The notes under the pieces are model-generated. The model did not search any database. It had not been told where the DNA came from and saw nothing but the letters and a program-made list of their open reading frames with translations. Shown in pieces: positions 1 to 61,871 of a stretch of 61,871 nucleotides of DNA. The first letter of the stretch is position 1; each line of letters opens with the position of its first letter. The stretch is from a virus (taxonomy: Duplodnaviria; Caudoviricetes). Both the position numbers and the translations under genes were made by a program. The DNA lies in IMG/VR virus record IMGVR_UViG_3300025131_009312, positions 1 to 61,871 of that record. One strand, 5' to 3'.

Positions 1-1
1 A

Positions 2-304
2 ATAGAGATAGAAGCATTGACTTACATTCGTGGTCGCTCAATCTCAAATGCCTTTATCATAATAGATGAGGCACAAAACTTGACAACTCACGAATTAAAG
101 ACTATAATAACAAGAGTGGGTGAAGGAACGAAAATTGTGTTGACTGGAGACGTAGAACAGATTGATAATGTTTATATCGATGCAACGTCGAATGGTTTGA
201 CACATGCTGTAGAAAAGTTCAAGAAGTTTGAACTTGCTTCGCACGTTACCCTGATGAAGGGCGAACGTTCTAAGGTCGCCACCTTCGCCGCACAGAATTT
301 GTGA
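2..304 (+). CDS. phoH: PhoH-family ATPase, C-terminal part (5' truncated by window)
   Basis: Frame open from base 2: IEIEALTYIRGRSISNAFIIIDEAQNLT...TRVGEGTKIVLTGDVEQID, the RGRS/DEAQN/TR.G/GD..Q.D PhoH motifs. Confidence 0.93.
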   Translation: MEIEALTYIRGRSISNAFIIIDEAQNLTTHELKTIITRVGEGTKIVLTGDVEQIDNVYIDATSNGLTHAVEKFKKFELASHVTLMKGERSKVATFAAQNL

Positions 305-311
305 GATTAAA

Positions 312-557
312 ATGGAACCCCAAAACGAACAACTTAATACCCCCGTCGAAACAGAGACCGGCCTTCAACAGCTGGTTGTAAATTATATAGGCGAACGCCT
401 CATGGCAGAAGAGATAGTTACACTAGACATGGCTATCCAGGTGTTTGCTGCTGAATTCCCCGAGTTTCTCTTAGCGATCGCTGAGGAAAACTTCTTAAGA
501 GGATATCAGCAAGCCTTAGATGATATTGAGAGTACGATCCCAGAATCCCAGCAGTAA
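312..557 (+). CDS. Hypothetical phage protein (81 aa, acidic)
   Basis: Fills the gap between phoH and the next gene; TAATG stop/start coupling at 555-559. Confidence 0.75.
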   Translation: MEPQNEQLNTPVETETGLQQLVVNYIGERLMAEEIVTLDMAIQVFAAEFPEFLLAIAEENFLRGYQQALDDIESTIPESQQ

Positions 558-1180
558 TGGAATATTATATCTATAATATACCTGTGTTCGTGGTTAATGA
601 ACCGTCCCCCGAAGAAGTGGACCTTCCTGCCTTTTGTGAGGAGGTCGAAAGCACTATCCCATTGCGCCTGTTATCTAATGTCGAAGTGGTGTACATCGGA
701 CAGTTTAAGGAATTAGCTGGTAGAAATGCCACGTATATAAATGGAGCCATCTATATGACGTCCGTCGAGCCTACTAACTTTGATATGCTGGAGAATTTTG
801 TTCATGAAGTAGCCCACTCTCTGGAAACGGAGTACGGGATGTTCATATATGAGGACAACCTTATTTCAGAGTTTAAAGGAAAGCGGCAACGCTTATATCA
901 CCTACTAACAGCCGAAGGATTTCATATTAATCCTCTTCTGTATTCATTTACCGAGTATAATGAGAAGTTTGATAACTTTTTAGCCAACGAGGTGGGATAT
1001 CCCACTCTCTTGACTCTAACTATGGGGCTTTTTGCATCACCATATGGTGCAACGTCCATACAAGAGTATTTTGCAAACGGATTTGAGAAGTACTTTCTCG
1101 ATAATCCACGAAGGGTGAGAGACATTTCGCCAGTTCTGTATAGAAAGATTGAAGAAATAATTAATGACGACGAAGCGTGA
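557..1180 (+). CDS. Putative zinc metallopeptidase (zincin-like)
   Basis: FVHEVAHSLE (HExxH) plus downstream SPYGATSIQEYFANGF carrying a candidate third ligand Glu. Confidence 0.6.
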   Translation: MEYYIYNIPVFVVNEPSPEEVDLPAFCEEVESTIPLRLLSNVEVVYIGQFKELAGRNATYINGAIYMTSVEPTNFDMLENFVHEVAHSLETEYGMFIYEDNLISEFKGKRQRLYHLLTAEGFHINPLLYSFTEYNEKFDNFLANEVGYPTLLTLTMGLFASPYGATSIQEYFANGFEKYFLDNPRRVRDISPVLYRKIEEIINDDEA

Positions 1181-1946
1181 ACATATATCATATTCTGAAT
1201 TAAAAGACTGGGCACAATGCCCCCACTATCATAAGAAAGCCTGGGTTGAAAAAGTTGCCCCCTTTGAGGGAAACGAATACACGGCTTTTGGAAGCGCCAT
1301 CCATGATGTTTGTGAGAAAAAACTCCTCAAAGAACAAATTGATGAAGCAGAAGTCTTCCAGCTAGGTTTTGAAAAACGTCTGCAAAAGTTGCTAGAGAAG
1401 AATATTGAAGTTAATCCCAAAAATATTGAACAAATGCGCATCGCCGGTCCTGAGATCCTTGCAGAAGTTGAGGCAGGTTTGAAAGAATATTTTGGCGAGT
1501 ATGAAGTTTTTTCTTCGGAGGAAATGTTATATGTCCCAATTGAGGACTTTAATATTTACTTTAAGGGCTTCGTAGATGCTGTGGTCAAGGTTGGCGATAC
1601 CTATCATCTGTTTGACTGGAAAACTTGTTCCTGGGGTTGGGACTCACGAAAAAAGGCTGAGAAATTAGTTACTTATCAACTAACACTCTATAAGCATTTT
1701 TTCTGTCAAAAACACAAGATAGACCCTGAAAACGTCGAAACGCACTTTGCGCTGCTCAAAAGAACAGCTAAAAAAGATCGTGTAGAGATATTTAGAGTAA
1801 CGAGCGGCCCTAAAAAAACTGAGAACGCCCTTAAACTTCTTTACCAAGCGATTTATAATATTACAAAGCGCTTTACCATCAAGAACAGGCTAAACTGTCA
1901 CAAGCCGTACCCATGTAAATTGCTCAACACACCGCATTGCCGATAG
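1164..1946 (+). CDS. PD-(D/E)XK nuclease, RecB/Cas4/AddB-like, probable Fe-S staple
   Basis: SYSEL..WAQCP, FGSAIHD, E (SEEM), KGFVD, FDWKT, QLTLY; C-terminal NCHKPYPC...HC cysteines. Confidence 0.85.
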   Translation: MTTKREHISYSELKDWAQCPHYHKKAWVEKVAPFEGNEYTAFGSAIHDVCEKKLLKEQIDEAEVFQLGFEKRLQKLLEKNIEVNPKNIEQMRIAGPEILAEVEAGLKEYFGEYEVFSSEEMLYVPIEDFNIYFKGFVDAVVKVGDTYHLFDWKTCSWGWDSRKKAEKLVTYQLTLYKHFFCQKHKIDPENVETHFALLKRTAKKDRVEIFRVTSGPKKTENALKLLYQAIYNITKRFTIKNRLNCHKPYPCKLLNTPHCR

Positions 1947-1954
1947 GATTTTTC

Positions 1955-3205
1955 ATGTCAGACAAAATTAAGATTTTTACGATTAGCGACCATCCCCTTT
2001 CCCCTTCAGGAGTGGGAACCCAAACAAAATATATGATTGAAGGGTTGCTAAAGACTGGGAAGTACCAGTTTATTTCCTTTGGGGGAGCCATCAAGCACCC
2101 CAATCACCAGCCTCAGAGCACCGAACAGTGGGGAGAGGACTGGATCATCTGGCCCGTTGACGGGTATGGAACACCGGACATGGTCCGAGCTATGATAAAT
2201 CAGCAAAAACCGGATATTCTTTGGTTTATGACAGATCCGAGATTCTTCCCGTGGCTTTGGGATATAGAGAATGAGATCCGAGTAAATGTCCCGATGGTTT
2301 ATTATCATGTATGGGACAACTACCCATACCCCAATTTCAACCGCGGCTCATACCTTAGCAACGACCACATTGCCTGTATCTCAAAACTTACTCATGACAT
2401 TGTGCAGACAGTGTCGCCAGAGGTGGGTGCTACATATCTTCCCCATGCGGTCGATCCTGGTCATTTTAAAAAGGTTGATGATGAAATTATCACGAAGTTT
2501 CGAGAGACAAGGGGTCTTGACGATAAGTTTGTATGCTTTTGGAACAGTCGGAACGCTCGACGTAAACAATCGGGAACACTAATTTTTTGGTTCAAGGAGT
2601 TCCTAGATCAGGTGGGCCACGATAATGCTAGATTAATCATGCACACGGATGTTAAAGATGTCCATGGTCAGGATCTGGAAGCTATTATTCATGAATTGGG
2701 ACTCACCAACGGAGAGGTACAGTTCTCACGTGATAAGGCCAGCGCTGACGATTTGGCGATGGTATATAATGTTGCCGATGTCACCATTGGGATCTCCGAT
2801 GCCGAAGGCTTCGGCCTCTCAACATTAGAATCTCTTTATTGTGGTACCCCAATAATTGTCACCATGACCGGCGGTTTGCAATTCCAGGTAACCGATGGAG
2901 AAGATTGGTTTGGGGTGGGTATTGAACCGGCCTCAAAGGCTGTAATTGGATCCCAGGATGTGCCCTATATCTATGAAGATAGGATCAGTAAGGAAGACTT
3001 CTTAGCAGCAATGACAAAACTGTATGAGATGACCCCGGACGATCGTGCTGAACTGGGACAAAAGGGGATGGAATATGCCCATAAAGAATTTAATTTTGAA
3101 AAGTATTCACAAAACTGGGATGACCTCTTCACGCAGATTAATGAAGAGTGTGGATCCTGGGATAGTCGTGAAAATTACAAGCCATATGGCGTGAGGGTTT
3201 TTTAA
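1955..3205 (+). CDS. Glycosyltransferase family 4 (GT-B)
   Basis: SDHPLSPSGVG N-terminus, RNARRKQ, EGFGLSTLE motif; ATG 1955 follows AGGA (ORF track starts at 1937). Confidence 0.88.
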   Translation: MSDKIKIFTISDHPLSPSGVGTQTKYMIEGLLKTGKYQFISFGGAIKHPNHQPQSTEQWGEDWIIWPVDGYGTPDMVRAMINQQKPDILWFMTDPRFFPWLWDIENEIRVNVPMVYYHVWDNYPYPNFNRGSYLSNDHIACISKLTHDIVQTVSPEVGATYLPHAVDPGHFKKVDDEIITKFRETRGLDDKFVCFWNSRNARRKQSGTLIFWFKEFLDQVGHDNARLIMHTDVKDVHGQDLEAIIHELGLTNGEVQFSRDKASADDLAMVYNVADVTIGISDAEGFGLSTLESLYCGTPIIVTMTGGLQFQVTDGEDWFGVGIEPASKAVIGSQDVPYIYEDRISKEDFLAAMTKLYEMTPDDRAELGQKGMEYAHKEFNFEKYSQNWDDLFTQINEECGSWDSRENYKPYGVRVF

Positions 3206-3208
3206 AGA

Positions 3209-5209
3209 ATGAAAAAAAGTATAGTAGTAAAAGGTCCAGCCCTTTCGAGGTCTGGCTATGGAGAGCAAACCCGGTTTGCGTTACGAGCTTTAAAGGCTTA
3301 CGAAGAATATTTTGACATCTATTTGGTGAACACAACCTGGGGCCGTACGGGACAAACTGCCGCCACCACGCCTGAAGTTGAATGGATCCACTCCGTGCTT
3401 CAAAAAACGGCACAGGCTGCACAAAATGGAACCCTTACCGAGCCCCAGCTATCATTGCAGGTTACTATTCCACCCGAATTCGAAAAGATCGCGTCCGTTA
3501 ACATTGGATATACTGCGGGCATAGAGACCACCAAGGTCTCACCCGGGTGGATTATCAAAACTAACGAAAATATGGATAAGGTGATCACTACATCTCAACA
3601 CGCAAAGAACGTATTTGAGCAAACCCGCGTGACTGTGACAGATCAAAACGGGACTGAACATCCAAATTACGGACTGCAGAGGCCCGTTGAAACAGTTAAT
3701 TATGCTATTAAAGAGCACGTGCCGGACCCCGCTGGTCTGGATATCGCGTTCGAGACTAATAAAAACTTTTTGTGTGTTGCACAGTGGGGCCCCCGAAAAA
3801 ATCTAGAGAATACCATCTCTTGGTTTATCGACGAGTTTAAGGACGATGCTGATGTGGGCTTGGTTCTTAAAACCAACACGATGAGCGACAGCTTAAAGGA
3901 TCGTGAACAGACGGTACGTCGCCTGGAAGGTCTCTTAAAAAGCCTCCCGGATGACAGGAAATGTAAGATATATCTTGTGCATGGAGAGGTGTCCCCTAAC
4001 CAACTAGCGTGGCTTTATGAGCATCCTACTATGAAAGCAATGATTAATATTGCTCATGGCGAAGGCTATGGTCTTCCGCTCTTCGAAGCAGCTACCCACG
4101 GGTTGCCCCTTGTGACGGTAACTTGGAGTGGCCAGCTCGACTTTATCTGTAAGCAGAATAAGAAAGGCAAGCGCGTCCCACGCGTGTGCCGAGTAGATTA
4201 TGAACTCAATAAGGTGCAGGACTTTGCGGTCTGGCCAGGGGTTATAGAAGCAGACTCCATGTGGTGCTATGCTAAAGAAGGATCCTATAAGCGCGCAATA
4301 CGAAGCATTCTAGATAAAGAAGTACATTATCGGCAGGAGGCTGAAGCCCTGCAATCACACATTCGCGAAACCTTCAACGAGGAAAAAATCTATAAGCAGT
4401 TTGCAGAGACTGTTTATGGGTCCGAATTGACGGTTGTGGAAGCCAAAGATTTACCTAAAGTCTCCCTGGTTACATCAGTTTATCGAGCCGACGATTATAT
4501 CGAGCAGCTTATGGAAGATATGACGCGGCAGACTATCTTTGAAGACAAGTGTGAGTGGATTATTCTAAATGCCAATGAAGAGGGTCACGACGTCGAAGAG
4601 GAAGTTATCCTCAAATATGTTGAGAAGTATCCTGATAACATTATTTATAAGCGCCTTGAAGAGGACCCTGGAATCTACGATACTTGGAATATGGGCATTA
4701 AGATGGCCACAGGCGAGTATGTTACCAATGTTAACTGCGACGACCGCCGGGCGCCGGATGGTCTAGAGAAACAAGCAAAACTCTTGTATGGTAATCCAGA
4801 CGTAGATTTGGCATACAATGATTCTTATATCACACACGAGCCCAATATAATGTGGGAAGACATTAACGCTTCGACGGCACAGAAATATAATTTTGAGCAG
4901 TTCTCCAAAGAGGCTATGTTGCGTGGAAATCTGCCCCATAATAACCCCATGTGGAAGAAAGACTTGCACGATAAGTTCGGCTACTTCAATCAGGACTACA
5001 AGTCCGCCGGCGATTGGGATTTTTGGTTGCGCTGCGCCTTCGGCGGTGCCACTTACATGAAGCACCCCGATGTGTTAGGGGTATATTATTTTAATCCCAC
5101 GGGCATGTCCACTAATCCCGAACACGATTCGTGGAAGAAAGAGCACGAAAGAGAAATTTTTCAGAACTATCTGCAAATGTATCAGCAGCAGCAAGCATCC
5201 CAGGGGTGA
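3209..5209 (+). CDS. Bifunctional glycosyltransferase: GT4 domain fused to C-terminal GT2 domain
   Basis: SRSGYG, RKN and EGYGLPLFEA (GT4); then PKVSLVTSVY...GIYDTWNMGI...NVNCDD...SAGDWDFWLR (GT2). Confidence 0.88.
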   Translation: MKKSIVVKGPALSRSGYGEQTRFALRALKAYEEYFDIYLVNTTWGRTGQTAATTPEVEWIHSVLQKTAQAAQNGTLTEPQLSLQVTIPPEFEKIASVNIGYTAGIETTKVSPGWIIKTNENMDKVITTSQHAKNVFEQTRVTVTDQNGTEHPNYGLQRPVETVNYAIKEHVPDPAGLDIAFETNKNFLCVAQWGPRKNLENTISWFIDEFKDDADVGLVLKTNTMSDSLKDREQTVRRLEGLLKSLPDDRKCKIYLVHGEVSPNQLAWLYEHPTMKAMINIAHGEGYGLPLFEAATHGLPLVTVTWSGQLDFICKQNKKGKRVPRVCRVDYELNKVQDFAVWPGVIEADSMWCYAKEGSYKRAIRSILDKEVHYRQEAEALQSHIRETFNEEKIYKQFAETVYGSELTVVEAKDLPKVSLVTSVYRADDYIEQLMEDMTRQTIFEDKCEWIILNANEEGHDVEEEVILKYVEKYPDNIIYKRLEEDPGIYDTWNMGIKMATGEYVTNVNCDDRRAPDGLEKQAKLLYGNPDVDLAYNDSYITHEPNIMWEDINASTAQKYNFEQFSKEAMLRGNLPHNNPMWKKDLHDKFGYFNQDYKSAGDWDFWLRCAFGGATYMKHPDVLGVYYFNPTGMSTNPEHDSWKKEHEREIFQNYLQMYQQQQASQG

Positions 5210-5212
5210 CAT

Positions 5213-6007
5213 ATGGACTTGTGCACGGTCGTAAGCCAGAGGTTTATACCGCAGGCTATCAACCTTATCCAGAGCTATAAGTTCAACTCCTTTGATAAAA
5301 AGGTCTATCTCTATTATTTTAATACCGAGCCAGACGCCTTAAAGATATTTGAAGAACTGTTTCCCCAACAGGTTGTTCCTATCGAGGTAAAGCCGGTTTG
5401 TGCGCATGCTCTAGAACCTAGAGTTTTCTTTTATAAGGTGTTCGCGATCAATGATTGCCTGAACAATCACTCTCAGGAAATGATATACTCAGACTCCGCA
5501 AATTGTTTTATACAGCCGACCTCGACCTTGGAAGATGATCTGGTCGACGAGGCACTATTTTTGGGGTATAATCATCCTAAATTAACCAACCAGTTTTGGA
5601 CCACTCGCGAGTGTTTCGCGGCGATGGCCGCTAGCGGGTCCGAAATAATGACCCAATATTGGGCAGGATTTCAAGTCTATAGAAAAACCGCAGACAACTT
5701 ACGCATGGTGACTGAAATGTATGATTTAATGTTAGACCCCCTTGTTGCCCTTCCGGATACTACAGTAAAGTATCCTAATGGCCCCCTGAAACCATGTATT
5801 GAACACAGGCAGGACCAGTCAGTATTCTCTATTCTCATTCACAAGCACAACAGACACCAGATGTACAACCCAGAGAAGACTCTAAAATACGGCGACTGGC
5901 AAACTATTGTAGAATTTGATAGATCTTATCGCGTCGATCTTAGCAAAAGAATCTTAGCTCCTCGTGAATCTAAGTTCGGCCAATTTAGGTTTTTAAAAAC
6001 ACAATGA
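5213..6007 (+). CDS. Putative GT-A-like glycosyltransferase
   Basis: FFYKVFAI...IYSDSAN (DxD-like) and EHRQDQSVFSIL motif typical of GT-A-fold glycan-locus proteins; context. Confidence 0.55.
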   Translation: MDLCTVVSQRFIPQAINLIQSYKFNSFDKKVYLYYFNTEPDALKIFEELFPQQVVPIEVKPVCAHALEPRVFFYKVFAINDCLNNHSQEMIYSDSANCFIQPTSTLEDDLVDEALFLGYNHPKLTNQFWTTRECFAAMAASGSEIMTQYWAGFQVYRKTADNLRMVTEMYDLMLDPLVALPDTTVKYPNGPLKPCIEHRQDQSVFSILIHKHNRHQMYNPEKTLKYGDWQTIVEFDRSYRVDLSKRILAPRESKFGQFRFLKTQ

Positions 6008-6753
6008 AGGTTTTGCTCTCGTGTGATGAAAATCCCTTTTACTATGATTTTTGGCCATATACCAAAGAGGTATGGACTAAACGAATTAATATTGATCCTC
6101 GACTAGTCGTCATTAGTAAAACTAAAAACTCTGATTCATTTGATTCTGAAGGGGTAATGTACGTCCGCGAATTGCCAGAATATCCGGTTCATCTGCAGGC
6201 TCAACTAGCAAGGATATATCATACGAAATATTTTCCAGATGAGATTTGTTTGGTATCAGATATAGATATGTTTCCAGCATCGCCTGAATTTTTTAATCCT
6301 GCAGAAATTGATTTGCATTGCGATAAAGACACTTTCTATCATTTAAACCCGGAACGTCGCGAGTTCGGGCAACTACCTTTATGTTATTATTGTGGGTACG
6401 GCTCTCTGTACATGAAATTATTCCATGATCTATCCTGGCCAGAGTTTGTTCGTAAGGTGGTGGAAATGGACTTTAATACCGACAAGTTCCGTTTTACACT
6501 CCCGGCCCACCTGGAAAATAAAAAATTGTGGTTTAGTGATGAGGTCTTTATGTTCTCGCAAATTAGTGAGAAAAACATAAAAATAAAGCTTAATAGCGAA
6601 CTGATTGGAAGCAGAAGGCTAGATCGAGAGGGTATTGTTAATTTCAATTTTTTGAAACTATTAGATGGATCCATTGTTGATATTCATCTGCCACGGCCAC
6701 CCCAAAAATATTTGACCGAGATAGAAAAATTATATTACACCCTAACACTATGA
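6004..6753 (+). CDS. Putative glycosyltransferase-like protein
   Basis: AQLARIY...CLVSDIDMFP (DxD), WFSDE, DIHLPRP; context. Confidence 0.5.
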   Translation: MKVLLSCDENPFYYDFWPYTKEVWTKRINIDPRLVVISKTKNSDSFDSEGVMYVRELPEYPVHLQAQLARIYHTKYFPDEICLVSDIDMFPASPEFFNPAEIDLHCDKDTFYHLNPERREFGQLPLCYYCGYGSLYMKLFHDLSWPEFVRKVVEMDFNTDKFRFTLPAHLENKKLWFSDEVFMFSQISEKNIKIKLNSELIGSRRLDREGIVNFNFLKLLDGSIVDIHLPRPPQKYLTEIEKLYYTLTL

Positions 6754-7562
6754 TGGAAAAATTCTTAGAACACCAAATTGGCATCGATGAATATATCACA
6801 GGCAACCGCTTTATTGATATATGTGAAGAGTCCGGCGCTACCTTTTGTAAAACCGATTTCATGATTCATTTTACTAAGAAGCCCATCAACCTGTTTGTCA
6901 CACACAACAGTGATTTTCACATCACCCCACAAATAGTGCGGAACTACGCGCCCCAAACGACTTGTTGGTTAGCCCAAAACAAAGACATAGATTCCCCGGG
7001 GATACATCCGATCCCGATCGGCTTAGAAAATATGATCCGGAGAACCACACCGGCAGCATGGGGAGGACAGTTCTCTTCCGAGGTTCCCGGTGCGCTCCAG
7101 AAGGCTGAATTGATTAATAGAATCAACTCTTTAGGTCTTGCTAAACCTGGCGACGCATATATGAACTTCAATATTAATACTTATCCCATAGAGCGACAGG
7201 AAGTCTGGGATAGATTCTCTACACAATCCTGGGTAACTGCCACGCAGAAGCTTACCCTGGAACAATTCTATTTTGATTTGGCCTCCCACAAGTTTGTAAT
7301 CTCGCCCCGGGGCAATGGCGTGGACTGTCATCGTACCTGGGAGGCTCTATACTTACGTACCATCCCGATTGTCAAAAGCAGCACACACATGAATGGGTTC
7401 TCGGATCTCCCTATCTATTACGTTAATAATTGGGAGGAACTGGAGTATAATAAATTACTGGATTTTTATGAAAAAGTCAAAACCGAATTATTTGATTTGA
7501 GTAAAATGAAAATTAGCGTCTGGAAGGAGATTATTTGTGAGCACCCCGAATTGCGTGGATAA
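6750..7562 (+). CDS. Exostosin-like (GT47) glycosyltransferase
   Basis: KFVISPRGNGVDCHRTWEALYLRTIPIV signature. Confidence 0.75.
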   Translation: MMEKFLEHQIGIDEYITGNRFIDICEESGATFCKTDFMIHFTKKPINLFVTHNSDFHITPQIVRNYAPQTTCWLAQNKDIDSPGIHPIPIGLENMIRRTTPAAWGGQFSSEVPGALQKAELINRINSLGLAKPGDAYMNFNINTYPIERQEVWDRFSTQSWVTATQKLTLEQFYFDLASHKFVISPRGNGVDCHRTWEALYLRTIPIVKSSTHMNGFSDLPIYYVNNWEELEYNKLLDFYEKVKTELFDLSKMKISVWKEIICEHPELRG

Positions 7563-8232
7563 GATCTTTATTATTCATTATACTAAATTAGCTGCCCGTC
7601 GCGAACACATGGAACGCGAAACACAAAAGTGGTTTCCGGACACTCCCACAGAATTTGTGGAAGTCTACGATCAAGAAGACCTTGATCCCCTTCATATAAT
7701 TGATAATTTTGATATGCAAACTTTTCGCATGCGTTTTGGCCGAGAAATGAAATCCGGTGAAATCTCTCTGTCACTCAAATTTAAAGAGGTGTTCAGAAAA
7801 ATTGCTGAAGAAGAAGCGGGAGAGCATTTTTTGGTTCTAGAAGATGACGTGATATTCAAAGAAGATCCCGTTGTTTATATTACCAACTTACTCGATCGTT
7901 GTGAGCAGCAAAATATAGATTTTGACTGTATTTTTATGGGCGAAGCGGCAATAAGGGTTGGAGACAACCGTGATATTTTCATGAAAAAGGATCACCCGGC
8001 CACCAACGGCCTTTGCACGGTCCTATATAAGAAAGAAGCAGTCAGGCGTCTACATAAACATTTACAGGCAACGCGAAATACACAACCCATGGACTGGGAA
8101 CTTAACGATCGCTTTAAGGCCCTGGACTTCACGGTTTACTGGGCTAAAGCCATTACTGCGCACGGCAGTGTTTTAGCAGTTCATGATAAAAGCCTAGCCG
8201 GCCTTAGATCCACCCTAAGGAATAACTATTAA
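7537..8232 (+). CDS. Glycosyltransferase family 25
   Basis: KIFIIHY...RREHM, GEISLSLK, FLVLEDDVIF, PMDWEL; GTG start after GGAG. Confidence 0.75.
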   Translation: MSTPNCVDKIFIIHYTKLAARREHMERETQKWFPDTPTEFVEVYDQEDLDPLHIIDNFDMQTFRMRFGREMKSGEISLSLKFKEVFRKIAEEEAGEHFLVLEDDVIFKEDPVVYITNLLDRCEQQNIDFDCIFMGEAAIRVGDNRDIFMKKDHPATNGLCTVLYKKEAVRRLHKHLQATRNTQPMDWELNDRFKALDFTVYWAKAITAHGSVLAVHDKSLAGLRSTLRNNY

Positions 8233-8233
8233 A

Positions 8234-9112
8234 ATGGAAAAAACAAAAATTTGGGTGGTTGCCAATTGGCACGAGATTTATGACCCCAGTGTCGGAATGA
8301 GGTGTTTTAGAAACTGGCCTAACAGCAACAGGTTTGAATTATCGAAGGATGATTATGAATATCTGATTGTGCTCGGGGGTTTCCGGGGCAACGATATGTC
8401 CTATTTTAAAGATAAGGAAAAAACTATTGGATTCCTATTAGAACCCGAATGGTCAACTAACTGGCAGCGCGATTTAGATAAATATTGCAAGTACATCGTG
8501 GCACAAGACGCTAGCATGTTTAGTGGAGAAAATATCATAGAGCATCCTTTGTTTATGCTTACCCAATCAACTGATTGGCATCATTTCTATATGTCTAGTA
8601 ACTTTCCTAAATTTAATCGTATGAGCATTATATCTTCCAATTACGGACATAAGCTTAATTATGTGAAGCGCCATGCGCTGTTTAAGGGTCTCCTAAACAC
8701 CGACCTAGACATACATTTTTACGGTCGCGACTGGGACTTAACTGACCCCCGATATAAGGGGAGCCCGTACAACAAGTCAGACGCTATTGTTGGCTATGAA
8801 TATTCTATAGCTATTGAAAATTCCAGTTATCCCAATTATCTTACAGAGAAATTCTTTGATCTTACTGTCTGCAATACGGTGCCTCTCTATTATGGGTGTC
8901 CCAATGTAGCAGACATATACCCAGCACAGTCATTTATAGAATTAGACTTCTCCGGACCTATTGAAAAGACGGTTGAACAGGTAAAAGAAGTCTATGAGAA
9001 GGATGATTATGCAGCCCGTCTGCCCTCTGTGCTGGAAGCGAAAGAGCTTTATTACACCAAGTACAATATTTTTAACTTTTTACAACAGCTGCTAGACGAG
9101 AAAAAAATATAA
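8234..9112 (+). CDS. Glycosyltransferase family 10 (alpha-1,3/4-fucosyltransferase-like)
   Basis: YEYSIAIENSSYPNYLTEKFFD...VPLYYG GT10 motif. Confidence 0.82.
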   Translation: MEKTKIWVVANWHEIYDPSVGMRCFRNWPNSNRFELSKDDYEYLIVLGGFRGNDMSYFKDKEKTIGFLLEPEWSTNWQRDLDKYCKYIVAQDASMFSGENIIEHPLFMLTQSTDWHHFYMSSNFPKFNRMSIISSNYGHKLNYVKRHALFKGLLNTDLDIHFYGRDWDLTDPRYKGSPYNKSDAIVGYEYSIAIENSSYPNYLTEKFFDLTVCNTVPLYYGCPNVADIYPAQSFIELDFSGPIEKTVEQVKEVYEKDDYAARLPSVLEAKELYYTKYNIFNFLQQLLDEKKI

Positions 9113-9891
9113 TGAAAGTTTGTTTGATGGAACAGAGTTGTGGGTTAGGGGATATTCTTCTCTCTATAAAAATTGGTGCTCATTTCGCGTCGCAAGGGTA
9201 TAAAATCGTCTGGCCAGTAGAGCCCATCTATTCTAACCTAGCAAGCAACATATACACTGTCGCAGACATCGAGTTCCCGTGTGTAGAGGCAGATTACGAA
9301 TTAAAAGAAGTCTATCAAAAGTTAGCGGCGAGCGACATTTCAAACGTAACTCAAGTCGATGACATTTTATATGTGCCGTTGCGCCGGGGGTGGCACTCTA
9401 ATTATGGCCTTGAGATGAGAAAATCGGTTGGTTCCGACGAGGTGAATATGTTGGCTAAGTTTGGCATGTGCAACGTCGACTATAATAACTGGCAAAATTA
9501 TTTCTTTATTAACAGAAATCTTAAGAAAGAAAACGAGCTATTAAAAATTTTGGATATTGAACCTACCGACAGGATTCACTTAGTTAATAGAGAGTTTGGA
9601 ACTCCTCCTCGATGGCGCGAACTTTTGCAAAGACCCATTCCGACCCCTCCGGGCTTGAAGCGAATCGAAATGCGCGTGGTGGAGGGGTATGATCTCTTCG
9701 ACTGGATATCTATTTTCGAACGCGCCGCCCAAATTGACACTGTAACGACGTCCAATTTTTACATCTTTGAAAAAATAAACCTCCAATGTATCCCTACCAT
9801 TTATTCTAAAAACAATATGCATCGGTCTTTCGAAGATAATTGGGGGTGGATGCAAAAGCTAGCCGTTAAACAATATAGATATGTGAGTTAG
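9112..9891 (+). CDS. Putative GT-B-like glycosyltransferase
   Basis: N-terminal GLGDILL loop as in GT9/GT11-type enzymes; context. Confidence 0.45.
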   Translation: MKVCLMEQSCGLGDILLSIKIGAHFASQGYKIVWPVEPIYSNLASNIYTVADIEFPCVEADYELKEVYQKLAASDISNVTQVDDILYVPLRRGWHSNYGLEMRKSVGSDEVNMLAKFGMCNVDYNNWQNYFFINRNLKKENELLKILDIEPTDRIHLVNREFGTPPRWRELLQRPIPTPPGLKRIEMRVVEGYDLFDWISIFERAAQIDTVTTSNFYIFEKINLQCIPTIYSKNNMHRSFEDNWGWMQKLAVKQYRYVS

Positions 9892-9903
9892 GGAGGGGAA
9901 AGT

Positions 9904-10566
9904 ATGAAGCACCTTACAAGTACAGAATTTTTAGCGGAAGCGCAAATTGAAGAAAAATACTTACCGAATTTGGTATACGAGGACGGGTTTATCTGGGGCG
10001 ATACCTCAAATGGAGATAAATTACGCTTCTTGATGACTCTGGTAAGGAATAAATTCCATGATAAGTCGCTTTTAGAAATTGGGACATATCGGGGAACTAC
10101 CACCTATAATCTGGTCACCAACCTAAGTACCGGTACGGTTCACACTGTGGATTGTGGGTATGAAGAATTGAAATCATTACTGGCAGCAGAACAACCAGAA
10201 CACGCCAACAAGATAAAATACTCAGCCTATGAGGTCGGAGAGGTCTATAAGAAGCATATTGGGGACACCCCAGCAATAAAACAGATTACAGGAAACACAA
10301 CAGATGACCAGATCGCCGCGCAGATAATTAACTCGGGTCCTTATGATCTAATCTATATAGACGCGGCCCATACGTACGAGGGCATTAAGAGCGACACGGA
10401 GCTGGTGCTTCAATGTTTGGGCCCGGGCACAGTAGTCATTTGGGACGACTACAACGGCTGGTGGACGGGCGTAAATCGCTATCTAGACGAACTCGACCAG
10501 ACGCATGCCTTAACTTACATCACTGATAATAGGTACGTTATTTATACGCATCCGGGTGAGAAATAG
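9904..10566 (+). CDS. Class I SAM-dependent methyltransferase (Methyltransf_24-like)
   Basis: LLEIGTYRGTT, HTVD, YDLIYIDAAHTYE, GTVVIWDDY. Confidence 0.85.
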   Translation: MKHLTSTEFLAEAQIEEKYLPNLVYEDGFIWGDTSNGDKLRFLMTLVRNKFHDKSLLEIGTYRGTTTYNLVTNLSTGTVHTVDCGYEELKSLLAAEQPEHANKIKYSAYEVGEVYKKHIGDTPAIKQITGNTTDDQIAAQIINSGPYDLIYIDAAHTYEGIKSDTELVLQCLGPGTVVIWDDYNGWWTGVNRYLDELDQTHALTYITDNRYVIYTHPGEK

Positions 10567-10568
10567 TC

Positions 10569-11432
10569 GTGATTCTAGTAACTGGGGCAGCAGGGTTTAT
10601 AGGGGGGTGTTTGGTCGACACTCTTTCTCCCCACGATGTATTACTTTGTGACGTTCGAGACGATTCCATGTTGAGTCCAGATGCGGCCTTAGGGGCCATT
10701 GGCGACGATGCAGTAACTTGTGTGTATCACCTCGGCGCCATCTCATCTACTACCGTCACCGACATCACTGCTATGACGGAGAATAATATTTTATTCCCAG
10801 CTCGCTTATTGCAAGTTGCCATGCATAAGGATATACCCTTTGTCTATGCCTCCTCGGCCTCAGTTTATGGAAGTGTTGAGGGTCCACATAAAGAATCTCA
10901 GCCAGCACGCCCGGTTAACTATTACGCGATTAGTAAAACTGCCTTTGACATGTTCGCGCAGGAGAAGATTAAAGATAATCCTGGAGCACGTATCGTAGGT
11001 CTGCGCTATTTTAATGTCTATGGACATAAAGAACACCGCAAGGATGATATGGCCAGCCCTGTTCACAAGTTTATCCATCAGGCCCGGACAACGGGCGAGA
11101 TTAAGGTATTCACCGGGAGCGAAGCCTACCAGCGAGATTTTATACATGTTGAGGATGTGGTGGATATTACTTTGGCAGCCAGCAAGTTCGGCCCGGAAGC
11201 CTCCGGGATTTATAATGTGGGGACAGGGGTAGCCCGCTCATTTCGCGATGTAGCGGATATTATCGCCTCCAACTGTGGGGCCGAAGTAGTGGAAATTCCT
11301 TTTCCAGAGCACCTACAAGGAAAATACCAGAATCATACCCAAAGTGACAACAGCAATCTGGAGAATGCCGGGTATACTGCCCCTCGAATTACGCTAGAAG
11401 ATGGTATCCAAAAGGTACTCACCGCAATATGA
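10569..11432 (+). CDS. hldD: ADP-L-glycero-D-manno-heptose 6-epimerase-like SDR
   Basis: ILVTGAAGFIG, HLGAISST, YASSASVYG, YAISK, GLRYFNVYGHKEHRKDDMAS, RDFIHVEDV, IPFPEHLQGKYQ: close to the RfaD/HldD pattern. Confidence 0.85.
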   Translation: MILVTGAAGFIGGCLVDTLSPHDVLLCDVRDDSMLSPDAALGAIGDDAVTCVYHLGAISSTTVTDITAMTENNILFPARLLQVAMHKDIPFVYASSASVYGSVEGPHKESQPARPVNYYAISKTAFDMFAQEKIKDNPGARIVGLRYFNVYGHKEHRKDDMASPVHKFIHQARTTGEIKVFTGSEAYQRDFIHVEDVVDITLAASKFGPEASGIYNVGTGVARSFRDVADIIASNCGAEVVEIPFPEHLQGKYQNHTQSDNSNLENAGYTAPRITLEDGIQKVLTAI

Positions 11433-11827
11433 CAGTCGTATTTGTTAATGGGTGTTTTGACGTCTTACATCGCGGTCACTTAGAATTGTTTGATTATGCA
11501 CAAAGTCTTGGTGATCATTTAATAGTCGCCATTGATGCGGACGAGAAGGTGCACCGCGACAAAGGCGCCGGCCGCCCTGTAAATGATTTAAAGGATAGAA
11601 AGTATTTTCTTTCATGTTTGGAGAGTGTGGATGAGGTTTTAGATTTTTCATCCGCTCAGGAGCTTGAAGACTTAATAAAGAGCCTTACACCGGATATAAT
11701 GGTGGTAGGTTCTGATTGGCGTGGGAAAACCATCGTGGGATCGCAATACGCCCAAGAAGTGAAATTTTTTGAGAGAATAGATGGATACTCAACTACAAAA
11801 ATCATTCAATATTCTAGTCATCGGTGA
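11429..11827 (+). CDS. RfaE domain II-like (HldC) sugar-1-phosphate nucleotidyltransferase
   Basis: FVNGCFDVLHRGH (HxGH), KGAGRPVN, VVGSDW, GYSTT. Confidence 0.85.
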   Translation: MTVVFVNGCFDVLHRGHLELFDYAQSLGDHLIVAIDADEKVHRDKGAGRPVNDLKDRKYFLSCLESVDEVLDFSSAQELEDLIKSLTPDIMVVGSDWRGKTIVGSQYAQEVKFFERIDGYSTTKIIQYSSHR

Positions 11828-12575
11828 CGCGTGTATAGACAAGTATTCCTATGGTTTCTGTGAGCGCCTCAGCCCAGAAGCTCCGGTTCCGGTCTTGCGT
11901 CATTCGCATACCGAAGAGCGCGAGGGGATGTGCTTGAACGTGAGAAACAACCTCACGGCCTTCGGCGCAACTACGACCGTGAGGCACAATAAGTCTCTTT
12001 TGTCTAAAGAGAGATTTGTGGACCTTAAGACTAGACAACATATACTTCGTTTTGATATGGGCGAAGGGGGCATCACGGACTCTCCTTCACCAATGACTCT
12101 GGCGGCCATTAAAAAACTTAATATAAGCTCTTATAACGCAGTAGTTATCTCTGACTACAACAAGGGGTTTATCACACACGAAAATGGGGCAGTCATCGCA
12201 GAACTGTGTTCACTGGGAGAAGTCCCACTCTTTGTGGACTCAAAAAAGAAGGATCTGAGCTGCTTTTCTAAAGCCTACATTAAGATAAACCAGCAAGAGC
12301 ACAATTTAGTTCAAAAATTGCCTCTTCAATACGAACTGGTGGTTACTCTGGGCGCTAAAGGTGCCCGATGGCAAGGACAAACATACGAGACGCATCCTTG
12401 TGAGGTTTTCGATGTTTCCGGCGCCGGCGATACTTTTTTGGCTGCCATGGTGGCTGAATTTTTAAAAACGAGATCGCTGCCCAAAGCAATTGCTTTTGCG
12501 AATAATTGTGCGAGTATTGCCGTGCAGAAGTTCGGAACTTACGTAATACAGAAGGAAGATATAGATGGAGATTAA
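11781..12575 (+). CDS. RfaE domain I-like (HldA) heptose-7-phosphate kinase, PfkB family
   Basis: ILVIGD..ID.Y..G..ERLSPEAPVPV, ISDYNKG, DVSGAGDTFLA. Confidence 0.87.
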   Translation: MDTQLQKSFNILVIGDACIDKYSYGFCERLSPEAPVPVLRHSHTEEREGMCLNVRNNLTAFGATTTVRHNKSLLSKERFVDLKTRQHILRFDMGEGGITDSPSPMTLAAIKKLNISSYNAVVISDYNKGFITHENGAVIAELCSLGEVPLFVDSKKKDLSCFSKAYIKINQQEHNLVQKLPLQYELVVTLGAKGARWQGQTYETHPCEVFDVSGAGDTFLAAMVAEFLKTRSLPKAIAFANNCASIAVQKFGTYVIQKEDIDGD

Positions 12576-12912
12576 ATTTGTTCCCAAGGGCTGGGGGTTT
12601 GAAAAGTGGATTGTCAATAACGAAGAATATTGCGGAAAGCTCCTATATCTTGTTAAAGGTAAGTGTTGCTCTTGGCACTATCATAAACTAAAAGATGAGG
12701 TGTTCTATCTCCAATCAGGAAAGATATTGGTCAAATATTCCGATCGGGATGATTTGAATGCTGCGCAGGAGGTTGTCCTTACACCGGGAGATAATTTTCA
12801 TGTGTACCGAGGATTGAGACACAGGATGATTGCTTTAGAAGACTCGGAAGTATTTGAGTTCTCAACCCAACACTTTGATAGCGACAGTCATAGAATAATT
12901 AAAGGAGATTAA
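12565..12912 (+). CDS. Cupin-domain protein (sugar isomerase-like)
   Basis: KGWGFEKWI, SWHYHKLKDEVFY, GLRHRM cupin motifs. Confidence 0.8.
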   Translation: MEIKFVPKGWGFEKWIVNNEEYCGKLLYLVKGKCCSWHYHKLKDEVFYLQSGKILVKYSDRDDLNAAQEVVLTPGDNFHVYRGLRHRMIALEDSEVFEFSTQHFDSDSHRIIKGD

Positions 12913-12914
12913 CA

Positions 12915-13547
12915 ATGGGAAGATTAAACAATTTTAACTTAGATGAATTTAGGGAGGCCACCTGCTTTATAGAAACTGGCACTCAAAACGGCGTGGGGCT
13001 GGGGCATGCTCATGTAAATGGTGCCTTTTGGGAATTACACTCTGTTGAGATAAACGAGGGATATTATCGTGCCGCATGCGCTAAGACAGCACATGCGCCA
13101 AATATCCATCTCTGGCATGGCAGCTCTTTCGACAAGCTTCCGGAAATGATGAAAGAGGTGTCTGGCCACCGTTCTTGTCTGTTTTGGTTGGATGCCCACA
13201 TCCCCGAAGATACAGCAGAATATCCCTTTAGGACCGAAGATGAGGAAATTGTCTTTCCTTTAGAAAAGGAATTAGAGCTTATTGTTAACACTCGCGATAC
13301 GCGCAATGATTACTTTATAATAGATGATTTGAGGATTTATATAGAAGGGCCGTTCCAGTATCCTTTCAACTCTCACCCTGAAGCCGCGTCCTACAAGAAA
13401 CAATATCCTAACTATTTTCCTCACAAGGATGGTATTTCTTTTGTTGAAAATTTATTAGGAGACACTCACGATATAGAAAAAATTTGGGATCATGAGGGTT
13501 ACCTGATATTAAGACCTAAGAAACTAGACCTAGGACCACAGAGGTGA
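12915..13547 (+). CDS. SAM-dependent methyltransferase-like protein
   Basis: FIETGT, HSVEI, GSS, LFWLDAH, FIIDDLR. Confidence 0.6.
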   Translation: MGRLNNFNLDEFREATCFIETGTQNGVGLGHAHVNGAFWELHSVEINEGYYRAACAKTAHAPNIHLWHGSSFDKLPEMMKEVSGHRSCLFWLDAHIPEDTAEYPFRTEDEEIVFPLEKELELIVNTRDTRNDYFIIDDLRIYIEGPFQYPFNSHPEAASYKKQYPNYFPHKDGISFVENLLGDTHDIEKIWDHEGYLILRPKKLDLGPQR

Positions 13548-14341
13548 AAATTTCTATAGTAATACAGGGCGGCCTCTATGGAGAGTTTACTTTAAAAACG
13601 GCTTATGAGTATGCAAAAATCGATGATGTTAAGAAGGTTGTTATTTCTACCTGGACCACTGAGCCCATCACGGACGAGGATATTAAGAATGATAAAATAT
13701 GCATAGTCAAGAGCCAGAAGCCACAAAATCCAGGACCCGGGAATATGAATCTGCAGATTATTTCTTCTAGAAATGGGATCGAAGAGTGTGACGAGGGTTT
13801 GATAATGAAAACTAGGTCGGACCAGCATCTTTATGCCGCGAGCCTTCAGAAGTGGATGACCTTTTTTGAGAGAGATACAGCCATCAATCCTCAGCGACGA
13901 AAAAAATACACAGATGGCACCCCCCAACAGAGTAAAATTTATTTAATAGGCAATAATAAAAACTTCCCTTTTCACCCTCAAGATCATTTTTTTTGGGGAT
14001 ACAAACCGGACTTACAACGACTGTTTTCGCTGCCTCTGTGGGACGATGCATCTTGGGACTGGCGCACAAGCGATCTAAAATTTTCTGAGCTGCTTCGATG
14101 TCCTATATATTTGGGCACACATTACTACCGGCAGTTTTATCCGGAAGTTCAAAAGTTCATGGATAGCCCAGAAAAGTATCTCCTCGATGGGGCCCCCAAT
14201 TATCAAGAAGCCATGGACTACTACACCCCCATAAGAGACACCATCTTTGGAGTATTTCCCCGCATACAGTTAAGATGGGAAAAATATAATAGTGGATATT
14301 GGTATAGTTATGAAAAAGAGGGAGAATATTATGCCGATTGA
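13544..14341 (+). CDS. WavE-like lipopolysaccharide synthesis protein
   Basis: ISIVIQG, VVISTW, NMNLQIISS..G, MKTRSD, PFHPQDHFFWG. Confidence 0.7.
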   Translation: MKISIVIQGGLYGEFTLKTAYEYAKIDDVKKVVISTWTTEPITDEDIKNDKICIVKSQKPQNPGPGNMNLQIISSRNGIEECDEGLIMKTRSDQHLYAASLQKWMTFFERDTAINPQRRKKYTDGTPQQSKIYLIGNNKNFPFHPQDHFFWGYKPDLQRLFSLPLWDDASWDWRTSDLKFSELLRCPIYLGTHYYRQFYPEVQKFMDSPEKYLLDGAPNYQEAMDYYTPIRDTIFGVFPRIQLRWEKYNSGYWYSYEKEGEYYAD

Positions 14342-15050
14342 GATCAAGAACACAGCGGTCTATAAGAATTATACCGGTTGGAACAAGAGCGTCGCCAAAG
14401 GCGCCTTCTCTCCCTCCGAGCAAAAAGTACAAGATTTCTTACAATCCTATTTTGGCGATAAAAATACCTCTGGCTTGATAGTCGATGTCGGTGCCAATGA
14501 TGGTGTTACCGACTCCCACTCGCTTCCTTTTATCGAGAAAGGATGGGAAGGGGTGTTGATAGAGCCCCACCCAAAGATGTATAATTTTATTCGCCTTCTC
14601 TATGAAAATACGCCGGGCGTTCATGTTCTCAATAAGGCGGTTCATAACAAGGAGGAAGCATGCGTGACTCTGTATGGAGGCGCCCCCCATTCGATCGGTC
14701 ATTCCACACTGCTCCCCCCGGACCGCCAATTTCAGGCAGATCAGGCCTACCTGGACCCCTTAATAACATATGAGGTGCCGGCGGCACCGCTTACTCATAT
14801 GCTTCAGGAGTGCGGGATAGAAAGAGAGATTGATATTCTACACGTGGATGCTGAAGGGCTGGGCTTGGAAGTCCTTCGCTCTTTAGATTACTCTATTTAT
14901 TCCCCCGCAGTTATTTCCGTTGACATTATGGGTCCGGACCACAAGGACGCAGAATGTGATCCCCTCATGGTCCCTCTCGCCGAATGGATGGAAAAAACTG
15001 GGTATGATCTTGTGATGACACATGCTCAGTCTGTATGGACGAGGAGATAA
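14331..15050 (+). CDS. FkbM-family methyltransferase
   Basis: VDVGANDG, GWEGVLIEP, IDILHVDAEG; ATG 14331 follows GGGAGA (track start 14292). Confidence 0.85.
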   Translation: MPIEIKNTAVYKNYTGWNKSVAKGAFSPSEQKVQDFLQSYFGDKNTSGLIVDVGANDGVTDSHSLPFIEKGWEGVLIEPHPKMYNFIRLLYENTPGVHVLNKAVHNKEEACVTLYGGAPHSIGHSTLLPPDRQFQADQAYLDPLITYEVPAAPLTHMLQECGIEREIDILHVDAEGLGLEVLRSLDYSIYSPAVISVDIMGPDHKDAECDPLMVPLAEWMEKTGYDLVMTHAQSVWTRR

Positions 15051-15053
15051 ATA

Positions 15054-15578
15054 ATGATAAAGTTAGTAGTTTTAGATATTGATGGGGTCATGACCGATGG
15101 AAGCAAGACTTATGGAATAGACGGATCGGTGGTGGCTAAGAGATATAATGATAAGGACTTTACTGCTATCAAGCGCCTCCGGGCCGGCGGCACCCCTGTG
15201 TGTTTTTTATCTGGAGACAATCGCATCAACGAAAAGATGGCCCAAAATCGCAATATTGATTTTTATTATGCGCGCGGGATTGATAAGGCTTCATTTGTAC
15301 CTGTTTTTGCTGATAAATATGGAGCCACTGCCTCCGAAATGTTGTATATCGGAGACGATTTATTTGACATTAGCATGTTGCGCGTAGTGGGGCACCCTTA
15401 TTGTACGGCCGACTCACCCAACGTTGTAAAAAAGGAGTGCGGGCCGATGGGTGTCGTCCCCCGTAAGGGGGGAGAAAACGTGGTCGCTGCACTCTATGAT
15501 ATTTTATTGGATAAAAACTTAGTAGAAGATGCTACAATGGAGGCAATCGAAGCCTTCGATAAAAAAGAGAGATTTTAG
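15054..15578 (+). CDS. kdsC: KdsC/YrbI-family HAD phosphatase
   Basis: LDIDGVMTDG, LSG, K, YIGDDLFD, KGGENVV. Confidence 0.8.
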   Translation: MIKLVVLDIDGVMTDGSKTYGIDGSVVAKRYNDKDFTAIKRLRAGGTPVCFLSGDNRINEKMAQNRNIDFYYARGIDKASFVPVFADKYGATASEMLYIGDDLFDISMLRVVGHPYCTADSPNVVKKECGPMGVVPRKGGENVVAALYDILLDKNLVEDATMEAIEAFDKKERF

Positions 15579-15591
15579 GAGAGAAATAAGT

Positions 15592-16290
15592 ATGAAATAT
15601 GACAAAAGTCTGTTAACCGACAAGCATGGGTGCTACGAGGGAATTCACAAAAACCTATATTCAGCAAATCCCCAAAAGCCCTTTCAGAAGGTCCACATGT
15701 CCGCGGAGGATGTAAAGATTATTAACCGTCGTTTTATGGGGGCGGGCATGTCTCAAAGCTATGCAGCCATCTATTGGTTTGAGTATTATTACGAAGCACA
15801 TCGCTTTGATTATGTAGTTGAGATAGGGAGCCAAAAGGGCGCCCTGAGCACATATTTCGCCAATATGGCGGCCATCACCGAAGCTTTTTATTTTGACACT
15901 TTTGAATTATATCCGGAAACTAGTTGGTATCAAAGACAACATGAAGGGGTAGGTCACTGGTTTGCAAAGCTTTGCGACATCTCTCCCCACATTAACTTTC
16001 ATTTCGGCGATATTTTCTCTGCCGACTCCCAACAGCACATTCAAGAGAATATGGAACAGTTGGATAAAACTTTCATCTTTTGTGACGGCGGAAACAAGAT
16101 AAAGGAATTTGCCATGTTTGCCCCTCTGTTGAAGTCCGGTGATCGAATAGCAGTCCATGATTGGAATCTCGAAATTGCTTATCCTCACATTCGCGGAGTC
16201 TGCGAACAATACGGGCTAGTTCCCGACGAGCCCTATGCCACTTCGGCCATGACTTTGGAAACCACCATTATGCCATTTAGGAAGCAATGA
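15592..16290 (+). CDS. SAM-dependent methyltransferase-like protein (CmcI-like)
   Basis: VVEIGSQKGALS, FIFCDGG, AVHDW; ATG 15592 follows AGGAGAG (track start 15529). Confidence 0.65.
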   Translation: MKYDKSLLTDKHGCYEGIHKNLYSANPQKPFQKVHMSAEDVKIINRRFMGAGMSQSYAAIYWFEYYYEAHRFDYVVEIGSQKGALSTYFANMAAITEAFYFDTFELYPETSWYQRQHEGVGHWFAKLCDISPHINFHFGDIFSADSQQHIQENMEQLDKTFIFCDGGNKIKEFAMFAPLLKSGDRIAVHDWNLEIAYPHIRGVCEQYGLVPDEPYATSAMTLETTIMPFRKQ

Positions 16291-16300
16291 TTTCCACCCC

Positions 16301-16969
16301 ATGCATGATGTAAGCTTATATGGGCACCTAACTTTCGACCGACTCTTTGTAAATGATAAAAAGGATGCTACCGTCGGGTCCATGGGCAATGTATGGAAAC
16401 ACCTGAACCGAATTAATCCTACTCTGGGGATTAATTTAGAGCCCACCTCTGTGGGAGAAGCCCTAATCATGATTGATACAAATAAGTGTGAGCGAGCATC
16501 GATTGCAAACTTAAATCTGCAACAACGAGCGCCCCTTGTGGAGCCATCACGCTGGAGTCATATTTTATATCTTAATGAACTCCCGGACACTTCTTTCATC
16601 TCGGAGATCACCACCGGAGTTATATCGGCCGATATTTGCCGGGGTAGGACACTAAGCGATCTAAGTATTTTAAAATATATAGATTTTCTATTCATCTCTG
16701 ATGAAGATCTATTTATGGAAGTTTCCGATCTACAACAATATGTGAAGGGGACTATAATATTACATTATAAAAGCGGCAGTCTTTGCTATACTAAGGGTGC
16801 AGATAGAGTAAAAACAACCACACCAGTAATCGAAGATGTTAACGTGTTAGGGTGTGGCGATATGTTCGCTGCAGCATTCATTAATGCATACATGATGCAT
16901 TCTAGTATAGAAAGCGCCGTCGCCTTTGCTCATGAAAGCGTTAGTCAACACTTGAGAGGTATAGAATGA
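16301..16969 (+). CDS. PfkB/ribokinase-family carbohydrate kinase (compact)
   Basis: YGHLTFD, VGSMGNV, DVNVLGCGDMFAAAF anion-hole motif. Confidence 0.75.
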   Translation: MHDVSLYGHLTFDRLFVNDKKDATVGSMGNVWKHLNRINPTLGINLEPTSVGEALIMIDTNKCERASIANLNLQQRAPLVEPSRWSHILYLNELPDTSFISEITTGVISADICRGRTLSDLSILKYIDFLFISDEDLFMEVSDLQQYVKGTIILHYKSGSLCYTKGADRVKTTTPVIEDVNVLGCGDMFAAAFINAYMMHSSIESAVAFAHESVSQHLRGIE

Positions 16970-18126
16970 AAAAATATAATTTGCTGATTCCCATGGCAGG
17001 CCGCGGCCAGAGATTTGTCGATGCCGGTTATAAGGTGCCCAAGCAGTTTATCCATGTTGGCGCCGTGCAGCTCCTGGATATTTCATTAAACTGTTTTGAT
17101 CTAGAACAGTGTAATCTGATCTTTGTAGTCCGCGACGATCAAATAAGTAACTACAATGTTGATCAAATTTTGAGGTATAAGTACGGAGACGATATCACCA
17201 TCGTAGTAACAGACGGGATGACAGAGGGTTCTACCTGCAGCTGTCTTTTGGCTCAGGACCACATTGATAACGATGCTCCTCTTTTTATTCATACGTTGGA
17301 TATTGAATTTGGCCCCCGGGTTAACCCAGCCGAACTCGTAGAAACCGATAGCGATGGTATTTTATTAACATTTAAATCTAATTCTTCCAACTATAGTTAC
17401 GTTGAACTAGGAGAGAACCAACAGGTAACCAAGACAGCCGAAAAGAAGGTGATCAGTGATAAAGCTTGTGTAGGAATTTACTACTTCAAGTCCGGCTCGG
17501 TGTTTTGCGCCAATGCCCGCGAAATGATATCGCGGAATTTAAGAACCAACAATGAGTTTTATATTACTCCGCTCTACAACCTATTGGTAGAGAAGGACCT
17601 TAAGGTGACAACCAAAGAGGTCTCCAAAATGCATATTTTCGGTACCCCCAAGGAGTTCGAGTTCTATAAGAACAATGTCGTCAAGCGATTCGGAACAAAA
17701 CCAGTTGCGCTGTGCTCAGATCATTCTGGGTTCGAGGCCAAAGAGAAGTTCAAGAAAACGCTGCAACAGCAGGGAATCGACTTTATCGACTTCGGCACCC
17801 ACGTAAAACAAGATTCTGACTATAAATATTTTATCGAACAAGCCGTAGGATCCAAAAATGATGGTACGTGCGACTTTATTTTAGGCTTTTGCCGCACGGG
17901 CCAAGGAGTTAATATGTGCGCCAACAAGTTCGAGGGCGTGAGATCAGCATTAATCTACGATGAGATGTCAGCAGAGATGGCAATTCGTCATAACTGTGCC
18001 AACTTTTTTGCTCTCCCTGGTCGCCACTGTGAGTCAGATGAATATGTGCACCGTATCGTACAGCTGCTCAAGGACCACACCTTTGATGGTGGTCGCCACC
18101 AGATGAGAATTCAGGAGTTAGAATAA
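16966..18126 (+). CDS. Sugar-phosphate nucleotidyltransferase fused to ribose-5-phosphate isomerase B (RpiB/LacAB) domain
   Basis: LIPMAGRGQRF..GY..PK, AEKKVIS, NEFY, GTP; from ~17701 ALCSDHSG, FCRTGQG...ANKFEGVRSA, RHNCAN, FDGGRH. Confidence 0.88.
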   Translation: MKKYNLLIPMAGRGQRFVDAGYKVPKQFIHVGAVQLLDISLNCFDLEQCNLIFVVRDDQISNYNVDQILRYKYGDDITIVVTDGMTEGSTCSCLLAQDHIDNDAPLFIHTLDIEFGPRVNPAELVETDSDGILLTFKSNSSNYSYVELGENQQVTKTAEKKVISDKACVGIYYFKSGSVFCANAREMISRNLRTNNEFYITPLYNLLVEKDLKVTTKEVSKMHIFGTPKEFEFYKNNVVKRFGTKPVALCSDHSGFEAKEKFKKTLQQQGIDFIDFGTHVKQDSDYKYFIEQAVGSKNDGTCDFILGFCRTGQGVNMCANKFEGVRSALIYDEMSAEMAIRHNCANFFALPGRHCESDEYVHRIVQLLKDHTFDGGRHQMRIQELE

Positions 18127-18467
18127 TGAAAACTTATAATATAAACGATATGGTAAAGGGGTGGTTCATTGGAGACTTTGAACCTTCAGTGTTCAAGAAT
18201 CCTTTTTTCGAAGTCGCCCATCATCAACATGAAGCCGGTTATGTCACCCCCCGCCATACTCACAAAATAGCCCAGGAGCTTACCTATATTGTGCGCGGGG
18301 CTCTGCTGGTGGACGGTCAACGACTTTCCGCCGGTGACATGTTTGTTTATGAGCCCAACGATGTGGCCAACGTAAGCGTTTTGGAAGATATTGATGTAAT
18401 AGTGGTAAAGTGGCCGTCGGTCCCATCCGATAAGTATATGGTGGAAGATGATACACATAGCACATAG
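18126..18467 (+). CDS. Cupin-domain protein
   Basis: GWFIGDFEPS, HTHKIAQE, GDMF..EP, VVKWPS. Confidence 0.75.
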   Translation: MKTYNINDMVKGWFIGDFEPSVFKNPFFEVAHHQHEAGYVTPRHTHKIAQELTYIVRGALLVDGQRLSAGDMFVYEPNDVANVSVLEDIDVIVVKWPSVPSDKYMVEDDTHST

Positions 18468-18897
18468 AGGTAATTTGGAGGGCCCTAACCCTGGCAAAGA
18501 GAATCACCCAGACTATGTGACAGAGGCCATGACGAAGGGCTATAACGTGGAGGTGGACGTATGGTACGAAAACGATACGTGGCACCTCGGCCATGACCGC
18601 CCTACCTATGAAATAAAAAAAGACTTTTTTTACAATAATCTATTATGGTGTCATGCAAAAAATTTAGAGGCCCTTCATCAATTAGCCGTTTTAGGGGTGC
18701 ACTACTTTTGGCACGAAAGCGACGCAGTGTCAGTTACCTCGCGTGGCTATTTTTGGACCTACCCAGGCAACGAACTTACGACCAAGTCTATTGCCGTTAT
18801 GCCAGAGGTAGCTAGTTCCCCCACCATGCGCCTTTGTGCTGGCATATGCTCAGATTATATCGCGCTTTATGCGCGAGGAGAGATTGAATACAAATGA
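18448..18897 (+). CDS. Small glycerophosphodiester phosphodiesterase/PLC-like protein
   Basis: IAHRG, EN, VEVDVW, LGHD, WCHAKN, GICSD; only 149 aa. Confidence 0.72.
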   Translation: MIHIAHRGNLEGPNPGKENHPDYVTEAMTKGYNVEVDVWYENDTWHLGHDRPTYEIKKDFFYNNLLWCHAKNLEALHQLAVLGVHYFWHESDAVSVTSRGYFWTYPGNELTTKSIAVMPEVASSPTMRLCAGICSDYIALYARGEIEYK

Positions 18898-19781
18898 AAA
18901 AGATTAAAATAGCCCTTTGCTACTCCGGCGCGGTCCGGGGCCTCATCAACAATTTACCTCAGGTAAGAAAAGTTTTATTTAGCGACCCCGAAGTTGAGTA
19001 CGATGTAGATTATTATCTGTATGCCGACCCTAAGGGTGCATCCATTCGCGCTGAAGATATACAGCTTGGAGACCAAGAGCCCCAAGGACTAAAGGTGCAG
19101 CAAGAATTAGATTATTTTAAGTGCCTGTTCGAAGATGAGACGGGGGAGGATCACAATCAGCGTATGACTGAATTTGGGACGCGAATTAGGAATTATCATA
19201 TGCCCTATAAGGAGCAAGTGTTGCAGTGGTACGCTGTTAAGCGAGTTTTTGATTTCGTTTTCGACCAAGAAGAAACATATGATGTATATGTTAGATTACG
19301 TTGTGATATATTTCCGGCCGGCCGCCTAAAGTTTGATTGGAATCAATTTGATCAAAATACGGTGTATGTCCCTTTCAACTGTCCTTTCGGCGGGATCAAC
19401 GATAGATTCGCTTTTGGGAGCGCATCGACCATGAGAAAATATGCTAATTTTTATGGGACCGATATTTATTATGACGGAGATGACGTTGGCCCAGAGGTTA
19501 AGGCACGCGCCCAGGCCTGGTATGGCCGCAATTACGCTCATATCCCTACGGACAATTATGGCGGCGGCTCAAACAACTCGGAATATCGCATGCTTAATCA
19601 CTTATTGAGCGAGGGGCTTAACATTGAGCTTCTCCAAGGCCCTCCCGATGGTACAATTATCTGCTCCCCCCGTAACGCAGCCGGCATCATCCGTTACCCG
19701 GGCCCAGATTTAGAGGAGATGCTTCTGCGCCATGAAGATGCGACTCTGGATGAACTAAAATATGACAGGAAGTGGTGGTAA
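18894..19781 (+). CDS. Putative glycosyltransferase-like protein (WavE-like motif order)
   Basis: IALCYSGAVR, YDVYVRLRCD, INDRFAFG, NSE. Confidence 0.5.
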   Translation: MKKIKIALCYSGAVRGLINNLPQVRKVLFSDPEVEYDVDYYLYADPKGASIRAEDIQLGDQEPQGLKVQQELDYFKCLFEDETGEDHNQRMTEFGTRIRNYHMPYKEQVLQWYAVKRVFDFVFDQEETYDVYVRLRCDIFPAGRLKFDWNQFDQNTVYVPFNCPFGGINDRFAFGSASTMRKYANFYGTDIYYDGDDVGPEVKARAQAWYGRNYAHIPTDNYGGGSNNSEYRMLNHLLSEGLNIELLQGPPDGTIICSPRNAAGIIRYPGPDLEEMLLRHEDATLDELKYDRKWW

Positions 19782-20563
19782 TGAACAATAAGCTTTCGGA
19801 ATCTATATCCAATTGGCTTCTCGACTACTTGGATGCATCTGGTCTTTCCACTTTTATAGTGGGGATCTCCGGAGGTGTCGACTCAGCAGTTGTCTCAACT
19901 TTATGTGCCAACACGGGCCGCCCAGTAATCGTTCTAAACATTCCTATCCATTCGAAAGATAACAATACGGACCTCTCCCAAGCGCATTGCGACTGGCTTG
20001 TAGAGAACTATAAAAACGTAAGAGCAGAAACTGTAGATCTTACACCTGCTTACGATGCGTATGCCTCAACTGTTCTGTCTCATATAAACAAGAATGATTT
20101 AGCATTCGCCAATTCCAAATCGCGGTTGCGTATGGTTCTACTATATCAGTATGCCACCACGTTTCATGGCCTGGTGGTGGGGACCGGCAATAAAGTTGAA
20201 GATTTTGGAGTTGGGTTTTATACTAAATATGGTGATGGAGGAGTCGATCTAAGCCCGATCGCCGATCTGACTAAAACCGATGTCCGCGCGCTAGCCGAGA
20301 TTCTGAGAGTATCACAGGATATTTTAGATGCCCCTCCGACGGATGGGCTGTGGGAAGATAGTCGTACCGACGAGGCGCAAATCGGTGCCTCTTATGAAGA
20401 ATTAGAATGGGCTATGGCCTATATAGACAACGGCCTCGACGATGCTCTTACCGGCCGACAGGGCGAAGTATTAGATATTTTTCTGGGTTTTCGCAAGAAT
20501 AATTCCCACAAGATGCGTCCTATTCCCGTCTATCAATTAAAGGGTCCACAAAATGTTGATTGA
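19781..20563 (+). CDS. nadE: NH3-dependent NAD+ synthetase
   Basis: GISGGVDS P-loop, NSKSRLRM, VVGTGNKVE, GFYTKYGDGGVD, PPTDGL, DE.QIG.SY.ELE, HK; TAATG coupling gives ATG 19781. Confidence 0.92.
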   Translation: MNNKLSESISNWLLDYLDASGLSTFIVGISGGVDSAVVSTLCANTGRPVIVLNIPIHSKDNNTDLSQAHCDWLVENYKNVRAETVDLTPAYDAYASTVLSHINKNDLAFANSKSRLRMVLLYQYATTFHGLVVGTGNKVEDFGVGFYTKYGDGGVDLSPIADLTKTDVRALAEILRVSQDILDAPPTDGLWEDSRTDEAQIGASYEELEWAMAYIDNGLDDALTGRQGEVLDIFLGFRKNNSHKMRPIPVYQLKGPQNVD

Positions 20564-21368
20564 AAAGATTCAAAAATACTGGGACGATCGTCCGTGTAAT
20601 ATTCGTCATTCCGACAAAGATATTGATGCGGCTGAATATTCTGCCGAAGTAGAAAAACGCAAATACTTTGTAGAACCTCATATTCCTTCTTTTGCTGACT
20701 TTCCTAGGTGGCGAGATAAAGATGTTTTGGAAATAGGGTGTGGTATTGGAACTGATAGTATTAATTTTCACCGCGCCGGGTCAAATCTGACCATGATTGA
20801 ATTGTCTCAAAAAAGTCTGGACGTATGCTTGAGACGCTTTGCGGCTCTGGACCTAGAGGCACCGGCAAGTTATTTAGAGAATGCAGAAGATATGGATGAT
20901 TTCCTGCCGGATGATGCAAAATATGATTTAATTTATTCATTCGGCGTAATTCATCACACGGAATCACCAGAAAAGATAATTGCTGCAGCCAAAAAACGTT
21001 TAAAAAAAGATGGTGAATTACGCATAATGTTATATTCTAAATATAGTTTTAAGTTGTTTGATTTTATGCACCAGGAAAATGTTTGGGATCTGGGCCGTAC
21101 GGACGAGATTATTCAGTACTATGCTGAGGCACAACTAAATTGTCCAAGAGCACTAACTTATACTTTTGGTGAAATTAGAAAATTACTTAAAGATTTTGAT
21201 ATCATAGAAATGAAGAAGGATCACCTTTTTAAATATTCAATTCCCGAGTATATTAAAGGAGAATATGTAGTGGCAGACGCTTTTAAAAATATGGAGGATG
21301 CCGATTTTAAGGAAATGTGCGAAGAAGTGGGATGGCATACTTTGGTAAGGGCATCGTTAAAAAAATGA
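20553..21368 (+). CDS. Class I SAM-dependent methyltransferase
   Basis: VLEIGCGIGTD, YDLIYSFGVIHH, LKKDG. Confidence 0.88.
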   Translation: MLIEKIQKYWDDRPCNIRHSDKDIDAAEYSAEVEKRKYFVEPHIPSFADFPRWRDKDVLEIGCGIGTDSINFHRAGSNLTMIELSQKSLDVCLRRFAALDLEAPASYLENAEDMDDFLPDDAKYDLIYSFGVIHHTESPEKIIAAAKKRLKKDGELRIMLYSKYSFKLFDFMHQENVWDLGRTDEIIQYYAEAQLNCPRALTYTFGEIRKLLKDFDIIEMKKDHLFKYSIPEYIKGEYVVADAFKNMEDADFKEMCEEVGWHTLVRASLKK

Positions 21369-22468
21369 AAAATATTTCTGTTGTCGGCATTGGCAAGCTG
21401 GGCCTCGCATTCAGTTTAACCTTAGAAAAGGGGGGATACTCAGTGTGTGGGGTGGACATTGATAAAGAATATGTTCAGGCGCTTAATGATAAGACCTTTA
21501 TTTCCGAGGAGCCAGGTGTAACAGAATATTTGACGCAGGCTACCAATTTTGAGGCCACCACAAACCTGCAAGAAGCGGTGCTTCAATCGGATCTCTTATT
21601 TGTTATTGTTGCCACCCCGTCTCTACCCAACGGAAGGTACGATCACTCCCAGGTCGATAATTTAATAACGGCCCTTGAGGCTCTACCCCGCCATGGCCAA
21701 CACAAGCACTTTATTGTGTGCTGCACTACAATGCCCGGCTATTGTGAGGCTATCACTCCCCGCCTAAAAAACCTTAACTACACGGTGAGCTACAATCCAG
21801 AATTCATAGCGCAGGGAACAATCTTGAAAAATCAGGAGCAGCCCGATATGGTACTTATTGGTGAGGGCTCTGAGGCTGCCGGCGATATGTTGCAAGCAAT
21901 ATATGAAACCCATACTATTAATGCCCCTCGAATTTGTCGCATGACACCGACCGAAGCCGAACTAACAAAGCTCTCTCTCAATTGTTTTTTGACGACTAAG
22001 ATTGCATATGCAAACATGATTGGCGACATAGCACTCCGCAGCAGCTGCGACCCGGCTACTATATTAAATGCCATTGGCAGCGATAGCCGTATCGGAAATA
22101 AATACTTAGGATACGGCTTTGGTTATGGCGGCCCCTGTTTTCCAAGAGATAACCGGGCCCTAGCCCTTTATGCCGACGACTGTGGAGTGGAAGCATTAAT
22201 CAGCAAAGCATCAGATGAGAGCAATGCCCTTCACCTGGAATACCAGGTCGAAGAGTACATGAAAGAGAATACACCTAACGTACCCGTCCAGTTTGACTAC
22301 GTGACCTATAAACGGGCCTCTACTCTTTTGGTAGAGTCTCAACAGCTAGAATTTGCTAAAAAATTGGCAGAAAAGGGGTATAATATTATTATTAAAGAAA
22401 GAAGAACAGTTATAGACGAACTTAAGAGTCTATATGGAAACCTGTTTACTTACGTGGAGACAACATGA
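21365..22468 (+). CDS. UDP-glucose/GDP-mannose 6-dehydrogenase family
   Basis: VVGIGKLG, VATPS, YNPEF, AELTK, GYGGPCFPRD (catalytic Cys); ATGA overlap at 21365. Confidence 0.9.
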   Translation: MKNISVVGIGKLGLAFSLTLEKGGYSVCGVDIDKEYVQALNDKTFISEEPGVTEYLTQATNFEATTNLQEAVLQSDLLFVIVATPSLPNGRYDHSQVDNLITALEALPRHGQHKHFIVCCTTMPGYCEAITPRLKNLNYTVSYNPEFIAQGTILKNQEQPDMVLIGEGSEAAGDMLQAIYETHTINAPRICRMTPTEAELTKLSLNCFLTTKIAYANMIGDIALRSSCDPATILNAIGSDSRIGNKYLGYGFGYGGPCFPRDNRALALYADDCGVEALISKASDESNALHLEYQVEEYMKENTPNVPVQFDYVTYKRASTLLVESQQLEFAKKLAEKGYNIIIKERRTVIDELKSLYGNLFTYVETT

Positions 22469-23475
22469 AAAGAATATTAGTTTGTGGAGCCGGCGGATTT
22501 ATCGGTGGCGCAATGGTTAAGAGGCTAAAGGAGGAAGGACATTGGGTCCGCGGAGTGGACCTTAAGTATCATGAGTTTTTCGATGTCACGCAAGTGGCAG
22601 ATGAGTTCGTACAGGGCGATCTACGGGATCCTGCTCTATGTGACCAAGTGGTTACCGATGACCTGGACGAAATCTATCAGTTTGCTGCCGATATGGGCGG
22701 CGCCGGATTTGTTTTTACTGGGGAGAATGACGCTGATATCATGCATAATTCTGCGATGATCAATCTTAATATTGCCGAACAGTGTGTTCGCAAAGATGTG
22801 ACTCGCATTTTCTATTCATCGTCAGCCTGTATGTATCCTGAACACAATCAGATGGACCCAGACAATCCCAATTGCACCGAAGACTCTGCATACCCCGCAC
22901 AGCCCGACTCAGAGTACGGATGGGAGAAACTTTTCAGTGAGCGACTTTGGTTCGCTTTTGCTCGCAACTACGGTCTCACAGTTCGGGTTGCCCGATATCA
23001 TAATATCTTTGGTCCTGAGGGCACGTGGGACGGCGGCCGAGAAAAAGCCCCAGCAGCGTTCTGTAGAAAGGTCGCTGTGGCCTCTGAGAGCGCCGAGATT
23101 GAAGTTTGGGGCGATGGCGCACAAACTAGGTCGTTCCTCTACATAGACGAGTGTATAGAGGCTACTAGACGCCTTATGGACCATCCCACTTTCGAGGGCC
23201 CTGTAAACATCGGCTCTGAAGAAATGATCGCAATCAATAAATTTGCTGAGATGGCAATTGACATTTCCGGAAAGAGTCTTACAATTGATAACATCGATGG
23301 TCAAAGATTCAAAGACAAGTATGGATTTCCTACGCCTGTGGGTGTCCGCGGTCGTAATTCCGACAACGCTCTGATTCGTGAGATGCTGGATTGGGATTAC
23401 GAACAGCCATTGCGCCTAGGGATGGAAAAGACCTACAGCTGGATCGCAGATCAGGTAGAAAAACAGGGAGAATAG
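22465..23475 (+). CDS. GDP-mannose 3,5-epimerase-like SDR
   Basis: GAGGFIG, FAADMGGAGF, YSSSACMYP, PDSEYGWEK, GGREKAPAAFCRK, GVRGRNSDN. Confidence 0.85.
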   Translation: MKRILVCGAGGFIGGAMVKRLKEEGHWVRGVDLKYHEFFDVTQVADEFVQGDLRDPALCDQVVTDDLDEIYQFAADMGGAGFVFTGENDADIMHNSAMINLNIAEQCVRKDVTRIFYSSSACMYPEHNQMDPDNPNCTEDSAYPAQPDSEYGWEKLFSERLWFAFARNYGLTVRVARYHNIFGPEGTWDGGREKAPAAFCRKVAVASESAEIEVWGDGAQTRSFLYIDECIEATRRLMDHPTFEGPVNIGSEEMIAINKFAEMAIDISGKSLTIDNIDGQRFKDKYGFPTPVGVRGRNSDNALIREMLDWDYEQPLRLGMEKTYSWIADQVEKQGE

Positions 23476-23476
23476 A

Positions 23477-24334
23477 ATGACTAGCGCATTAGTAACTGGC
23501 GGCTGCGGCTTTGTGGGCAGCAACCTTGTGGACAAATTATTGGACCTCGGATACACAGTTACCGTGATAGACGACCTATCGTCTGGCAAAAAAGAGTATT
23601 GTCGAGAAGAGGTTACCTATTACTTTGACGATTTTAGGAAGGTGTTGACACAGGGCGCCCTAGAACCGAGCATCGATGTGATATTTCATATTGCCGCAGA
23701 AGCGCGAATTCAGCCCAGCTTTGAAGACCCTCTTTATACTTGTTTAAACAATAGTTATGGCACCGCTGTAGTGTGTGAATATGCCCGCCAGCATGACTGT
23801 AAGGTTGTTTACGCGGGGTCTAGTTCTTTTTATGGCGGCGTTTATCTTAACCCTTATGCATTTGCTAAGTGGCAAGGGGAAGAGGTTTGCAAGATGTACT
23901 CTGAAGTTTACGGAGTGAAGACAGGCGTCGCGCGATTCTTCAATGTTTATGGGCCTCGTAATCCTTTGATAGGACAATATACGCCTGTAGTTGCTATTTT
24001 TGAGGAACAAAGTAAGCACCCCGGGCCTCTAACTATTGTAGGAGATGGGGAACAACGCCGAGACTTTACCCATGTTTATGACATCTGCGGAGGCCTCATA
24101 GCCATTTCTCAGGGCACCTGGAGCGGTGATATCTTTAACCTAGGGACAGGAACCAATCATTCGATTAATGAATTAGCGGATATGTTCGGAGGAGAAAAGA
24201 AATATATTGCGCAACGGCCCGGTGAAGCCCGCATTACACTCGCGGATATATCAAAGACTACAGAGTTGACAGGGTGGGAGCCGTGTCATAATTTACACGA
24301 TTATGTGGAAGGAATAAAAAATGAAGTTAACTAA
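23477..24334 (+). CDS. NAD-dependent nucleotide-sugar epimerase/dehydratase (SDR)
   Basis: TGGCGFVG, YAFAK (YxxxK), RFFNVYGP, GDGEQRRDF. Confidence 0.9.
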   Translation: MTSALVTGGCGFVGSNLVDKLLDLGYTVTVIDDLSSGKKEYCREEVTYYFDDFRKVLTQGALEPSIDVIFHIAAEARIQPSFEDPLYTCLNNSYGTAVVCEYARQHDCKVVYAGSSSFYGGVYLNPYAFAKWQGEEVCKMYSEVYGVKTGVARFFNVYGPRNPLIGQYTPVVAIFEEQSKHPGPLTIVGDGEQRRDFTHVYDICGGLIAISQGTWSGDIFNLGTGTNHSINELADMFGGEKKYIAQRPGEARITLADISKTTELTGWEPCHNLHDYVEGIKNEVN

Positions 24335-24545
24335 CCAAGCAATTGGAGCTGTGATGATGGCTCTTCAAAAATCATTGATGGAACAGAGTGATATCGTTCC
24401 CATGCTTAAAGAAATGAACTTTCAAGTAGATACTGAAGATTCTTCGCAATCTACCTTGACAGTTACTAATCCACCGGTGGTTTCTTTAGAAGGAGTTACG
24501 CCGGAATTTACTATTGAAGAAGAGGAGGGAGATACAAATGCCTAG
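24321..24545 (+). CDS. Hypothetical phage protein (74 aa)
   Basis: AGGA upstream; overlaps both neighbours. Confidence 0.7.
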   Translation: MKLTNQAIGAVMMALQKSLMEQSDIVPMLKEMNFQVDTEDSSQSTLTVTNPPVVSLEGVTPEFTIEEEEGDTNA

Positions 24546-24717
24546 AACAACAAAAGCAGCGAGGACGACAGGTCCTACATACCTTACGCGCTCGGACGCA
24601 AAAGAAATGGTTGAATCCATTGTCCGCGAAGCAAGTCGCGAACTAGCAAGAGATATGGAAAAGCATCTTACGAGCATCCATAATCGATTGGTAGAAATAG
24701 AGCGCTCCTCGCGCTAA
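24538..24717 (+). CDS. Hypothetical protein (59 aa, helical)
   Basis: ATG 24538 after GAGGAGGGAG; track starts at 24514. Confidence 0.6.
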   Translation: MPRTTKAARTTGPTYLTRSDAKEMVESIVREASRELARDMEKHLTSIHNRLVEIERSSR

Positions 24718-24720
24718 TTC

Positions 24721-24966
24721 ATGCCGCGGTATATGTATCGGTGCGCCGACTGCAGTGAGCAATTCTGCGTCCAGCATTTGTCTAACGAGTCGGCCACCGA
24801 ATGCGCTCAATGCAAATCGAAGCGTATAAAAAAAATCTTAACCTCTTTTAGTACACCCGCTGCCGCGGCACCCAAATTTAGAGTGGGGCAGCGTACAGAA
24901 GAATTTATTAAGGAGGCACGCAATGATTTGCAACAGCAAAAGAGTGAGTTGGATAAAAAACGATGA
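24721..24966 (+). CDS. FmdB-family zinc-ribbon protein
   Basis: MPRYMYRCADC...ECAQC. Confidence 0.8.
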   Translation: MPRYMYRCADCSEQFCVQHLSNESATECAQCKSKRIKKILTSFSTPAAAAPKFRVGQRTEEFIKEARNDLQQQKSELDKKR

Positions 24967-25319
24967 GTAATGTTTTCATAATTTTAGTTATTTCGTTAAT
25001 GCTTAACGCAGGCCTTTTGTGGTATGGATCAGCTCTTATTAAAAAGCTGTTCTATGTGTCAGAGAATATAGCCGACCTGTACTTACTGTTGAGGTCATTT
25101 CAGTTATTTCTTAAAACCATGTACGGCATGGATTCATATCACGGCGAACCGATGATACAGGAACTTATAGTGAGAGTGCGGGAAGTATCTGATGAAGTAG
25201 AAAACTTTAGAGAGGTTTTCTCAATAGCACTCGACGAAGAATTGGAGGAAGAACTAGATGCAGCCGAAGAAGAAGCGCAGAGCCCGGAAGAAGAACCATT
25301 ATTTCACATCGGTACATGA
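24963..25319 (+). CDS. Membrane-anchored hypothetical protein with acidic tail
   Basis: N-terminal hydrophobic VFIILVISLMLNAGLLWY; Glu-rich C-terminus. Confidence 0.7.
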   Translation: MSNVFIILVISLMLNAGLLWYGSALIKKLFYVSENIADLYLLLRSFQLFLKTMYGMDSYHGEPMIQELIVRVREVSDEVENFREVFSIALDEELEEELDAAEEEAQSPEEEPLFHIGT

Positions 25320-25956
25320 AGAGGCGATAATAAAATATGCTAACACTGAGGACAGAGAATTACGGTCCAAGCTTTATATAGAATATATCCAGCCAGCATT
25401 TGACCAGATGGTGGATAAGATTATTTACACTTATCGATTCACCACGCTGCCTAATATTGATTATCTTAAAGATGACTGCAAAGTCTGGCTGACGACAATT
25501 TTAAATAAGTATGATCCCAGCAAAGGATCAAAAGCCTTTTCGTATTTCTCGGTAGTCACAAAGAACTGGTTTATTCATAAAGTAAAGAGAACCCAAAAGA
25601 GAAATAGAACAGAAGTCTTCATGGAAGACATGCTGAATCAGCTTGAGGAAGACCTGGTCTCGGGAGAACCTACATATTTTGAAAAAAGATCCGAGATGGA
25701 GTTCTGGGGCTCTCTCAATCACGAGATAGACACCTGGAATTCGTTTATGTTAAAGGAAAACGAGAAAAAAGTCTTGATGGCCGTTAGAATTTTGCTCGAC
25801 TCTGCGGATACAATTGAAATTTTTAATAAAAAAGCTATTTATTTATACCTACGAGAAATTACCGGCTTGAATACCAAACAGGTCGTCAATAACTTGAACA
25901 AGCTAAGGAAGCGATATAGGGTGTTTAAAGACAAATGGGAAAACGGACAAATCTAA
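25258..25956 (+). CDS. Phage RNA polymerase sigma factor (gp55-like, sigma70 region 2)
   Basis: KKNHYFT start; LNKYDPSKGSKAFSYFSVVTKNWF matches region 2.3-2.4; C-terminal helix-turn-helix-like LREITGLNTKQVVNNL. Confidence 0.75.
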   Translation: MQPKKKRRARKKNHYFTSVHEEAIIKYANTEDRELRSKLYIEYIQPAFDQMVDKIIYTYRFTTLPNIDYLKDDCKVWLTTILNKYDPSKGSKAFSYFSVVTKNWFIHKVKRTQKRNRTEVFMEDMLNQLEEDLVSGEPTYFEKRSEMEFWGSLNHEIDTWNSFMLKENEKKVLMAVRILLDSADTIEIFNKKAIYLYLREITGLNTKQVVNNLNKLRKRYRVFKDKWENGQI

Positions 25957-26243
25957 CGTTAAATGATTATCTAGAAGAAACGACTACAAATATCCGCGAA
26001 GACCGCGCGATGGCCAAGTCGCTTCTTATGGATGCCATCAATGACATGAAAGTTTCCGACGCATCTCGCAAGGAGCTAGGGCCCATTGCAGCCAAATACG
26101 TAGAAAACCTTCAGCGCTCCAATGAGCAGATGGTTAAATTGGCTGCACTCCTCCAAAAACAAAAGCATACCCAGATAGGACTTTCGGCCGATGACAAGGA
26201 TCAACTCTTTGATCTCTTAAACGACCACAAGGACGAGGAGTAA
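25935..26243 (+). CDS. Hypothetical helical protein (102 aa)
   Basis: ORF overlapping the sigma gene and abutting the next gene. Confidence 0.75.
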   Translation: MGKRTNLTLNDYLEETTTNIREDRAMAKSLLMDAINDMKVSDASRKELGPIAAKYVENLQRSNEQMVKLAALLQKQKHTQIGLSADDKDQLFDLLNDHKDEE

Positions 26244-27974
26244 ATGGCACTCACAGTCAAGGACATAGGGGAAATCTACGGCTCCCTCAACGAGATCTCG
26301 GCAAATCCAGGCCCCTCTGCGGATCGTCGAGCCACTACTACCACCGAAGCGCTCTCTCGTGCTCTGGCAGACATATATACACCCGACGCGCTAGCGGATA
26401 AAACAACATTTTTGGGAATCGTACTTATAAGTTATCCTACCAAATTGCCCAGACAGGGCTCAAAGCAGGAACTTCTCCACACACCAACCCCTATTGAGGG
26501 GAAGGATGGGGAGCCCGGACACCGACTCTATCCTTATTACGACGTCTATAAAGTTTACATTCCAGAGCTGGAACCAATTCCTTTAAATTGGGATGATCCA
26601 AATCCTTCGGACAACCAAATGACGTTGCAACAGAGGGTTATGACTTTTGACGATATTATCCCCAGCAATGAGATTTTGCGCGATCTCCCGGGCCCTATTC
26701 CCGCCGGAACAATTGTTGCGGTCCAGTATGAAGACTTGTCTCAATTAAAAAACCCGCGTATTGTTGGAGTTAATGGGGGCGGCCCCGCATTTGACATAGA
26801 CCTTCAAGCCGGAGCGACAGGTCTTAAGCACGCCTGGCAACGCGGTGGCATTGAAACTAGCTTGTCGGGATTTCCTTGGTCCGATAAAAAGCTTCAAAAG
26901 ACCGCCATATGGAAGTCTACCAAGGCCAAATATGCGGCCTGGAACGGCACAATTCTCAGGAATGGGGAAATACAGGACGTTCCTGGATTGCTGAAGGAGC
27001 ATCGAAAGAATGATAAGGTTCACTGTCAACTGCTAGCACCAGCCTACGAGGACTGGCAACTCTTAACGTCGGCGTATAAAAACAAGTTTGGAGAAGAGCT
27101 ACATGGAAGCGGTTATAGGACATGGGCGGGCCAGGTTGCCGTACGAATGGAACGAGTTAAAGGTGATCAGGCCTGTGCGGGCCATGGCAAATGCCGTGAT
27201 CTGGATGGCACAGGCTCGGGAGTGTGCGACAAAAACTGTAACAATATTGGATACGCAGCGGTCCCGGGCACTTCTAATCATGGCTGGGCAGCAGCAGTTG
27301 ATATCTACCCTGGCTGGGCGTTTCCATGTAGGTCAGCCCCGGGCGGCAGAGACCAGGCTGGCTGTGATAAGGCGGGCGGTGTAGCGCTTATGGGCTCAGC
27401 AGCCTTCGAAAAGTGGAAGTGGTTGAACAAGTTTGGCAAGAAATTCAATTTTGTTTTTAATGTCGATGGGGAACATTGGCATCTTGGTTGGATCGCGATC
27501 AGTGAAGTCGCACCAGCAATCGTGGTCAATCAGAACGCCTGGGACCCCACCGGAATCGACGAAGAACTCGAGTTCGGCCCTGGACCTGACGCAGCCCTCC
27601 TTGCCCGCGCCGGGGAGACCCCCGAGGAGGCTGAAGCAAATCGGGCAGCGGAAAATGAAGCCGCACGAAAGGCTAAGGAAGCCGAAGCCAAGGCCGCGGA
27701 AAAGGCCGCGGCAGACAAAGAGAATGAAGAATTCCAGGCCGAGTTCCGCGCGATGCAGGAGGAAAAGCGCCTTGATGCCAAGGCCTTGTGCCAGGAATCG
27801 GCATTTCTTAATGAAGATGGCACCTCACCGGACGACCTTGCATACCAGATAAACGACTGCAGAACAGTCCGCTACGCTAGGTGCAAAGACTTCACTCCAC
27901 ACCAAGGCGGCCCCACTGGCCCGACGATAGATGGCAGGATTATAGATTGTACTGAGTTCGGGAGGAGTACATAA
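26244..27974 (+). CDS. Baseplate hub-like protein with M15 (VanY-type) peptidoglycan peptidase domain
   Basis: SGYR (~27108), AAVPGTSNHGWAAAVD (SxHxxxxxxD), EHWH; N-terminal beta/OB-like part (YKVYIPE...P.AGTIVAVQY); A/E/K-rich coiled coil. Confidence 0.75.
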   Translation: MALTVKDIGEIYGSLNEISANPGPSADRRATTTTEALSRALADIYTPDALADKTTFLGIVLISYPTKLPRQGSKQELLHTPTPIEGKDGEPGHRLYPYYDVYKVYIPELEPIPLNWDDPNPSDNQMTLQQRVMTFDDIIPSNEILRDLPGPIPAGTIVAVQYEDLSQLKNPRIVGVNGGGPAFDIDLQAGATGLKHAWQRGGIETSLSGFPWSDKKLQKTAIWKSTKAKYAAWNGTILRNGEIQDVPGLLKEHRKNDKVHCQLLAPAYEDWQLLTSAYKNKFGEELHGSGYRTWAGQVAVRMERVKGDQACAGHGKCRDLDGTGSGVCDKNCNNIGYAAVPGTSNHGWAAAVDIYPGWAFPCRSAPGGRDQAGCDKAGGVALMGSAAFEKWKWLNKFGKKFNFVFNVDGEHWHLGWIAISEVAPAIVVNQNAWDPTGIDEELEFGPGPDAALLARAGETPEEAEANRAAENEAARKAKEAEAKAAEKAAADKENEEFQAEFRAMQEEKRLDAKALCQESAFLNEDGTSPDDLAYQINDCRTVRYARCKDFTPHQGGPTGPTIDGRIIDCTEFGRST

Positions 27975-27975
27975 A

Positions 27976-28977
27976 ATGGCCGATGGCGTAGACTTATCCA
28001 AGAAAAGATCCGTATCGGCTTTAAATCCCGACACTCTTCCCCCTTCAGAACTTGCCCGCTTTAGACTCCTCGGTCAAGACTTGCTTAGGCAGTCTAACTT
28101 TTTTGGCCTCTTTGGCCGCGGCCGCCGCCATTTTGATACGCCCAGGTTTTTATCCACAGGCGCCGAACGGGTGGTGTCCAATGGAAATGCTGAGATTGTA
28201 TTGGGCCTGGACAGACCGGGTAATAAATTCTCAGGCTTTGGGGGAAAGGGCAACACTCATTGCGCCGCGATTGATATAGTCGCCGGCCGAATGGGAACCT
28301 ATGCGACTTCAAAAACATCCACAGGTCAAGATGTCCTGGTGAATCCTAACTTTACAATTGACGCTGCGCGCGTTTATATCAGTCAAAAATCGAATGTAGA
28401 TGGTAATTTTTCCCTCGCTGCCGGCAAAGTAGGAAACACTTCCGAAGAAGATCCCCGCTCGACCGTCGCACTTAAGGCTGACACAGTGCGATTAATTGGA
28501 CGAGAGAATATCAAACTTATCACACGCACAGATATGAGAAACTCTCAGGGAGGGGAAACTGATAATACCTACAAAGCCCAATATGGTATTGATCTGATAG
28601 CGATGAATGACGACAGTGATATGCAGCCCCTGGTTAAGGGGGACAATCTAGTGGAATGCTTGAATGCAATTGTAGATGCTGTGGTCAGCTTAAGAACTAT
28701 TGTAGAAAATCAAACAACTTACACGCGAGATATAATTTCGGCGCTGATGATGCACACACACCCCTCCCCCTTTTATGGAATAGACAGTGCCCCTGATTTT
28801 AAAGCAGTACTACCGAAGAGCGCTAAATTTATCATCGAGAGTGTGCTCAATGTAGAAGTTCCCATGATGCTGCAGCACATGATGGAAACGAATGGCATAG
28901 TTAATGATTATTTATCAAACGAAGGGGGAATGGTGTCACCGCAATACGTCTGCAGCAAGTACAATAGCACCAACTAA
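27976..28977 (+). CDS. Baseplate central spike-like protein (gp5/gpV C-terminal type)
   Basis: Short beta-strand repeats (AEIVLG, AIDIVAGR, ARVYISQ, VALKADTVRLIGRENIKL), QPLVKGDNL, then HTH (HxH) at 28753-28761. Confidence 0.65.
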   Translation: MADGVDLSKKRSVSALNPDTLPPSELARFRLLGQDLLRQSNFFGLFGRGRRHFDTPRFLSTGAERVVSNGNAEIVLGLDRPGNKFSGFGGKGNTHCAAIDIVAGRMGTYATSKTSTGQDVLVNPNFTIDAARVYISQKSNVDGNFSLAAGKVGNTSEEDPRSTVALKADTVRLIGRENIKLITRTDMRNSQGGETDNTYKAQYGIDLIAMNDDSDMQPLVKGDNLVECLNAIVDAVVSLRTIVENQTTYTRDIISALMMHTHPSPFYGIDSAPDFKAVLPKSAKFIIESVLNVEVPMMLQHMMETNGIVNDYLSNEGGMVSPQYVCSKYNSTN

Positions 28978-28979
28978 TT

Positions 28980-31900
28980 ATGAGCCCTCCACTACCACCA
29001 CCTCCGCTGCCCGGCTTTGCCGGAATCATACAGCAAAATGATCTGAAGAGCAAGCAACCTCGCTTGCCATGGCGTACCAAAAACGGGTTGTATCAGGTTA
29101 TAATATACACTGAGAAAGCGGGGATTAAAACCCCCGGCGATGTAATGGGTGATGCTGCCCTAATAAAAGCCGGTCTTGATAGTTACATGGAGCACTATTT
29201 TCCCGAATTTTATCCTTTTATAGCCAACAATAACGCCGTACAGATAGCAGACCATGAAGTTCAATACTATAATCTTAGAGGTGAGATAGAATCGTCCATG
29301 TCCGCGGCCACGGTTGAAACAACCAATATGGGATTCATGGGAACCCCTTTTACGTCGGCTACCAAAATCGTGTTCCAGACATTGTTCAACTTCGCCACGC
29401 GCCGAGAAGAAATGGTGGCCGCTTCCTCGTTGCCGCCCTTTGAGTTGGCTCTGGAGACCTTTAATATCACTCAAGACTATGGCGAAGCAGCTAAGTCTGT
29501 CAACTTCGACATGACCACAACCCCTGACCTAGTGGAGAGGCTATCGGGGCAGCTTAATTCCTTTGGCGATTTTATGCGTCAAATGGCCAATGATTTGGAA
29601 TATAATCTTAATTTTGGTTTTCTCGCACGTGAAGTCCGCGAAATCGTTAATGCCTTAATGACGATTATATATGATACCATTGACCCGGAGGGCTCACGCC
29701 CCGTAATGGAGGCGACAGATTATATTTCGGTGTACTTTGATGATCAGAATCACATTGTAAGAATTGAATACTTTTTTGTAACCATCACCGAGGGGAATAC
29801 CGAGACTTCGAAGGTAGGGTATATCACCAACATCAAGAACAATCTTTTGTTGCAAAACCCACTAAGTCGTAATATTTTGGCTAACTACGAAGAAATTCTG
29901 CGCGATATCGACAAAAACAAGGGTCTAGATCAACAAACCAATATAATAGATTTTCTCCAACAATATGCCGTGGCAGCCGAAAGCGGAAATCCTGGAAAGT
30001 TCGGCGCATTTGGAAACCCCTTTGGCCCCGATAGTCCAGTCCAGCCTCCTTTTAATAATATATTTGCCACATCTCCGATGGCCGGCGCCGGCGCAGGTTC
30101 CCGTGCAGTTGAACCAGATAGGATGCTTAATGCTCGGGACTTCGACGATCTGACCAAAAAGATAAAATCATTTATTAGTTATGAGGAAATTGCCAAGATT
30201 GATGAGGCTGCCAAAGATCCAGAGCTGCGCAGCCGTATGGTCCAAAAAGAGAAGGCCAAAAAAATCAACGCGGCGGTACAGGTTACTAAGATAATTGATA
30301 AAATAGCCACTTTTAATTTTCCTCTGGCCGGCCCCAATAAGAGTAAAGAGGCTCGTATTATCAACCAGGTGTTATCCCAGTTTGGAATTCAACAACTTGC
30401 CCGAGAAGCCCTGATCTGCTTGACCTTTGGCATTGGGGCGGCCACTCAGCGCATTACGGGTGCTGTCCGTGATTCTCTCACTAGCACTGACTTATATAAC
30501 CGGCCCCGTAATCCGTCGGACGAACTTAACCTAGAACGACCCAAATTGGGAGATTTTAAAGCATATTTTTCAATTACAGGAGATCCTCCACTCGGAAAGC
30601 AAATTTTAAATATTATTCTAAATGCTTTGGCGAATGCGGGCTTTGAGATTATCAAAGCCTTGGCCGATCTCATTAAACTAAATTGTAACGATGTCATCAG
30701 AGCCATGGTCGGCGCAGTGGATTGCGGAGAGGAATTGCGCGCGCTCAATGATCAAGCCCAAATACCAGATCTTGGAGACATATTATATAACATAGCCGCT
30801 GGTTACGGCTTTACCGGCATGCCACAAGCCTATGATTACCTCAGTGACGTTTCAAAAGTTTTGGATGTAGTAGAACTGTGTCGCTTGCTCAATGCGCCGG
30901 ATGAAGTCGAGGTGGCCACATTAAACAAGGTTATTGCATTTAACCGACAATATCATGTTACCGCTATCCAAACTAACCTGGTAACGGGAACCGAAGTGAT
31001 ATCATTTTTCGAGAGAGTCTCGGAGTACGTCGACACGGTGACCCTTTGTAACCGCGCGGTCAATAATCTGCTCGATGAGGTTAGAAAGTCTTGCAATGTT
31101 TGTTTGGACGAGGACTTTTATGACGGCCTAGAAAAAACTGCTGCCATTCAAGAGCTTACCAATCTTATAGAGCACGGCCCAATTATTGAGATTCCACCAT
31201 TTGACTTTATGTGCCCGGACTCGGAGTTCTTCATTAACAATCCAGTTTACTCGGTAACTCTTCCCAATGCGTTCAACGCGCTGGTAGACTCGATCCAATT
31301 GTATTTTGGCGGTTCTTTGGAAAGCGCGCGAGCCTCTCTACTCATGGAAGGGGTGACAAACGAGCCAAACCCCCAACAGGACGCCATCGACGAGTGCGGC
31401 CTTACTGAAGACCCTGTTGAAATCGACACCGCGGTCCTTAATATAATCAAGGATATTTTCAGTAAACTAGCCGAAGGAATTCAATTTATCGCCGATAATG
31501 CCAATTCACCTGTTTGCGCCGACCTCGACCTCTCCAAATTCCCAGACTTAGATAGCCTAATGATAGCATTAGAGGCAATCACCGCTGGTCTTGAGGCCTC
31601 GCCTGACGCAATCCAGGGAGTGGTAGACAACATCAATGCCGCGCAGTCCTCTATTACTGAGGGAAGTGCTGCCCCCGTCGCTCGTGTCGAACCGGTATTT
31701 CCTATTTTGTACAAACAAGCGTTCGCCAATGCTATAGGTTATTTGAACTTCAGCGCGCCTACTGATCTTACCGGCGCCACCACTAAATCCACCGGCGGAA
31801 TTCAAAGTGGCAGCATCATCAAGTCAGCAACGTCTTTTGAAATAGGCGCCCTCAACGCGGAGATGTATGAGGCCATGTCAATCAGCTATGACTTTAATAA

Positions 31901-34313
31901 GTCGAATGTAAATGTACACCAAACAGATGATATGATCATTACTTGGCCCCCCTATTCCACAGACGAGGCCCCCTATGTGGGCTTGAGTTATAATATTCCT
32001 TTTGATGTATATTCCTCCTCTCCGACCGCTCTCCCACTAAACGGGTCCTTTACTGAGACAGTCAATCCCGCGGCCTTGCCAATGAATGAGATATATAAAA
32101 CAAAACTTATAAACCCCCATGTTTACCGATTTATCGACGCCTATGGTCTTGGTGCCTTGGAAAATTCCGATTGGCTGCAAGTCGCAGCCCAGGAGTTTCC
32201 GCTGGTTCAGGCAGCATCGGCACGCAGGGTATTTGATTATTGTTTGCGAAAGGGTGCTTTTTCAGTTGCTCGTGTCCAGAATCTTAATCTCTTTAAGAAC
32301 AATGCCAATTGTTCACCGGCGGATATAGGTGATCTTCTCGATGCCGATGGAATCATTGATCAAATGAAGAAGAACTTTTTAGATGACATGTGTTCCACCA
32401 ATGCGGGTGTAAACATCAGCGAAGGCGTTCGTCGCACTCTAGAATTCGGAATAATAAATCTGCTTATTCAGGCGGTTTTGATACAATTTATCATCAAGAA
32501 TATTACTGTCTTCTCAGCGTTCAAAATGTCAGATATCTTTTCCATCAAATACCCCCTCCGGGATTACATCATTGCTCAGGTGGCCACAGAGGTCCGGCGC
32601 CACGCGACAGCAGGCACCGGAATGGGCCAGCTCCTTAGAAGCGCTATGATAGGATATTTTGAGAGCCGAAGTACGCGACAGTCTACCCAGAATGTGGGTG
32701 GTATTACTCACTCCTATGCTCCCACCGAACTGGTCACAGGCTTCACGGCACCGCAGTTTTCTTATATCGGAAACATGCAGCAGATGATTAGCTTTCTGGT
32801 TAACGAGAGAATTGGTTATACGTGGGGGCAAGAAATTGCTAGCGACTATGAAACTGGCACTCCAATCACAGAGACTCGATCAACCATGACTGCTATTGGC
32901 AACATTATGGACTCTGGTCCCAATAAAAAGCCTTACAGCAGAGTGTTTCTGGAGAATGCGGTAGGCGTCTATAACGGATTTAAACAAATGTGGACAGATA
33001 AGACCTCCGGAGGTCAGACTACCCAGGGTGATTACGCTTGGGGCCCCACCGCCGATAAGGGCGACTTTTCGGAAATCAACGGAAATATGGGAATTTTAAA
33101 AGAAGTTGTTGTTGATGCAGCCGCCTTAAGTTCGGCCTACCAAAACCTGTTCGCCGCCACGACCGGTACCGTGACTATGAGCGCGGAGATGTTTTCACAA
33201 GTGTTTTCAGACATGGTTGCCCCCTCCGATATTAGTGTTCAATATACCCTTTATTTGTTTGATCGCGGGACGGGTATTTATGTAGACCAGGTGTGGAATT
33301 GGGAAACCCTTCCCGAAAGCAACGTCGGCATGATGCAGAATGCTGCGTATCTGGCCTCGAACCCCGCGCTTCGCCTCCCGAAGGCCCTTGTAACCATTCC
33401 CGTTGCGTCGACGGTCGATACTCCGACCGGTGGACCATGGGCCTCAGTCCCCCCCGCCATCACAGGCTTCCTGGGCAATATATCGTCAGCCACTGGTAAT
33501 CTTATAATGGGCATAACAACTACAGACTATCAGACTCTTGGCGCAAACTCTGAACTGCAACTGTTCTTAGATCAGTGTGCGAGCCAAAACACCGCAATTA
33601 TGGCGCCTCTCTTATACAACTTATACTTAAGCGATAAATATTTTACCACTACGGTAGGAAGCTTTGATACAACTATCATCGCCATCTTAAATCTTTTGAA
33701 GGCTACTGACGACAGTCGCCGACCACCCACAGCATCTGATAGATCGGCAGCCCAAGACTTCAACAATAGTATGGCAGATTCAGATAATAATCTAGAATCC
33801 CTCGCCCGGGAGATATTCTTAAAATTCTTGAAAGAAACTCCTCTACAAATTTTGAAGGGTCTTGTCGAACTCATCGACCCTCATGTGGCAATTTCTAAAT
33901 TTATTAGAGATGTGACAGCCGAGGGCTTCGGCATGGCTGCTAAGGGTATCACAACCGTGATTGATGCGATGCCCGACGAGCCCCCTAACCCCCTTAAAGA
34001 AAATGGCGCGACCGGGGAAGACATCTTGGCATTGGCGTTCTGCGGCTATAATTTGGGAAATCAGTTTGCATCTGAGGCCGCGAATCTACCGACCGCACCA
34101 TGGGACGCCGAAAGCGACGAGGGCAGTTTATTTGGACCAAGAATATCTTTAAACGGAGTCGACTTCACGGGCACCGTGACTGGGATGTTTATGTTGCCCC
34201 CGTCTCCGCTCGGGATAATCTATCTTTTGCTTAAATTTCTACTCGATCAGATAGAATTACCAGATGGGTCTGAGGAAGAGGGAGAGCCTACCGACACATC
34301 AGCTGAATGTTAA
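28980..34313 (+). CDS. Large putative virion/baseplate-associated protein (1777 aa)
   Basis: Long uninterrupted ORF between the spike and gp25; acidic and largely helical; no recognised motif. Confidence 0.6.
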   Translation: MSPPLPPPPLPGFAGIIQQNDLKSKQPRLPWRTKNGLYQVIIYTEKAGIKTPGDVMGDAALIKAGLDSYMEHYFPEFYPFIANNNAVQIADHEVQYYNLRGEIESSMSAATVETTNMGFMGTPFTSATKIVFQTLFNFATRREEMVAASSLPPFELALETFNITQDYGEAAKSVNFDMTTTPDLVERLSGQLNSFGDFMRQMANDLEYNLNFGFLAREVREIVNALMTIIYDTIDPEGSRPVMEATDYISVYFDDQNHIVRIEYFFVTITEGNTETSKVGYITNIKNNLLLQNPLSRNILANYEEILRDIDKNKGLDQQTNIIDFLQQYAVAAESGNPGKFGAFGNPFGPDSPVQPPFNNIFATSPMAGAGAGSRAVEPDRMLNARDFDDLTKKIKSFISYEEIAKIDEAAKDPELRSRMVQKEKAKKINAAVQVTKIIDKIATFNFPLAGPNKSKEARIINQVLSQFGIQQLAREALICLTFGIGAATQRITGAVRDSLTSTDLYNRPRNPSDELNLERPKLGDFKAYFSITGDPPLGKQILNIILNALANAGFEIIKALADLIKLNCNDVIRAMVGAVDCGEELRALNDQAQIPDLGDILYNIAAGYGFTGMPQAYDYLSDVSKVLDVVELCRLLNAPDEVEVATLNKVIAFNRQYHVTAIQTNLVTGTEVISFFERVSEYVDTVTLCNRAVNNLLDEVRKSCNVCLDEDFYDGLEKTAAIQELTNLIEHGPIIEIPPFDFMCPDSEFFINNPVYSVTLPNAFNALVDSIQLYFGGSLESARASLLMEGVTNEPNPQQDAIDECGLTEDPVEIDTAVLNIIKDIFSKLAEGIQFIADNANSPVCADLDLSKFPDLDSLMIALEAITAGLEASPDAIQGVVDNINAAQSSITEGSAAPVARVEPVFPILYKQAFANAIGYLNFSAPTDLTGATTKSTGGIQSGSIIKSATSFEIGALNAEMYEAMSISYDFNKSNVNVHQTDDMIITWPPYSTDEAPYVGLSYNIPFDVYSSSPTALPLNGSFTETVNPAALPMNEIYKTKLINPHVYRFIDAYGLGALENSDWLQVAAQEFPLVQAASARRVFDYCLRKGAFSVARVQNLNLFKNNANCSPADIGDLLDADGIIDQMKKNFLDDMCSTNAGVNISEGVRRTLEFGIINLLIQAVLIQFIIKNITVFSAFKMSDIFSIKYPLRDYIIAQVATEVRRHATAGTGMGQLLRSAMIGYFESRSTRQSTQNVGGITHSYAPTELVTGFTAPQFSYIGNMQQMISFLVNERIGYTWGQEIASDYETGTPITETRSTMTAIGNIMDSGPNKKPYSRVFLENAVGVYNGFKQMWTDKTSGGQTTQGDYAWGPTADKGDFSEINGNMGILKEVVVDAAALSSAYQNLFAATTGTVTMSAEMFSQVFSDMVAPSDISVQYTLYLFDRGTGIYVDQVWNWETLPESNVGMMQNAAYLASNPALRLPKALVTIPVASTVDTPTGGPWASVPPAITGFLGNISSATGNLIMGITTTDYQTLGANSELQLFLDQCASQNTAIMAPLLYNLYLSDKYFTTTVGSFDTTIIAILNLLKATDDSRRPPTASDRSAAQDFNNSMADSDNNLESLAREIFLKFLKETPLQILKGLVELIDPHVAISKFIRDVTAEGFGMAAKGITTVIDAMPDEPPNPLKENGATGEDILALAFCGYNLGNQFASEAANLPTAPWDAESDEGSLFGPRISLNGVDFTGTVTGMFMLPPSPLGIIYLLLKFLLDQIELPDGSEEEGEPTDTSAEC

Positions 34314-34337
34314 CCGGTTAAAAACCATAATGATAGG

Positions 34338-34345
34338 TATTTATT
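34338..34345 (+). promoter_or_regulatory. Candidate late-promoter element TATTTATT
   Basis: In one of the few intergenic gaps, just upstream of the GAGG RBS and the gp25 ATG; same octamer at 57772-57779. Confidence 0.4.
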
Positions 34346-34358
34346 AAGAGGTATTAAT

Positions 34359-34760
34359 ATGTCATCAGGATTAGCGCCAAGATTGCCCCTGGAAGTGGAC
34401 GACACATTTGGGGCATACAATCTAATAACGGATTTTGAAACGCTAGCAAACCAGAATCTCAAAATGCTTTTGTTTACATCTCCTGGGGAGAAAGTAATGG
34501 ATGTAGAGTTTGGAGTTGGTGTGCGTCAATTTTTGTTTGAACCTAATCGGACCGATACGTATTCTCGGCTCGATAGCAAGATAAGGGAGCAGGTCAACAT
34601 GTATTTGCCTTTTATTGGAATCGAGCGTATTGATTTTATTGTACCAGAAGGAAATCCTGATCTGTTTCCCCACACGATTAACTTAAAGCTATACTACCAG
34701 ATAAAACCATTGAGTTCTTTTGGTATGCTGGAAGTTGATGTTGCGGGAGCGGGCGTCTAA
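34359..34760 (+). CDS. Baseplate wedge protein, T4 gp25/GpW-like
   Basis: NLKMLLFTSPGEKVMDVEFGVGVRQFLFE...YLPFI signature. Confidence 0.9.
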   Translation: MSSGLAPRLPLEVDDTFGAYNLITDFETLANQNLKMLLFTSPGEKVMDVEFGVGVRQFLFEPNRTDTYSRLDSKIREQVNMYLPFIGIERIDFIVPEGNPDLFPHTINLKLYYQIKPLSSFGMLEVDVAGAGV

Positions 34761-34781
34761 TTATTCATAGGTTTAAACGAC

Positions 34782-36575
34782 ATGCAGAAAAAAATAATAC
34801 CCATTAACTATACTAGCCGCGACTTCGAGTCCATCCGCCAAGAGCTGGAGAATTTCGCTCGTCGCTATTATCCCAACACTTATCAAGACTTTAATGAAGC
34901 CTCTTTCGGTTCCCTGATGTTAGATACCGTGGCGTATGTGGGAGACATCTTATCGTTTTACTTAGACTATCAGACTAACGAAAGCTTCCTAGATAGCGCT
35001 GTCGAGTATTCCAACGTTTTGCGACTAGCCCGGCAGCTGGGATATAAGCAAACAACTAGTCCTGCATCTTACGGCCTTTTAACTTTTTATATTGAGGTAC
35101 CTGCCGCAACCACGGGTCTCGGTCCCGACCCTGCTTTAACACCAATTTTAGAGGCCGGCTCCACCTTCAACTCGGTGGGTGGCGGTACCTATACCCTACT
35201 TGGCGATGTCGATTTTAATAATTCCGCTGTAGAAACGGTAGTGGGTCAAGTGAACCCACTTAACGGTCAGCCAACCACTTATGTTCTTAGACTGAAAGGA
35301 CGGGCCGTCTCGGGCCGCGGCAACGTTGCAACCATTCCCATGGGAGACTTTCAGAGATTTCAGGTGGTTAAGATACCAGCGCCAAATATCAGTGACGTTA
35401 TAAGAGTGTTGGATACGGACGGTAATGAGTACTATGAAGTAGACAATTTATCTCAGAACATAGTTTACAAAGCCATCCGGAATACTGGAGAAAACAGAAG
35501 AACAGTTCCAAATATTTTGAAGGCCGTTCCAGTGGCTCGTCGCTTCGCTCTCGAAACTATTAATGGAGAAACATATTTACAGTTTGGATATGGTTCTGCT
35601 AACAATAGGCTCACCAACCCGGTTGTCGACCCAACTGAGGTCATATTAGATCTTAATGGCCGAACCTACAGTACAGAGATTGACTTTGACCCGACCAGGC
35701 TCATAAGCACTGACAAATTTGGAATTGCGCCGGCGAATACTACCCTTACGGTAGAATATCGCTACAATACCACCACTGACGTAAATGCCGGCGTGGACAC
35801 TATAACCCAGATCGCCGACGCGCGCCTAAGGTTTAAATCACAGGGTTCCCTATCAACAGCCTCTCGTGCCACAGTTAGAAATTCACTAGAAGTCTCCAAT
35901 GAGCAGTCGTTTGTGGGGGACGTATCGCTACCTTCAACTGAAGAGGTGCGGCAGCGCACCTATAGTCATTTTGCCACTCAGAATCGAGCGGTAACTGGAC
36001 GCGACTATCAGGCTCTGTGCTACAGTATGCCACCCAAATATGGCATGATTAAGCGCGCAGCTGTTCTTAAGGATACTGACGAGTTCAAAAGGAATGTGAA
36101 TATTTTGGTCATCTCCGAGTCTTCGACCGGCAAATTAATCAAATCTAACGCAACTCTTAAGAATAATTTAAAAAATTGGTTACTTCACTATAAAATGATT
36201 AGTGATACAATTGATATTCTTGATCCTTTGATTGTGAACTATGCTGTGGAGTATGAAGTTATGACGGACCTGGGAGCAAATAGATTTGAGGTGATTAATC
36301 GCTGCACAGATGCACTGGCCTCCCAATTATCATTTGTGCAGGACATCGGCGAGAGACTTTCTCTTACCGAGATGTATAGAGTCCTCCAGAAAGTGGAGGG
36401 CGTGGTGGATGTGAGTTCGCTAGAAGTCAAACTCCGCTCGGGTAATCTCTATTCCGAGTCTAACTATAACTTTGAGGGCGCCCTTTCTGCCGATGGTAAG
36501 AACGTTTTAGCAGCTTCGAATGTTATATTTGAATTGAAATATCCAAACCTTGATTTAATTGGGTCAGTTCGATAA
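34782..36575 (+). CDS. Baseplate wedge protein, T4 gp6/baseplate J-like
   Basis: YTSRDFESIR, YVGDILSFYLD, ESFLDSA, LARQLGY, LQFGYG, TQNRAVTGRDY, VEGVVDV. Confidence 0.9.
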   Translation: MQKKIIPINYTSRDFESIRQELENFARRYYPNTYQDFNEASFGSLMLDTVAYVGDILSFYLDYQTNESFLDSAVEYSNVLRLARQLGYKQTTSPASYGLLTFYIEVPAATTGLGPDPALTPILEAGSTFNSVGGGTYTLLGDVDFNNSAVETVVGQVNPLNGQPTTYVLRLKGRAVSGRGNVATIPMGDFQRFQVVKIPAPNISDVIRVLDTDGNEYYEVDNLSQNIVYKAIRNTGENRRTVPNILKAVPVARRFALETINGETYLQFGYGSANNRLTNPVVDPTEVILDLNGRTYSTEIDFDPTRLISTDKFGIAPANTTLTVEYRYNTTTDVNAGVDTITQIADARLRFKSQGSLSTASRATVRNSLEVSNEQSFVGDVSLPSTEEVRQRTYSHFATQNRAVTGRDYQALCYSMPPKYGMIKRAAVLKDTDEFKRNVNILVISESSTGKLIKSNATLKNNLKNWLLHYKMISDTIDILDPLIVNYAVEYEVMTDLGANRFEVINRCTDALASQLSFVQDIGERLSLTEMYRVLQKVEGVVDVSSLEVKLRSGNLYSESNYNFEGALSADGKNVLAASNVIFELKYPNLDLIGSVR

Positions 36576-38107
36576 TGGGACTTCTTCGTTATACAGCTAG
36601 CGCTGATACTACAATTACAAATGCTTACGAAGCCGGCCTGAGCACCCGGGGTACAGGCTCCAATATGGGCTATGCCGACGCCCTAGAGGTATTTTCGCTC
36701 TATGGGCAGTCCTCCGGTTCGGCTACTGGTCAATCTCAAGAACTTTCCCGTATTTTGGTAAAGTTCCCAATCAGTCAGATCTCTGCCGATCGCACCTCCG
36801 GCCAATTAGCGGCCTCGGGAAGTGTTTCCTTCTATCTCAAGATGTATAATGCCCGAACTCCCTGGACATTACCGCAAGACTTTAATTTGGTAGTGGCTCC
36901 GGTTTCCCGCTCGTGGGCCGAAGGATCAGGCTTGGATATGGATGAATATCAAGACTTGGGGGCATCTAACTGGATTAAATCCGACAACACCACCGACTGG
37001 ACGTCTATCGGTGGAGACTATCATACTGCTTCGAACTACAACGTACCTTTCGCCCTAGGATACGAAGATCTTGAATTAGATGTCAGTGATGTAATAGAAC
37101 AGTGGATCGCCGGCGACGACCCAGAGTTTGCCAATAACTATGGATTTGGTATTCGTCTTACTGCCAGCCAAGAGGCTTTTTTCTCTAGTTCAACAGGCCA
37201 AGATACCTCTGTATTAATTAATAATCCGGCCGGCGCAACCGAATCTTATTATACTAAACAGTTCTTTGCGCGCTCAACTGAGTTCTTCTTTAAGCGCCCC
37301 ACTTTGGAGGCGCGCTGGAACTCTAGCATCAAGGATAACAGAGAGAACTTTTACTACTCTAGCTCTTTGGCTCCGGCTGCTGACAATCTGAATACTTTAT
37401 ACTTTTATAACTATATCCGCGGCCGCCTTGTCGATATTCCCGGCAACCCGGCAATACGCGTCTCGTTGCTATCTGGTGCCACTGCACCATCCACAGGAAG
37501 CGCTGTGCAACTGTATGGAGAAAGCGGCGGTGACGGAACCACATCTCACTCAGCCTCCGCCGGCCGAGTATCCACCGGCCTATATTCCGCCTCGATGGCA
37601 GTGACAGCAGCCGCCTCTCCGCTAACGGTTCTGTATGACGTATGGTCTAGCGCTGCTGATACAGCCGTTCAATATTTTACTGGATCAATTTATCCCCAAA
37701 AGATGCCCACCTATATGGGCGCCCCTACATTTAACAGGGTAACGAACATTAAATATATGAAGAAATCATACTCCCCATTCGAAACAGCACGATTTAGACT
37801 GTTCGTTAGAGATAAAAATTGGAGCCCCACGATTTATACACGGGCGACTAGTATTAATCCGACGGACATTATTGAAAGCGGAGCGTTTTCAATCCGTCGC
37901 GTCATTGGTGACCTAAATGTGGTACCTTTCGGAACGGGGAGCGATCTTCATACTATGATGTCTTACGACGTCAGCGGCAACTATTTTGATTTGAATATGT
38001 CTCTTTTGGAAAGTGGCTACATGTACGAAATACATTTGGCGTACTATAATGATTCGATTTCTTCCTGGATAGAGCAACCCTACACCTTTAAATTTAGGGT
38101 AGATTGA
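36575..38107 (+). CDS. Baseplate-associated structural protein (beta-sandwich)
   Basis: ADTTI, SRILVKF, WAEG.G, W...GGD, DLELDVSDVIEQW, NYGFGI..., P.LEARW; position between gp6 and the giant protein. Confidence 0.65.
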   Translation: MGLLRYTASADTTITNAYEAGLSTRGTGSNMGYADALEVFSLYGQSSGSATGQSQELSRILVKFPISQISADRTSGQLAASGSVSFYLKMYNARTPWTLPQDFNLVVAPVSRSWAEGSGLDMDEYQDLGASNWIKSDNTTDWTSIGGDYHTASNYNVPFALGYEDLELDVSDVIEQWIAGDDPEFANNYGFGIRLTASQEAFFSSSTGQDTSVLINNPAGATESYYTKQFFARSTEFFFKRPTLEARWNSSIKDNRENFYYSSSLAPAADNLNTLYFYNYIRGRLVDIPGNPAIRVSLLSGATAPSTGSAVQLYGESGGDGTTSHSASAGRVSTGLYSASMAVTAAASPLTVLYDVWSSAADTAVQYFTGSIYPQKMPTYMGAPTFNRVTNIKYMKKSYSPFETARFRLFVRDKNWSPTIYTRATSINPTDIIESGAFSIRRVIGDLNVVPFGTGSDLHTMMSYDVSGNYFDLNMSLLESGYMYEIHLAYYNDSISSWIEQPYTFKFRVD

Positions 38108-38120
38108 TAATTAATAAGAC

Positions 38121-41100
38121 ATGAGCTTTAAAACGTTATTCGATAAAGCTACGGCGGTCACCGCCTTAGCAAATAAGAATTCTAAACAGATCGGCGGAGA
38201 AGTTGAATCTCGTCAGTATCATACACAGGATATTATTCACGAAAAGCGGTTTATTCCTCGGATTGATTACTCTGATCCTAAGAATTTTGCTAGGTATGGT
38301 TCCGCAGAAGAGTATTATGCTCAATCGATTGGGAGAATCCTAGACAATTATCCTTATGACGGCTCACTTAAGGAAAGAATACAGTGGGAGAATGAGTCCA
38401 CATATGTAGACCTGCACATTCTCGATAATCTGTATCCCCGTACCAACGGCTTTATTCACCTATCTCAGGGCGGCTGGGGAACCGCGGCTTCGATTTCGAG
38501 TGACGGCTATGGCCTTCCCAATACTCTAGAATATATCTATCTAGAGGGCGGCCCTCACGGAAACCCAACCGGCCCGACTCCCTATGCTCAACAGTTTACT
38601 GGATCTAACTATTATGATCCTGATACCAACCGCGAGAGCAATTTAAAGTTCGACCTCCAAAATCAAGGCGCCACTATAGAGTTTTGGTTAAAGAAGGATG
38701 CCTGGGCTTCTTCTCTTACCACTAACGAAGTCTTGTTTGATATGGAGGCCAGCAATACTGGCACTGAGCAGAATCGCTTCCGGGTGGCTCTTAATTCGAC
38801 CAGCTCATCGCCGTTCTACATCACTGCGTTATCAGGCGGAGTTGGAATTACTGACGAAGCATTGGGTTCCTCTGTAACCATAGCAGATGGTTTATGGCAT
38901 CACTATGCGGTCACCTTAAAATCAGTCGCTGCTGGTATTCAAACAAAACTGTATATTGACGGGGGCCTGAACGTATCCTCGGTGCTCGGGTCTACTGGAA
39001 TTAACGAAGTGACAGGAGCGCTAGTGGCTACCGTTGGTTCCCTCGTTGCAGCAACGGCTGCCGGCGGAGCACAGTACGCAGGAAAACTCTCGGGATCTTT
39101 AGATGAATTGCGTTACTGGAAGACGCGTCGAACCGGTGAAAAGATCGGCCGCTATTGGTTTGACCAGGTGGGCGGCGGCACCAACACCGATCCGCAGGCC
39201 TTTACCGACACACAAGAAGAGGTAAACACAACCCTTGGTGTTTACTACAAATTTAACGAAGGCATCACCGGCGATACAAGTATCGATAGCACTGTGCTCG
39301 ACTACTCTGGCCGGGTTTCTAATGGAACCTGGACGGGGTATACAACCGAGTCCCGAGCCACCGGATCAGCCATTGTTATTTCCAAAGCAGCCATAAAAGA
39401 ATTCAAAGACCCCATCATTTACGGACAACACCCTGATGTCATAATGCTCCAGAGTAGTTTGCAGGTCACCGGCTCGAATCATGATACTGAAAATGCAGCC
39501 ATGGTTTACAAGAGTATTCCCGGCTGGATCACAGAAGATGACGAGGAAACCACCGGAAACCTCAAGAAACTTACTCAGATTATGGGCAGCTACTTTGACA
39601 CTCTCCAATTGCAGACTGAATCACTCAATCTGTTAAAAGATGTGGAGTATGTTTCTGGGAGTAATAAGCCTATACCGTTTGCAGATCGGCTTCTTAATTC
39701 TCACGGCCTAGTTGCACCCGAAATCTTTTTGGATGCAGATATTTTGGAGAAGTTGGCAGATCGCAGTGAAGACAAGCTCTACGAAAAGACTCTTAATGAT
39801 TTAAAGAACATTATTTATCAAAATATCTACAATAACCTGACCTATATTTATAAGTCTAAGGGAACTGAAAAGTCTTTTAGAAACCTTATTCGTTGTTTCG
39901 GCATTGATGATGAGTTGATAAAACTAAAATTATATGCGAAAAATACCCAGTATGAATTTAGGGAAAACCGGCGAACCCTCATACTCCCGACCAAGTATGT
40001 TAATTTTAATGCGACCAATGCTACCGAAGCCACTGTATTCGGCTTTAAAGATCCGTCGGGCAGCTACGAGAACACCACAGGCTATTTGACTTCTAGTGTT
40101 GAACTGACCGGAGGCTTTGCATACACGTTCGAAACAGATGTGTTTTTTCCTGAGAAAAAGGACATAACCAACCCTACATACGCGGATACCAATACGCTTT
40201 CTGCTTCGTTGTTTGGTATTCATGGCACTATAGGATCTGAGACCGATACTGCGTGGCCCGAAGTTGCGGGCTCTGTGGTTGACGACAAAGTTAATTTCCA
40301 GGTGTATGCGTGCCGTGATGAGTTAGACTCTAAAAATGTTAAGTTTGTATTAACCGGCACCCAAGGTGGTGTAGTTCCTCTTATGGAAAGCTCCTTATAT
40401 GAGGACACCTATTCAGATGTAACATGGAACTTATCAGTTCGGGTTAAACCAGAGCGATATCCATTGGCTGCCTTTTCGACAGGGGCTGACACTGGCGCTT
40501 ATACGATCGAATTGCACGGAATTAAAGTTCAAGCCGGAGAAATAACGGATAGTTTTAATATTTCTGATACCATTAGCGCAGCATCCAACCCCGACGGTGG
40601 ATTCATGACAGGCAGTAAGCGCCCCTATGTGGGAGCGCATCGTACCAACTTCACTGGTACTATACTCCAGCCTACCGATGTTAGAATTGAAGCCTCGCGA
40701 TTCTGGGTGAATTATGTTGAAGACGAAGCACTCCGCGCGCACGCCTTAGATTCCGAGAACCATGGTGCGTTTCAGCCACACCAATATGCATACCCATTTG
40801 CTAGTGATGGTCATTATGGAGACGTTGTTGAGTTTGATACCCTGGCCTTTAATTGGGAGTTCAGCCAAAATACGGGCTCGAACGCTTTAGGTCAGATGGT
40901 GGTGGCAGATGAATCTTCGGGTTCCAATGTTACAACGGCGTATCAGGGCCTAGGAGAACTACTCAACAAACAGTATACCGCCCTAGGGTATGGATTCCCT
41001 CAGTCTTCGACCGAGCCAATTGTTAAGGACTTTGTCGTTATCTCACGCCTAAATGACGTTGAGACCATCGGCCCCGCCGAAACTATTAATGTCTTAAGCG

Positions 41101-44100
41101 CCCAAGATCAGCACGTTTTCAAGATCGACTCGCGCCCTATTAATTATTATTTCTCTTTTGAAAAAAGTATGTATAACACCATCAGTGAAGAAATGGTCAA
41201 TTATTTTGGAACATTAAAAGATTTTAATACTCTTGTTGGTGCCCCAGTCAATCGCTATCGTCCTGATTATAAACAACTGGCCTTTTTAAAGCAAAAGTTT
41301 TTTGAGAACGTTGCCAATGATGAGATAGACTTTGATAAGTTTTATGAGTTATACAAATGGTTTGACTCTACCCTGTCATTCCTGTTAGGCCAGCTCGTCC
41401 CGGCCTCCGCCGATTTTGCGGATAATATTCGAACCATGGTGGAAAGCCACGCTTTGGAGAGAAACAAGTATAATAATATTTTGCCCTTTGTCGACAAGGA
41501 AAACACGGTTTTTGAAGCAACTATGTCGAGCAGTGTAGACTACGGTGATGCTATTTCATCCCCGGACGATGAGCCCCAAGGAACCGGGTTTTATCCTGCG
41601 CATGCCCCTACCAAGCGCGCAACTGGGTTGTCGAACCGCGGTATGGTTAAAAAGTGGAAATATGTACACGCCCCGGTTTCCGACGACCCGACTGAAAAAT
41701 ATCTCTGGTGGAAGAACAAGGCAGAGCGTAACACACCAACCATTGATGTCCCAGCCGGTGTACTTACCAGTAGGGCCCAAATTTTGCGATCTATTAGGAT
41801 GGCAGACCAACGCGAAGAAGGAAAGCCTTACCGATTTAACGTTGCCGGTTCATACGACCTACAGGGTGTGGGTACAGGTTATAACTTTAAGCCCTATATG
41901 CTATATCCGTCGATTGCTCCATTTGGTGGAAACGCAGCAGGCACAAATGCCCCAAGAGATATAGCCTTTATTAGTGGAAGTACAGTGGAGACGCTCCTGA
42001 ATACCACGGACGAGTTTTACCCAACATACAAGCAGCGCCTAGGCTTCGCTGTTGATCTAGACAAGAATAAAAATGATAGCATCGCGGACCCCGAACCTGG
42101 AGGTCACATCGCTCCGTTTAGTCTTTATAACGCTACACTGACCAACACTCCATCATCTTTCCGACCCAATACCGCCATTACTAATTTGCATCACGATTAC
42201 GTCGCTGACAATTCTATTCCAGCCCAAGGGCCGTTTACGGAGAAATATGTCGGAGGTCGCCGATTCAGGCACGTAGAACTTAATACCGGAACAGATACTG
42301 CTTTAACTCGACCAGAAGGTTTCAAGTTACAGTTCTCTGAGGTCTCTTCCTCGGCCGGAGGCAAGTTTTCTGGTTCACTGGCAATCTTGCCCCCTAATTC
42401 TACGGGCTTGATCACCCGTGCCGAAATCCCCACAGCGCAACGATTAAGAGATGAGACCGCAAAGCGCCCTGTAAACATCAAGAACATCTTTATGACGACG
42501 GCTTCTGCCGGAGAGCGCCTGAGCAATATTGCCACACATGGTAAAATAGGAAATTACCAGAAGAACTATCAAGTTATTCAAACATCGGGCCGCTCACAGA
42601 ACGATCCATACTTTGTCGAGCAGTCTTTTAACTTTGCCCTCAACCCCCAGAATCCTTACCCAAGAAGTACATTTAATAATCGTTTCCCTCTGCAGAACCC
42701 TTTGAGCGCCACCCAAGCCTCGGGCGAAACTCTTCGGGTTGCAAATACGAAGGCCATTGTACTCTGGGACGGCCCTAACATACACTATCAGTTTACAGCC
42801 CCAGCCGGCCTGAATTCAAATGAGGCTGAAACTATCGCTTTCTGGGTGAAGGCAGACTCCTCCGACCTAGGCGGCTACATCATTTACAATGCTGATGGTG
42901 GTACTCGAAGACTTGTCACCATCGAGGCCACGGGCCAAGTTGCTTTCTTGGTCGGCCTCGCCAGTGGCAACCACACTTGGATCACTAACGACTCAGCTAC
43001 AGCCGGCGACGAATGGATACATATAGCAATTTCTTATGATGCATCCTCGGATGCGACAACGCCGAACATCTATGTTAATGGTACCGCTGTGGCTATATAC
43101 GAATCCGGCACACCCGGTTCAGGCGATCCTGATGACTGGAGTAGCACTGTTTTAGTTGGTAACACTACCAGCGTAAACTTTCAGGGTTATATTTCGGACA
43201 TGGCTTTTTGGAATACTGCGCTAGACGCCCCAACGATTGCAAGCCTCTATGCGCGCTCAACTGCTAATTTGATTAACGCTTCATGGGTTGCATCCCCCCT
43301 CATGTGGTACCGCTGCGGTAATGGTGCTACGGACACCGCCGCCACCATTGTGGATCAAATGGGCACCGCCAATTTGACGTCAACCTCGGGTCTCAAGGAA
43401 ATTGTTGATATACCTCCCGGAAGTTGTCTTGGAACGTCCCTAGATAATTTTGCACTCCCTAATCGCGACGGCATAAATTCAAATCAGACGGTTTTTGTAA
43501 ACCACTTTAGCGCGCCCGGGGGTTACAAGACCCTTTCCCGTGGTTATCTCGACCCAGCCCACGAAGAACTTTCAGTCTATAATGCGCTTCCTTATCGAAA
43601 CCGAGGCGTGATTGATTACGGCTTATCTGGCTCCGCGTCGGCTGATCCCTCTATTGCTCAAGCAGAGCATGTTGTCGGTCAGCTTCTTCGCACGCGCGGC
43701 CTTAACCAGCGCGCTTCACTTCATTGCGGACAGTATGGCATCGATGCGGCTTATGGATCCATAACTGCGCAGAGCACTCGTGTCGACGGTGGCACGGGAT
43801 ATTCGTCTACTCCTTCGTGGCACAAGACCAATCGGAACACATTACGGCGAATGGAGTCCGGCTCCACAGGGTATGCTGCAGCTTCCACCTATGACAACTT
43901 GTATGTACAGCACCAGATCCCTCAGTCGGCACAGCAATATGCGTGGATCACCGCGTCTCTCGCACCCGGAGAATCCATCATGGTCCTCCAGCCGCCTACG
44001 TGTATCTCTGCTTCTTCCTTAACCCAACTCCTGACCGCGAGCGCTGTAGGTTATAGTCGGTACTGGTCATATAATTCTGCTCTGATGTATGGGGCCACAG

Positions 44101-47100
44101 GCCGCGGCGGATTTAATGCAAGTTCACAAGGACTTCAGTTCCTCCCAGTAGATTTTCTCGGCCTGTCAACTATTGTTGTCGACCCTGTGAGTGCCTCTAC
44201 TCATACGCTTGGGTACTCTCTAGATCTTCCGCTCTACACTAAACTAACTACTTACTACGCCAAGTCAGACTATATTAATCCTTCTACCATGCCGCCCCAG
44301 GCTTTCGCGGCGGGCGGCAATATAATTACCAACCTCGCCAATGGTGCCCCAGGCCATGCAAGTATTTTAAACTCTATTCTGCTTAACCGTAACGGACCAT
44401 ACGGATATCCTACGTGGAAGCAGATTCGTACTGGCGAAACGCGTACTGCGCGTGCGCTCCGTCGCCAAAATAAAATAGGCACAGTTAAAGTTCCCCCCCT
44501 CGTAAAAAATGTAGTAGCGTCCACCGGCGTAGAACTAGGGTTTGTGAGAGCCAAACAACCTGTTGGTTTTGTTGACTTTGTGGAACAGCCTTTAAGTAGT
44601 CGTTATTCGCCTATCTTCGTGGCCACAGAGGATAACACAGCGAACTCAAACGTTAGAAATAACATTCAACTTAATGTTGCTTATGGAAATCGATTTGACA
44701 ATTTCTCTAACGAGGGACTCAACAATCTGCTGAATATCCCGCCACCGGACATCTACAACAACCCGTTTACCAATATCGCTGACTCCATTGTGCGTAGCCA
44801 GTTGAGTACTATGATGATTTATTCCGAAAGAATTTATCCGGCTGAAATAAATGCATACAAAAATATAGTTCGCAACAGAACCACATTTACCATCTCAAAT
44901 GTTTGGAACGCCGATAGAGGAGTCCGCAGCGCCACGCAGACTCGATCCAACTCCCAAGGAGATATAGTTGACTACCAGAGTATATGGGCTTTAGACCCGC
45001 AATTAAATTTCTCAACAGTGGCCCCTGCTTTAAGCAATATAACGGACGGATCCGGTGAACTGCAAAATATGTATAATCGTTTCGGGGTTCAGTCTACGGG
45101 CTATACTGATGGCTCGATAACAGCCAGCGCTATATATGCATCCCGGGTCCCTGTGGGCTATAGCGAAGGTGCTACATCAAGCGCGAATCTGGTTTATGGA
45201 GGTGCTGCATCTTTTGTCACTCCGATGGACGCCGACAAGATGCCATATGAGCGCTATGAGGATTGGGTCCAGCATCTGCGCCTGATCGGCAAGGATTATT
45301 CTATAGTTCCGGAATTCCGCCTGAGTGAGTTGATGGAGACTTATCTCGAAACTTATGATGGCAATTTCTTGGCTGAAGTTACGGGCGCCTTAACATTAAC
45401 GGGATCCTCGGCCGAAATTTCCAATAACCAAGAGCAGTTTTACAAGACTTATACTAATGCAGATTTCATGAAGTATTTTGAGGTGGTGGATAATATGCTG
45501 GACAACCAGCGCTCTGGCGACTTAAAAATACAGAGAGAGAAGTTGGCCCTGAGATGCACAGCCTTGTTGAAGTTTTTGCCTTATAAGGGCTTCTATCCTT
45601 CAGAACGTATTATGGAGTTGGCTAGCCTTTTCTCCAGCTCGTATGGCGATAATTTTGAAACCATCGCCGCGGCAGCCGATGGGTCTACAACCACCAATCC
45701 TACAACCTATAGAGCTATTGTGGAGCCACTTTTTGCACCAGGAATCTGGTTTAACAGTGTAAAATCTGGAGTGGGTGTGGGAAGTTGGGTCACTGTCAAT
45801 ACCGCGCCAGACAGCGTGTCATCTCAAGATGACATTAGCAGATCCGGCCAGCAGAAGGATGCTGGTATTACTGTTTTACCGGAGGGGTCTGTATGCTATG
45901 GTCAAGGCAGTCTGTTCTCAGCATCACTTTCTCGTAACGCCAATACCTATCATTTAGAGCGCGTCCCCTTTGAGGCCTCATATCGACCTGAGGAATTCCT
46001 CAGTCAAAAGTCTGTGACGGGTTCCTATATTTGGGATAGTGGGATGGGGACTGCCAGCCTCGCCTTTAATAATGGAAATAAATATACCAAGAATAGGGTA
46101 AAATGGAACGGCGCCGGCAAGGATCTCTATCGTTTAGCGGCCGATAACTTTTTATGTGAAACGACAAACTTTTTCATGGATGACATGGTAAGTTTTATCT
46201 CCAGCCCAGAAAACCAGTTTTCCGAAAAAACTCAAGAAGGGGAGGTTTTCGCCCTAACTCTTAATTTCAATCGGCCGATGACTCGACAGCTTGGAATTAC
46301 TGCCGGCGGCGACCCCGATCGAACCCGTTTTGAGTTGTATAATCGAGCCTCGGCCTTCGGGTCGCCATTTATTTTGGATGAGGGTTATCCGATGACCACC
46401 ACAGGTGAGACAGCCTCTGGCTCAATTGAACTTACCAGTAGCCTTGTTTCATCGGGCATCCAGGCCCAGGGTTATATTGAGTTAACCGGTGCGATGGTTG
46501 GCGGAGTAGCTGCTTCGGGTAATATTAAGGTGGATTCCTGGGCCGACAATATTACTGGCCAGGGCATCCGCTTATATAACGCCGAGGGCACTGAATACTA
46601 TACTTACACCTTTAGTTCAACCAGTCCCACTAGTGCGGATACAATAAATACCACCAACTCAAATTCCGACCAGCTCAAGGAAATCCAATTGGCCGTTGAA
46701 CTATCCGCTTGGGATGGGACAACCCGGATCAACACAGTTGACATTACCGTGCTCGAATTGACTCAGAGCGCCACGGGCACAGCCGGCAACACCGCTATTG
46801 GCGAAGATGGGGGCGGTTTAAGCTCAACTGACTTCATCAATGGCGCCAACGCCACAGGGTGGTCCATTACCACCGGCGACAGGTGGACAATTAGCGATGG
46901 TGGCACCAACTCCTACAACTACCTACAGCCCGGTACCGTCCGTACAGCAACGTTCGCAGCCACTAGCTCGGGAGACCCATGCGCTTATGATGGATGTTTC
47001 GAAATTGTTAACACGGGGGATGCAAACGCTGACATTTTGGCCACCATACAGAGTTTCTACGACACAGTTAATACATACCAAGCCGCCAACCCAGACTATA

Positions 47101-49127
47101 AAGTAACGTCTTCAACCATCAGTACCGCGGAGGGCGCGACCGACGTCGGCGTTGTATATTTTAGGAACTGTCATACTGGCGCCTATGGTAACGTGGGAAT
47201 AATTGCCACTACCAGTTCCAACGGAGACTACTACCAAAGGGTGGCTGGAATGGGCTCGGCGACTGGCGTCGGCCCCGGCGCACAACAGAGGGCGCCCTCT
47301 GTTGCTGGTGTGGACCCAGTTTACACGCTAGCGGACCAGGATCGATTTGTTATTAGTGACGGCGCCTGCGATGGCGCCCTGCAGTGGATCCCATTCTATT
47401 TAACCGGTGCGGTGAGCGGATCCACAGCCTGGAATTCAGCAGTGGCATCTACTCCATTTGCAGAGTTGACTGCTTCTGATGCCCAGTCGACCGCCACTAA
47501 CCTTGTAAATGCCATCAATGCCATGGCAAACTACGGCACCTTCCCAATGACAGCCCAATTAGCAGCAGGTGGGAGCCCATCGGCCGCCAACGCTCGAATT
47601 GATATTGTAAACGATGATGACGGCGCGTGCGGCAACCAAGCCATTACTAGTGTTCTATCCTCCGAAGCCTCTGGTTATATAAACATCCTCGGCCTCGCCG
47701 GCGGGAATGATAGCTTTGACACTACTGAATACACTGCATCTTTGGCTCCCAATCTACCTTCTTACTTCTATGGTACTAGCTCGGTCACCATTATTACTAG
47801 CGCTTCATACGGCGGCCGGCAAACAATTGGAGAGTTGTTTGGTAATGCCGAGTATATCTATGACCGGTCCTATGAAACAGGAGACTTTGATACTGCAGCA
47901 GTTGGATACTGGTTTGCTCAACAGGTCTCTGAGAGTGTAAACTTAAATGAGGTTTTCGCTGAAGGCCGCTCTTTCCGGTGGGCAATCCAAAGCAAATTCG
48001 AAACACCAGTGCTAAATTTTGCAGATATATCGCCCCCTCGTCCTGCCGCGGCCCTCTATCCTGTAAAGGCAGGGTGCGACGCAGACATCACCAGCAAAGG
48101 TATGTGGCATCAGTATGGAACAGATTTCTCTAAGGGTGATGGCATTTATTTGAATATTACTACCCCCAAACTAGTAGATTCTACCCGATATGGTACGGTA
48201 CATAATCCCTCATCATTAGCCCAGATGGTTGGTTTTGAAGAGGGAGTAAATAAAGAAATTGGCCAAGTGAGGTCTAATCAAGCACTGGAAGAGGCTGTGG
48301 TGGCAGTGCCCTTTGTGGTAAAAGCAAACCGTAGACAGTTTATAAGCTTTCCCCGTAAACGTCCGGCATCTTATGCTAGGCTTGAGGCAGCCATGGACAA
48401 ATATATTTTCCCACCGAAGTTTGATTTCCTCCAGTTTGATTCCGTCAAACCGATAATCATGTATGTTTTCGAATTTAGCATGGATTTGAAAAAGAAGGAT
48501 CTCACCGACATGTGGCAAAACCTGGCCCCTGGTGGAACAACGCCGAAAATGGCAGTAGATGAGGTAATAATTGAAGACAAGAAATTGATCAACAAAATGT
48601 TGACGGATAATGAGAATCTCCAATGGATGGTATTTAAAGTGAAGAGACGCGCCACGAAGGACTTTGAAATTCAGCGTAGGTTACAATTGGTCGATTCCAC
48701 TAACCAAATTACTCCCTCTATCGGGCATTATACATACAATTGGCCTTATGACTATTTCTCCTTAGTCGAGTTGGTAAAGATGGACGAATCAGTACAGTAC
48801 GCATCAACGGATATTATTGTTGCAGATGGTGAACCTATCGCGACCGCTGAGGCGGCGTCAGGACGCACGAGGCTCCCAACCTCTATCTCGGCTCGTGAAC
48901 TCACCGCCGGCGCCACTGGTACCCCCATAGCGGGCGTCACAGAGGGCTCCTTCGATGTCGCGACCCCAATCGTTCCCGTAAATCTAGTCGACCCCGATAC
49001 TGTGGGCGCCCAAAAGAGCGATACAAAGACTCAAAGATCTACAAAGAGCACCGTGAAAAAGTCTTCCGCGAAGACAGTCAAAAAGCAAAAGAGAAGTTAT
49101 AGCACCAAAAGTAGGTCTAAGAAGTAA
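38121..49127 (+). CDS. Giant baseplate/tail protein (3668 aa), gp7/P2 gpI-like core with two LamG (concanavalin-like) domains
   Basis: IYKSKGTEKSFRNLIRCFG (~39846); LamG1 TIEFW...WHHYAVT...LYIDG...DELRYW (~38640-39340); LamG2 TIAFW...WIHIAIS...IYVNG...SDMAFWN (~42750-43400). Confidence 0.8.
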   Translation: MSFKTLFDKATAVTALANKNSKQIGGEVESRQYHTQDIIHEKRFIPRIDYSDPKNFARYGSAEEYYAQSIGRILDNYPYDGSLKERIQWENESTYVDLHILDNLYPRTNGFIHLSQGGWGTAASISSDGYGLPNTLEYIYLEGGPHGNPTGPTPYAQQFTGSNYYDPDTNRESNLKFDLQNQGATIEFWLKKDAWASSLTTNEVLFDMEASNTGTEQNRFRVALNSTSSSPFYITALSGGVGITDEALGSSVTIADGLWHHYAVTLKSVAAGIQTKLYIDGGLNVSSVLGSTGINEVTGALVATVGSLVAATAAGGAQYAGKLSGSLDELRYWKTRRTGEKIGRYWFDQVGGGTNTDPQAFTDTQEEVNTTLGVYYKFNEGITGDTSIDSTVLDYSGRVSNGTWTGYTTESRATGSAIVISKAAIKEFKDPIIYGQHPDVIMLQSSLQVTGSNHDTENAAMVYKSIPGWITEDDEETTGNLKKLTQIMGSYFDTLQLQTESLNLLKDVEYVSGSNKPIPFADRLLNSHGLVAPEIFLDADILEKLADRSEDKLYEKTLNDLKNIIYQNIYNNLTYIYKSKGTEKSFRNLIRCFGIDDELIKLKLYAKNTQYEFRENRRTLILPTKYVNFNATNATEATVFGFKDPSGSYENTTGYLTSSVELTGGFAYTFETDVFFPEKKDITNPTYADTNTLSASLFGIHGTIGSETDTAWPEVAGSVVDDKVNFQVYACRDELDSKNVKFVLTGTQGGVVPLMESSLYEDTYSDVTWNLSVRVKPERYPLAAFSTGADTGAYTIELHGIKVQAGEITDSFNISDTISAASNPDGGFMTGSKRPYVGAHRTNFTGTILQPTDVRIEASRFWVNYVEDEALRAHALDSENHGAFQPHQYAYPFASDGHYGDVVEFDTLAFNWEFSQNTGSNALGQMVVADESSGSNVTTAYQGLGELLNKQYTALGYGFPQSSTEPIVKDFVVISRLNDVETIGPAETINVLSAQDQHVFKIDSRPINYYFSFEKSMYNTISEEMVNYFGTLKDFNTLVGAPVNRYRPDYKQLAFLKQKFFENVANDEIDFDKFYELYKWFDSTLSFLLGQLVPASADFADNIRTMVESHALERNKYNNILPFVDKENTVFEATMSSSVDYGDAISSPDDEPQGTGFYPAHAPTKRATGLSNRGMVKKWKYVHAPVSDDPTEKYLWWKNKAERNTPTIDVPAGVLTSRAQILRSIRMADQREEGKPYRFNVAGSYDLQGVGTGYNFKPYMLYPSIAPFGGNAAGTNAPRDIAFISGSTVETLLNTTDEFYPTYKQRLGFAVDLDKNKNDSIADPEPGGHIAPFSLYNATLTNTPSSFRPNTAITNLHHDYVADNSIPAQGPFTEKYVGGRRFRHVELNTGTDTALTRPEGFKLQFSEVSSSAGGKFSGSLAILPPNSTGLITRAEIPTAQRLRDETAKRPVNIKNIFMTTASAGERLSNIATHGKIGNYQKNYQVIQTSGRSQNDPYFVEQSFNFALNPQNPYPRSTFNNRFPLQNPLSATQASGETLRVANTKAIVLWDGPNIHYQFTAPAGLNSNEAETIAFWVKADSSDLGGYIIYNADGGTRRLVTIEATGQVAFLVGLASGNHTWITNDSATAGDEWIHIAISYDASSDATTPNIYVNGTAVAIYESGTPGSGDPDDWSSTVLVGNTTSVNFQGYISDMAFWNTALDAPTIASLYARSTANLINASWVASPLMWYRCGNGATDTAATIVDQMGTANLTSTSGLKEIVDIPPGSCLGTSLDNFALPNRDGINSNQTVFVNHFSAPGGYKTLSRGYLDPAHEELSVYNALPYRNRGVIDYGLSGSASADPSIAQAEHVVGQLLRTRGLNQRASLHCGQYGIDAAYGSITAQSTRVDGGTGYSSTPSWHKTNRNTLRRMESGSTGYAAASTYDNLYVQHQIPQSAQQYAWITASLAPGESIMVLQPPTCISASSLTQLLTASAVGYSRYWSYNSALMYGATGRGGFNASSQGLQFLPVDFLGLSTIVVDPVSASTHTLGYSLDLPLYTKLTTYYAKSDYINPSTMPPQAFAAGGNIITNLANGAPGHASILNSILLNRNGPYGYPTWKQIRTGETRTARALRRQNKIGTVKVPPLVKNVVASTGVELGFVRAKQPVGFVDFVEQPLSSRYSPIFVATEDNTANSNVRNNIQLNVAYGNRFDNFSNEGLNNLLNIPPPDIYNNPFTNIADSIVRSQLSTMMIYSERIYPAEINAYKNIVRNRTTFTISNVWNADRGVRSATQTRSNSQGDIVDYQSIWALDPQLNFSTVAPALSNITDGSGELQNMYNRFGVQSTGYTDGSITASAIYASRVPVGYSEGATSSANLVYGGAASFVTPMDADKMPYERYEDWVQHLRLIGKDYSIVPEFRLSELMETYLETYDGNFLAEVTGALTLTGSSAEISNNQEQFYKTYTNADFMKYFEVVDNMLDNQRSGDLKIQREKLALRCTALLKFLPYKGFYPSERIMELASLFSSSYGDNFETIAAAADGSTTTNPTTYRAIVEPLFAPGIWFNSVKSGVGVGSWVTVNTAPDSVSSQDDISRSGQQKDAGITVLPEGSVCYGQGSLFSASLSRNANTYHLERVPFEASYRPEEFLSQKSVTGSYIWDSGMGTASLAFNNGNKYTKNRVKWNGAGKDLYRLAADNFLCETTNFFMDDMVSFISSPENQFSEKTQEGEVFALTLNFNRPMTRQLGITAGGDPDRTRFELYNRASAFGSPFILDEGYPMTTTGETASGSIELTSSLVSSGIQAQGYIELTGAMVGGVAASGNIKVDSWADNITGQGIRLYNAEGTEYYTYTFSSTSPTSADTINTTNSNSDQLKEIQLAVELSAWDGTTRINTVDITVLELTQSATGTAGNTAIGEDGGGLSSTDFINGANATGWSITTGDRWTISDGGTNSYNYLQPGTVRTATFAATSSGDPCAYDGCFEIVNTGDANADILATIQSFYDTVNTYQAANPDYKVTSSTISTAEGATDVGVVYFRNCHTGAYGNVGIIATTSSNGDYYQRVAGMGSATGVGPGAQQRAPSVAGVDPVYTLADQDRFVISDGACDGALQWIPFYLTGAVSGSTAWNSAVASTPFAELTASDAQSTATNLVNAINAMANYGTFPMTAQLAAGGSPSAANARIDIVNDDDGACGNQAITSVLSSEASGYINILGLAGGNDSFDTTEYTASLAPNLPSYFYGTSSVTIITSASYGGRQTIGELFGNAEYIYDRSYETGDFDTAAVGYWFAQQVSESVNLNEVFAEGRSFRWAIQSKFETPVLNFADISPPRPAAALYPVKAGCDADITSKGMWHQYGTDFSKGDGIYLNITTPKLVDSTRYGTVHNPSSLAQMVGFEEGVNKEIGQVRSNQALEEAVVAVPFVVKANRRQFISFPRKRPASYARLEAAMDKYIFPPKFDFLQFDSVKPIIMYVFEFSMDLKKKDLTDMWQNLAPGGTTPKMAVDEVIIEDKKLINKMLTDNENLQWMVFKVKRRATKDFEIQRRLQLVDSTNQITPSIGHYTYNWPYDYFSLVELVKMDESVQYASTDIIVADGEPIATAEAASGRTRLPTSISARELTAGATGTPIAGVTEGSFDVATPIVPVNLVDPDTVGAQKSDTKTQRSTKSTVKKSSAKTVKKQKRSYSTKSRSKK
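46413..47711 (+). repeat. Three nested protein-level repeats inside the giant protein
   Basis: Three consecutive start strands ASGSIELT / AQGYIELT / ASGNIKVD, then three bodies each with GxxGN (TGTAGNTAI, TGAYGNVGI, DGACGNQAI); two share DRxxISDG. Confidence 0.65.
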
Positions 49128-49134
49128 TTAAGGT

Positions 49135-50148
49135 ATGGGATTTTTTAACAAAAAAGACGATGTGTTAGGCCTAGAATTGACAGCCTATGGCCGTTATCTT
49201 CTTTCACAAGGAGAGCTTGAGCCAGTCTATTATGCTTTTTTTGACGATGATATCTTGTATGATCTTGAGGCCGCCGGCGCAGCAGAATTTCAGAACGATG
49301 CAGAGCGCCGTATCAAGTACAATACACCTTCCATCAGGACGCAGCCCAATCGAACGGGGGCCGAAACTCGCACAAATGAATTTTTATTAAATGTTACGGA
49401 AAGTGGTAATTTTACCACCATTTCTGATAACTCCGTGAAGTTTGTAAATCGGTTCAATAACGCTCCTAATCCGTTTGAGTCACAGTCCGATGAGGTTTAC
49501 ATTGCTCCTTTGGGGAACAGCGATCTCAAGACAGATTACGCACCGGCGTGGCATATTAACATGCTTCACGGAGAAATCACTAGCAGTCTAGACTATAGAA
49601 CATCCAACCTGACGTCCAGTAACCCGGGCCTCGCGACCGGGTTTGTGCAAAACATTCCTCAACTTGATATTACGTTAGATTATAAAACTTTTTTCACAAC
49701 GGATGAGGAGGTAGGTTTTTTGACCGCAGGGCCCATCATCGAAGTCTCGACTGGCACACCAGTAAATTATACTAAAGTTGCCGGCCCCCTGAATATGGAT
49801 AGTATTGCTTTATATATGGAGGAAGATTATTTATTGGTAGATATTGAAGAAATAAACGGAGTATTTGGAAAGGAAAACTTTGATGTGCAGGTTTTTCTCA
49901 CTAGTAGTACTGAAACCCCCGGCAACAAATTACTGCCTCTAGACTACGTGGATCAGTCTTCTCAGTTAACGGCCTTAGAGAGCAGTACAGTAGAATATCA
50001 CTTAAATGTACTGGTAGATAGGGAAATCCCAATGCAAGTTCAAGAAACACACGACATCAAGAAGTATATTAATCAGAACCCAGGCGCCCGGTTGCGCCTA
50101 GGCCGCGACCTCTATGGGACCACACCCAACGAGGAGCCTTGCGAATGA
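49135..50148 (+). CDS. Baseplate/tail-collar-like structural protein
   Basis: MGFF...LELTAYGRYLLSQG...YAFFDDDILYD, similar to the N-terminus of 57807..58787. Confidence 0.6.
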   Translation: MGFFNKKDDVLGLELTAYGRYLLSQGELEPVYYAFFDDDILYDLEAAGAAEFQNDAERRIKYNTPSIRTQPNRTGAETRTNEFLLNVTESGNFTTISDNSVKFVNRFNNAPNPFESQSDEVYIAPLGNSDLKTDYAPAWHINMLHGEITSSLDYRTSNLTSSNPGLATGFVQNIPQLDITLDYKTFFTTDEEVGFLTAGPIIEVSTGTPVNYTKVAGPLNMDSIALYMEEDYLLVDIEEINGVFGKENFDVQVFLTSSTETPGNKLLPLDYVDQSSQLTALESSTVEYHLNVLVDREIPMQVQETHDIKKYINQNPGARLRLGRDLYGTTPNEEPCE

Positions 50149-53072
50149 TTTATTCTGTTGCCGCTGGGTCCTTCAGGTGGACGTCCGCCTTTCCTCCTGT
50201 GTTGGTGAAGTCGGTTGATATCCTTTCCGACCCAGCCGAGCGGTTCAAATTTAAAGTGGACCTTTTAATCCAAGATACAAGGCCGCCAGAAGATACCACA
50301 CCGTTTGGTATACTGGTGGCCGCAGTCTTGGACGACAGCTATTTGGGCCTCCTCAAGTCCAAGAAATCACGTATTACGGGCCTTATTAAGATGGTTAAAA
50401 ACCAGAGGACCTCAACCTCTATCTTAGATCACGCCTTCGGTCGCGAGCCAATCGAACTGGCATCTGCGCAATTACTTTCCTACCGGGGTTTTGGTGAGGC
50501 CGATGGGGGTTCTGTAGTTTATTCTAGTGGCGACACCCCCGCGGCACAAAACAATCTCATCAGTGCTGCCTTTGAGTTCGACGCGATGCCCCCTAATGTT
50601 AGGTTGGTGGTAGTGCCTTATGGCATAAACGCTTCGGCCGACGCGCCCTCGGGTGCATCCTACGGAATCGCTGCCGACAACAGCCCTTTGGTAGTAGGTC
50701 GCCCTGTCATTGAGGCTGTTGTGGTCAATAGGTCCATCCGGCCAACAAGCAGACTTTTTCGCCTGTTAGAAAATAGCAAAGTTGGAAAAGCTGGCCAACT
50801 GTGGGTAGGGCCCGTACACCGGGCCCCAGGCGCCCGCAGTCTGATGGCCGGCGCAACCCATACCGATGAACCTCACCCTCGCGTTGGAACTGTGGCTGTC
50901 ATAAACCAAAAGATTAAAGACTATCGTCTTGCAGAGGCCATCGCGCAGTTGCCAATGACTTCGTTATGGGAAGAACCCAATCCGCAATCGCCAATGGTTT
51001 CGCACTGGCAGACCACCGCCCCCCAATCTCATTTTGGTCAGGTTATCTATAGTCGCAGCTTTAATAATCAAGTTGGAGTTATGATTCCTTTTAATATTCA
51101 ATCCTATGTCCGAGAAAATTTTGCTTTCGGTAAATTGATTAGGGACCCCGATTCTCTTATCTCGTGCGCCAAAATCGAAGATATAAAAGTATTTCGTACA
51201 AGAGTGCAAGAAAATCACTTGGGGTCGAAGCTTACCCCGGATAAGAATGGCGCCTGTAATGATTGTTATAAGATTCCCCCCACTTTGATAGGTACTCTTA
51301 AAAATGGGCAGGTAAAGCTCTTGGATCTGCAGGTTCCTACTGAAATGATTCATCATATTTTTGTAAAAGACACTTATATGGCCGACGCGGCGCAAAGTCA
51401 TTTTGAGTATCAGGTTGAGATTGACATGGTGGATGATACTCCGAGTGCCCTATCACTCCTTCTTCAGGGTCTCGATACGGCTCTGCATAATTATGAGGCT
51501 TATTTAAGAGCCCTCCAGGGTGACGGTAATGTACCAGAGAACTATCAGACCTTTCTTAATGCCAATGCCCAGACCTTGTCAACGCGAAAAGAGTGGAAAG
51601 CCCTAATAGTGGAGTTTTTAAAGGTTGTTGGTTTTATTTATGGGTTTCAGAGGACTCACTACAAAGATCCAATTCTCTGGGCCCTTAAGATGCTTCCACT
51701 CGCTAGTCCATATTCGGCATCGATTGAGTCAGCCTCCATACTTAAAGAGTTGATATTTAAATATCGCCGGCGACTGGGTGATATGTTTGGGAAAACATCG
51801 GTTCAAAAGTCCGAAGCACCGCCGAACCTTAATCAACAAATTGGCCAGGCGCGCCCATCCCGCCGTCGATTAAAAATAGTACACGCCATAAAAGAGGCCT
51901 ATTATAACGAACTGGCGCCTCACGTCGGGTTCGATTACCTGGGAGAGTTTGTCTCTCAAGGCGCGACCTTTGACAACATCACCCACCAGAAATATATTCA
52001 GCGTACCACTGCTGAAATGGACAAATATGGACTGACAAATCCATCCTCTCAGGGAGTTAACAAGTATGGATTCTTGTCTCCCCGTGTAATCCGTACCGCG
52101 GCCCAACACCTGCAGACGGCCCGCGAAATGCCCCTCCCGAGTTCCTATGATCTTTATCAGGCTAACTTGCTGCCTTCGACGACAGAAAAGAATTTCATTA
52201 GTAATACAGGGAACCCTCTCGACAGTGAATCTTTCCTGGTTAATCGAATATTAAATTATGAGGGTGTTTCTTATGGACGTCTTCCAAAGCCGATATCCCA
52301 GATAGCCGAAGAATATATATCACCCCCCAGTGCCGATAGAGATACTTCGGATTATTTTGGCGAAGACTCCTCTATTGTTTTTGATAATAGAGCCTCTGAG
52401 ACTGCCATTTATGGAAGTGATGTGCCATCTTATCTTAAAAGTCTTAAAAACGCCGCTGATTTAGTGGATAATCCAATTGTTCGGATGACTCTTAATGGTA
52501 TAATTGGGAACTCTAGAGAGGTAAGAACAACAGACATAGAAAAAATCAATGGCTCGTTTGCGCACAAACAACTTTTATTTGACGAAGAATCCCTAGCCGG
52601 CATGAATTTATTCGAGATAGAGATAAATTTTAATTCTGTAGTTAAGATAGAATACTTCGCCGGGTACAATGGTTCTCTGCGCAACCAGGTGTGGAACATC
52701 TTGACGCCCACACAACTGACATCGCTAAACAGTGGAGAGAGAAGCACGTTTTTGTGTCGAATAACAGACCTAGGCTCAGTACTCAACGAGCCTAATATTT
52801 TCAAATTGCCCGGATTTAGTCAGTATTTTATTTTAGGATCTCCGCCCGCGACCAGCGGCCTGGCTCTTCAGAGTCGGTACGCCAATCGTTATAAGGATAT
52901 CGGTTCTACTGTGAAGTCTTTAATGCTCGAACCCATAATAAACACGAATACTGCTGAAGCATCGGTCTTCCCGCAGTACACGGTTTCGGCCGAAATGATT
53001 TATGAGCCTCAGCCGGGCCTTACTGGGCTGGGCGTCTCCTCGGCAATGACGACAACAGGAGATTCATACTAG
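50145..53072 (+). CDS. Putative virion structural protein (~975 aa)
   Basis: ATGA overlap with GAGGAG RBS gives start 50145; located in the baseplate module. Confidence 0.6.
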   Translation: MIYSVAAGSFRWTSAFPPVLVKSVDILSDPAERFKFKVDLLIQDTRPPEDTTPFGILVAAVLDDSYLGLLKSKKSRITGLIKMVKNQRTSTSILDHAFGREPIELASAQLLSYRGFGEADGGSVVYSSGDTPAAQNNLISAAFEFDAMPPNVRLVVVPYGINASADAPSGASYGIAADNSPLVVGRPVIEAVVVNRSIRPTSRLFRLLENSKVGKAGQLWVGPVHRAPGARSLMAGATHTDEPHPRVGTVAVINQKIKDYRLAEAIAQLPMTSLWEEPNPQSPMVSHWQTTAPQSHFGQVIYSRSFNNQVGVMIPFNIQSYVRENFAFGKLIRDPDSLISCAKIEDIKVFRTRVQENHLGSKLTPDKNGACNDCYKIPPTLIGTLKNGQVKLLDLQVPTEMIHHIFVKDTYMADAAQSHFEYQVEIDMVDDTPSALSLLLQGLDTALHNYEAYLRALQGDGNVPENYQTFLNANAQTLSTRKEWKALIVEFLKVVGFIYGFQRTHYKDPILWALKMLPLASPYSASIESASILKELIFKYRRRLGDMFGKTSVQKSEAPPNLNQQIGQARPSRRRLKIVHAIKEAYYNELAPHVGFDYLGEFVSQGATFDNITHQKYIQRTTAEMDKYGLTNPSSQGVNKYGFLSPRVIRTAAQHLQTAREMPLPSSYDLYQANLLPSTTEKNFISNTGNPLDSESFLVNRILNYEGVSYGRLPKPISQIAEEYISPPSADRDTSDYFGEDSSIVFDNRASETAIYGSDVPSYLKSLKNAADLVDNPIVRMTLNGIIGNSREVRTTDIEKINGSFAHKQLLFDEESLAGMNLFEIEINFNSVVKIEYFAGYNGSLRNQVWNILTPTQLTSLNSGERSTFLCRITDLGSVLNEPNIFKLPGFSQYFILGSPPATSGLALQSRYANRYKDIGSTVKSLMLEPIINTNTAEASVFPQYTVSAEMIYEPQPGLTGLGVSSAMTTTGDSY

Positions 53073-56000
53073 TGTCTATTCCTGTGTTAAATATGAAGGC
53101 TTATGTTGATAAAACAACATTAGTTCTAGGCCCCCAAGAGCGTCTGCTGGGCAATTTTCAGATTCATCCCCTCATCCGAGAGGATTGGAGTTCTAAGGAT
53201 TGGTTCTGCGACGCGATGAATCTGGGGCACACACTTACGGCTTATGATCCTTATTATAATGAGACAGCCGGATCATATGACCCGCTCCCTGCGAACGAAT
53301 TGTTTTATGTGGCCACTACCGGAAAACGCCACAGCGGCCCTTATAATATGTTTCACACAGATCCAGATGTAACAATAGCGCACGATGCCGATTGGGGCAC
53401 ACTCGAACAGGCCCATTGGATTTACCCCCCTTCGGGATGGCCTTTCTCCTTGGGGACTCATCAATCGGTTGGAGCCAATCCGGCCTCAGCCCTTGAAATA
53501 TGGGCCCAACCCCAGCACACCCTTAACCAACCGGGAGTCAAGAGTGCCTTTAACGTCCATCCTCGAAATGCTGCCTGGAACGAGGGGATCCTCGGCAATC
53601 CCACCGGCAGCATGGAAAACTTTCTATCACAAGAAGGTTATGGTACCGCGTGGGCCGGTGATCCCTATTTTGTAAGTTATACTACTCGGCCCGGAGGCCT
53701 GGAGCCCACGGATGATCGGATGGCCGGCGCCACAACCTCCAACGAAAGTATCTTCAATCATATGGTGAATAACACGGACTGGATCCACGATCACACCTTT
53801 ATAATGCCGGAGAACCAAGAGGTCAGTTCTCAGGCGAGTATTGGTTTAACCGTTCAGCCTGTTTATAATTATTTTATTGACTCAGATCCTGATTATGAGT
53901 CTATAATCGCACAGTTACCCGAGCCAATGATTCCCAACTACTATATGGTGGAATCGTCTCTCCAGGAAGGCAGAGATGCCACCTCTGTGTACCCGGCTAA
54001 TTTTACCTACATGGAGGGAGCTACCGAGAACGGCTCTTCCTATCCTTTGCGCTTTGGGTTTGATGCAACTCAAGGCGCCTCCCAGCTTGGTTCGTTAAAA
54101 GCTCTCTTCGAGGGAGACTCATCAACTGGTCCATCTGCCCCCTATGATAACCGTCAAGGCTTTTATCAACTCTATGCATCTATAATGGAAGATATTATTA
54201 AAGGTAATTCCGACATGGATCTCGCCACTGCCACAGAACGCGCAAACGCCCAGTTTAGGGATATTGCAGTTTTGACAGCCGATTTACAATATATTAGAGG
54301 TGGTGTCGACATTATTGCTGACAATCGTGGCAACAACGATACAACTGATGATATGATGGCAATCGACGGATATCCGTTTTATAATATGGTCACCATCTCT
54401 CCGGCCCTTCCTCCCAACTTTTACGATAACAGCCAGTACAAGATTAGTGGATTTCAGCACGGAACCGGCCTCGGCGCGCCAGGCTCCCAGATGGGCTCCA
54501 TATTTGATTCTCTTCTCAAAAATCTCTCGGCCCCTCTGAAGCCCGGAGACTTCGATACATTGATTAATACACTCCAACTGATTGTATGTAAAAGCTTGTC
54601 GGCCGCCAGCGACCTCCCCCCGGTGTTGGCTACTGGAATCTCCGGCTCCACATCCACTACTTTCGTTAGAGGCGACAACGAGGCTACCACTTGGCCCCGC
54701 GTCGCCGCCCCGGTGCGCACTGCCGGCGATGCCAACTATAATCTACCAGTGGCCTTCGAACTGGAGAGGCTTCTGTCTTATATGAGCCCAAGCTATGATC
54801 AAAGTGTGATCGACCCGGCAATTCCCGCGTGGGATTCTCCGGCTAGCCAAAAAGACGAAGAATTGGCCAGGCATTTGCATGTTTCTTGGGAGATGAATAA
54901 CAACATAGGAAATGAAAATAAGAATTTTACCATCCTACGAAATCCGGCTCACGTCTCGACCTGGCACCAAAATCTCTGGGGGACCGACCCTGGAATGCGG
55001 CTCCCGGCCCTGGATAACATCGTCCCCCCGAGCATGGTCCGCGCCCTTCTAGACCAAATCGCCATCCGCGCGCGCCCACTAGGGGATGTTTGGAACGGCA
55101 CACCAAGTTTCTCAGAAACGTTTATGTATGTGGTCGAGAAGCGCGCCATCCCCGCCGGATCAACTACCGCAGATCTGTCGCAACCCCCGGTACAAAAATT
55201 TTATTTTGGCATCCCATATGGTGCCCCACAAGACACCATTCAATATATTGATACCCAGATCAAATATGGTGTACGATATCAGTATGACCTAAAAGAAGTG
55301 CGGGTAGTTGTAGGCAGCCGATATCGCTATACGGCAGCAGAGTCCACTTTAAATCTTGAAGACCCCGGCCAGGGTCGAGCCCTAGCAAATGCTTTAGGGT
55401 TCTACAAGGAGGAGGGCCCCCGCGAAGCCCAGCTCGTACCATTGGAAATCAAGCTGCGTGAGGCGCTGTTCATGAACAACAACAACACCTGGCCCTACCC
55501 TCCCTATGCTGAAGAGGATGAAAATGTGCACTCCCTTTCCGCATCCATCGGGACCCCCGGCCATATGACCCTGAATAGCACCGGTTCCACCGGCTTCGGG
55601 TGGGGCCAGGGGCATCTTATTGGCTATTATTGTTATAGTCTGCCCGGTAACACGACCATTTTTGATCTCGTCGGCGGCCCATCAAACCCGGCGAACTGGG
55701 GGCCATATATATTCAATATCTTAGATCCCACTTTAGCCGCGAACTACGGTCACCCCAACGATTATATGCTTTCGGTCGACTGGTCAAAACTTAATATTAA
55801 AATTAAGCCCGGCGCCGGAATGGGAGGAAATGAAACTGGTGGCGCCATACCGGCTGAGCCAGGCGCCATTGACCCCGCGCCGCCGGCGGATCCGCCTGAT
55901 GTCTCTGGGGAACCACCCGTCTCCATTCCCAGCTGGCTCCCCCCGGCCACGGGGGTGGGGGTAATAGATCAGCAAGATCTTCTCAGCGTAGTCGAGACTG

Positions 56001-56233
56001 TTAACATAATCTCCCAGCATCTCGGAGCACAAATTGCAGATGAAGTCGAGGGGTGGGTCGCCAATGGTGGGCCGCTCGGGGACGTTTTGGACGTAGTTTA
56101 CGCAGCGGGCGCTGCAGGTACGGGGCCCCTCGATGGCGATCAACATGGCCAGCCTGCCCCCCTGCAGATAGCAGCAGATCTCTATACAGGATTCCAGGAC
56201 CTGGGAGTTAACCCTCTGAGTGCTTGGCCATGA
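53072..56233 (+). CDS. Putative virion structural protein (1053 aa) with Pro/Gly-rich C-terminus
   Basis: Fn3-like YIDTQIKYGVRYQY segment; module context. Confidence 0.6.
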   Translation: MSIPVLNMKAYVDKTTLVLGPQERLLGNFQIHPLIREDWSSKDWFCDAMNLGHTLTAYDPYYNETAGSYDPLPANELFYVATTGKRHSGPYNMFHTDPDVTIAHDADWGTLEQAHWIYPPSGWPFSLGTHQSVGANPASALEIWAQPQHTLNQPGVKSAFNVHPRNAAWNEGILGNPTGSMENFLSQEGYGTAWAGDPYFVSYTTRPGGLEPTDDRMAGATTSNESIFNHMVNNTDWIHDHTFIMPENQEVSSQASIGLTVQPVYNYFIDSDPDYESIIAQLPEPMIPNYYMVESSLQEGRDATSVYPANFTYMEGATENGSSYPLRFGFDATQGASQLGSLKALFEGDSSTGPSAPYDNRQGFYQLYASIMEDIIKGNSDMDLATATERANAQFRDIAVLTADLQYIRGGVDIIADNRGNNDTTDDMMAIDGYPFYNMVTISPALPPNFYDNSQYKISGFQHGTGLGAPGSQMGSIFDSLLKNLSAPLKPGDFDTLINTLQLIVCKSLSAASDLPPVLATGISGSTSTTFVRGDNEATTWPRVAAPVRTAGDANYNLPVAFELERLLSYMSPSYDQSVIDPAIPAWDSPASQKDEELARHLHVSWEMNNNIGNENKNFTILRNPAHVSTWHQNLWGTDPGMRLPALDNIVPPSMVRALLDQIAIRARPLGDVWNGTPSFSETFMYVVEKRAIPAGSTTADLSQPPVQKFYFGIPYGAPQDTIQYIDTQIKYGVRYQYDLKEVRVVVGSRYRYTAAESTLNLEDPGQGRALANALGFYKEEGPREAQLVPLEIKLREALFMNNNNTWPYPPYAEEDENVHSLSASIGTPGHMTLNSTGSTGFGWGQGHLIGYYCYSLPGNTTIFDLVGGPSNPANWGPYIFNILDPTLAANYGHPNDYMLSVDWSKLNIKIKPGAGMGGNETGGAIPAEPGAIDPAPPADPPDVSGEPPVSIPSWLPPATGVGVIDQQDLLSVVETVNIISQHLGAQIADEVEGWVANGGPLGDVLDVVYAAGAAGTGPLDGDQHGQPAPLQIAADLYTGFQDLGVNPLSAWP

Positions 56234-56285
56234 TAACATCTAATTGGCCATTTGGTCCACAACAACTGATAAGGAGTAGCAACAG

Positions 56286-57761
56286 ATGACAGCGCCTAGC
56301 TCAAATGTTAACTGGTGGCTCGACTGTAGGGAAACTCTTCTTAACTCCAGTGGACAAGAAATTCAGAATACTTTCTATGTTCAAGTCCTTGGCGTGGCGC
56401 CCGATTTCATATTGTCAATCAAAGACTTCCGGGATCAAGTCAATCAGCAATTTCTAACCGTTATGGCCCCCGGACAGGCCGAGCTGGACTCCGCGCCCTC
56501 GGAGGATCATCCGCATGGCCTGACTATGAATCAGTATATATTGTCGATGAAAGTTTTGACGACCACAGGCGCCGGCCCAGGGACCTGGAGGCCAGTTGTC
56601 AATCAGACTCATGCTGGCCCCGAGGGTGTCCTTAATAGTATCTTCGGCACGAATCCCCAAACCGCGGATTTTGTTATTGAATATAGAATTCAACCAATCG
56701 GGGATGGCTATCAGGGTACTGATTATACTCTACAGGACATTTCTATTCAAACCGTTGATGGCATTCATGGAACGCAAACGCCAGCCAACGGCGCCACCCC
56801 GGGCCCCACGGGAATCCCCGGCGAGGGATCTACAGTGGATGCTGAGACCCCTTACGCTACTGTAACTTACCACAACGCTTCGAATACCGTCTTTTATGAA
56901 GTTCCGAGTACATCTACTCAAGCCATCATGCTGGACTCCCCGCCATTGCCTCCCAATTTGGTTATAGCGCCCTATCAAGGGGTTAATAACCGTTTAATGC
57001 TGATGCTTAATTCTAATACCGGAGAATACTTGGCGAGACCAGAAATCATAAAAGCCACCGACGCAGCCATGATTGCCGACCTCTATATGTATCAAAGCAA
57101 TATAGCGGTGTCTCCCAATGAGGTAGTAGATATGCTGGACGACCCGGCCAACCCTCTGAAGCTTCGATACAAAAATGATGATCCGCTGAAGAGGTATGAG
57201 ATTTTTAGAACAACGTCTCGCCCCCAGAAGTACTCAGACTTTGGTTCGACTGGTACACATGCAATTGCAGAGAGTAGAGTTTTTGTCGACAAAGAATCAT
57301 CCGCAGCATCGTTTATAGATAACGTTTCTCCAAATACTAAATATTATTATTGTGTCCGTGCTTTGGACGTACATAACAACTTTTCTAACCCGACTCATGT
57401 TTTCGAAGCAGAGTTGGTAGATAATGAGGGACAGGTATACTTAATATTAAAGACAATATCCCTTACAATTGAAAAGAGAAAGGTCTATAATAAAGCAGGG
57501 AAAAGATATTTATATTTAGAACCTGCGATACGAAATCTTCAAGTAGAAGAAAGTTATATTGAGGATCACTACGGAAATGCAACCATTGAGACCCTCCCGG
57601 GCCAAGATATTTTGGGCCTACCGAATGCGCCGACCGCTGGCCAAGCAATTGGACCGGATGTATGGAATAAAACTTTTAAGATTAGGCTGACGAGTAAGGA
57701 AAGTAACAAGAAGATAGATTTAAATATCACCTTTAAGAATACGGGAGTTGATTATCCGTAG
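56286..57761 (+). CDS. Putative virion structural protein with Fn3-like domain
   Basis: AAGGAG RBS at 56271-56276; PPLPPNL, YEIFR, FIDNVSPNTKYYYCVRALD...S.P. Confidence 0.65.
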   Translation: MTAPSSNVNWWLDCRETLLNSSGQEIQNTFYVQVLGVAPDFILSIKDFRDQVNQQFLTVMAPGQAELDSAPSEDHPHGLTMNQYILSMKVLTTTGAGPGTWRPVVNQTHAGPEGVLNSIFGTNPQTADFVIEYRIQPIGDGYQGTDYTLQDISIQTVDGIHGTQTPANGATPGPTGIPGEGSTVDAETPYATVTYHNASNTVFYEVPSTSTQAIMLDSPPLPPNLVIAPYQGVNNRLMLMLNSNTGEYLARPEIIKATDAAMIADLYMYQSNIAVSPNEVVDMLDDPANPLKLRYKNDDPLKRYEIFRTTSRPQKYSDFGSTGTHAIAESRVFVDKESSAASFIDNVSPNTKYYYCVRALDVHNNFSNPTHVFEAELVDNEGQVYLILKTISLTIEKRKVYNKAGKRYLYLEPAIRNLQVEESYIEDHYGNATIETLPGQDILGLPNAPTAGQAIGPDVWNKTFKIRLTSKESNKKIDLNITFKNTGVDYP

Positions 57762-57771
57762 GAATAATAGT

Positions 57772-57779
57772 TATTTATT
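57772..57779 (+). promoter_or_regulatory. Candidate late-promoter element TATTTATT
   Basis: AT-rich 45-nt gap before the GAGG RBS of 57807; same octamer as 34338. Confidence 0.4.
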
Positions 57780-57806
57780 TACTACTTATATAGAGAGGAA
57801 AAGGAT

Positions 57807-58787
57807 ATGGGATTTTTAGATAATTCAGGCGACATCATTCTGGACGCTGTTTTGACAGATACAGGGAGGATGCGTCTAGCCAAAGCAGACGGCAGTTTTA
57901 AAATTTCGAAATTCGCTTTGGGCGATGATGAAATTGATTACGGCCTCTATGATAAGAATAACGCGAGTGGGTCCGCCTACTACGACATTACGGTTTTACA
58001 GACGCCTGTTCTGGAAGCTTTTACCAACAACACATCGTTATTAAAATCTAAACTGATGTCATTAAACCGTAATGATGTCCTATACTTACCCGTTGTAAAT
58101 CTGTTTACGACCGCTGGGAAGGGGTCCGCCAAGCACTCCTCGGGCACCTTTGTTGTGCCTGTAGACAAGACAACAGTGGATAACCTCAAAGGTGGAAACG
58201 ATGGCAACGGATCACTTGGAGCAGGGTTACTAAATGGATATCAGCCCAATACTGACATTTCCCATATTTCCTGCCACCAGGGGCTCAATACCAACGAGAT
58301 TAGCCCGAACGAGGTACTCGCCCGAGACTTGGTGGAGACCCAGTACATTGTGGAAGTAGATAATCGATTAGGTCGTATTTTCCCTCCACCTACTGCACCT
58401 CAGGCTACAAACACTAATTTAACCACAGACACCCAAATTGCATCGGCAACTCCTTCGTTCGTCGACGACGATAACATTGCCTCCTACATTTTCTCTTTCT
58501 CTAGGAACAGCGGATATGTAAGCAATCTCGGAGGAGACACAGAGTCTTCGATTTTGGGCCCTCGCGGAACAAGACTGCAATTTAGAATCGGCGCGAGCTT
58601 GGACACGCGCACCAGCACCTACCTGTTTACTCAGATAGGTAGTCTTTCTACAACTGCGCTGGCTAATGCAGCCGGCTCGGAATTAGCAGCAAGTCAGTGG
58701 AGATTTATAGATTCCACCGTTCGCGTAACTGGAGTCAACACTGGTTATCGATTAGACATTCCTGTTAGGTTTGCTAAATCACTATAA
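57807..58787 (+). CDS. Baseplate/tail-collar-like structural protein
   Basis: DAVLTDTGRMRLA...ISKFALGDDEIDY resembles the LTxxG...+A+GD N-terminus of phage tail-collar/fibre attachment proteins. Confidence 0.65.
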   Translation: MGFLDNSGDIILDAVLTDTGRMRLAKADGSFKISKFALGDDEIDYGLYDKNNASGSAYYDITVLQTPVLEAFTNNTSLLKSKLMSLNRNDVLYLPVVNLFTTAGKGSAKHSSGTFVVPVDKTTVDNLKGGNDGNGSLGAGLLNGYQPNTDISHISCHQGLNTNEISPNEVLARDLVETQYIVEVDNRLGRIFPPPTAPQATNTNLTTDTQIASATPSFVDDDNIASYIFSFSRNSGYVSNLGGDTESSILGPRGTRLQFRIGASLDTRTSTYLFTQIGSLSTTALANAAGSELAASQWRFIDSTVRVTGVNTGYRLDIPVRFAKSL

Positions 58788-58799
58788 GGATTATGATAC

Positions 58800-59897
58800 A
58801 TGGCTACTACATTTAAAATATTAACCCAAAAAGACGTTGTTTCTACACGAAACCTTCTTCACGAGTCCATTCCCATAACAGGAACAATAGTTTCCGGAAC
58901 ATACGATGAACCACCGGCAGGTGGCGGCTTGGGGAGCAGTAACATCAAAAATTATTCTCATGGACTTTTTCAGTCAGTTTATGACTATTCTGCTCTCAGT
59001 TCTTCTGCGAACCATATTTTTGACCTCACGGCCGGGTACTCTAATTCCTCGGCACTCTCTGCTTCTTCTAATACCCAAAATGCTAAAAAGATCAACATCT
59101 ATAACGAGATGGCCCAGGTCCTTGTGGGATTTGACGAAAACAACGATTTGCGTAGATTTGACGAAGATGGTGACTTTGTCAATACAGCCACGAAGATTGA
59201 TGATGCATATTTTATTAACTTGACTCGCCTTTTAACCAAGGACGAGGTGAAGAAAGGAAGCTTTACGTTGGAACTTGGGGTTTCCCATATCCATAATAAT
59301 GCCAATACGGCTAGCGTCCTTCTACAGGATAGCGATGGAAATACCTCTTACAAGGTAAACTCCCCCGCCGGCGAGTATGGCATTTTATATGCCACCAATG
59401 GCAGTGGGACAGAGTTAATCGATAATGGCACTCCATGGAAGGCCGGGTTACTTTACTATCAAGCCGGCATCGCTGTCGTAACCGCATCGCTTTTTGAATC
59501 TACTACCACCGGTGGAATGCTTTCTGGTTCCTGTAAAATGGACGAGGGCGGCAACGATATCGACCAGTCCCTTACGGGCTCCTCGATTTCTGGCAACTGT
59601 GATAACTTCCGAAATCGTATGCGCGATCTTTCGTTTAATAACACGACCGAACTTAATTCTACTGTATACTTCTGTCGGGCCAACCATAACGAGTTTAATT
59701 ACTCCGCCAACCCAACGTACTTGAGTGCCAGTAAACTGGTTGTGAAGAATAACTCATCAGATATTCCGGTTTCTTATGCTACCACTGTCGGGCTTTACTC
59801 GCCAGACAATGAGTTGCTTGCGGTTGCAAAGGTTTCAGAGCCTCTTAAGAAGGATCCTACTAACGAGTTTACACTACGAGTCCGACTAGATTACTAA
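58800..59897 (+). CDS. Baseplate/tail structural protein (paralog of 59910..61193)
   Basis: EVKKGSF.L, GLLYYQAG, FNYSANPTY, YATTVGLY...LLAVAK...PLKK...LDY. Confidence 0.65.
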   Translation: MATTFKILTQKDVVSTRNLLHESIPITGTIVSGTYDEPPAGGGLGSSNIKNYSHGLFQSVYDYSALSSSANHIFDLTAGYSNSSALSASSNTQNAKKINIYNEMAQVLVGFDENNDLRRFDEDGDFVNTATKIDDAYFINLTRLLTKDEVKKGSFTLELGVSHIHNNANTASVLLQDSDGNTSYKVNSPAGEYGILYATNGSGTELIDNGTPWKAGLLYYQAGIAVVTASLFESTTTGGMLSGSCKMDEGGNDIDQSLTGSSISGNCDNFRNRMRDLSFNNTTELNSTVYFCRANHNEFNYSANPTYLSASKLVVKNNSSDIPVSYATTVGLYSPDNELLAVAKVSEPLKKDPTNEFTLRVRLDY

Positions 59898-59909
59898 AGT
59901 GGGGGTCGT

Positions 59910-61193
59910 ATGGCTTATTATAGATTTACACGAAATGAAAAGTTCGTCAACACTTTAAAGCTCTATCCAGAACTAAAGTTTACAATCTATAATGGCTCTG
60001 CTTATTATAATGACATTCCGAACTTTGCCGGCTCCTTTACGGGTTCTATTGTTTCGCCTCAAGGTTCCCTAAGTCTATACGAACTCAACGTCGACCGTGC
60101 TGAGGTTCCAATCACAGACACTACACCCGTAGGTACAGATCAGATTGAGAATAACGGGCTGATCCGCCCTTGGATCGTCAAAGATGGTAGCCGGATGAAT
60201 TTCCGAACATCTACCTCTGAGGCGTTCGTCGGGACTGATATTGGCGAGGTAATCATGGGGTCTTATCCCTTGACAGCTTCTATTTCCAAAGAATATTACG
60301 GCACCACAACTACCCGATCCGAGGCCGCCCAAATTAATACGGATAATAATGGACTCCTAACCATCGATAGTGTCGGGTACGTGACCCATCTACGCGCTCT
60401 CAAAAACACTATTAATTATTACGAGTATTTATCTCCGCAGTTTCAATATTCTTCTACTCCTGATATGATCTCCGCAGGAATCCATAATAGAAATTTTGAC
60501 ACTAATGAATTGGGCCTTGTGTCAATACCTAGTATGTTCTATGGTAACCAAATTAAGAAGGGAACTGTTAAGCTAGACATTTATTATACTGGGTCTTTGG
60601 TCGCTACTGCCGAGGACACCCGAAGAAATGGCGAACTAATAGAAACCTACAATGCATACGCAGGCTTCACAGGATCCTGCGTGGGCCTCGTACTTTATAA
60701 CGAAGGCTTTTTAATCCTTACGGGTGCCTCAGATCTTAATGGACAAACTGAAGTGTATGTAACGGGCGAGTCTGCCGATAATCCTAAGTGGGTCTATTTT
60801 GCACAATCCATCTCCGGCTCGGTTACCGCTCCTAATACTACCTTTACAATGGCCATGAGTGGTACGACAAATACTCAGGTGATGACAATGTTTGCGACTG
60901 CTCCAAAGGGCCAGCTTAATCACTCTAATAACCCTTCCTATTTGAAGAGCGTAACAAAGAGAGATGTTTCAACAGGCTCCTATGGTTACATTGAGGGCGA
61001 AGAAATGCGTATTAAAAATATTGTCAGTTCGTCGTATAATACACCTACAGGATCTTTTGAGAAAATGACGTATATCTCCAAAGTGGGAATCTATGATAAG
61101 AATAAAAACCTTATTGCTGTCGCAAAGCCGGCTACTCCCATCAAGAAATCTATCAATAAAGATTTTACTTTTAAATTGAAGTTAGACATTTAA
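59910..61193 (+). CDS. Baseplate/tail structural protein (paralog of 58800..59897)
   Basis: QIKKGTV.L, GLVLYNEG, LNHSNNPSY, YISKVGIY...LIAVAK...PIKK...LDI. Confidence 0.65.
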   Translation: MAYYRFTRNEKFVNTLKLYPELKFTIYNGSAYYNDIPNFAGSFTGSIVSPQGSLSLYELNVDRAEVPITDTTPVGTDQIENNGLIRPWIVKDGSRMNFRTSTSEAFVGTDIGEVIMGSYPLTASISKEYYGTTTTRSEAAQINTDNNGLLTIDSVGYVTHLRALKNTINYYEYLSPQFQYSSTPDMISAGIHNRNFDTNELGLVSIPSMFYGNQIKKGTVKLDIYYTGSLVATAEDTRRNGELIETYNAYAGFTGSCVGLVLYNEGFLILTGASDLNGQTEVYVTGESADNPKWVYFAQSISGSVTAPNTTFTMAMSGTTNTQVMTMFATAPKGQLNHSNNPSYLKSVTKRDVSTGSYGYIEGEEMRIKNIVSSSYNTPTGSFEKMTYISKVGIYDKNKNLIAVAKPATPIKKSINKDFTFKLKLDI

Positions 61194-61727
61194 GTGATTT
61201 TAGGACTCGACATATCAACCAGCATCACTGGTTATACGGTACTGGATTACGAAGGTAATATTCTAGCATGCGATCATATCGACTTACGAAAAGAAAAAGA
61301 TTTCTTTAAGAAAATACAAATTGTAAAGTCTCGTCTGGAAGTAATAAACGATGAGTACGATATAGAGCAAGTGTATGTCGAACAGTCCCTGCAGTCGTTC
61401 CGCTCCGGATTTTCCTCGGCACAAACTTTGTCGCTCCTATCGAAAATTAATGGTATTATTTCGTGGTTATGTTATAATATGTTCTATGGTGAGCCAAAAT
61501 ATCTCGCTGCTACATCTGCCCGCAAACTCTGTGGTATCAGGGTCCCCAAAGGACAAAAGGCAAAAGCCGTTTCTTTGCAATTTGTTGTTGACAATGTGCC
61601 TGGTTTTGAGGTAGAATATACTAGACATGGAAATCCCAAGGCTGGTTATGCTGACCGGTCCGATAGCTATGTGATCGCAAAGGCAGGCTGGATCCGTGAA
61701 AGAGAAGAAGTTAAAGATACTGACTAA
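61194..61727 (+). CDS. ruvC: RuvC-like Holliday junction resolvase
   Basis: ILGLDISTSITGY, VYVEQ, DRSDSYVIA (D/E/D/D acidic tetrad). Confidence 0.8.
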   Translation: MILGLDISTSITGYTVLDYEGNILACDHIDLRKEKDFFKKIQIVKSRLEVINDEYDIEQVYVEQSLQSFRSGFSSAQTLSLLSKINGIISWLCYNMFYGEPKYLAATSARKLCGIRVPKGQKAKAVSLQFVVDNVPGFEVEYTRHGNPKAGYADRSDSYVIAKAGWIREREEVKDTD

Positions 61728-61871
61728 TGTGTTGGGGCCCGGCTACCGGACCAACAATGAGTATCTTTTTAAATGCCCCTACTGCGAACATCACAAGCGC
61801 AAATTCTCTGTAAATCTAGATAAGGGCTACTATAAATGCTGGGTGTGCGACACCCGTGGCAAGAATATCTA
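61696..61871 (+). CDS. DNA primase N-terminal zinc-binding domain (3' truncated; absent from ORF track)
   Basis: GTG 61696 reads MKEKKLKILTNVLG...EYLFKCPYCEHHKRKFSVNLDKGYYKCWVCDTRGKNI: two CxxC pairs, open to the window end. Confidence 0.75.
   Translation, partial: MKEKKLKILTNVLGPGYRTNNEYLFKCPYCEHHKRKFSVNLDKGYYKCWVCDTRGKNI

Follow-up and report, generated by a model that had tools for sequence, protein, structure and literature searches.

How does a protein chain fold when it presents three similar short strands in direct succession and, only after them, three bodies? This order occurs in a 61,871-nucleotide stretch of tailed-phage DNA (Duplodnaviria; Caudoviricetes; IMG/VR record IMGVR_UViG_3300025131_009312; hereafter, the window), inside the giant open reading frame P0002. 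The original prediction, made from the letters of the DNA, had described three first strands followed by three bodies, and all of the motifs that it quoted lie in frame in ORF 38121-49127, where it had placed them. We consider it probable (roughly 0.75) that this module consists of three homologous insertion domains nested in one another, with strand units S1 and S2 as the detached first strands of bodies B3 and B2, respectively. We favor this reading because of the order and spacing of the strand units, the homology of the bodies, their match in number with the strand units in all 29 complete modules, the predicted fold of S3+B1, and the modelled pairing of S1 with B3 and of S2 with B2.

P0002 lies just 3′ of a gp25-like and a gp6-like baseplate gene (Table 1). 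Because these two genes are directly upstream of it, the setting is that of the baseplate block of a contractile-tail phage. The likeness of P0002 to the T4 wedge protein gp7 is one of gene order only (a position after gp25-like and gp6-like genes). Neither P0002 nor the module segment matched a family in PHROGs, phmmer of P0002 against PDB sequences returned nothing relevant, and Pfam detected two Laminin_G_3 stretches in P0002 (the better one at residues 1557-1707) and no other family. In a tblastn search of 50,697 phage records with residues 2561-3400, no cultured-phage match was detected. The best explanation of P0002 is that it is a giant structural protein, associated with the baseplate, of an uncultured phage with a contractile tail.

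Table 1. Coordinates in the window of the module, its flanks, its host gene, and the neighboring baseplate genes
Feature	Position (nt)	Strand	Remarks
gp25-like baseplate wedge gene	34359..34760	+	phrog_261, 8.9e-12; PF04965, 4.1e-11
gp6-like baseplate wedge gene	34782..36575	+	phrog_219, 2.2e-22; match to the N-terminal part only
P0002, giant ORF hosting the module	38121..49127	+	3668 aa; metagenome-only family
Core N-flank of the insertion loop, site 1 (AFGSPFILDEG...TTTGET)	46353..46412	+	Joined almost directly to the C-flank in the zero-level relative P0019
S1, outermost strand unit, ASGSIELT + linker	46413..46463	+	Residue 2765; modelled first strand of the B3 domain
S2, middle strand unit, AQGYIELT + linker	46464..46511	+	Residue 2782; modelled first strand of the B2 domain
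S3 (ASGNIKV) + B1, innermost domain, contiguous, predicted complete	46512..46847	+	ASGNIKVD at residue 2798; AF2 pLDDT 85-91
B2, middle body	46848..47309	+	Return link NATGWSITTG, then DRWTISDGG...; ends ...YYQRVAGMGS + Gly/Pro-rich loop
B3, outer body	47310..47714	+	Return link VDPVYTLADQ, then DRFVISDG...; ends ...YINILGLAGGNDS
Core C-flank of the insertion loop (...TEYTASLAPNLPSYFYG)	47715..47774	+	EYTASLAP-like strand, also in module-less relatives

The module (46413-47711) corresponds to residues 2765-3197 of P0002 and consists of strand units S1 to S3 followed by bodies B1 to B3. The three strand units are 16 to 17 aa each with the same spacing. When a relaxed version of the strand-unit pattern was run over the 3668-aa protein, five matches were found: S1 to S3 and two elsewhere. 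The run of strand units is kept in relatives down to ∼32 to 39% identity. The FINGAN motif that closes the inner body ends at nucleotide 46850; in B2, GDRWTISDG starts at residue 2919, and in B3, QDRFVISDG starts at residue 3073 and GLAGGND ends at nucleotide 47711. The last elements of each body are the same, namely a strand followed by a G..GN motif, then one or two further strands and finally a G-x-x-G-G turn. What follows the last body contains EYTASLAP in P0002, and P0019, which lacks an insert, has EFTASLAP at this place; this segment therefore belongs to the core rather than to the module.

To compare the bodies, profiles were built from nine loci and aligned with hhalign. The B2-type and outer-type profiles aligned over their full length (E = 2.2e-27, 123 columns). 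B1 aligned with B2 (E = 5.6e-7, 78 columns) and with the outer bodies (E = 1.3e-7, 75 columns), in each case over the helix-to-end half only. Since the similarity of B1 is confined to its C-terminal half, the equivalence of the N-terminal strands is without sequence support. Judged from these profiles, B2 and B3 are clear paralogues, and the inner and outer domains are homologous, B1 through its C-terminal 75 to 78 columns only.

The fold of the inner domain was predicted with AF2. For the whole three-level piece (488 aa, 10-row alignment), mean pLDDT was 41, the S strands scored 21 to 31 and were unstructured, and a Foldseek search with this low-confidence model returned only matches at E values of at least 0.2. 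A second model covered the inner two levels (S2, S3, B1, and B2 with the link; 293 aa) with 22 alignment rows that included paralogous bodies. Here, mean pLDDT was 71 and pTM was 0.52, with S3+B1 at 85 to 91. Residues 13-132 of this model were aligned by VIA-align to residues 92-184 of the cyanophage A-1(L) sheath (Z 10.7, rmsd 1.8 Å, 88 residues), to the sheaths of Milano (Z 9.3), PhiTE (Z 9.2), and Mu (Z 9.1), to T4 gp11 (Z 8.5), and to FliD D3 and flagellin outer domains (Z ∼7 to 8). Foldseek alone gave no match for the two-level model at E ≤ 0.001, the best being FliD at 2.8e-3. At the sequence level, a body profile searched against the PDB gave one weak match, to the Milano sheath 8fop_T (E = 0.46, domain 0.35, 69 profile positions), which spans the helix and the G..GN motif. 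An outer-body profile found nothing relevant in the PDB, Pfam searches with 30 bodies gave scattered single matches and none that was credible, and the ESM Atlas yielded no named look-alike. Taking the confidence of the two-level model together with its structural matches, S3+B1 is predicted to be a complete domain with the fold of tail-sheath protrusions, FliD D3, and flagellin outer domains.

These comparisons bear on the simplest alternative, in which the repeats are a chance similarity of Gly/Ser/Thr-rich, low-complexity sequence and no real feature is present. The composition is indeed rich in G, S, T, and A, and single-sequence BLASTP between the bodies is weak (8e-4, 4e-4, and 0.017). 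However, the profile match between B2 and the outer bodies (E = 2e-27), the conservation of the pattern across relatives, the confident fold of B1 with its strong structural matches, and the 29 of 29 equal counts refute this explanation, to which we give virtually no weight.

The order of the segments leaves a more serious alternative, in which B1 to B3 form a tandem array. Each body would be complete with a local first strand (GWSITT in the link before B2, DPVYTLA in the link before B3), and S1 and S2 would form an N-terminal strap or ribbon, either as an extension of the B1 sheet or alongside the array, so that equal counts would reflect length matching. The links between bodies (GWSITT and DPVYTLA) and the EYTASL segment after B3 can be read as such local strands. 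In a MAFFT alignment, S3 falls together with the links at the start of B2 and B3, and sequence alone therefore leaves the topology unsettled. After each body comes a similar Y-[ST]-x-S/L stretch, S2 and S3 lie just 6 residues apart, close enough for a hairpin, and bodies have been exchanged or homogenized without a matching change in the strand units (see below). In the two-level AF2 model, however, no strand forms at the GWSITT link, and the strands before the helix number three (all local) in B2, one fewer than the four of B1, S3 included. S2 is itself modelled as a strand (E3-9, pLDDT 56 to 61), with a hairpin to S3 possible. Moreover, the segment after the last body is part of the core, being present in the zero-level P0019, and the strand units are clustered ahead of all bodies instead of alternating with them. 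Together with the complex model described next, these observations make a tandem array unlikely, and we retain the nest as the preferred reading.

Strand complementation was modelled with ESMFold2 as a complex between B2+B3 (chain 1, 301 aa) and S1+S2 (partner, 39 aa), each with its own alignment. S1+S2 was placed on B2+B3 with ipSAE values of 0.68, 0.69, and 0.68, versus 0.00 for the best of 3 controls; ipSAE is the model's own confidence and, the fold class being known, part of the score may stem from such domains having been learned by the model. The ipSAE mark applied is reached by 116 of 157 solved complexes and by 2 of 215 mismatched pairs, and it is approximate with user-made alignments. 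Partner pLDDT was 76 to 77, and the runs, which differed in seed only, shared at least 90% of contacts. In S1, residues 10-14 of the partner are antiparallel to ANARID (chain-1 residues 247-252), the B3 strand just before the G..GN motif; in S2, residues 25-30 are antiparallel to GVVYFR (chain-1 residues 101-106), its counterpart in B2. Both S1 and S2 also contact the body helices and the first local strand and, through their C-terminal ends, the return links (chain-1 residues 150-161 and 4-7). S3+B1 was absent from this model, so S2 had no rival partner. The modelled pairing of S1 with B3 and of S2 with B2 corresponds to the nested order, with each outer domain built from two flanking segments, as far as models can show.

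Two structural expectations of the original prediction thus held in part. Its inference that the start-start-start-body-body-body order implies nested insertion is supported by the models and by the 29 of 29 counts, but the links could also act as local strands. It had further expected an AF2 model to pair the first strand with the last body and the third strand with the first body. S1 does pair with B3 and S2 with B2 in the complex model, and S3 is in B1 in the AF2 model, but in AF2 of the whole piece (pLDDT 41) the S strands are unstructured.

The original prediction had also called for homologs with 0, 1, 2, or more nested copies at the same site. Five full-length relatives were detected in a word-indexed search, and phmmer with the segment against 1.84 billion representatives found 9 proteins at E ≤ 0.001. 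Searching with the C-terminal core gave 527 matches among shorter proteins; most core relatives lack the module. We used BLASTP to measure the distance between the conserved flanks. At site 1, the flanks are −6 to 28 residues apart in 68 of 76 proteins and 274 to 670 residues apart in the other 8. At site 2, a loop ∼90 residues downstream of site 1, the distance is 175 to 452 residues in 3 of 110 proteins and 12 to 44 in the rest. One-level forms are seen at site 1 (P0022, N-truncated, read by eye), at site 2 (P0119), and in a third loop far upstream (P0026), and these one-level relatives carry only the S3+B1-type unit. The anticipated homologs with 0, 1, 2, or more levels therefore do exist (0, 1, 2, 3, and 5), but the module occurs at three different loops and not at one common site. 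Because the cassette sits in different loops, its two ends must lie together. Two wider searches added little: a body profile run against a 5.8-billion-protein set at longer lengths had only P0008 among the matches listed, and a viral-contig scan with the outer-body alignment found no contig beyond those already in the set.

Strand units and bodies were counted over all collected relative proteins and locus translations, using a body HMM from 30 bodies and the strand-unit pattern chained at 15- to 18-residue spacing. The two numbers were equal in 29 of 29 complete modules, a set that includes many near-duplicates (∼14 sequences at <90% identity), so that the equality rests on few independent changes of n. 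Eighteen modules have three of each, five have five, four have two, and two (P0026 and P0119) have one; no form with n = 4 was seen among the modules counted. For P0119, the motif chosen by the script was a wrong one, but reading by eye likewise gave a count of one. Left out of the counts were P0009, P0012, P0013, P0015, and P0018, which are N-truncated with the S side missing, and P0022, whose S-like strand is off pattern. In L006, the frame is broken inside the module and there is no body match.

These counts also speak to a third reading, in which the strand units, as repeats, build a trimeric beta-spiral or beta-helix fiber shaft and the bodies are separate globular knobs. Fiber shaft repeats have a like period, an alternating hydrophobic pattern, and a Gly near the end of the unit, and the strand units recall them in all three respects. 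Against such a shaft, there are only n − 1 extra units (1 to 4), which is too few, and their number tracks that of the bodies exactly. The module is also set inside a loop of a large core and not at a chain end, S3 is modelled as an integral strand of a globular domain, and the S chain was modelled on the bodies as a monomer. We therefore regard a fiber shaft with knobs as very improbable.

Within the module, conservation falls toward the inside of the proposed nest, and S3+B1 is the most variable part. Relative to P0005, identity is 27.9% for B1, 39.5% for B2, and 44.5% for B3; relative to P0004, the corresponding values are 48.2, 51.1, and 59.9%, and relative to the close relative P0003, 93.0, 97.3, and 97.8%. 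The strand units are 60.6% identical in both distant relatives (P0005 and P0004). The inward drop in conservation (B1 < B2 < B3) fits an inner domain that is distal and exposed.

How levels are gained was addressed at the five-level locus L014. There, B3 and B4 share 83% DNA identity, while S2 and S3, the units expected to match them, share 49%. Strand units and bodies are thus unequal in duplication age, a point against the nest. Bodies have therefore been homogenized or exchanged without a matching change in the strand units, and a coupled recent duplication of strand unit and body was dropped as an explanation. With these figures, the recursive self-insertion that had been proposed from the sequence is only a possible evolutionary route. 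Also dropped was the idea that co-variation of S-unit types with body types proves the pairing order: in the five-level form, the outermost strand unit is equally close to its expected partner and to S1 of the two-level form, and differences between S types follow linker context.

The arrangement that we favor would set a three-level nest in a surface loop of the P0002 core. The chain would exit the core and lay down S1, which would complete the outer domain, then lay down S2, which would complete the middle domain, and next build the whole inner domain from S3 and B1. It would then return through B2 and B3 to the core, so that both ends meet at one loop. The domains may stack into an outward projection, with the innermost, most variable domain as the distal exposed tip. 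The number of levels would then set how far such a projection reaches, and its role might be decoration or contact with surfaces, be it for adhesion or for recognizing the host. An adjustable length, as originally suggested, fits the series of 0, 1, 2, 3, and 5 levels. The suggestion of a linear stalk projecting from the baseplate did not gain support, since pTM of the two-level AF2 model was only 0.52. We tentatively raise a broader scenario, which we hold to be possible but doubtful: the relatives would form a natural recursion series (0, 1, 2, 3, and 5 levels) of a domain nested in its own copies, each new level requiring a 17-residue strand on the N side and, not adjacent to it, ∼115 to 150 residues of body on the C side, with selection removing mismatched intermediates. 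The product would be a projection of graded reach with a hypervariable innermost domain as its distal host-contact tip, and the cassette would move as a unit between loops of the baseplate protein.

If the nest is correct, the P0002 family illustrates the growth of a protein projection through nesting. The series of levels offers a test bed for the folding of discontinuous domains, for example by strand complementation, for the way in which evolution keeps two separate gene segments equal in number, and for the means by which phages adjust how far a baseplate projection reaches. A predicted fold is now assigned to part of a very large, unannotated structural protein family known from metagenomes only.

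Domain nesting is classical in flagellin, FliD, and the T4 sheath protein gp18. In flagellin (D0-D3) and FliD (D1-D3), outer domains are inserted in the next inner one, as is proposed for the P0002 module. To our knowledge, the nested domains of flagellin and FliD are not all paralogues of each other. The FliD D3 domain (D2-D3 crystal structures, e.g., 5h5w and 5xlj) and the flagellin outer domains have a fold like that predicted for S3+B1, at the Z scores of ∼7 to 8 given above, and we found no sequence-level relation of flagellin or FliD to the module. The T4 baseplate protein gp11 has an insertion, its middle domain, of similar fold (1el6_A and 5iv5_AF; Z 8.5 and 8.2 over 92 to 95 residues), but in single copy and with no sequence similarity to the module found.

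The best structural matches of S3+B1 are the protruding domains of sheath proteins (A-1(L), 8kee_A; Milano, 8foy/8fop; Mu, 9khy; PhiTE, 9cba), which are likewise insertions and point off the tube. In a published account, sheath proteins are described as building their core from N- and C-terminal parts and as carrying extra domains away from the tube (PMC9230969). P0002 is not itself a sheath: Pfam finds Laminin_G_3 only, PHROGs finds nothing, and the domain is multiplied and, on the favored reading, nested in a 3668-aa protein of the baseplate region.

The closest parallel is the flagellin of Geovibrio thiophilus. There, D4 is reported to be related to FliD D2, and D5 to be a duplicate of D4 inserted in a D4 loop (PMC11532411). 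VIA-align recovered this flagellin (chain 9au6_A) at Z 5.3. D4/D5 resembles the proposed P0002 nest in being a FliD-like domain nested in its own duplicate, and in both cases a helical or tail-like machine would carry the result as a surface projection. The differences lie in depth and host. The flagellin is described with one level of self-nesting, whereas the P0002 module has three and its relatives have 1, 2, and 5; moreover, the host protein is a flagellin in one case and a phage baseplate protein in the other, and the N-terminal part of each outer domain in P0002, unlike in G. thiophilus, would be reduced to a single strand unit of 16 to 17 residues. In the literature, supplements apart, we came across neither a deeper self-nest nor a graded copy-number series. 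The P0002 module can thus be regarded as a deeper, graded variant of the published one-level self-nesting of flagellin, set in a phage baseplate protein.

The core loop that holds the cassette of strand units and their bodies (probably nested) differs between relatives of the giant baseplate-region protein, with the cassette itself remaining the same. In seven relative proteins or loci, the cassette is placed at site 2, the loop ~90 residues downstream of the module loop of the window protein (site 1), after the motif ...QSKFETPIINIAG. In P0026, it is carried at a third site far upstream, corresponding to approximately residues 2340 to 2380 in window-protein numbering. In another relative, P0124, the module is absent at sites 1 and 2. 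By eye, a putative body-like stretch, in which a helix precedes a motif of the G..GN type and a GG turn, was seen in the N-terminal region of this protein (residues ~280 to 390), where the body HMM, a profile built from 30 bodies, gave no match.

The third and fourth bodies (B3 and B4) share 83% DNA identity in L014, the locus with the five-level module, versus 66% in L013, and B3 of L013 is similar to B3 from three-level relatives. Together, these sequence comparisons suggest that single bodies have been exchanged or gene converted. In a further locus, L006, the open frame stops within the module, ~60 residues past the first strand unit, yet the whole query was matched by tblastn; the break reflects either a frameshift or stop in the sequence or a mistake in the assembly.

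A long run of sugar-nucleotide and glycosyltransferase genes (window positions 1164 to 24334) adjoins the baseplate block. For the three large ORFs flanking the giant gene, no Pfam or PHROG family was detected at an E value of ≤0.001. The protein with a VanY-type domain may be a tail-associated cell-wall enzyme.

Features of the window and of the relatives
Feature	Sequence	Position	Remark
PD-(D/E)XK nuclease	window	1164-1946	within sugar run
GT1/GT4	window	1937-3205	sugar run
GT2	window	3209-5209	sugar run
GT10 fucosyltransferase-like gene	window	8234-9112	sugar run
Epimerases/dehydratases	window	10569-11432, 22465-23475, 23477-24334	sugar run
NTP-transferase-RpiB fusion	window	16966-18126	sugar run
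UDP-glucose dehydrogenase-like gene	window	21317-22468	sugar run
VanY-type D-Ala-D-Ala carboxypeptidase domain protein	window	26244-27974	576 aa; PF02557, 7.5e-07
Flanking ORF	window	28980-34313	1777 aa
Flanking ORF	window	50139-53072	977 aa
Flanking ORF	window	53072-56233	1053 aa
Site 2 cassette	P0007, P0011, P0119, L001, L011, L012, L016		
Third-site cassette	P0026	residues 693-807	
B3 versus B4	L014	3506-4204	
B3 versus B4	L013	3509-4201
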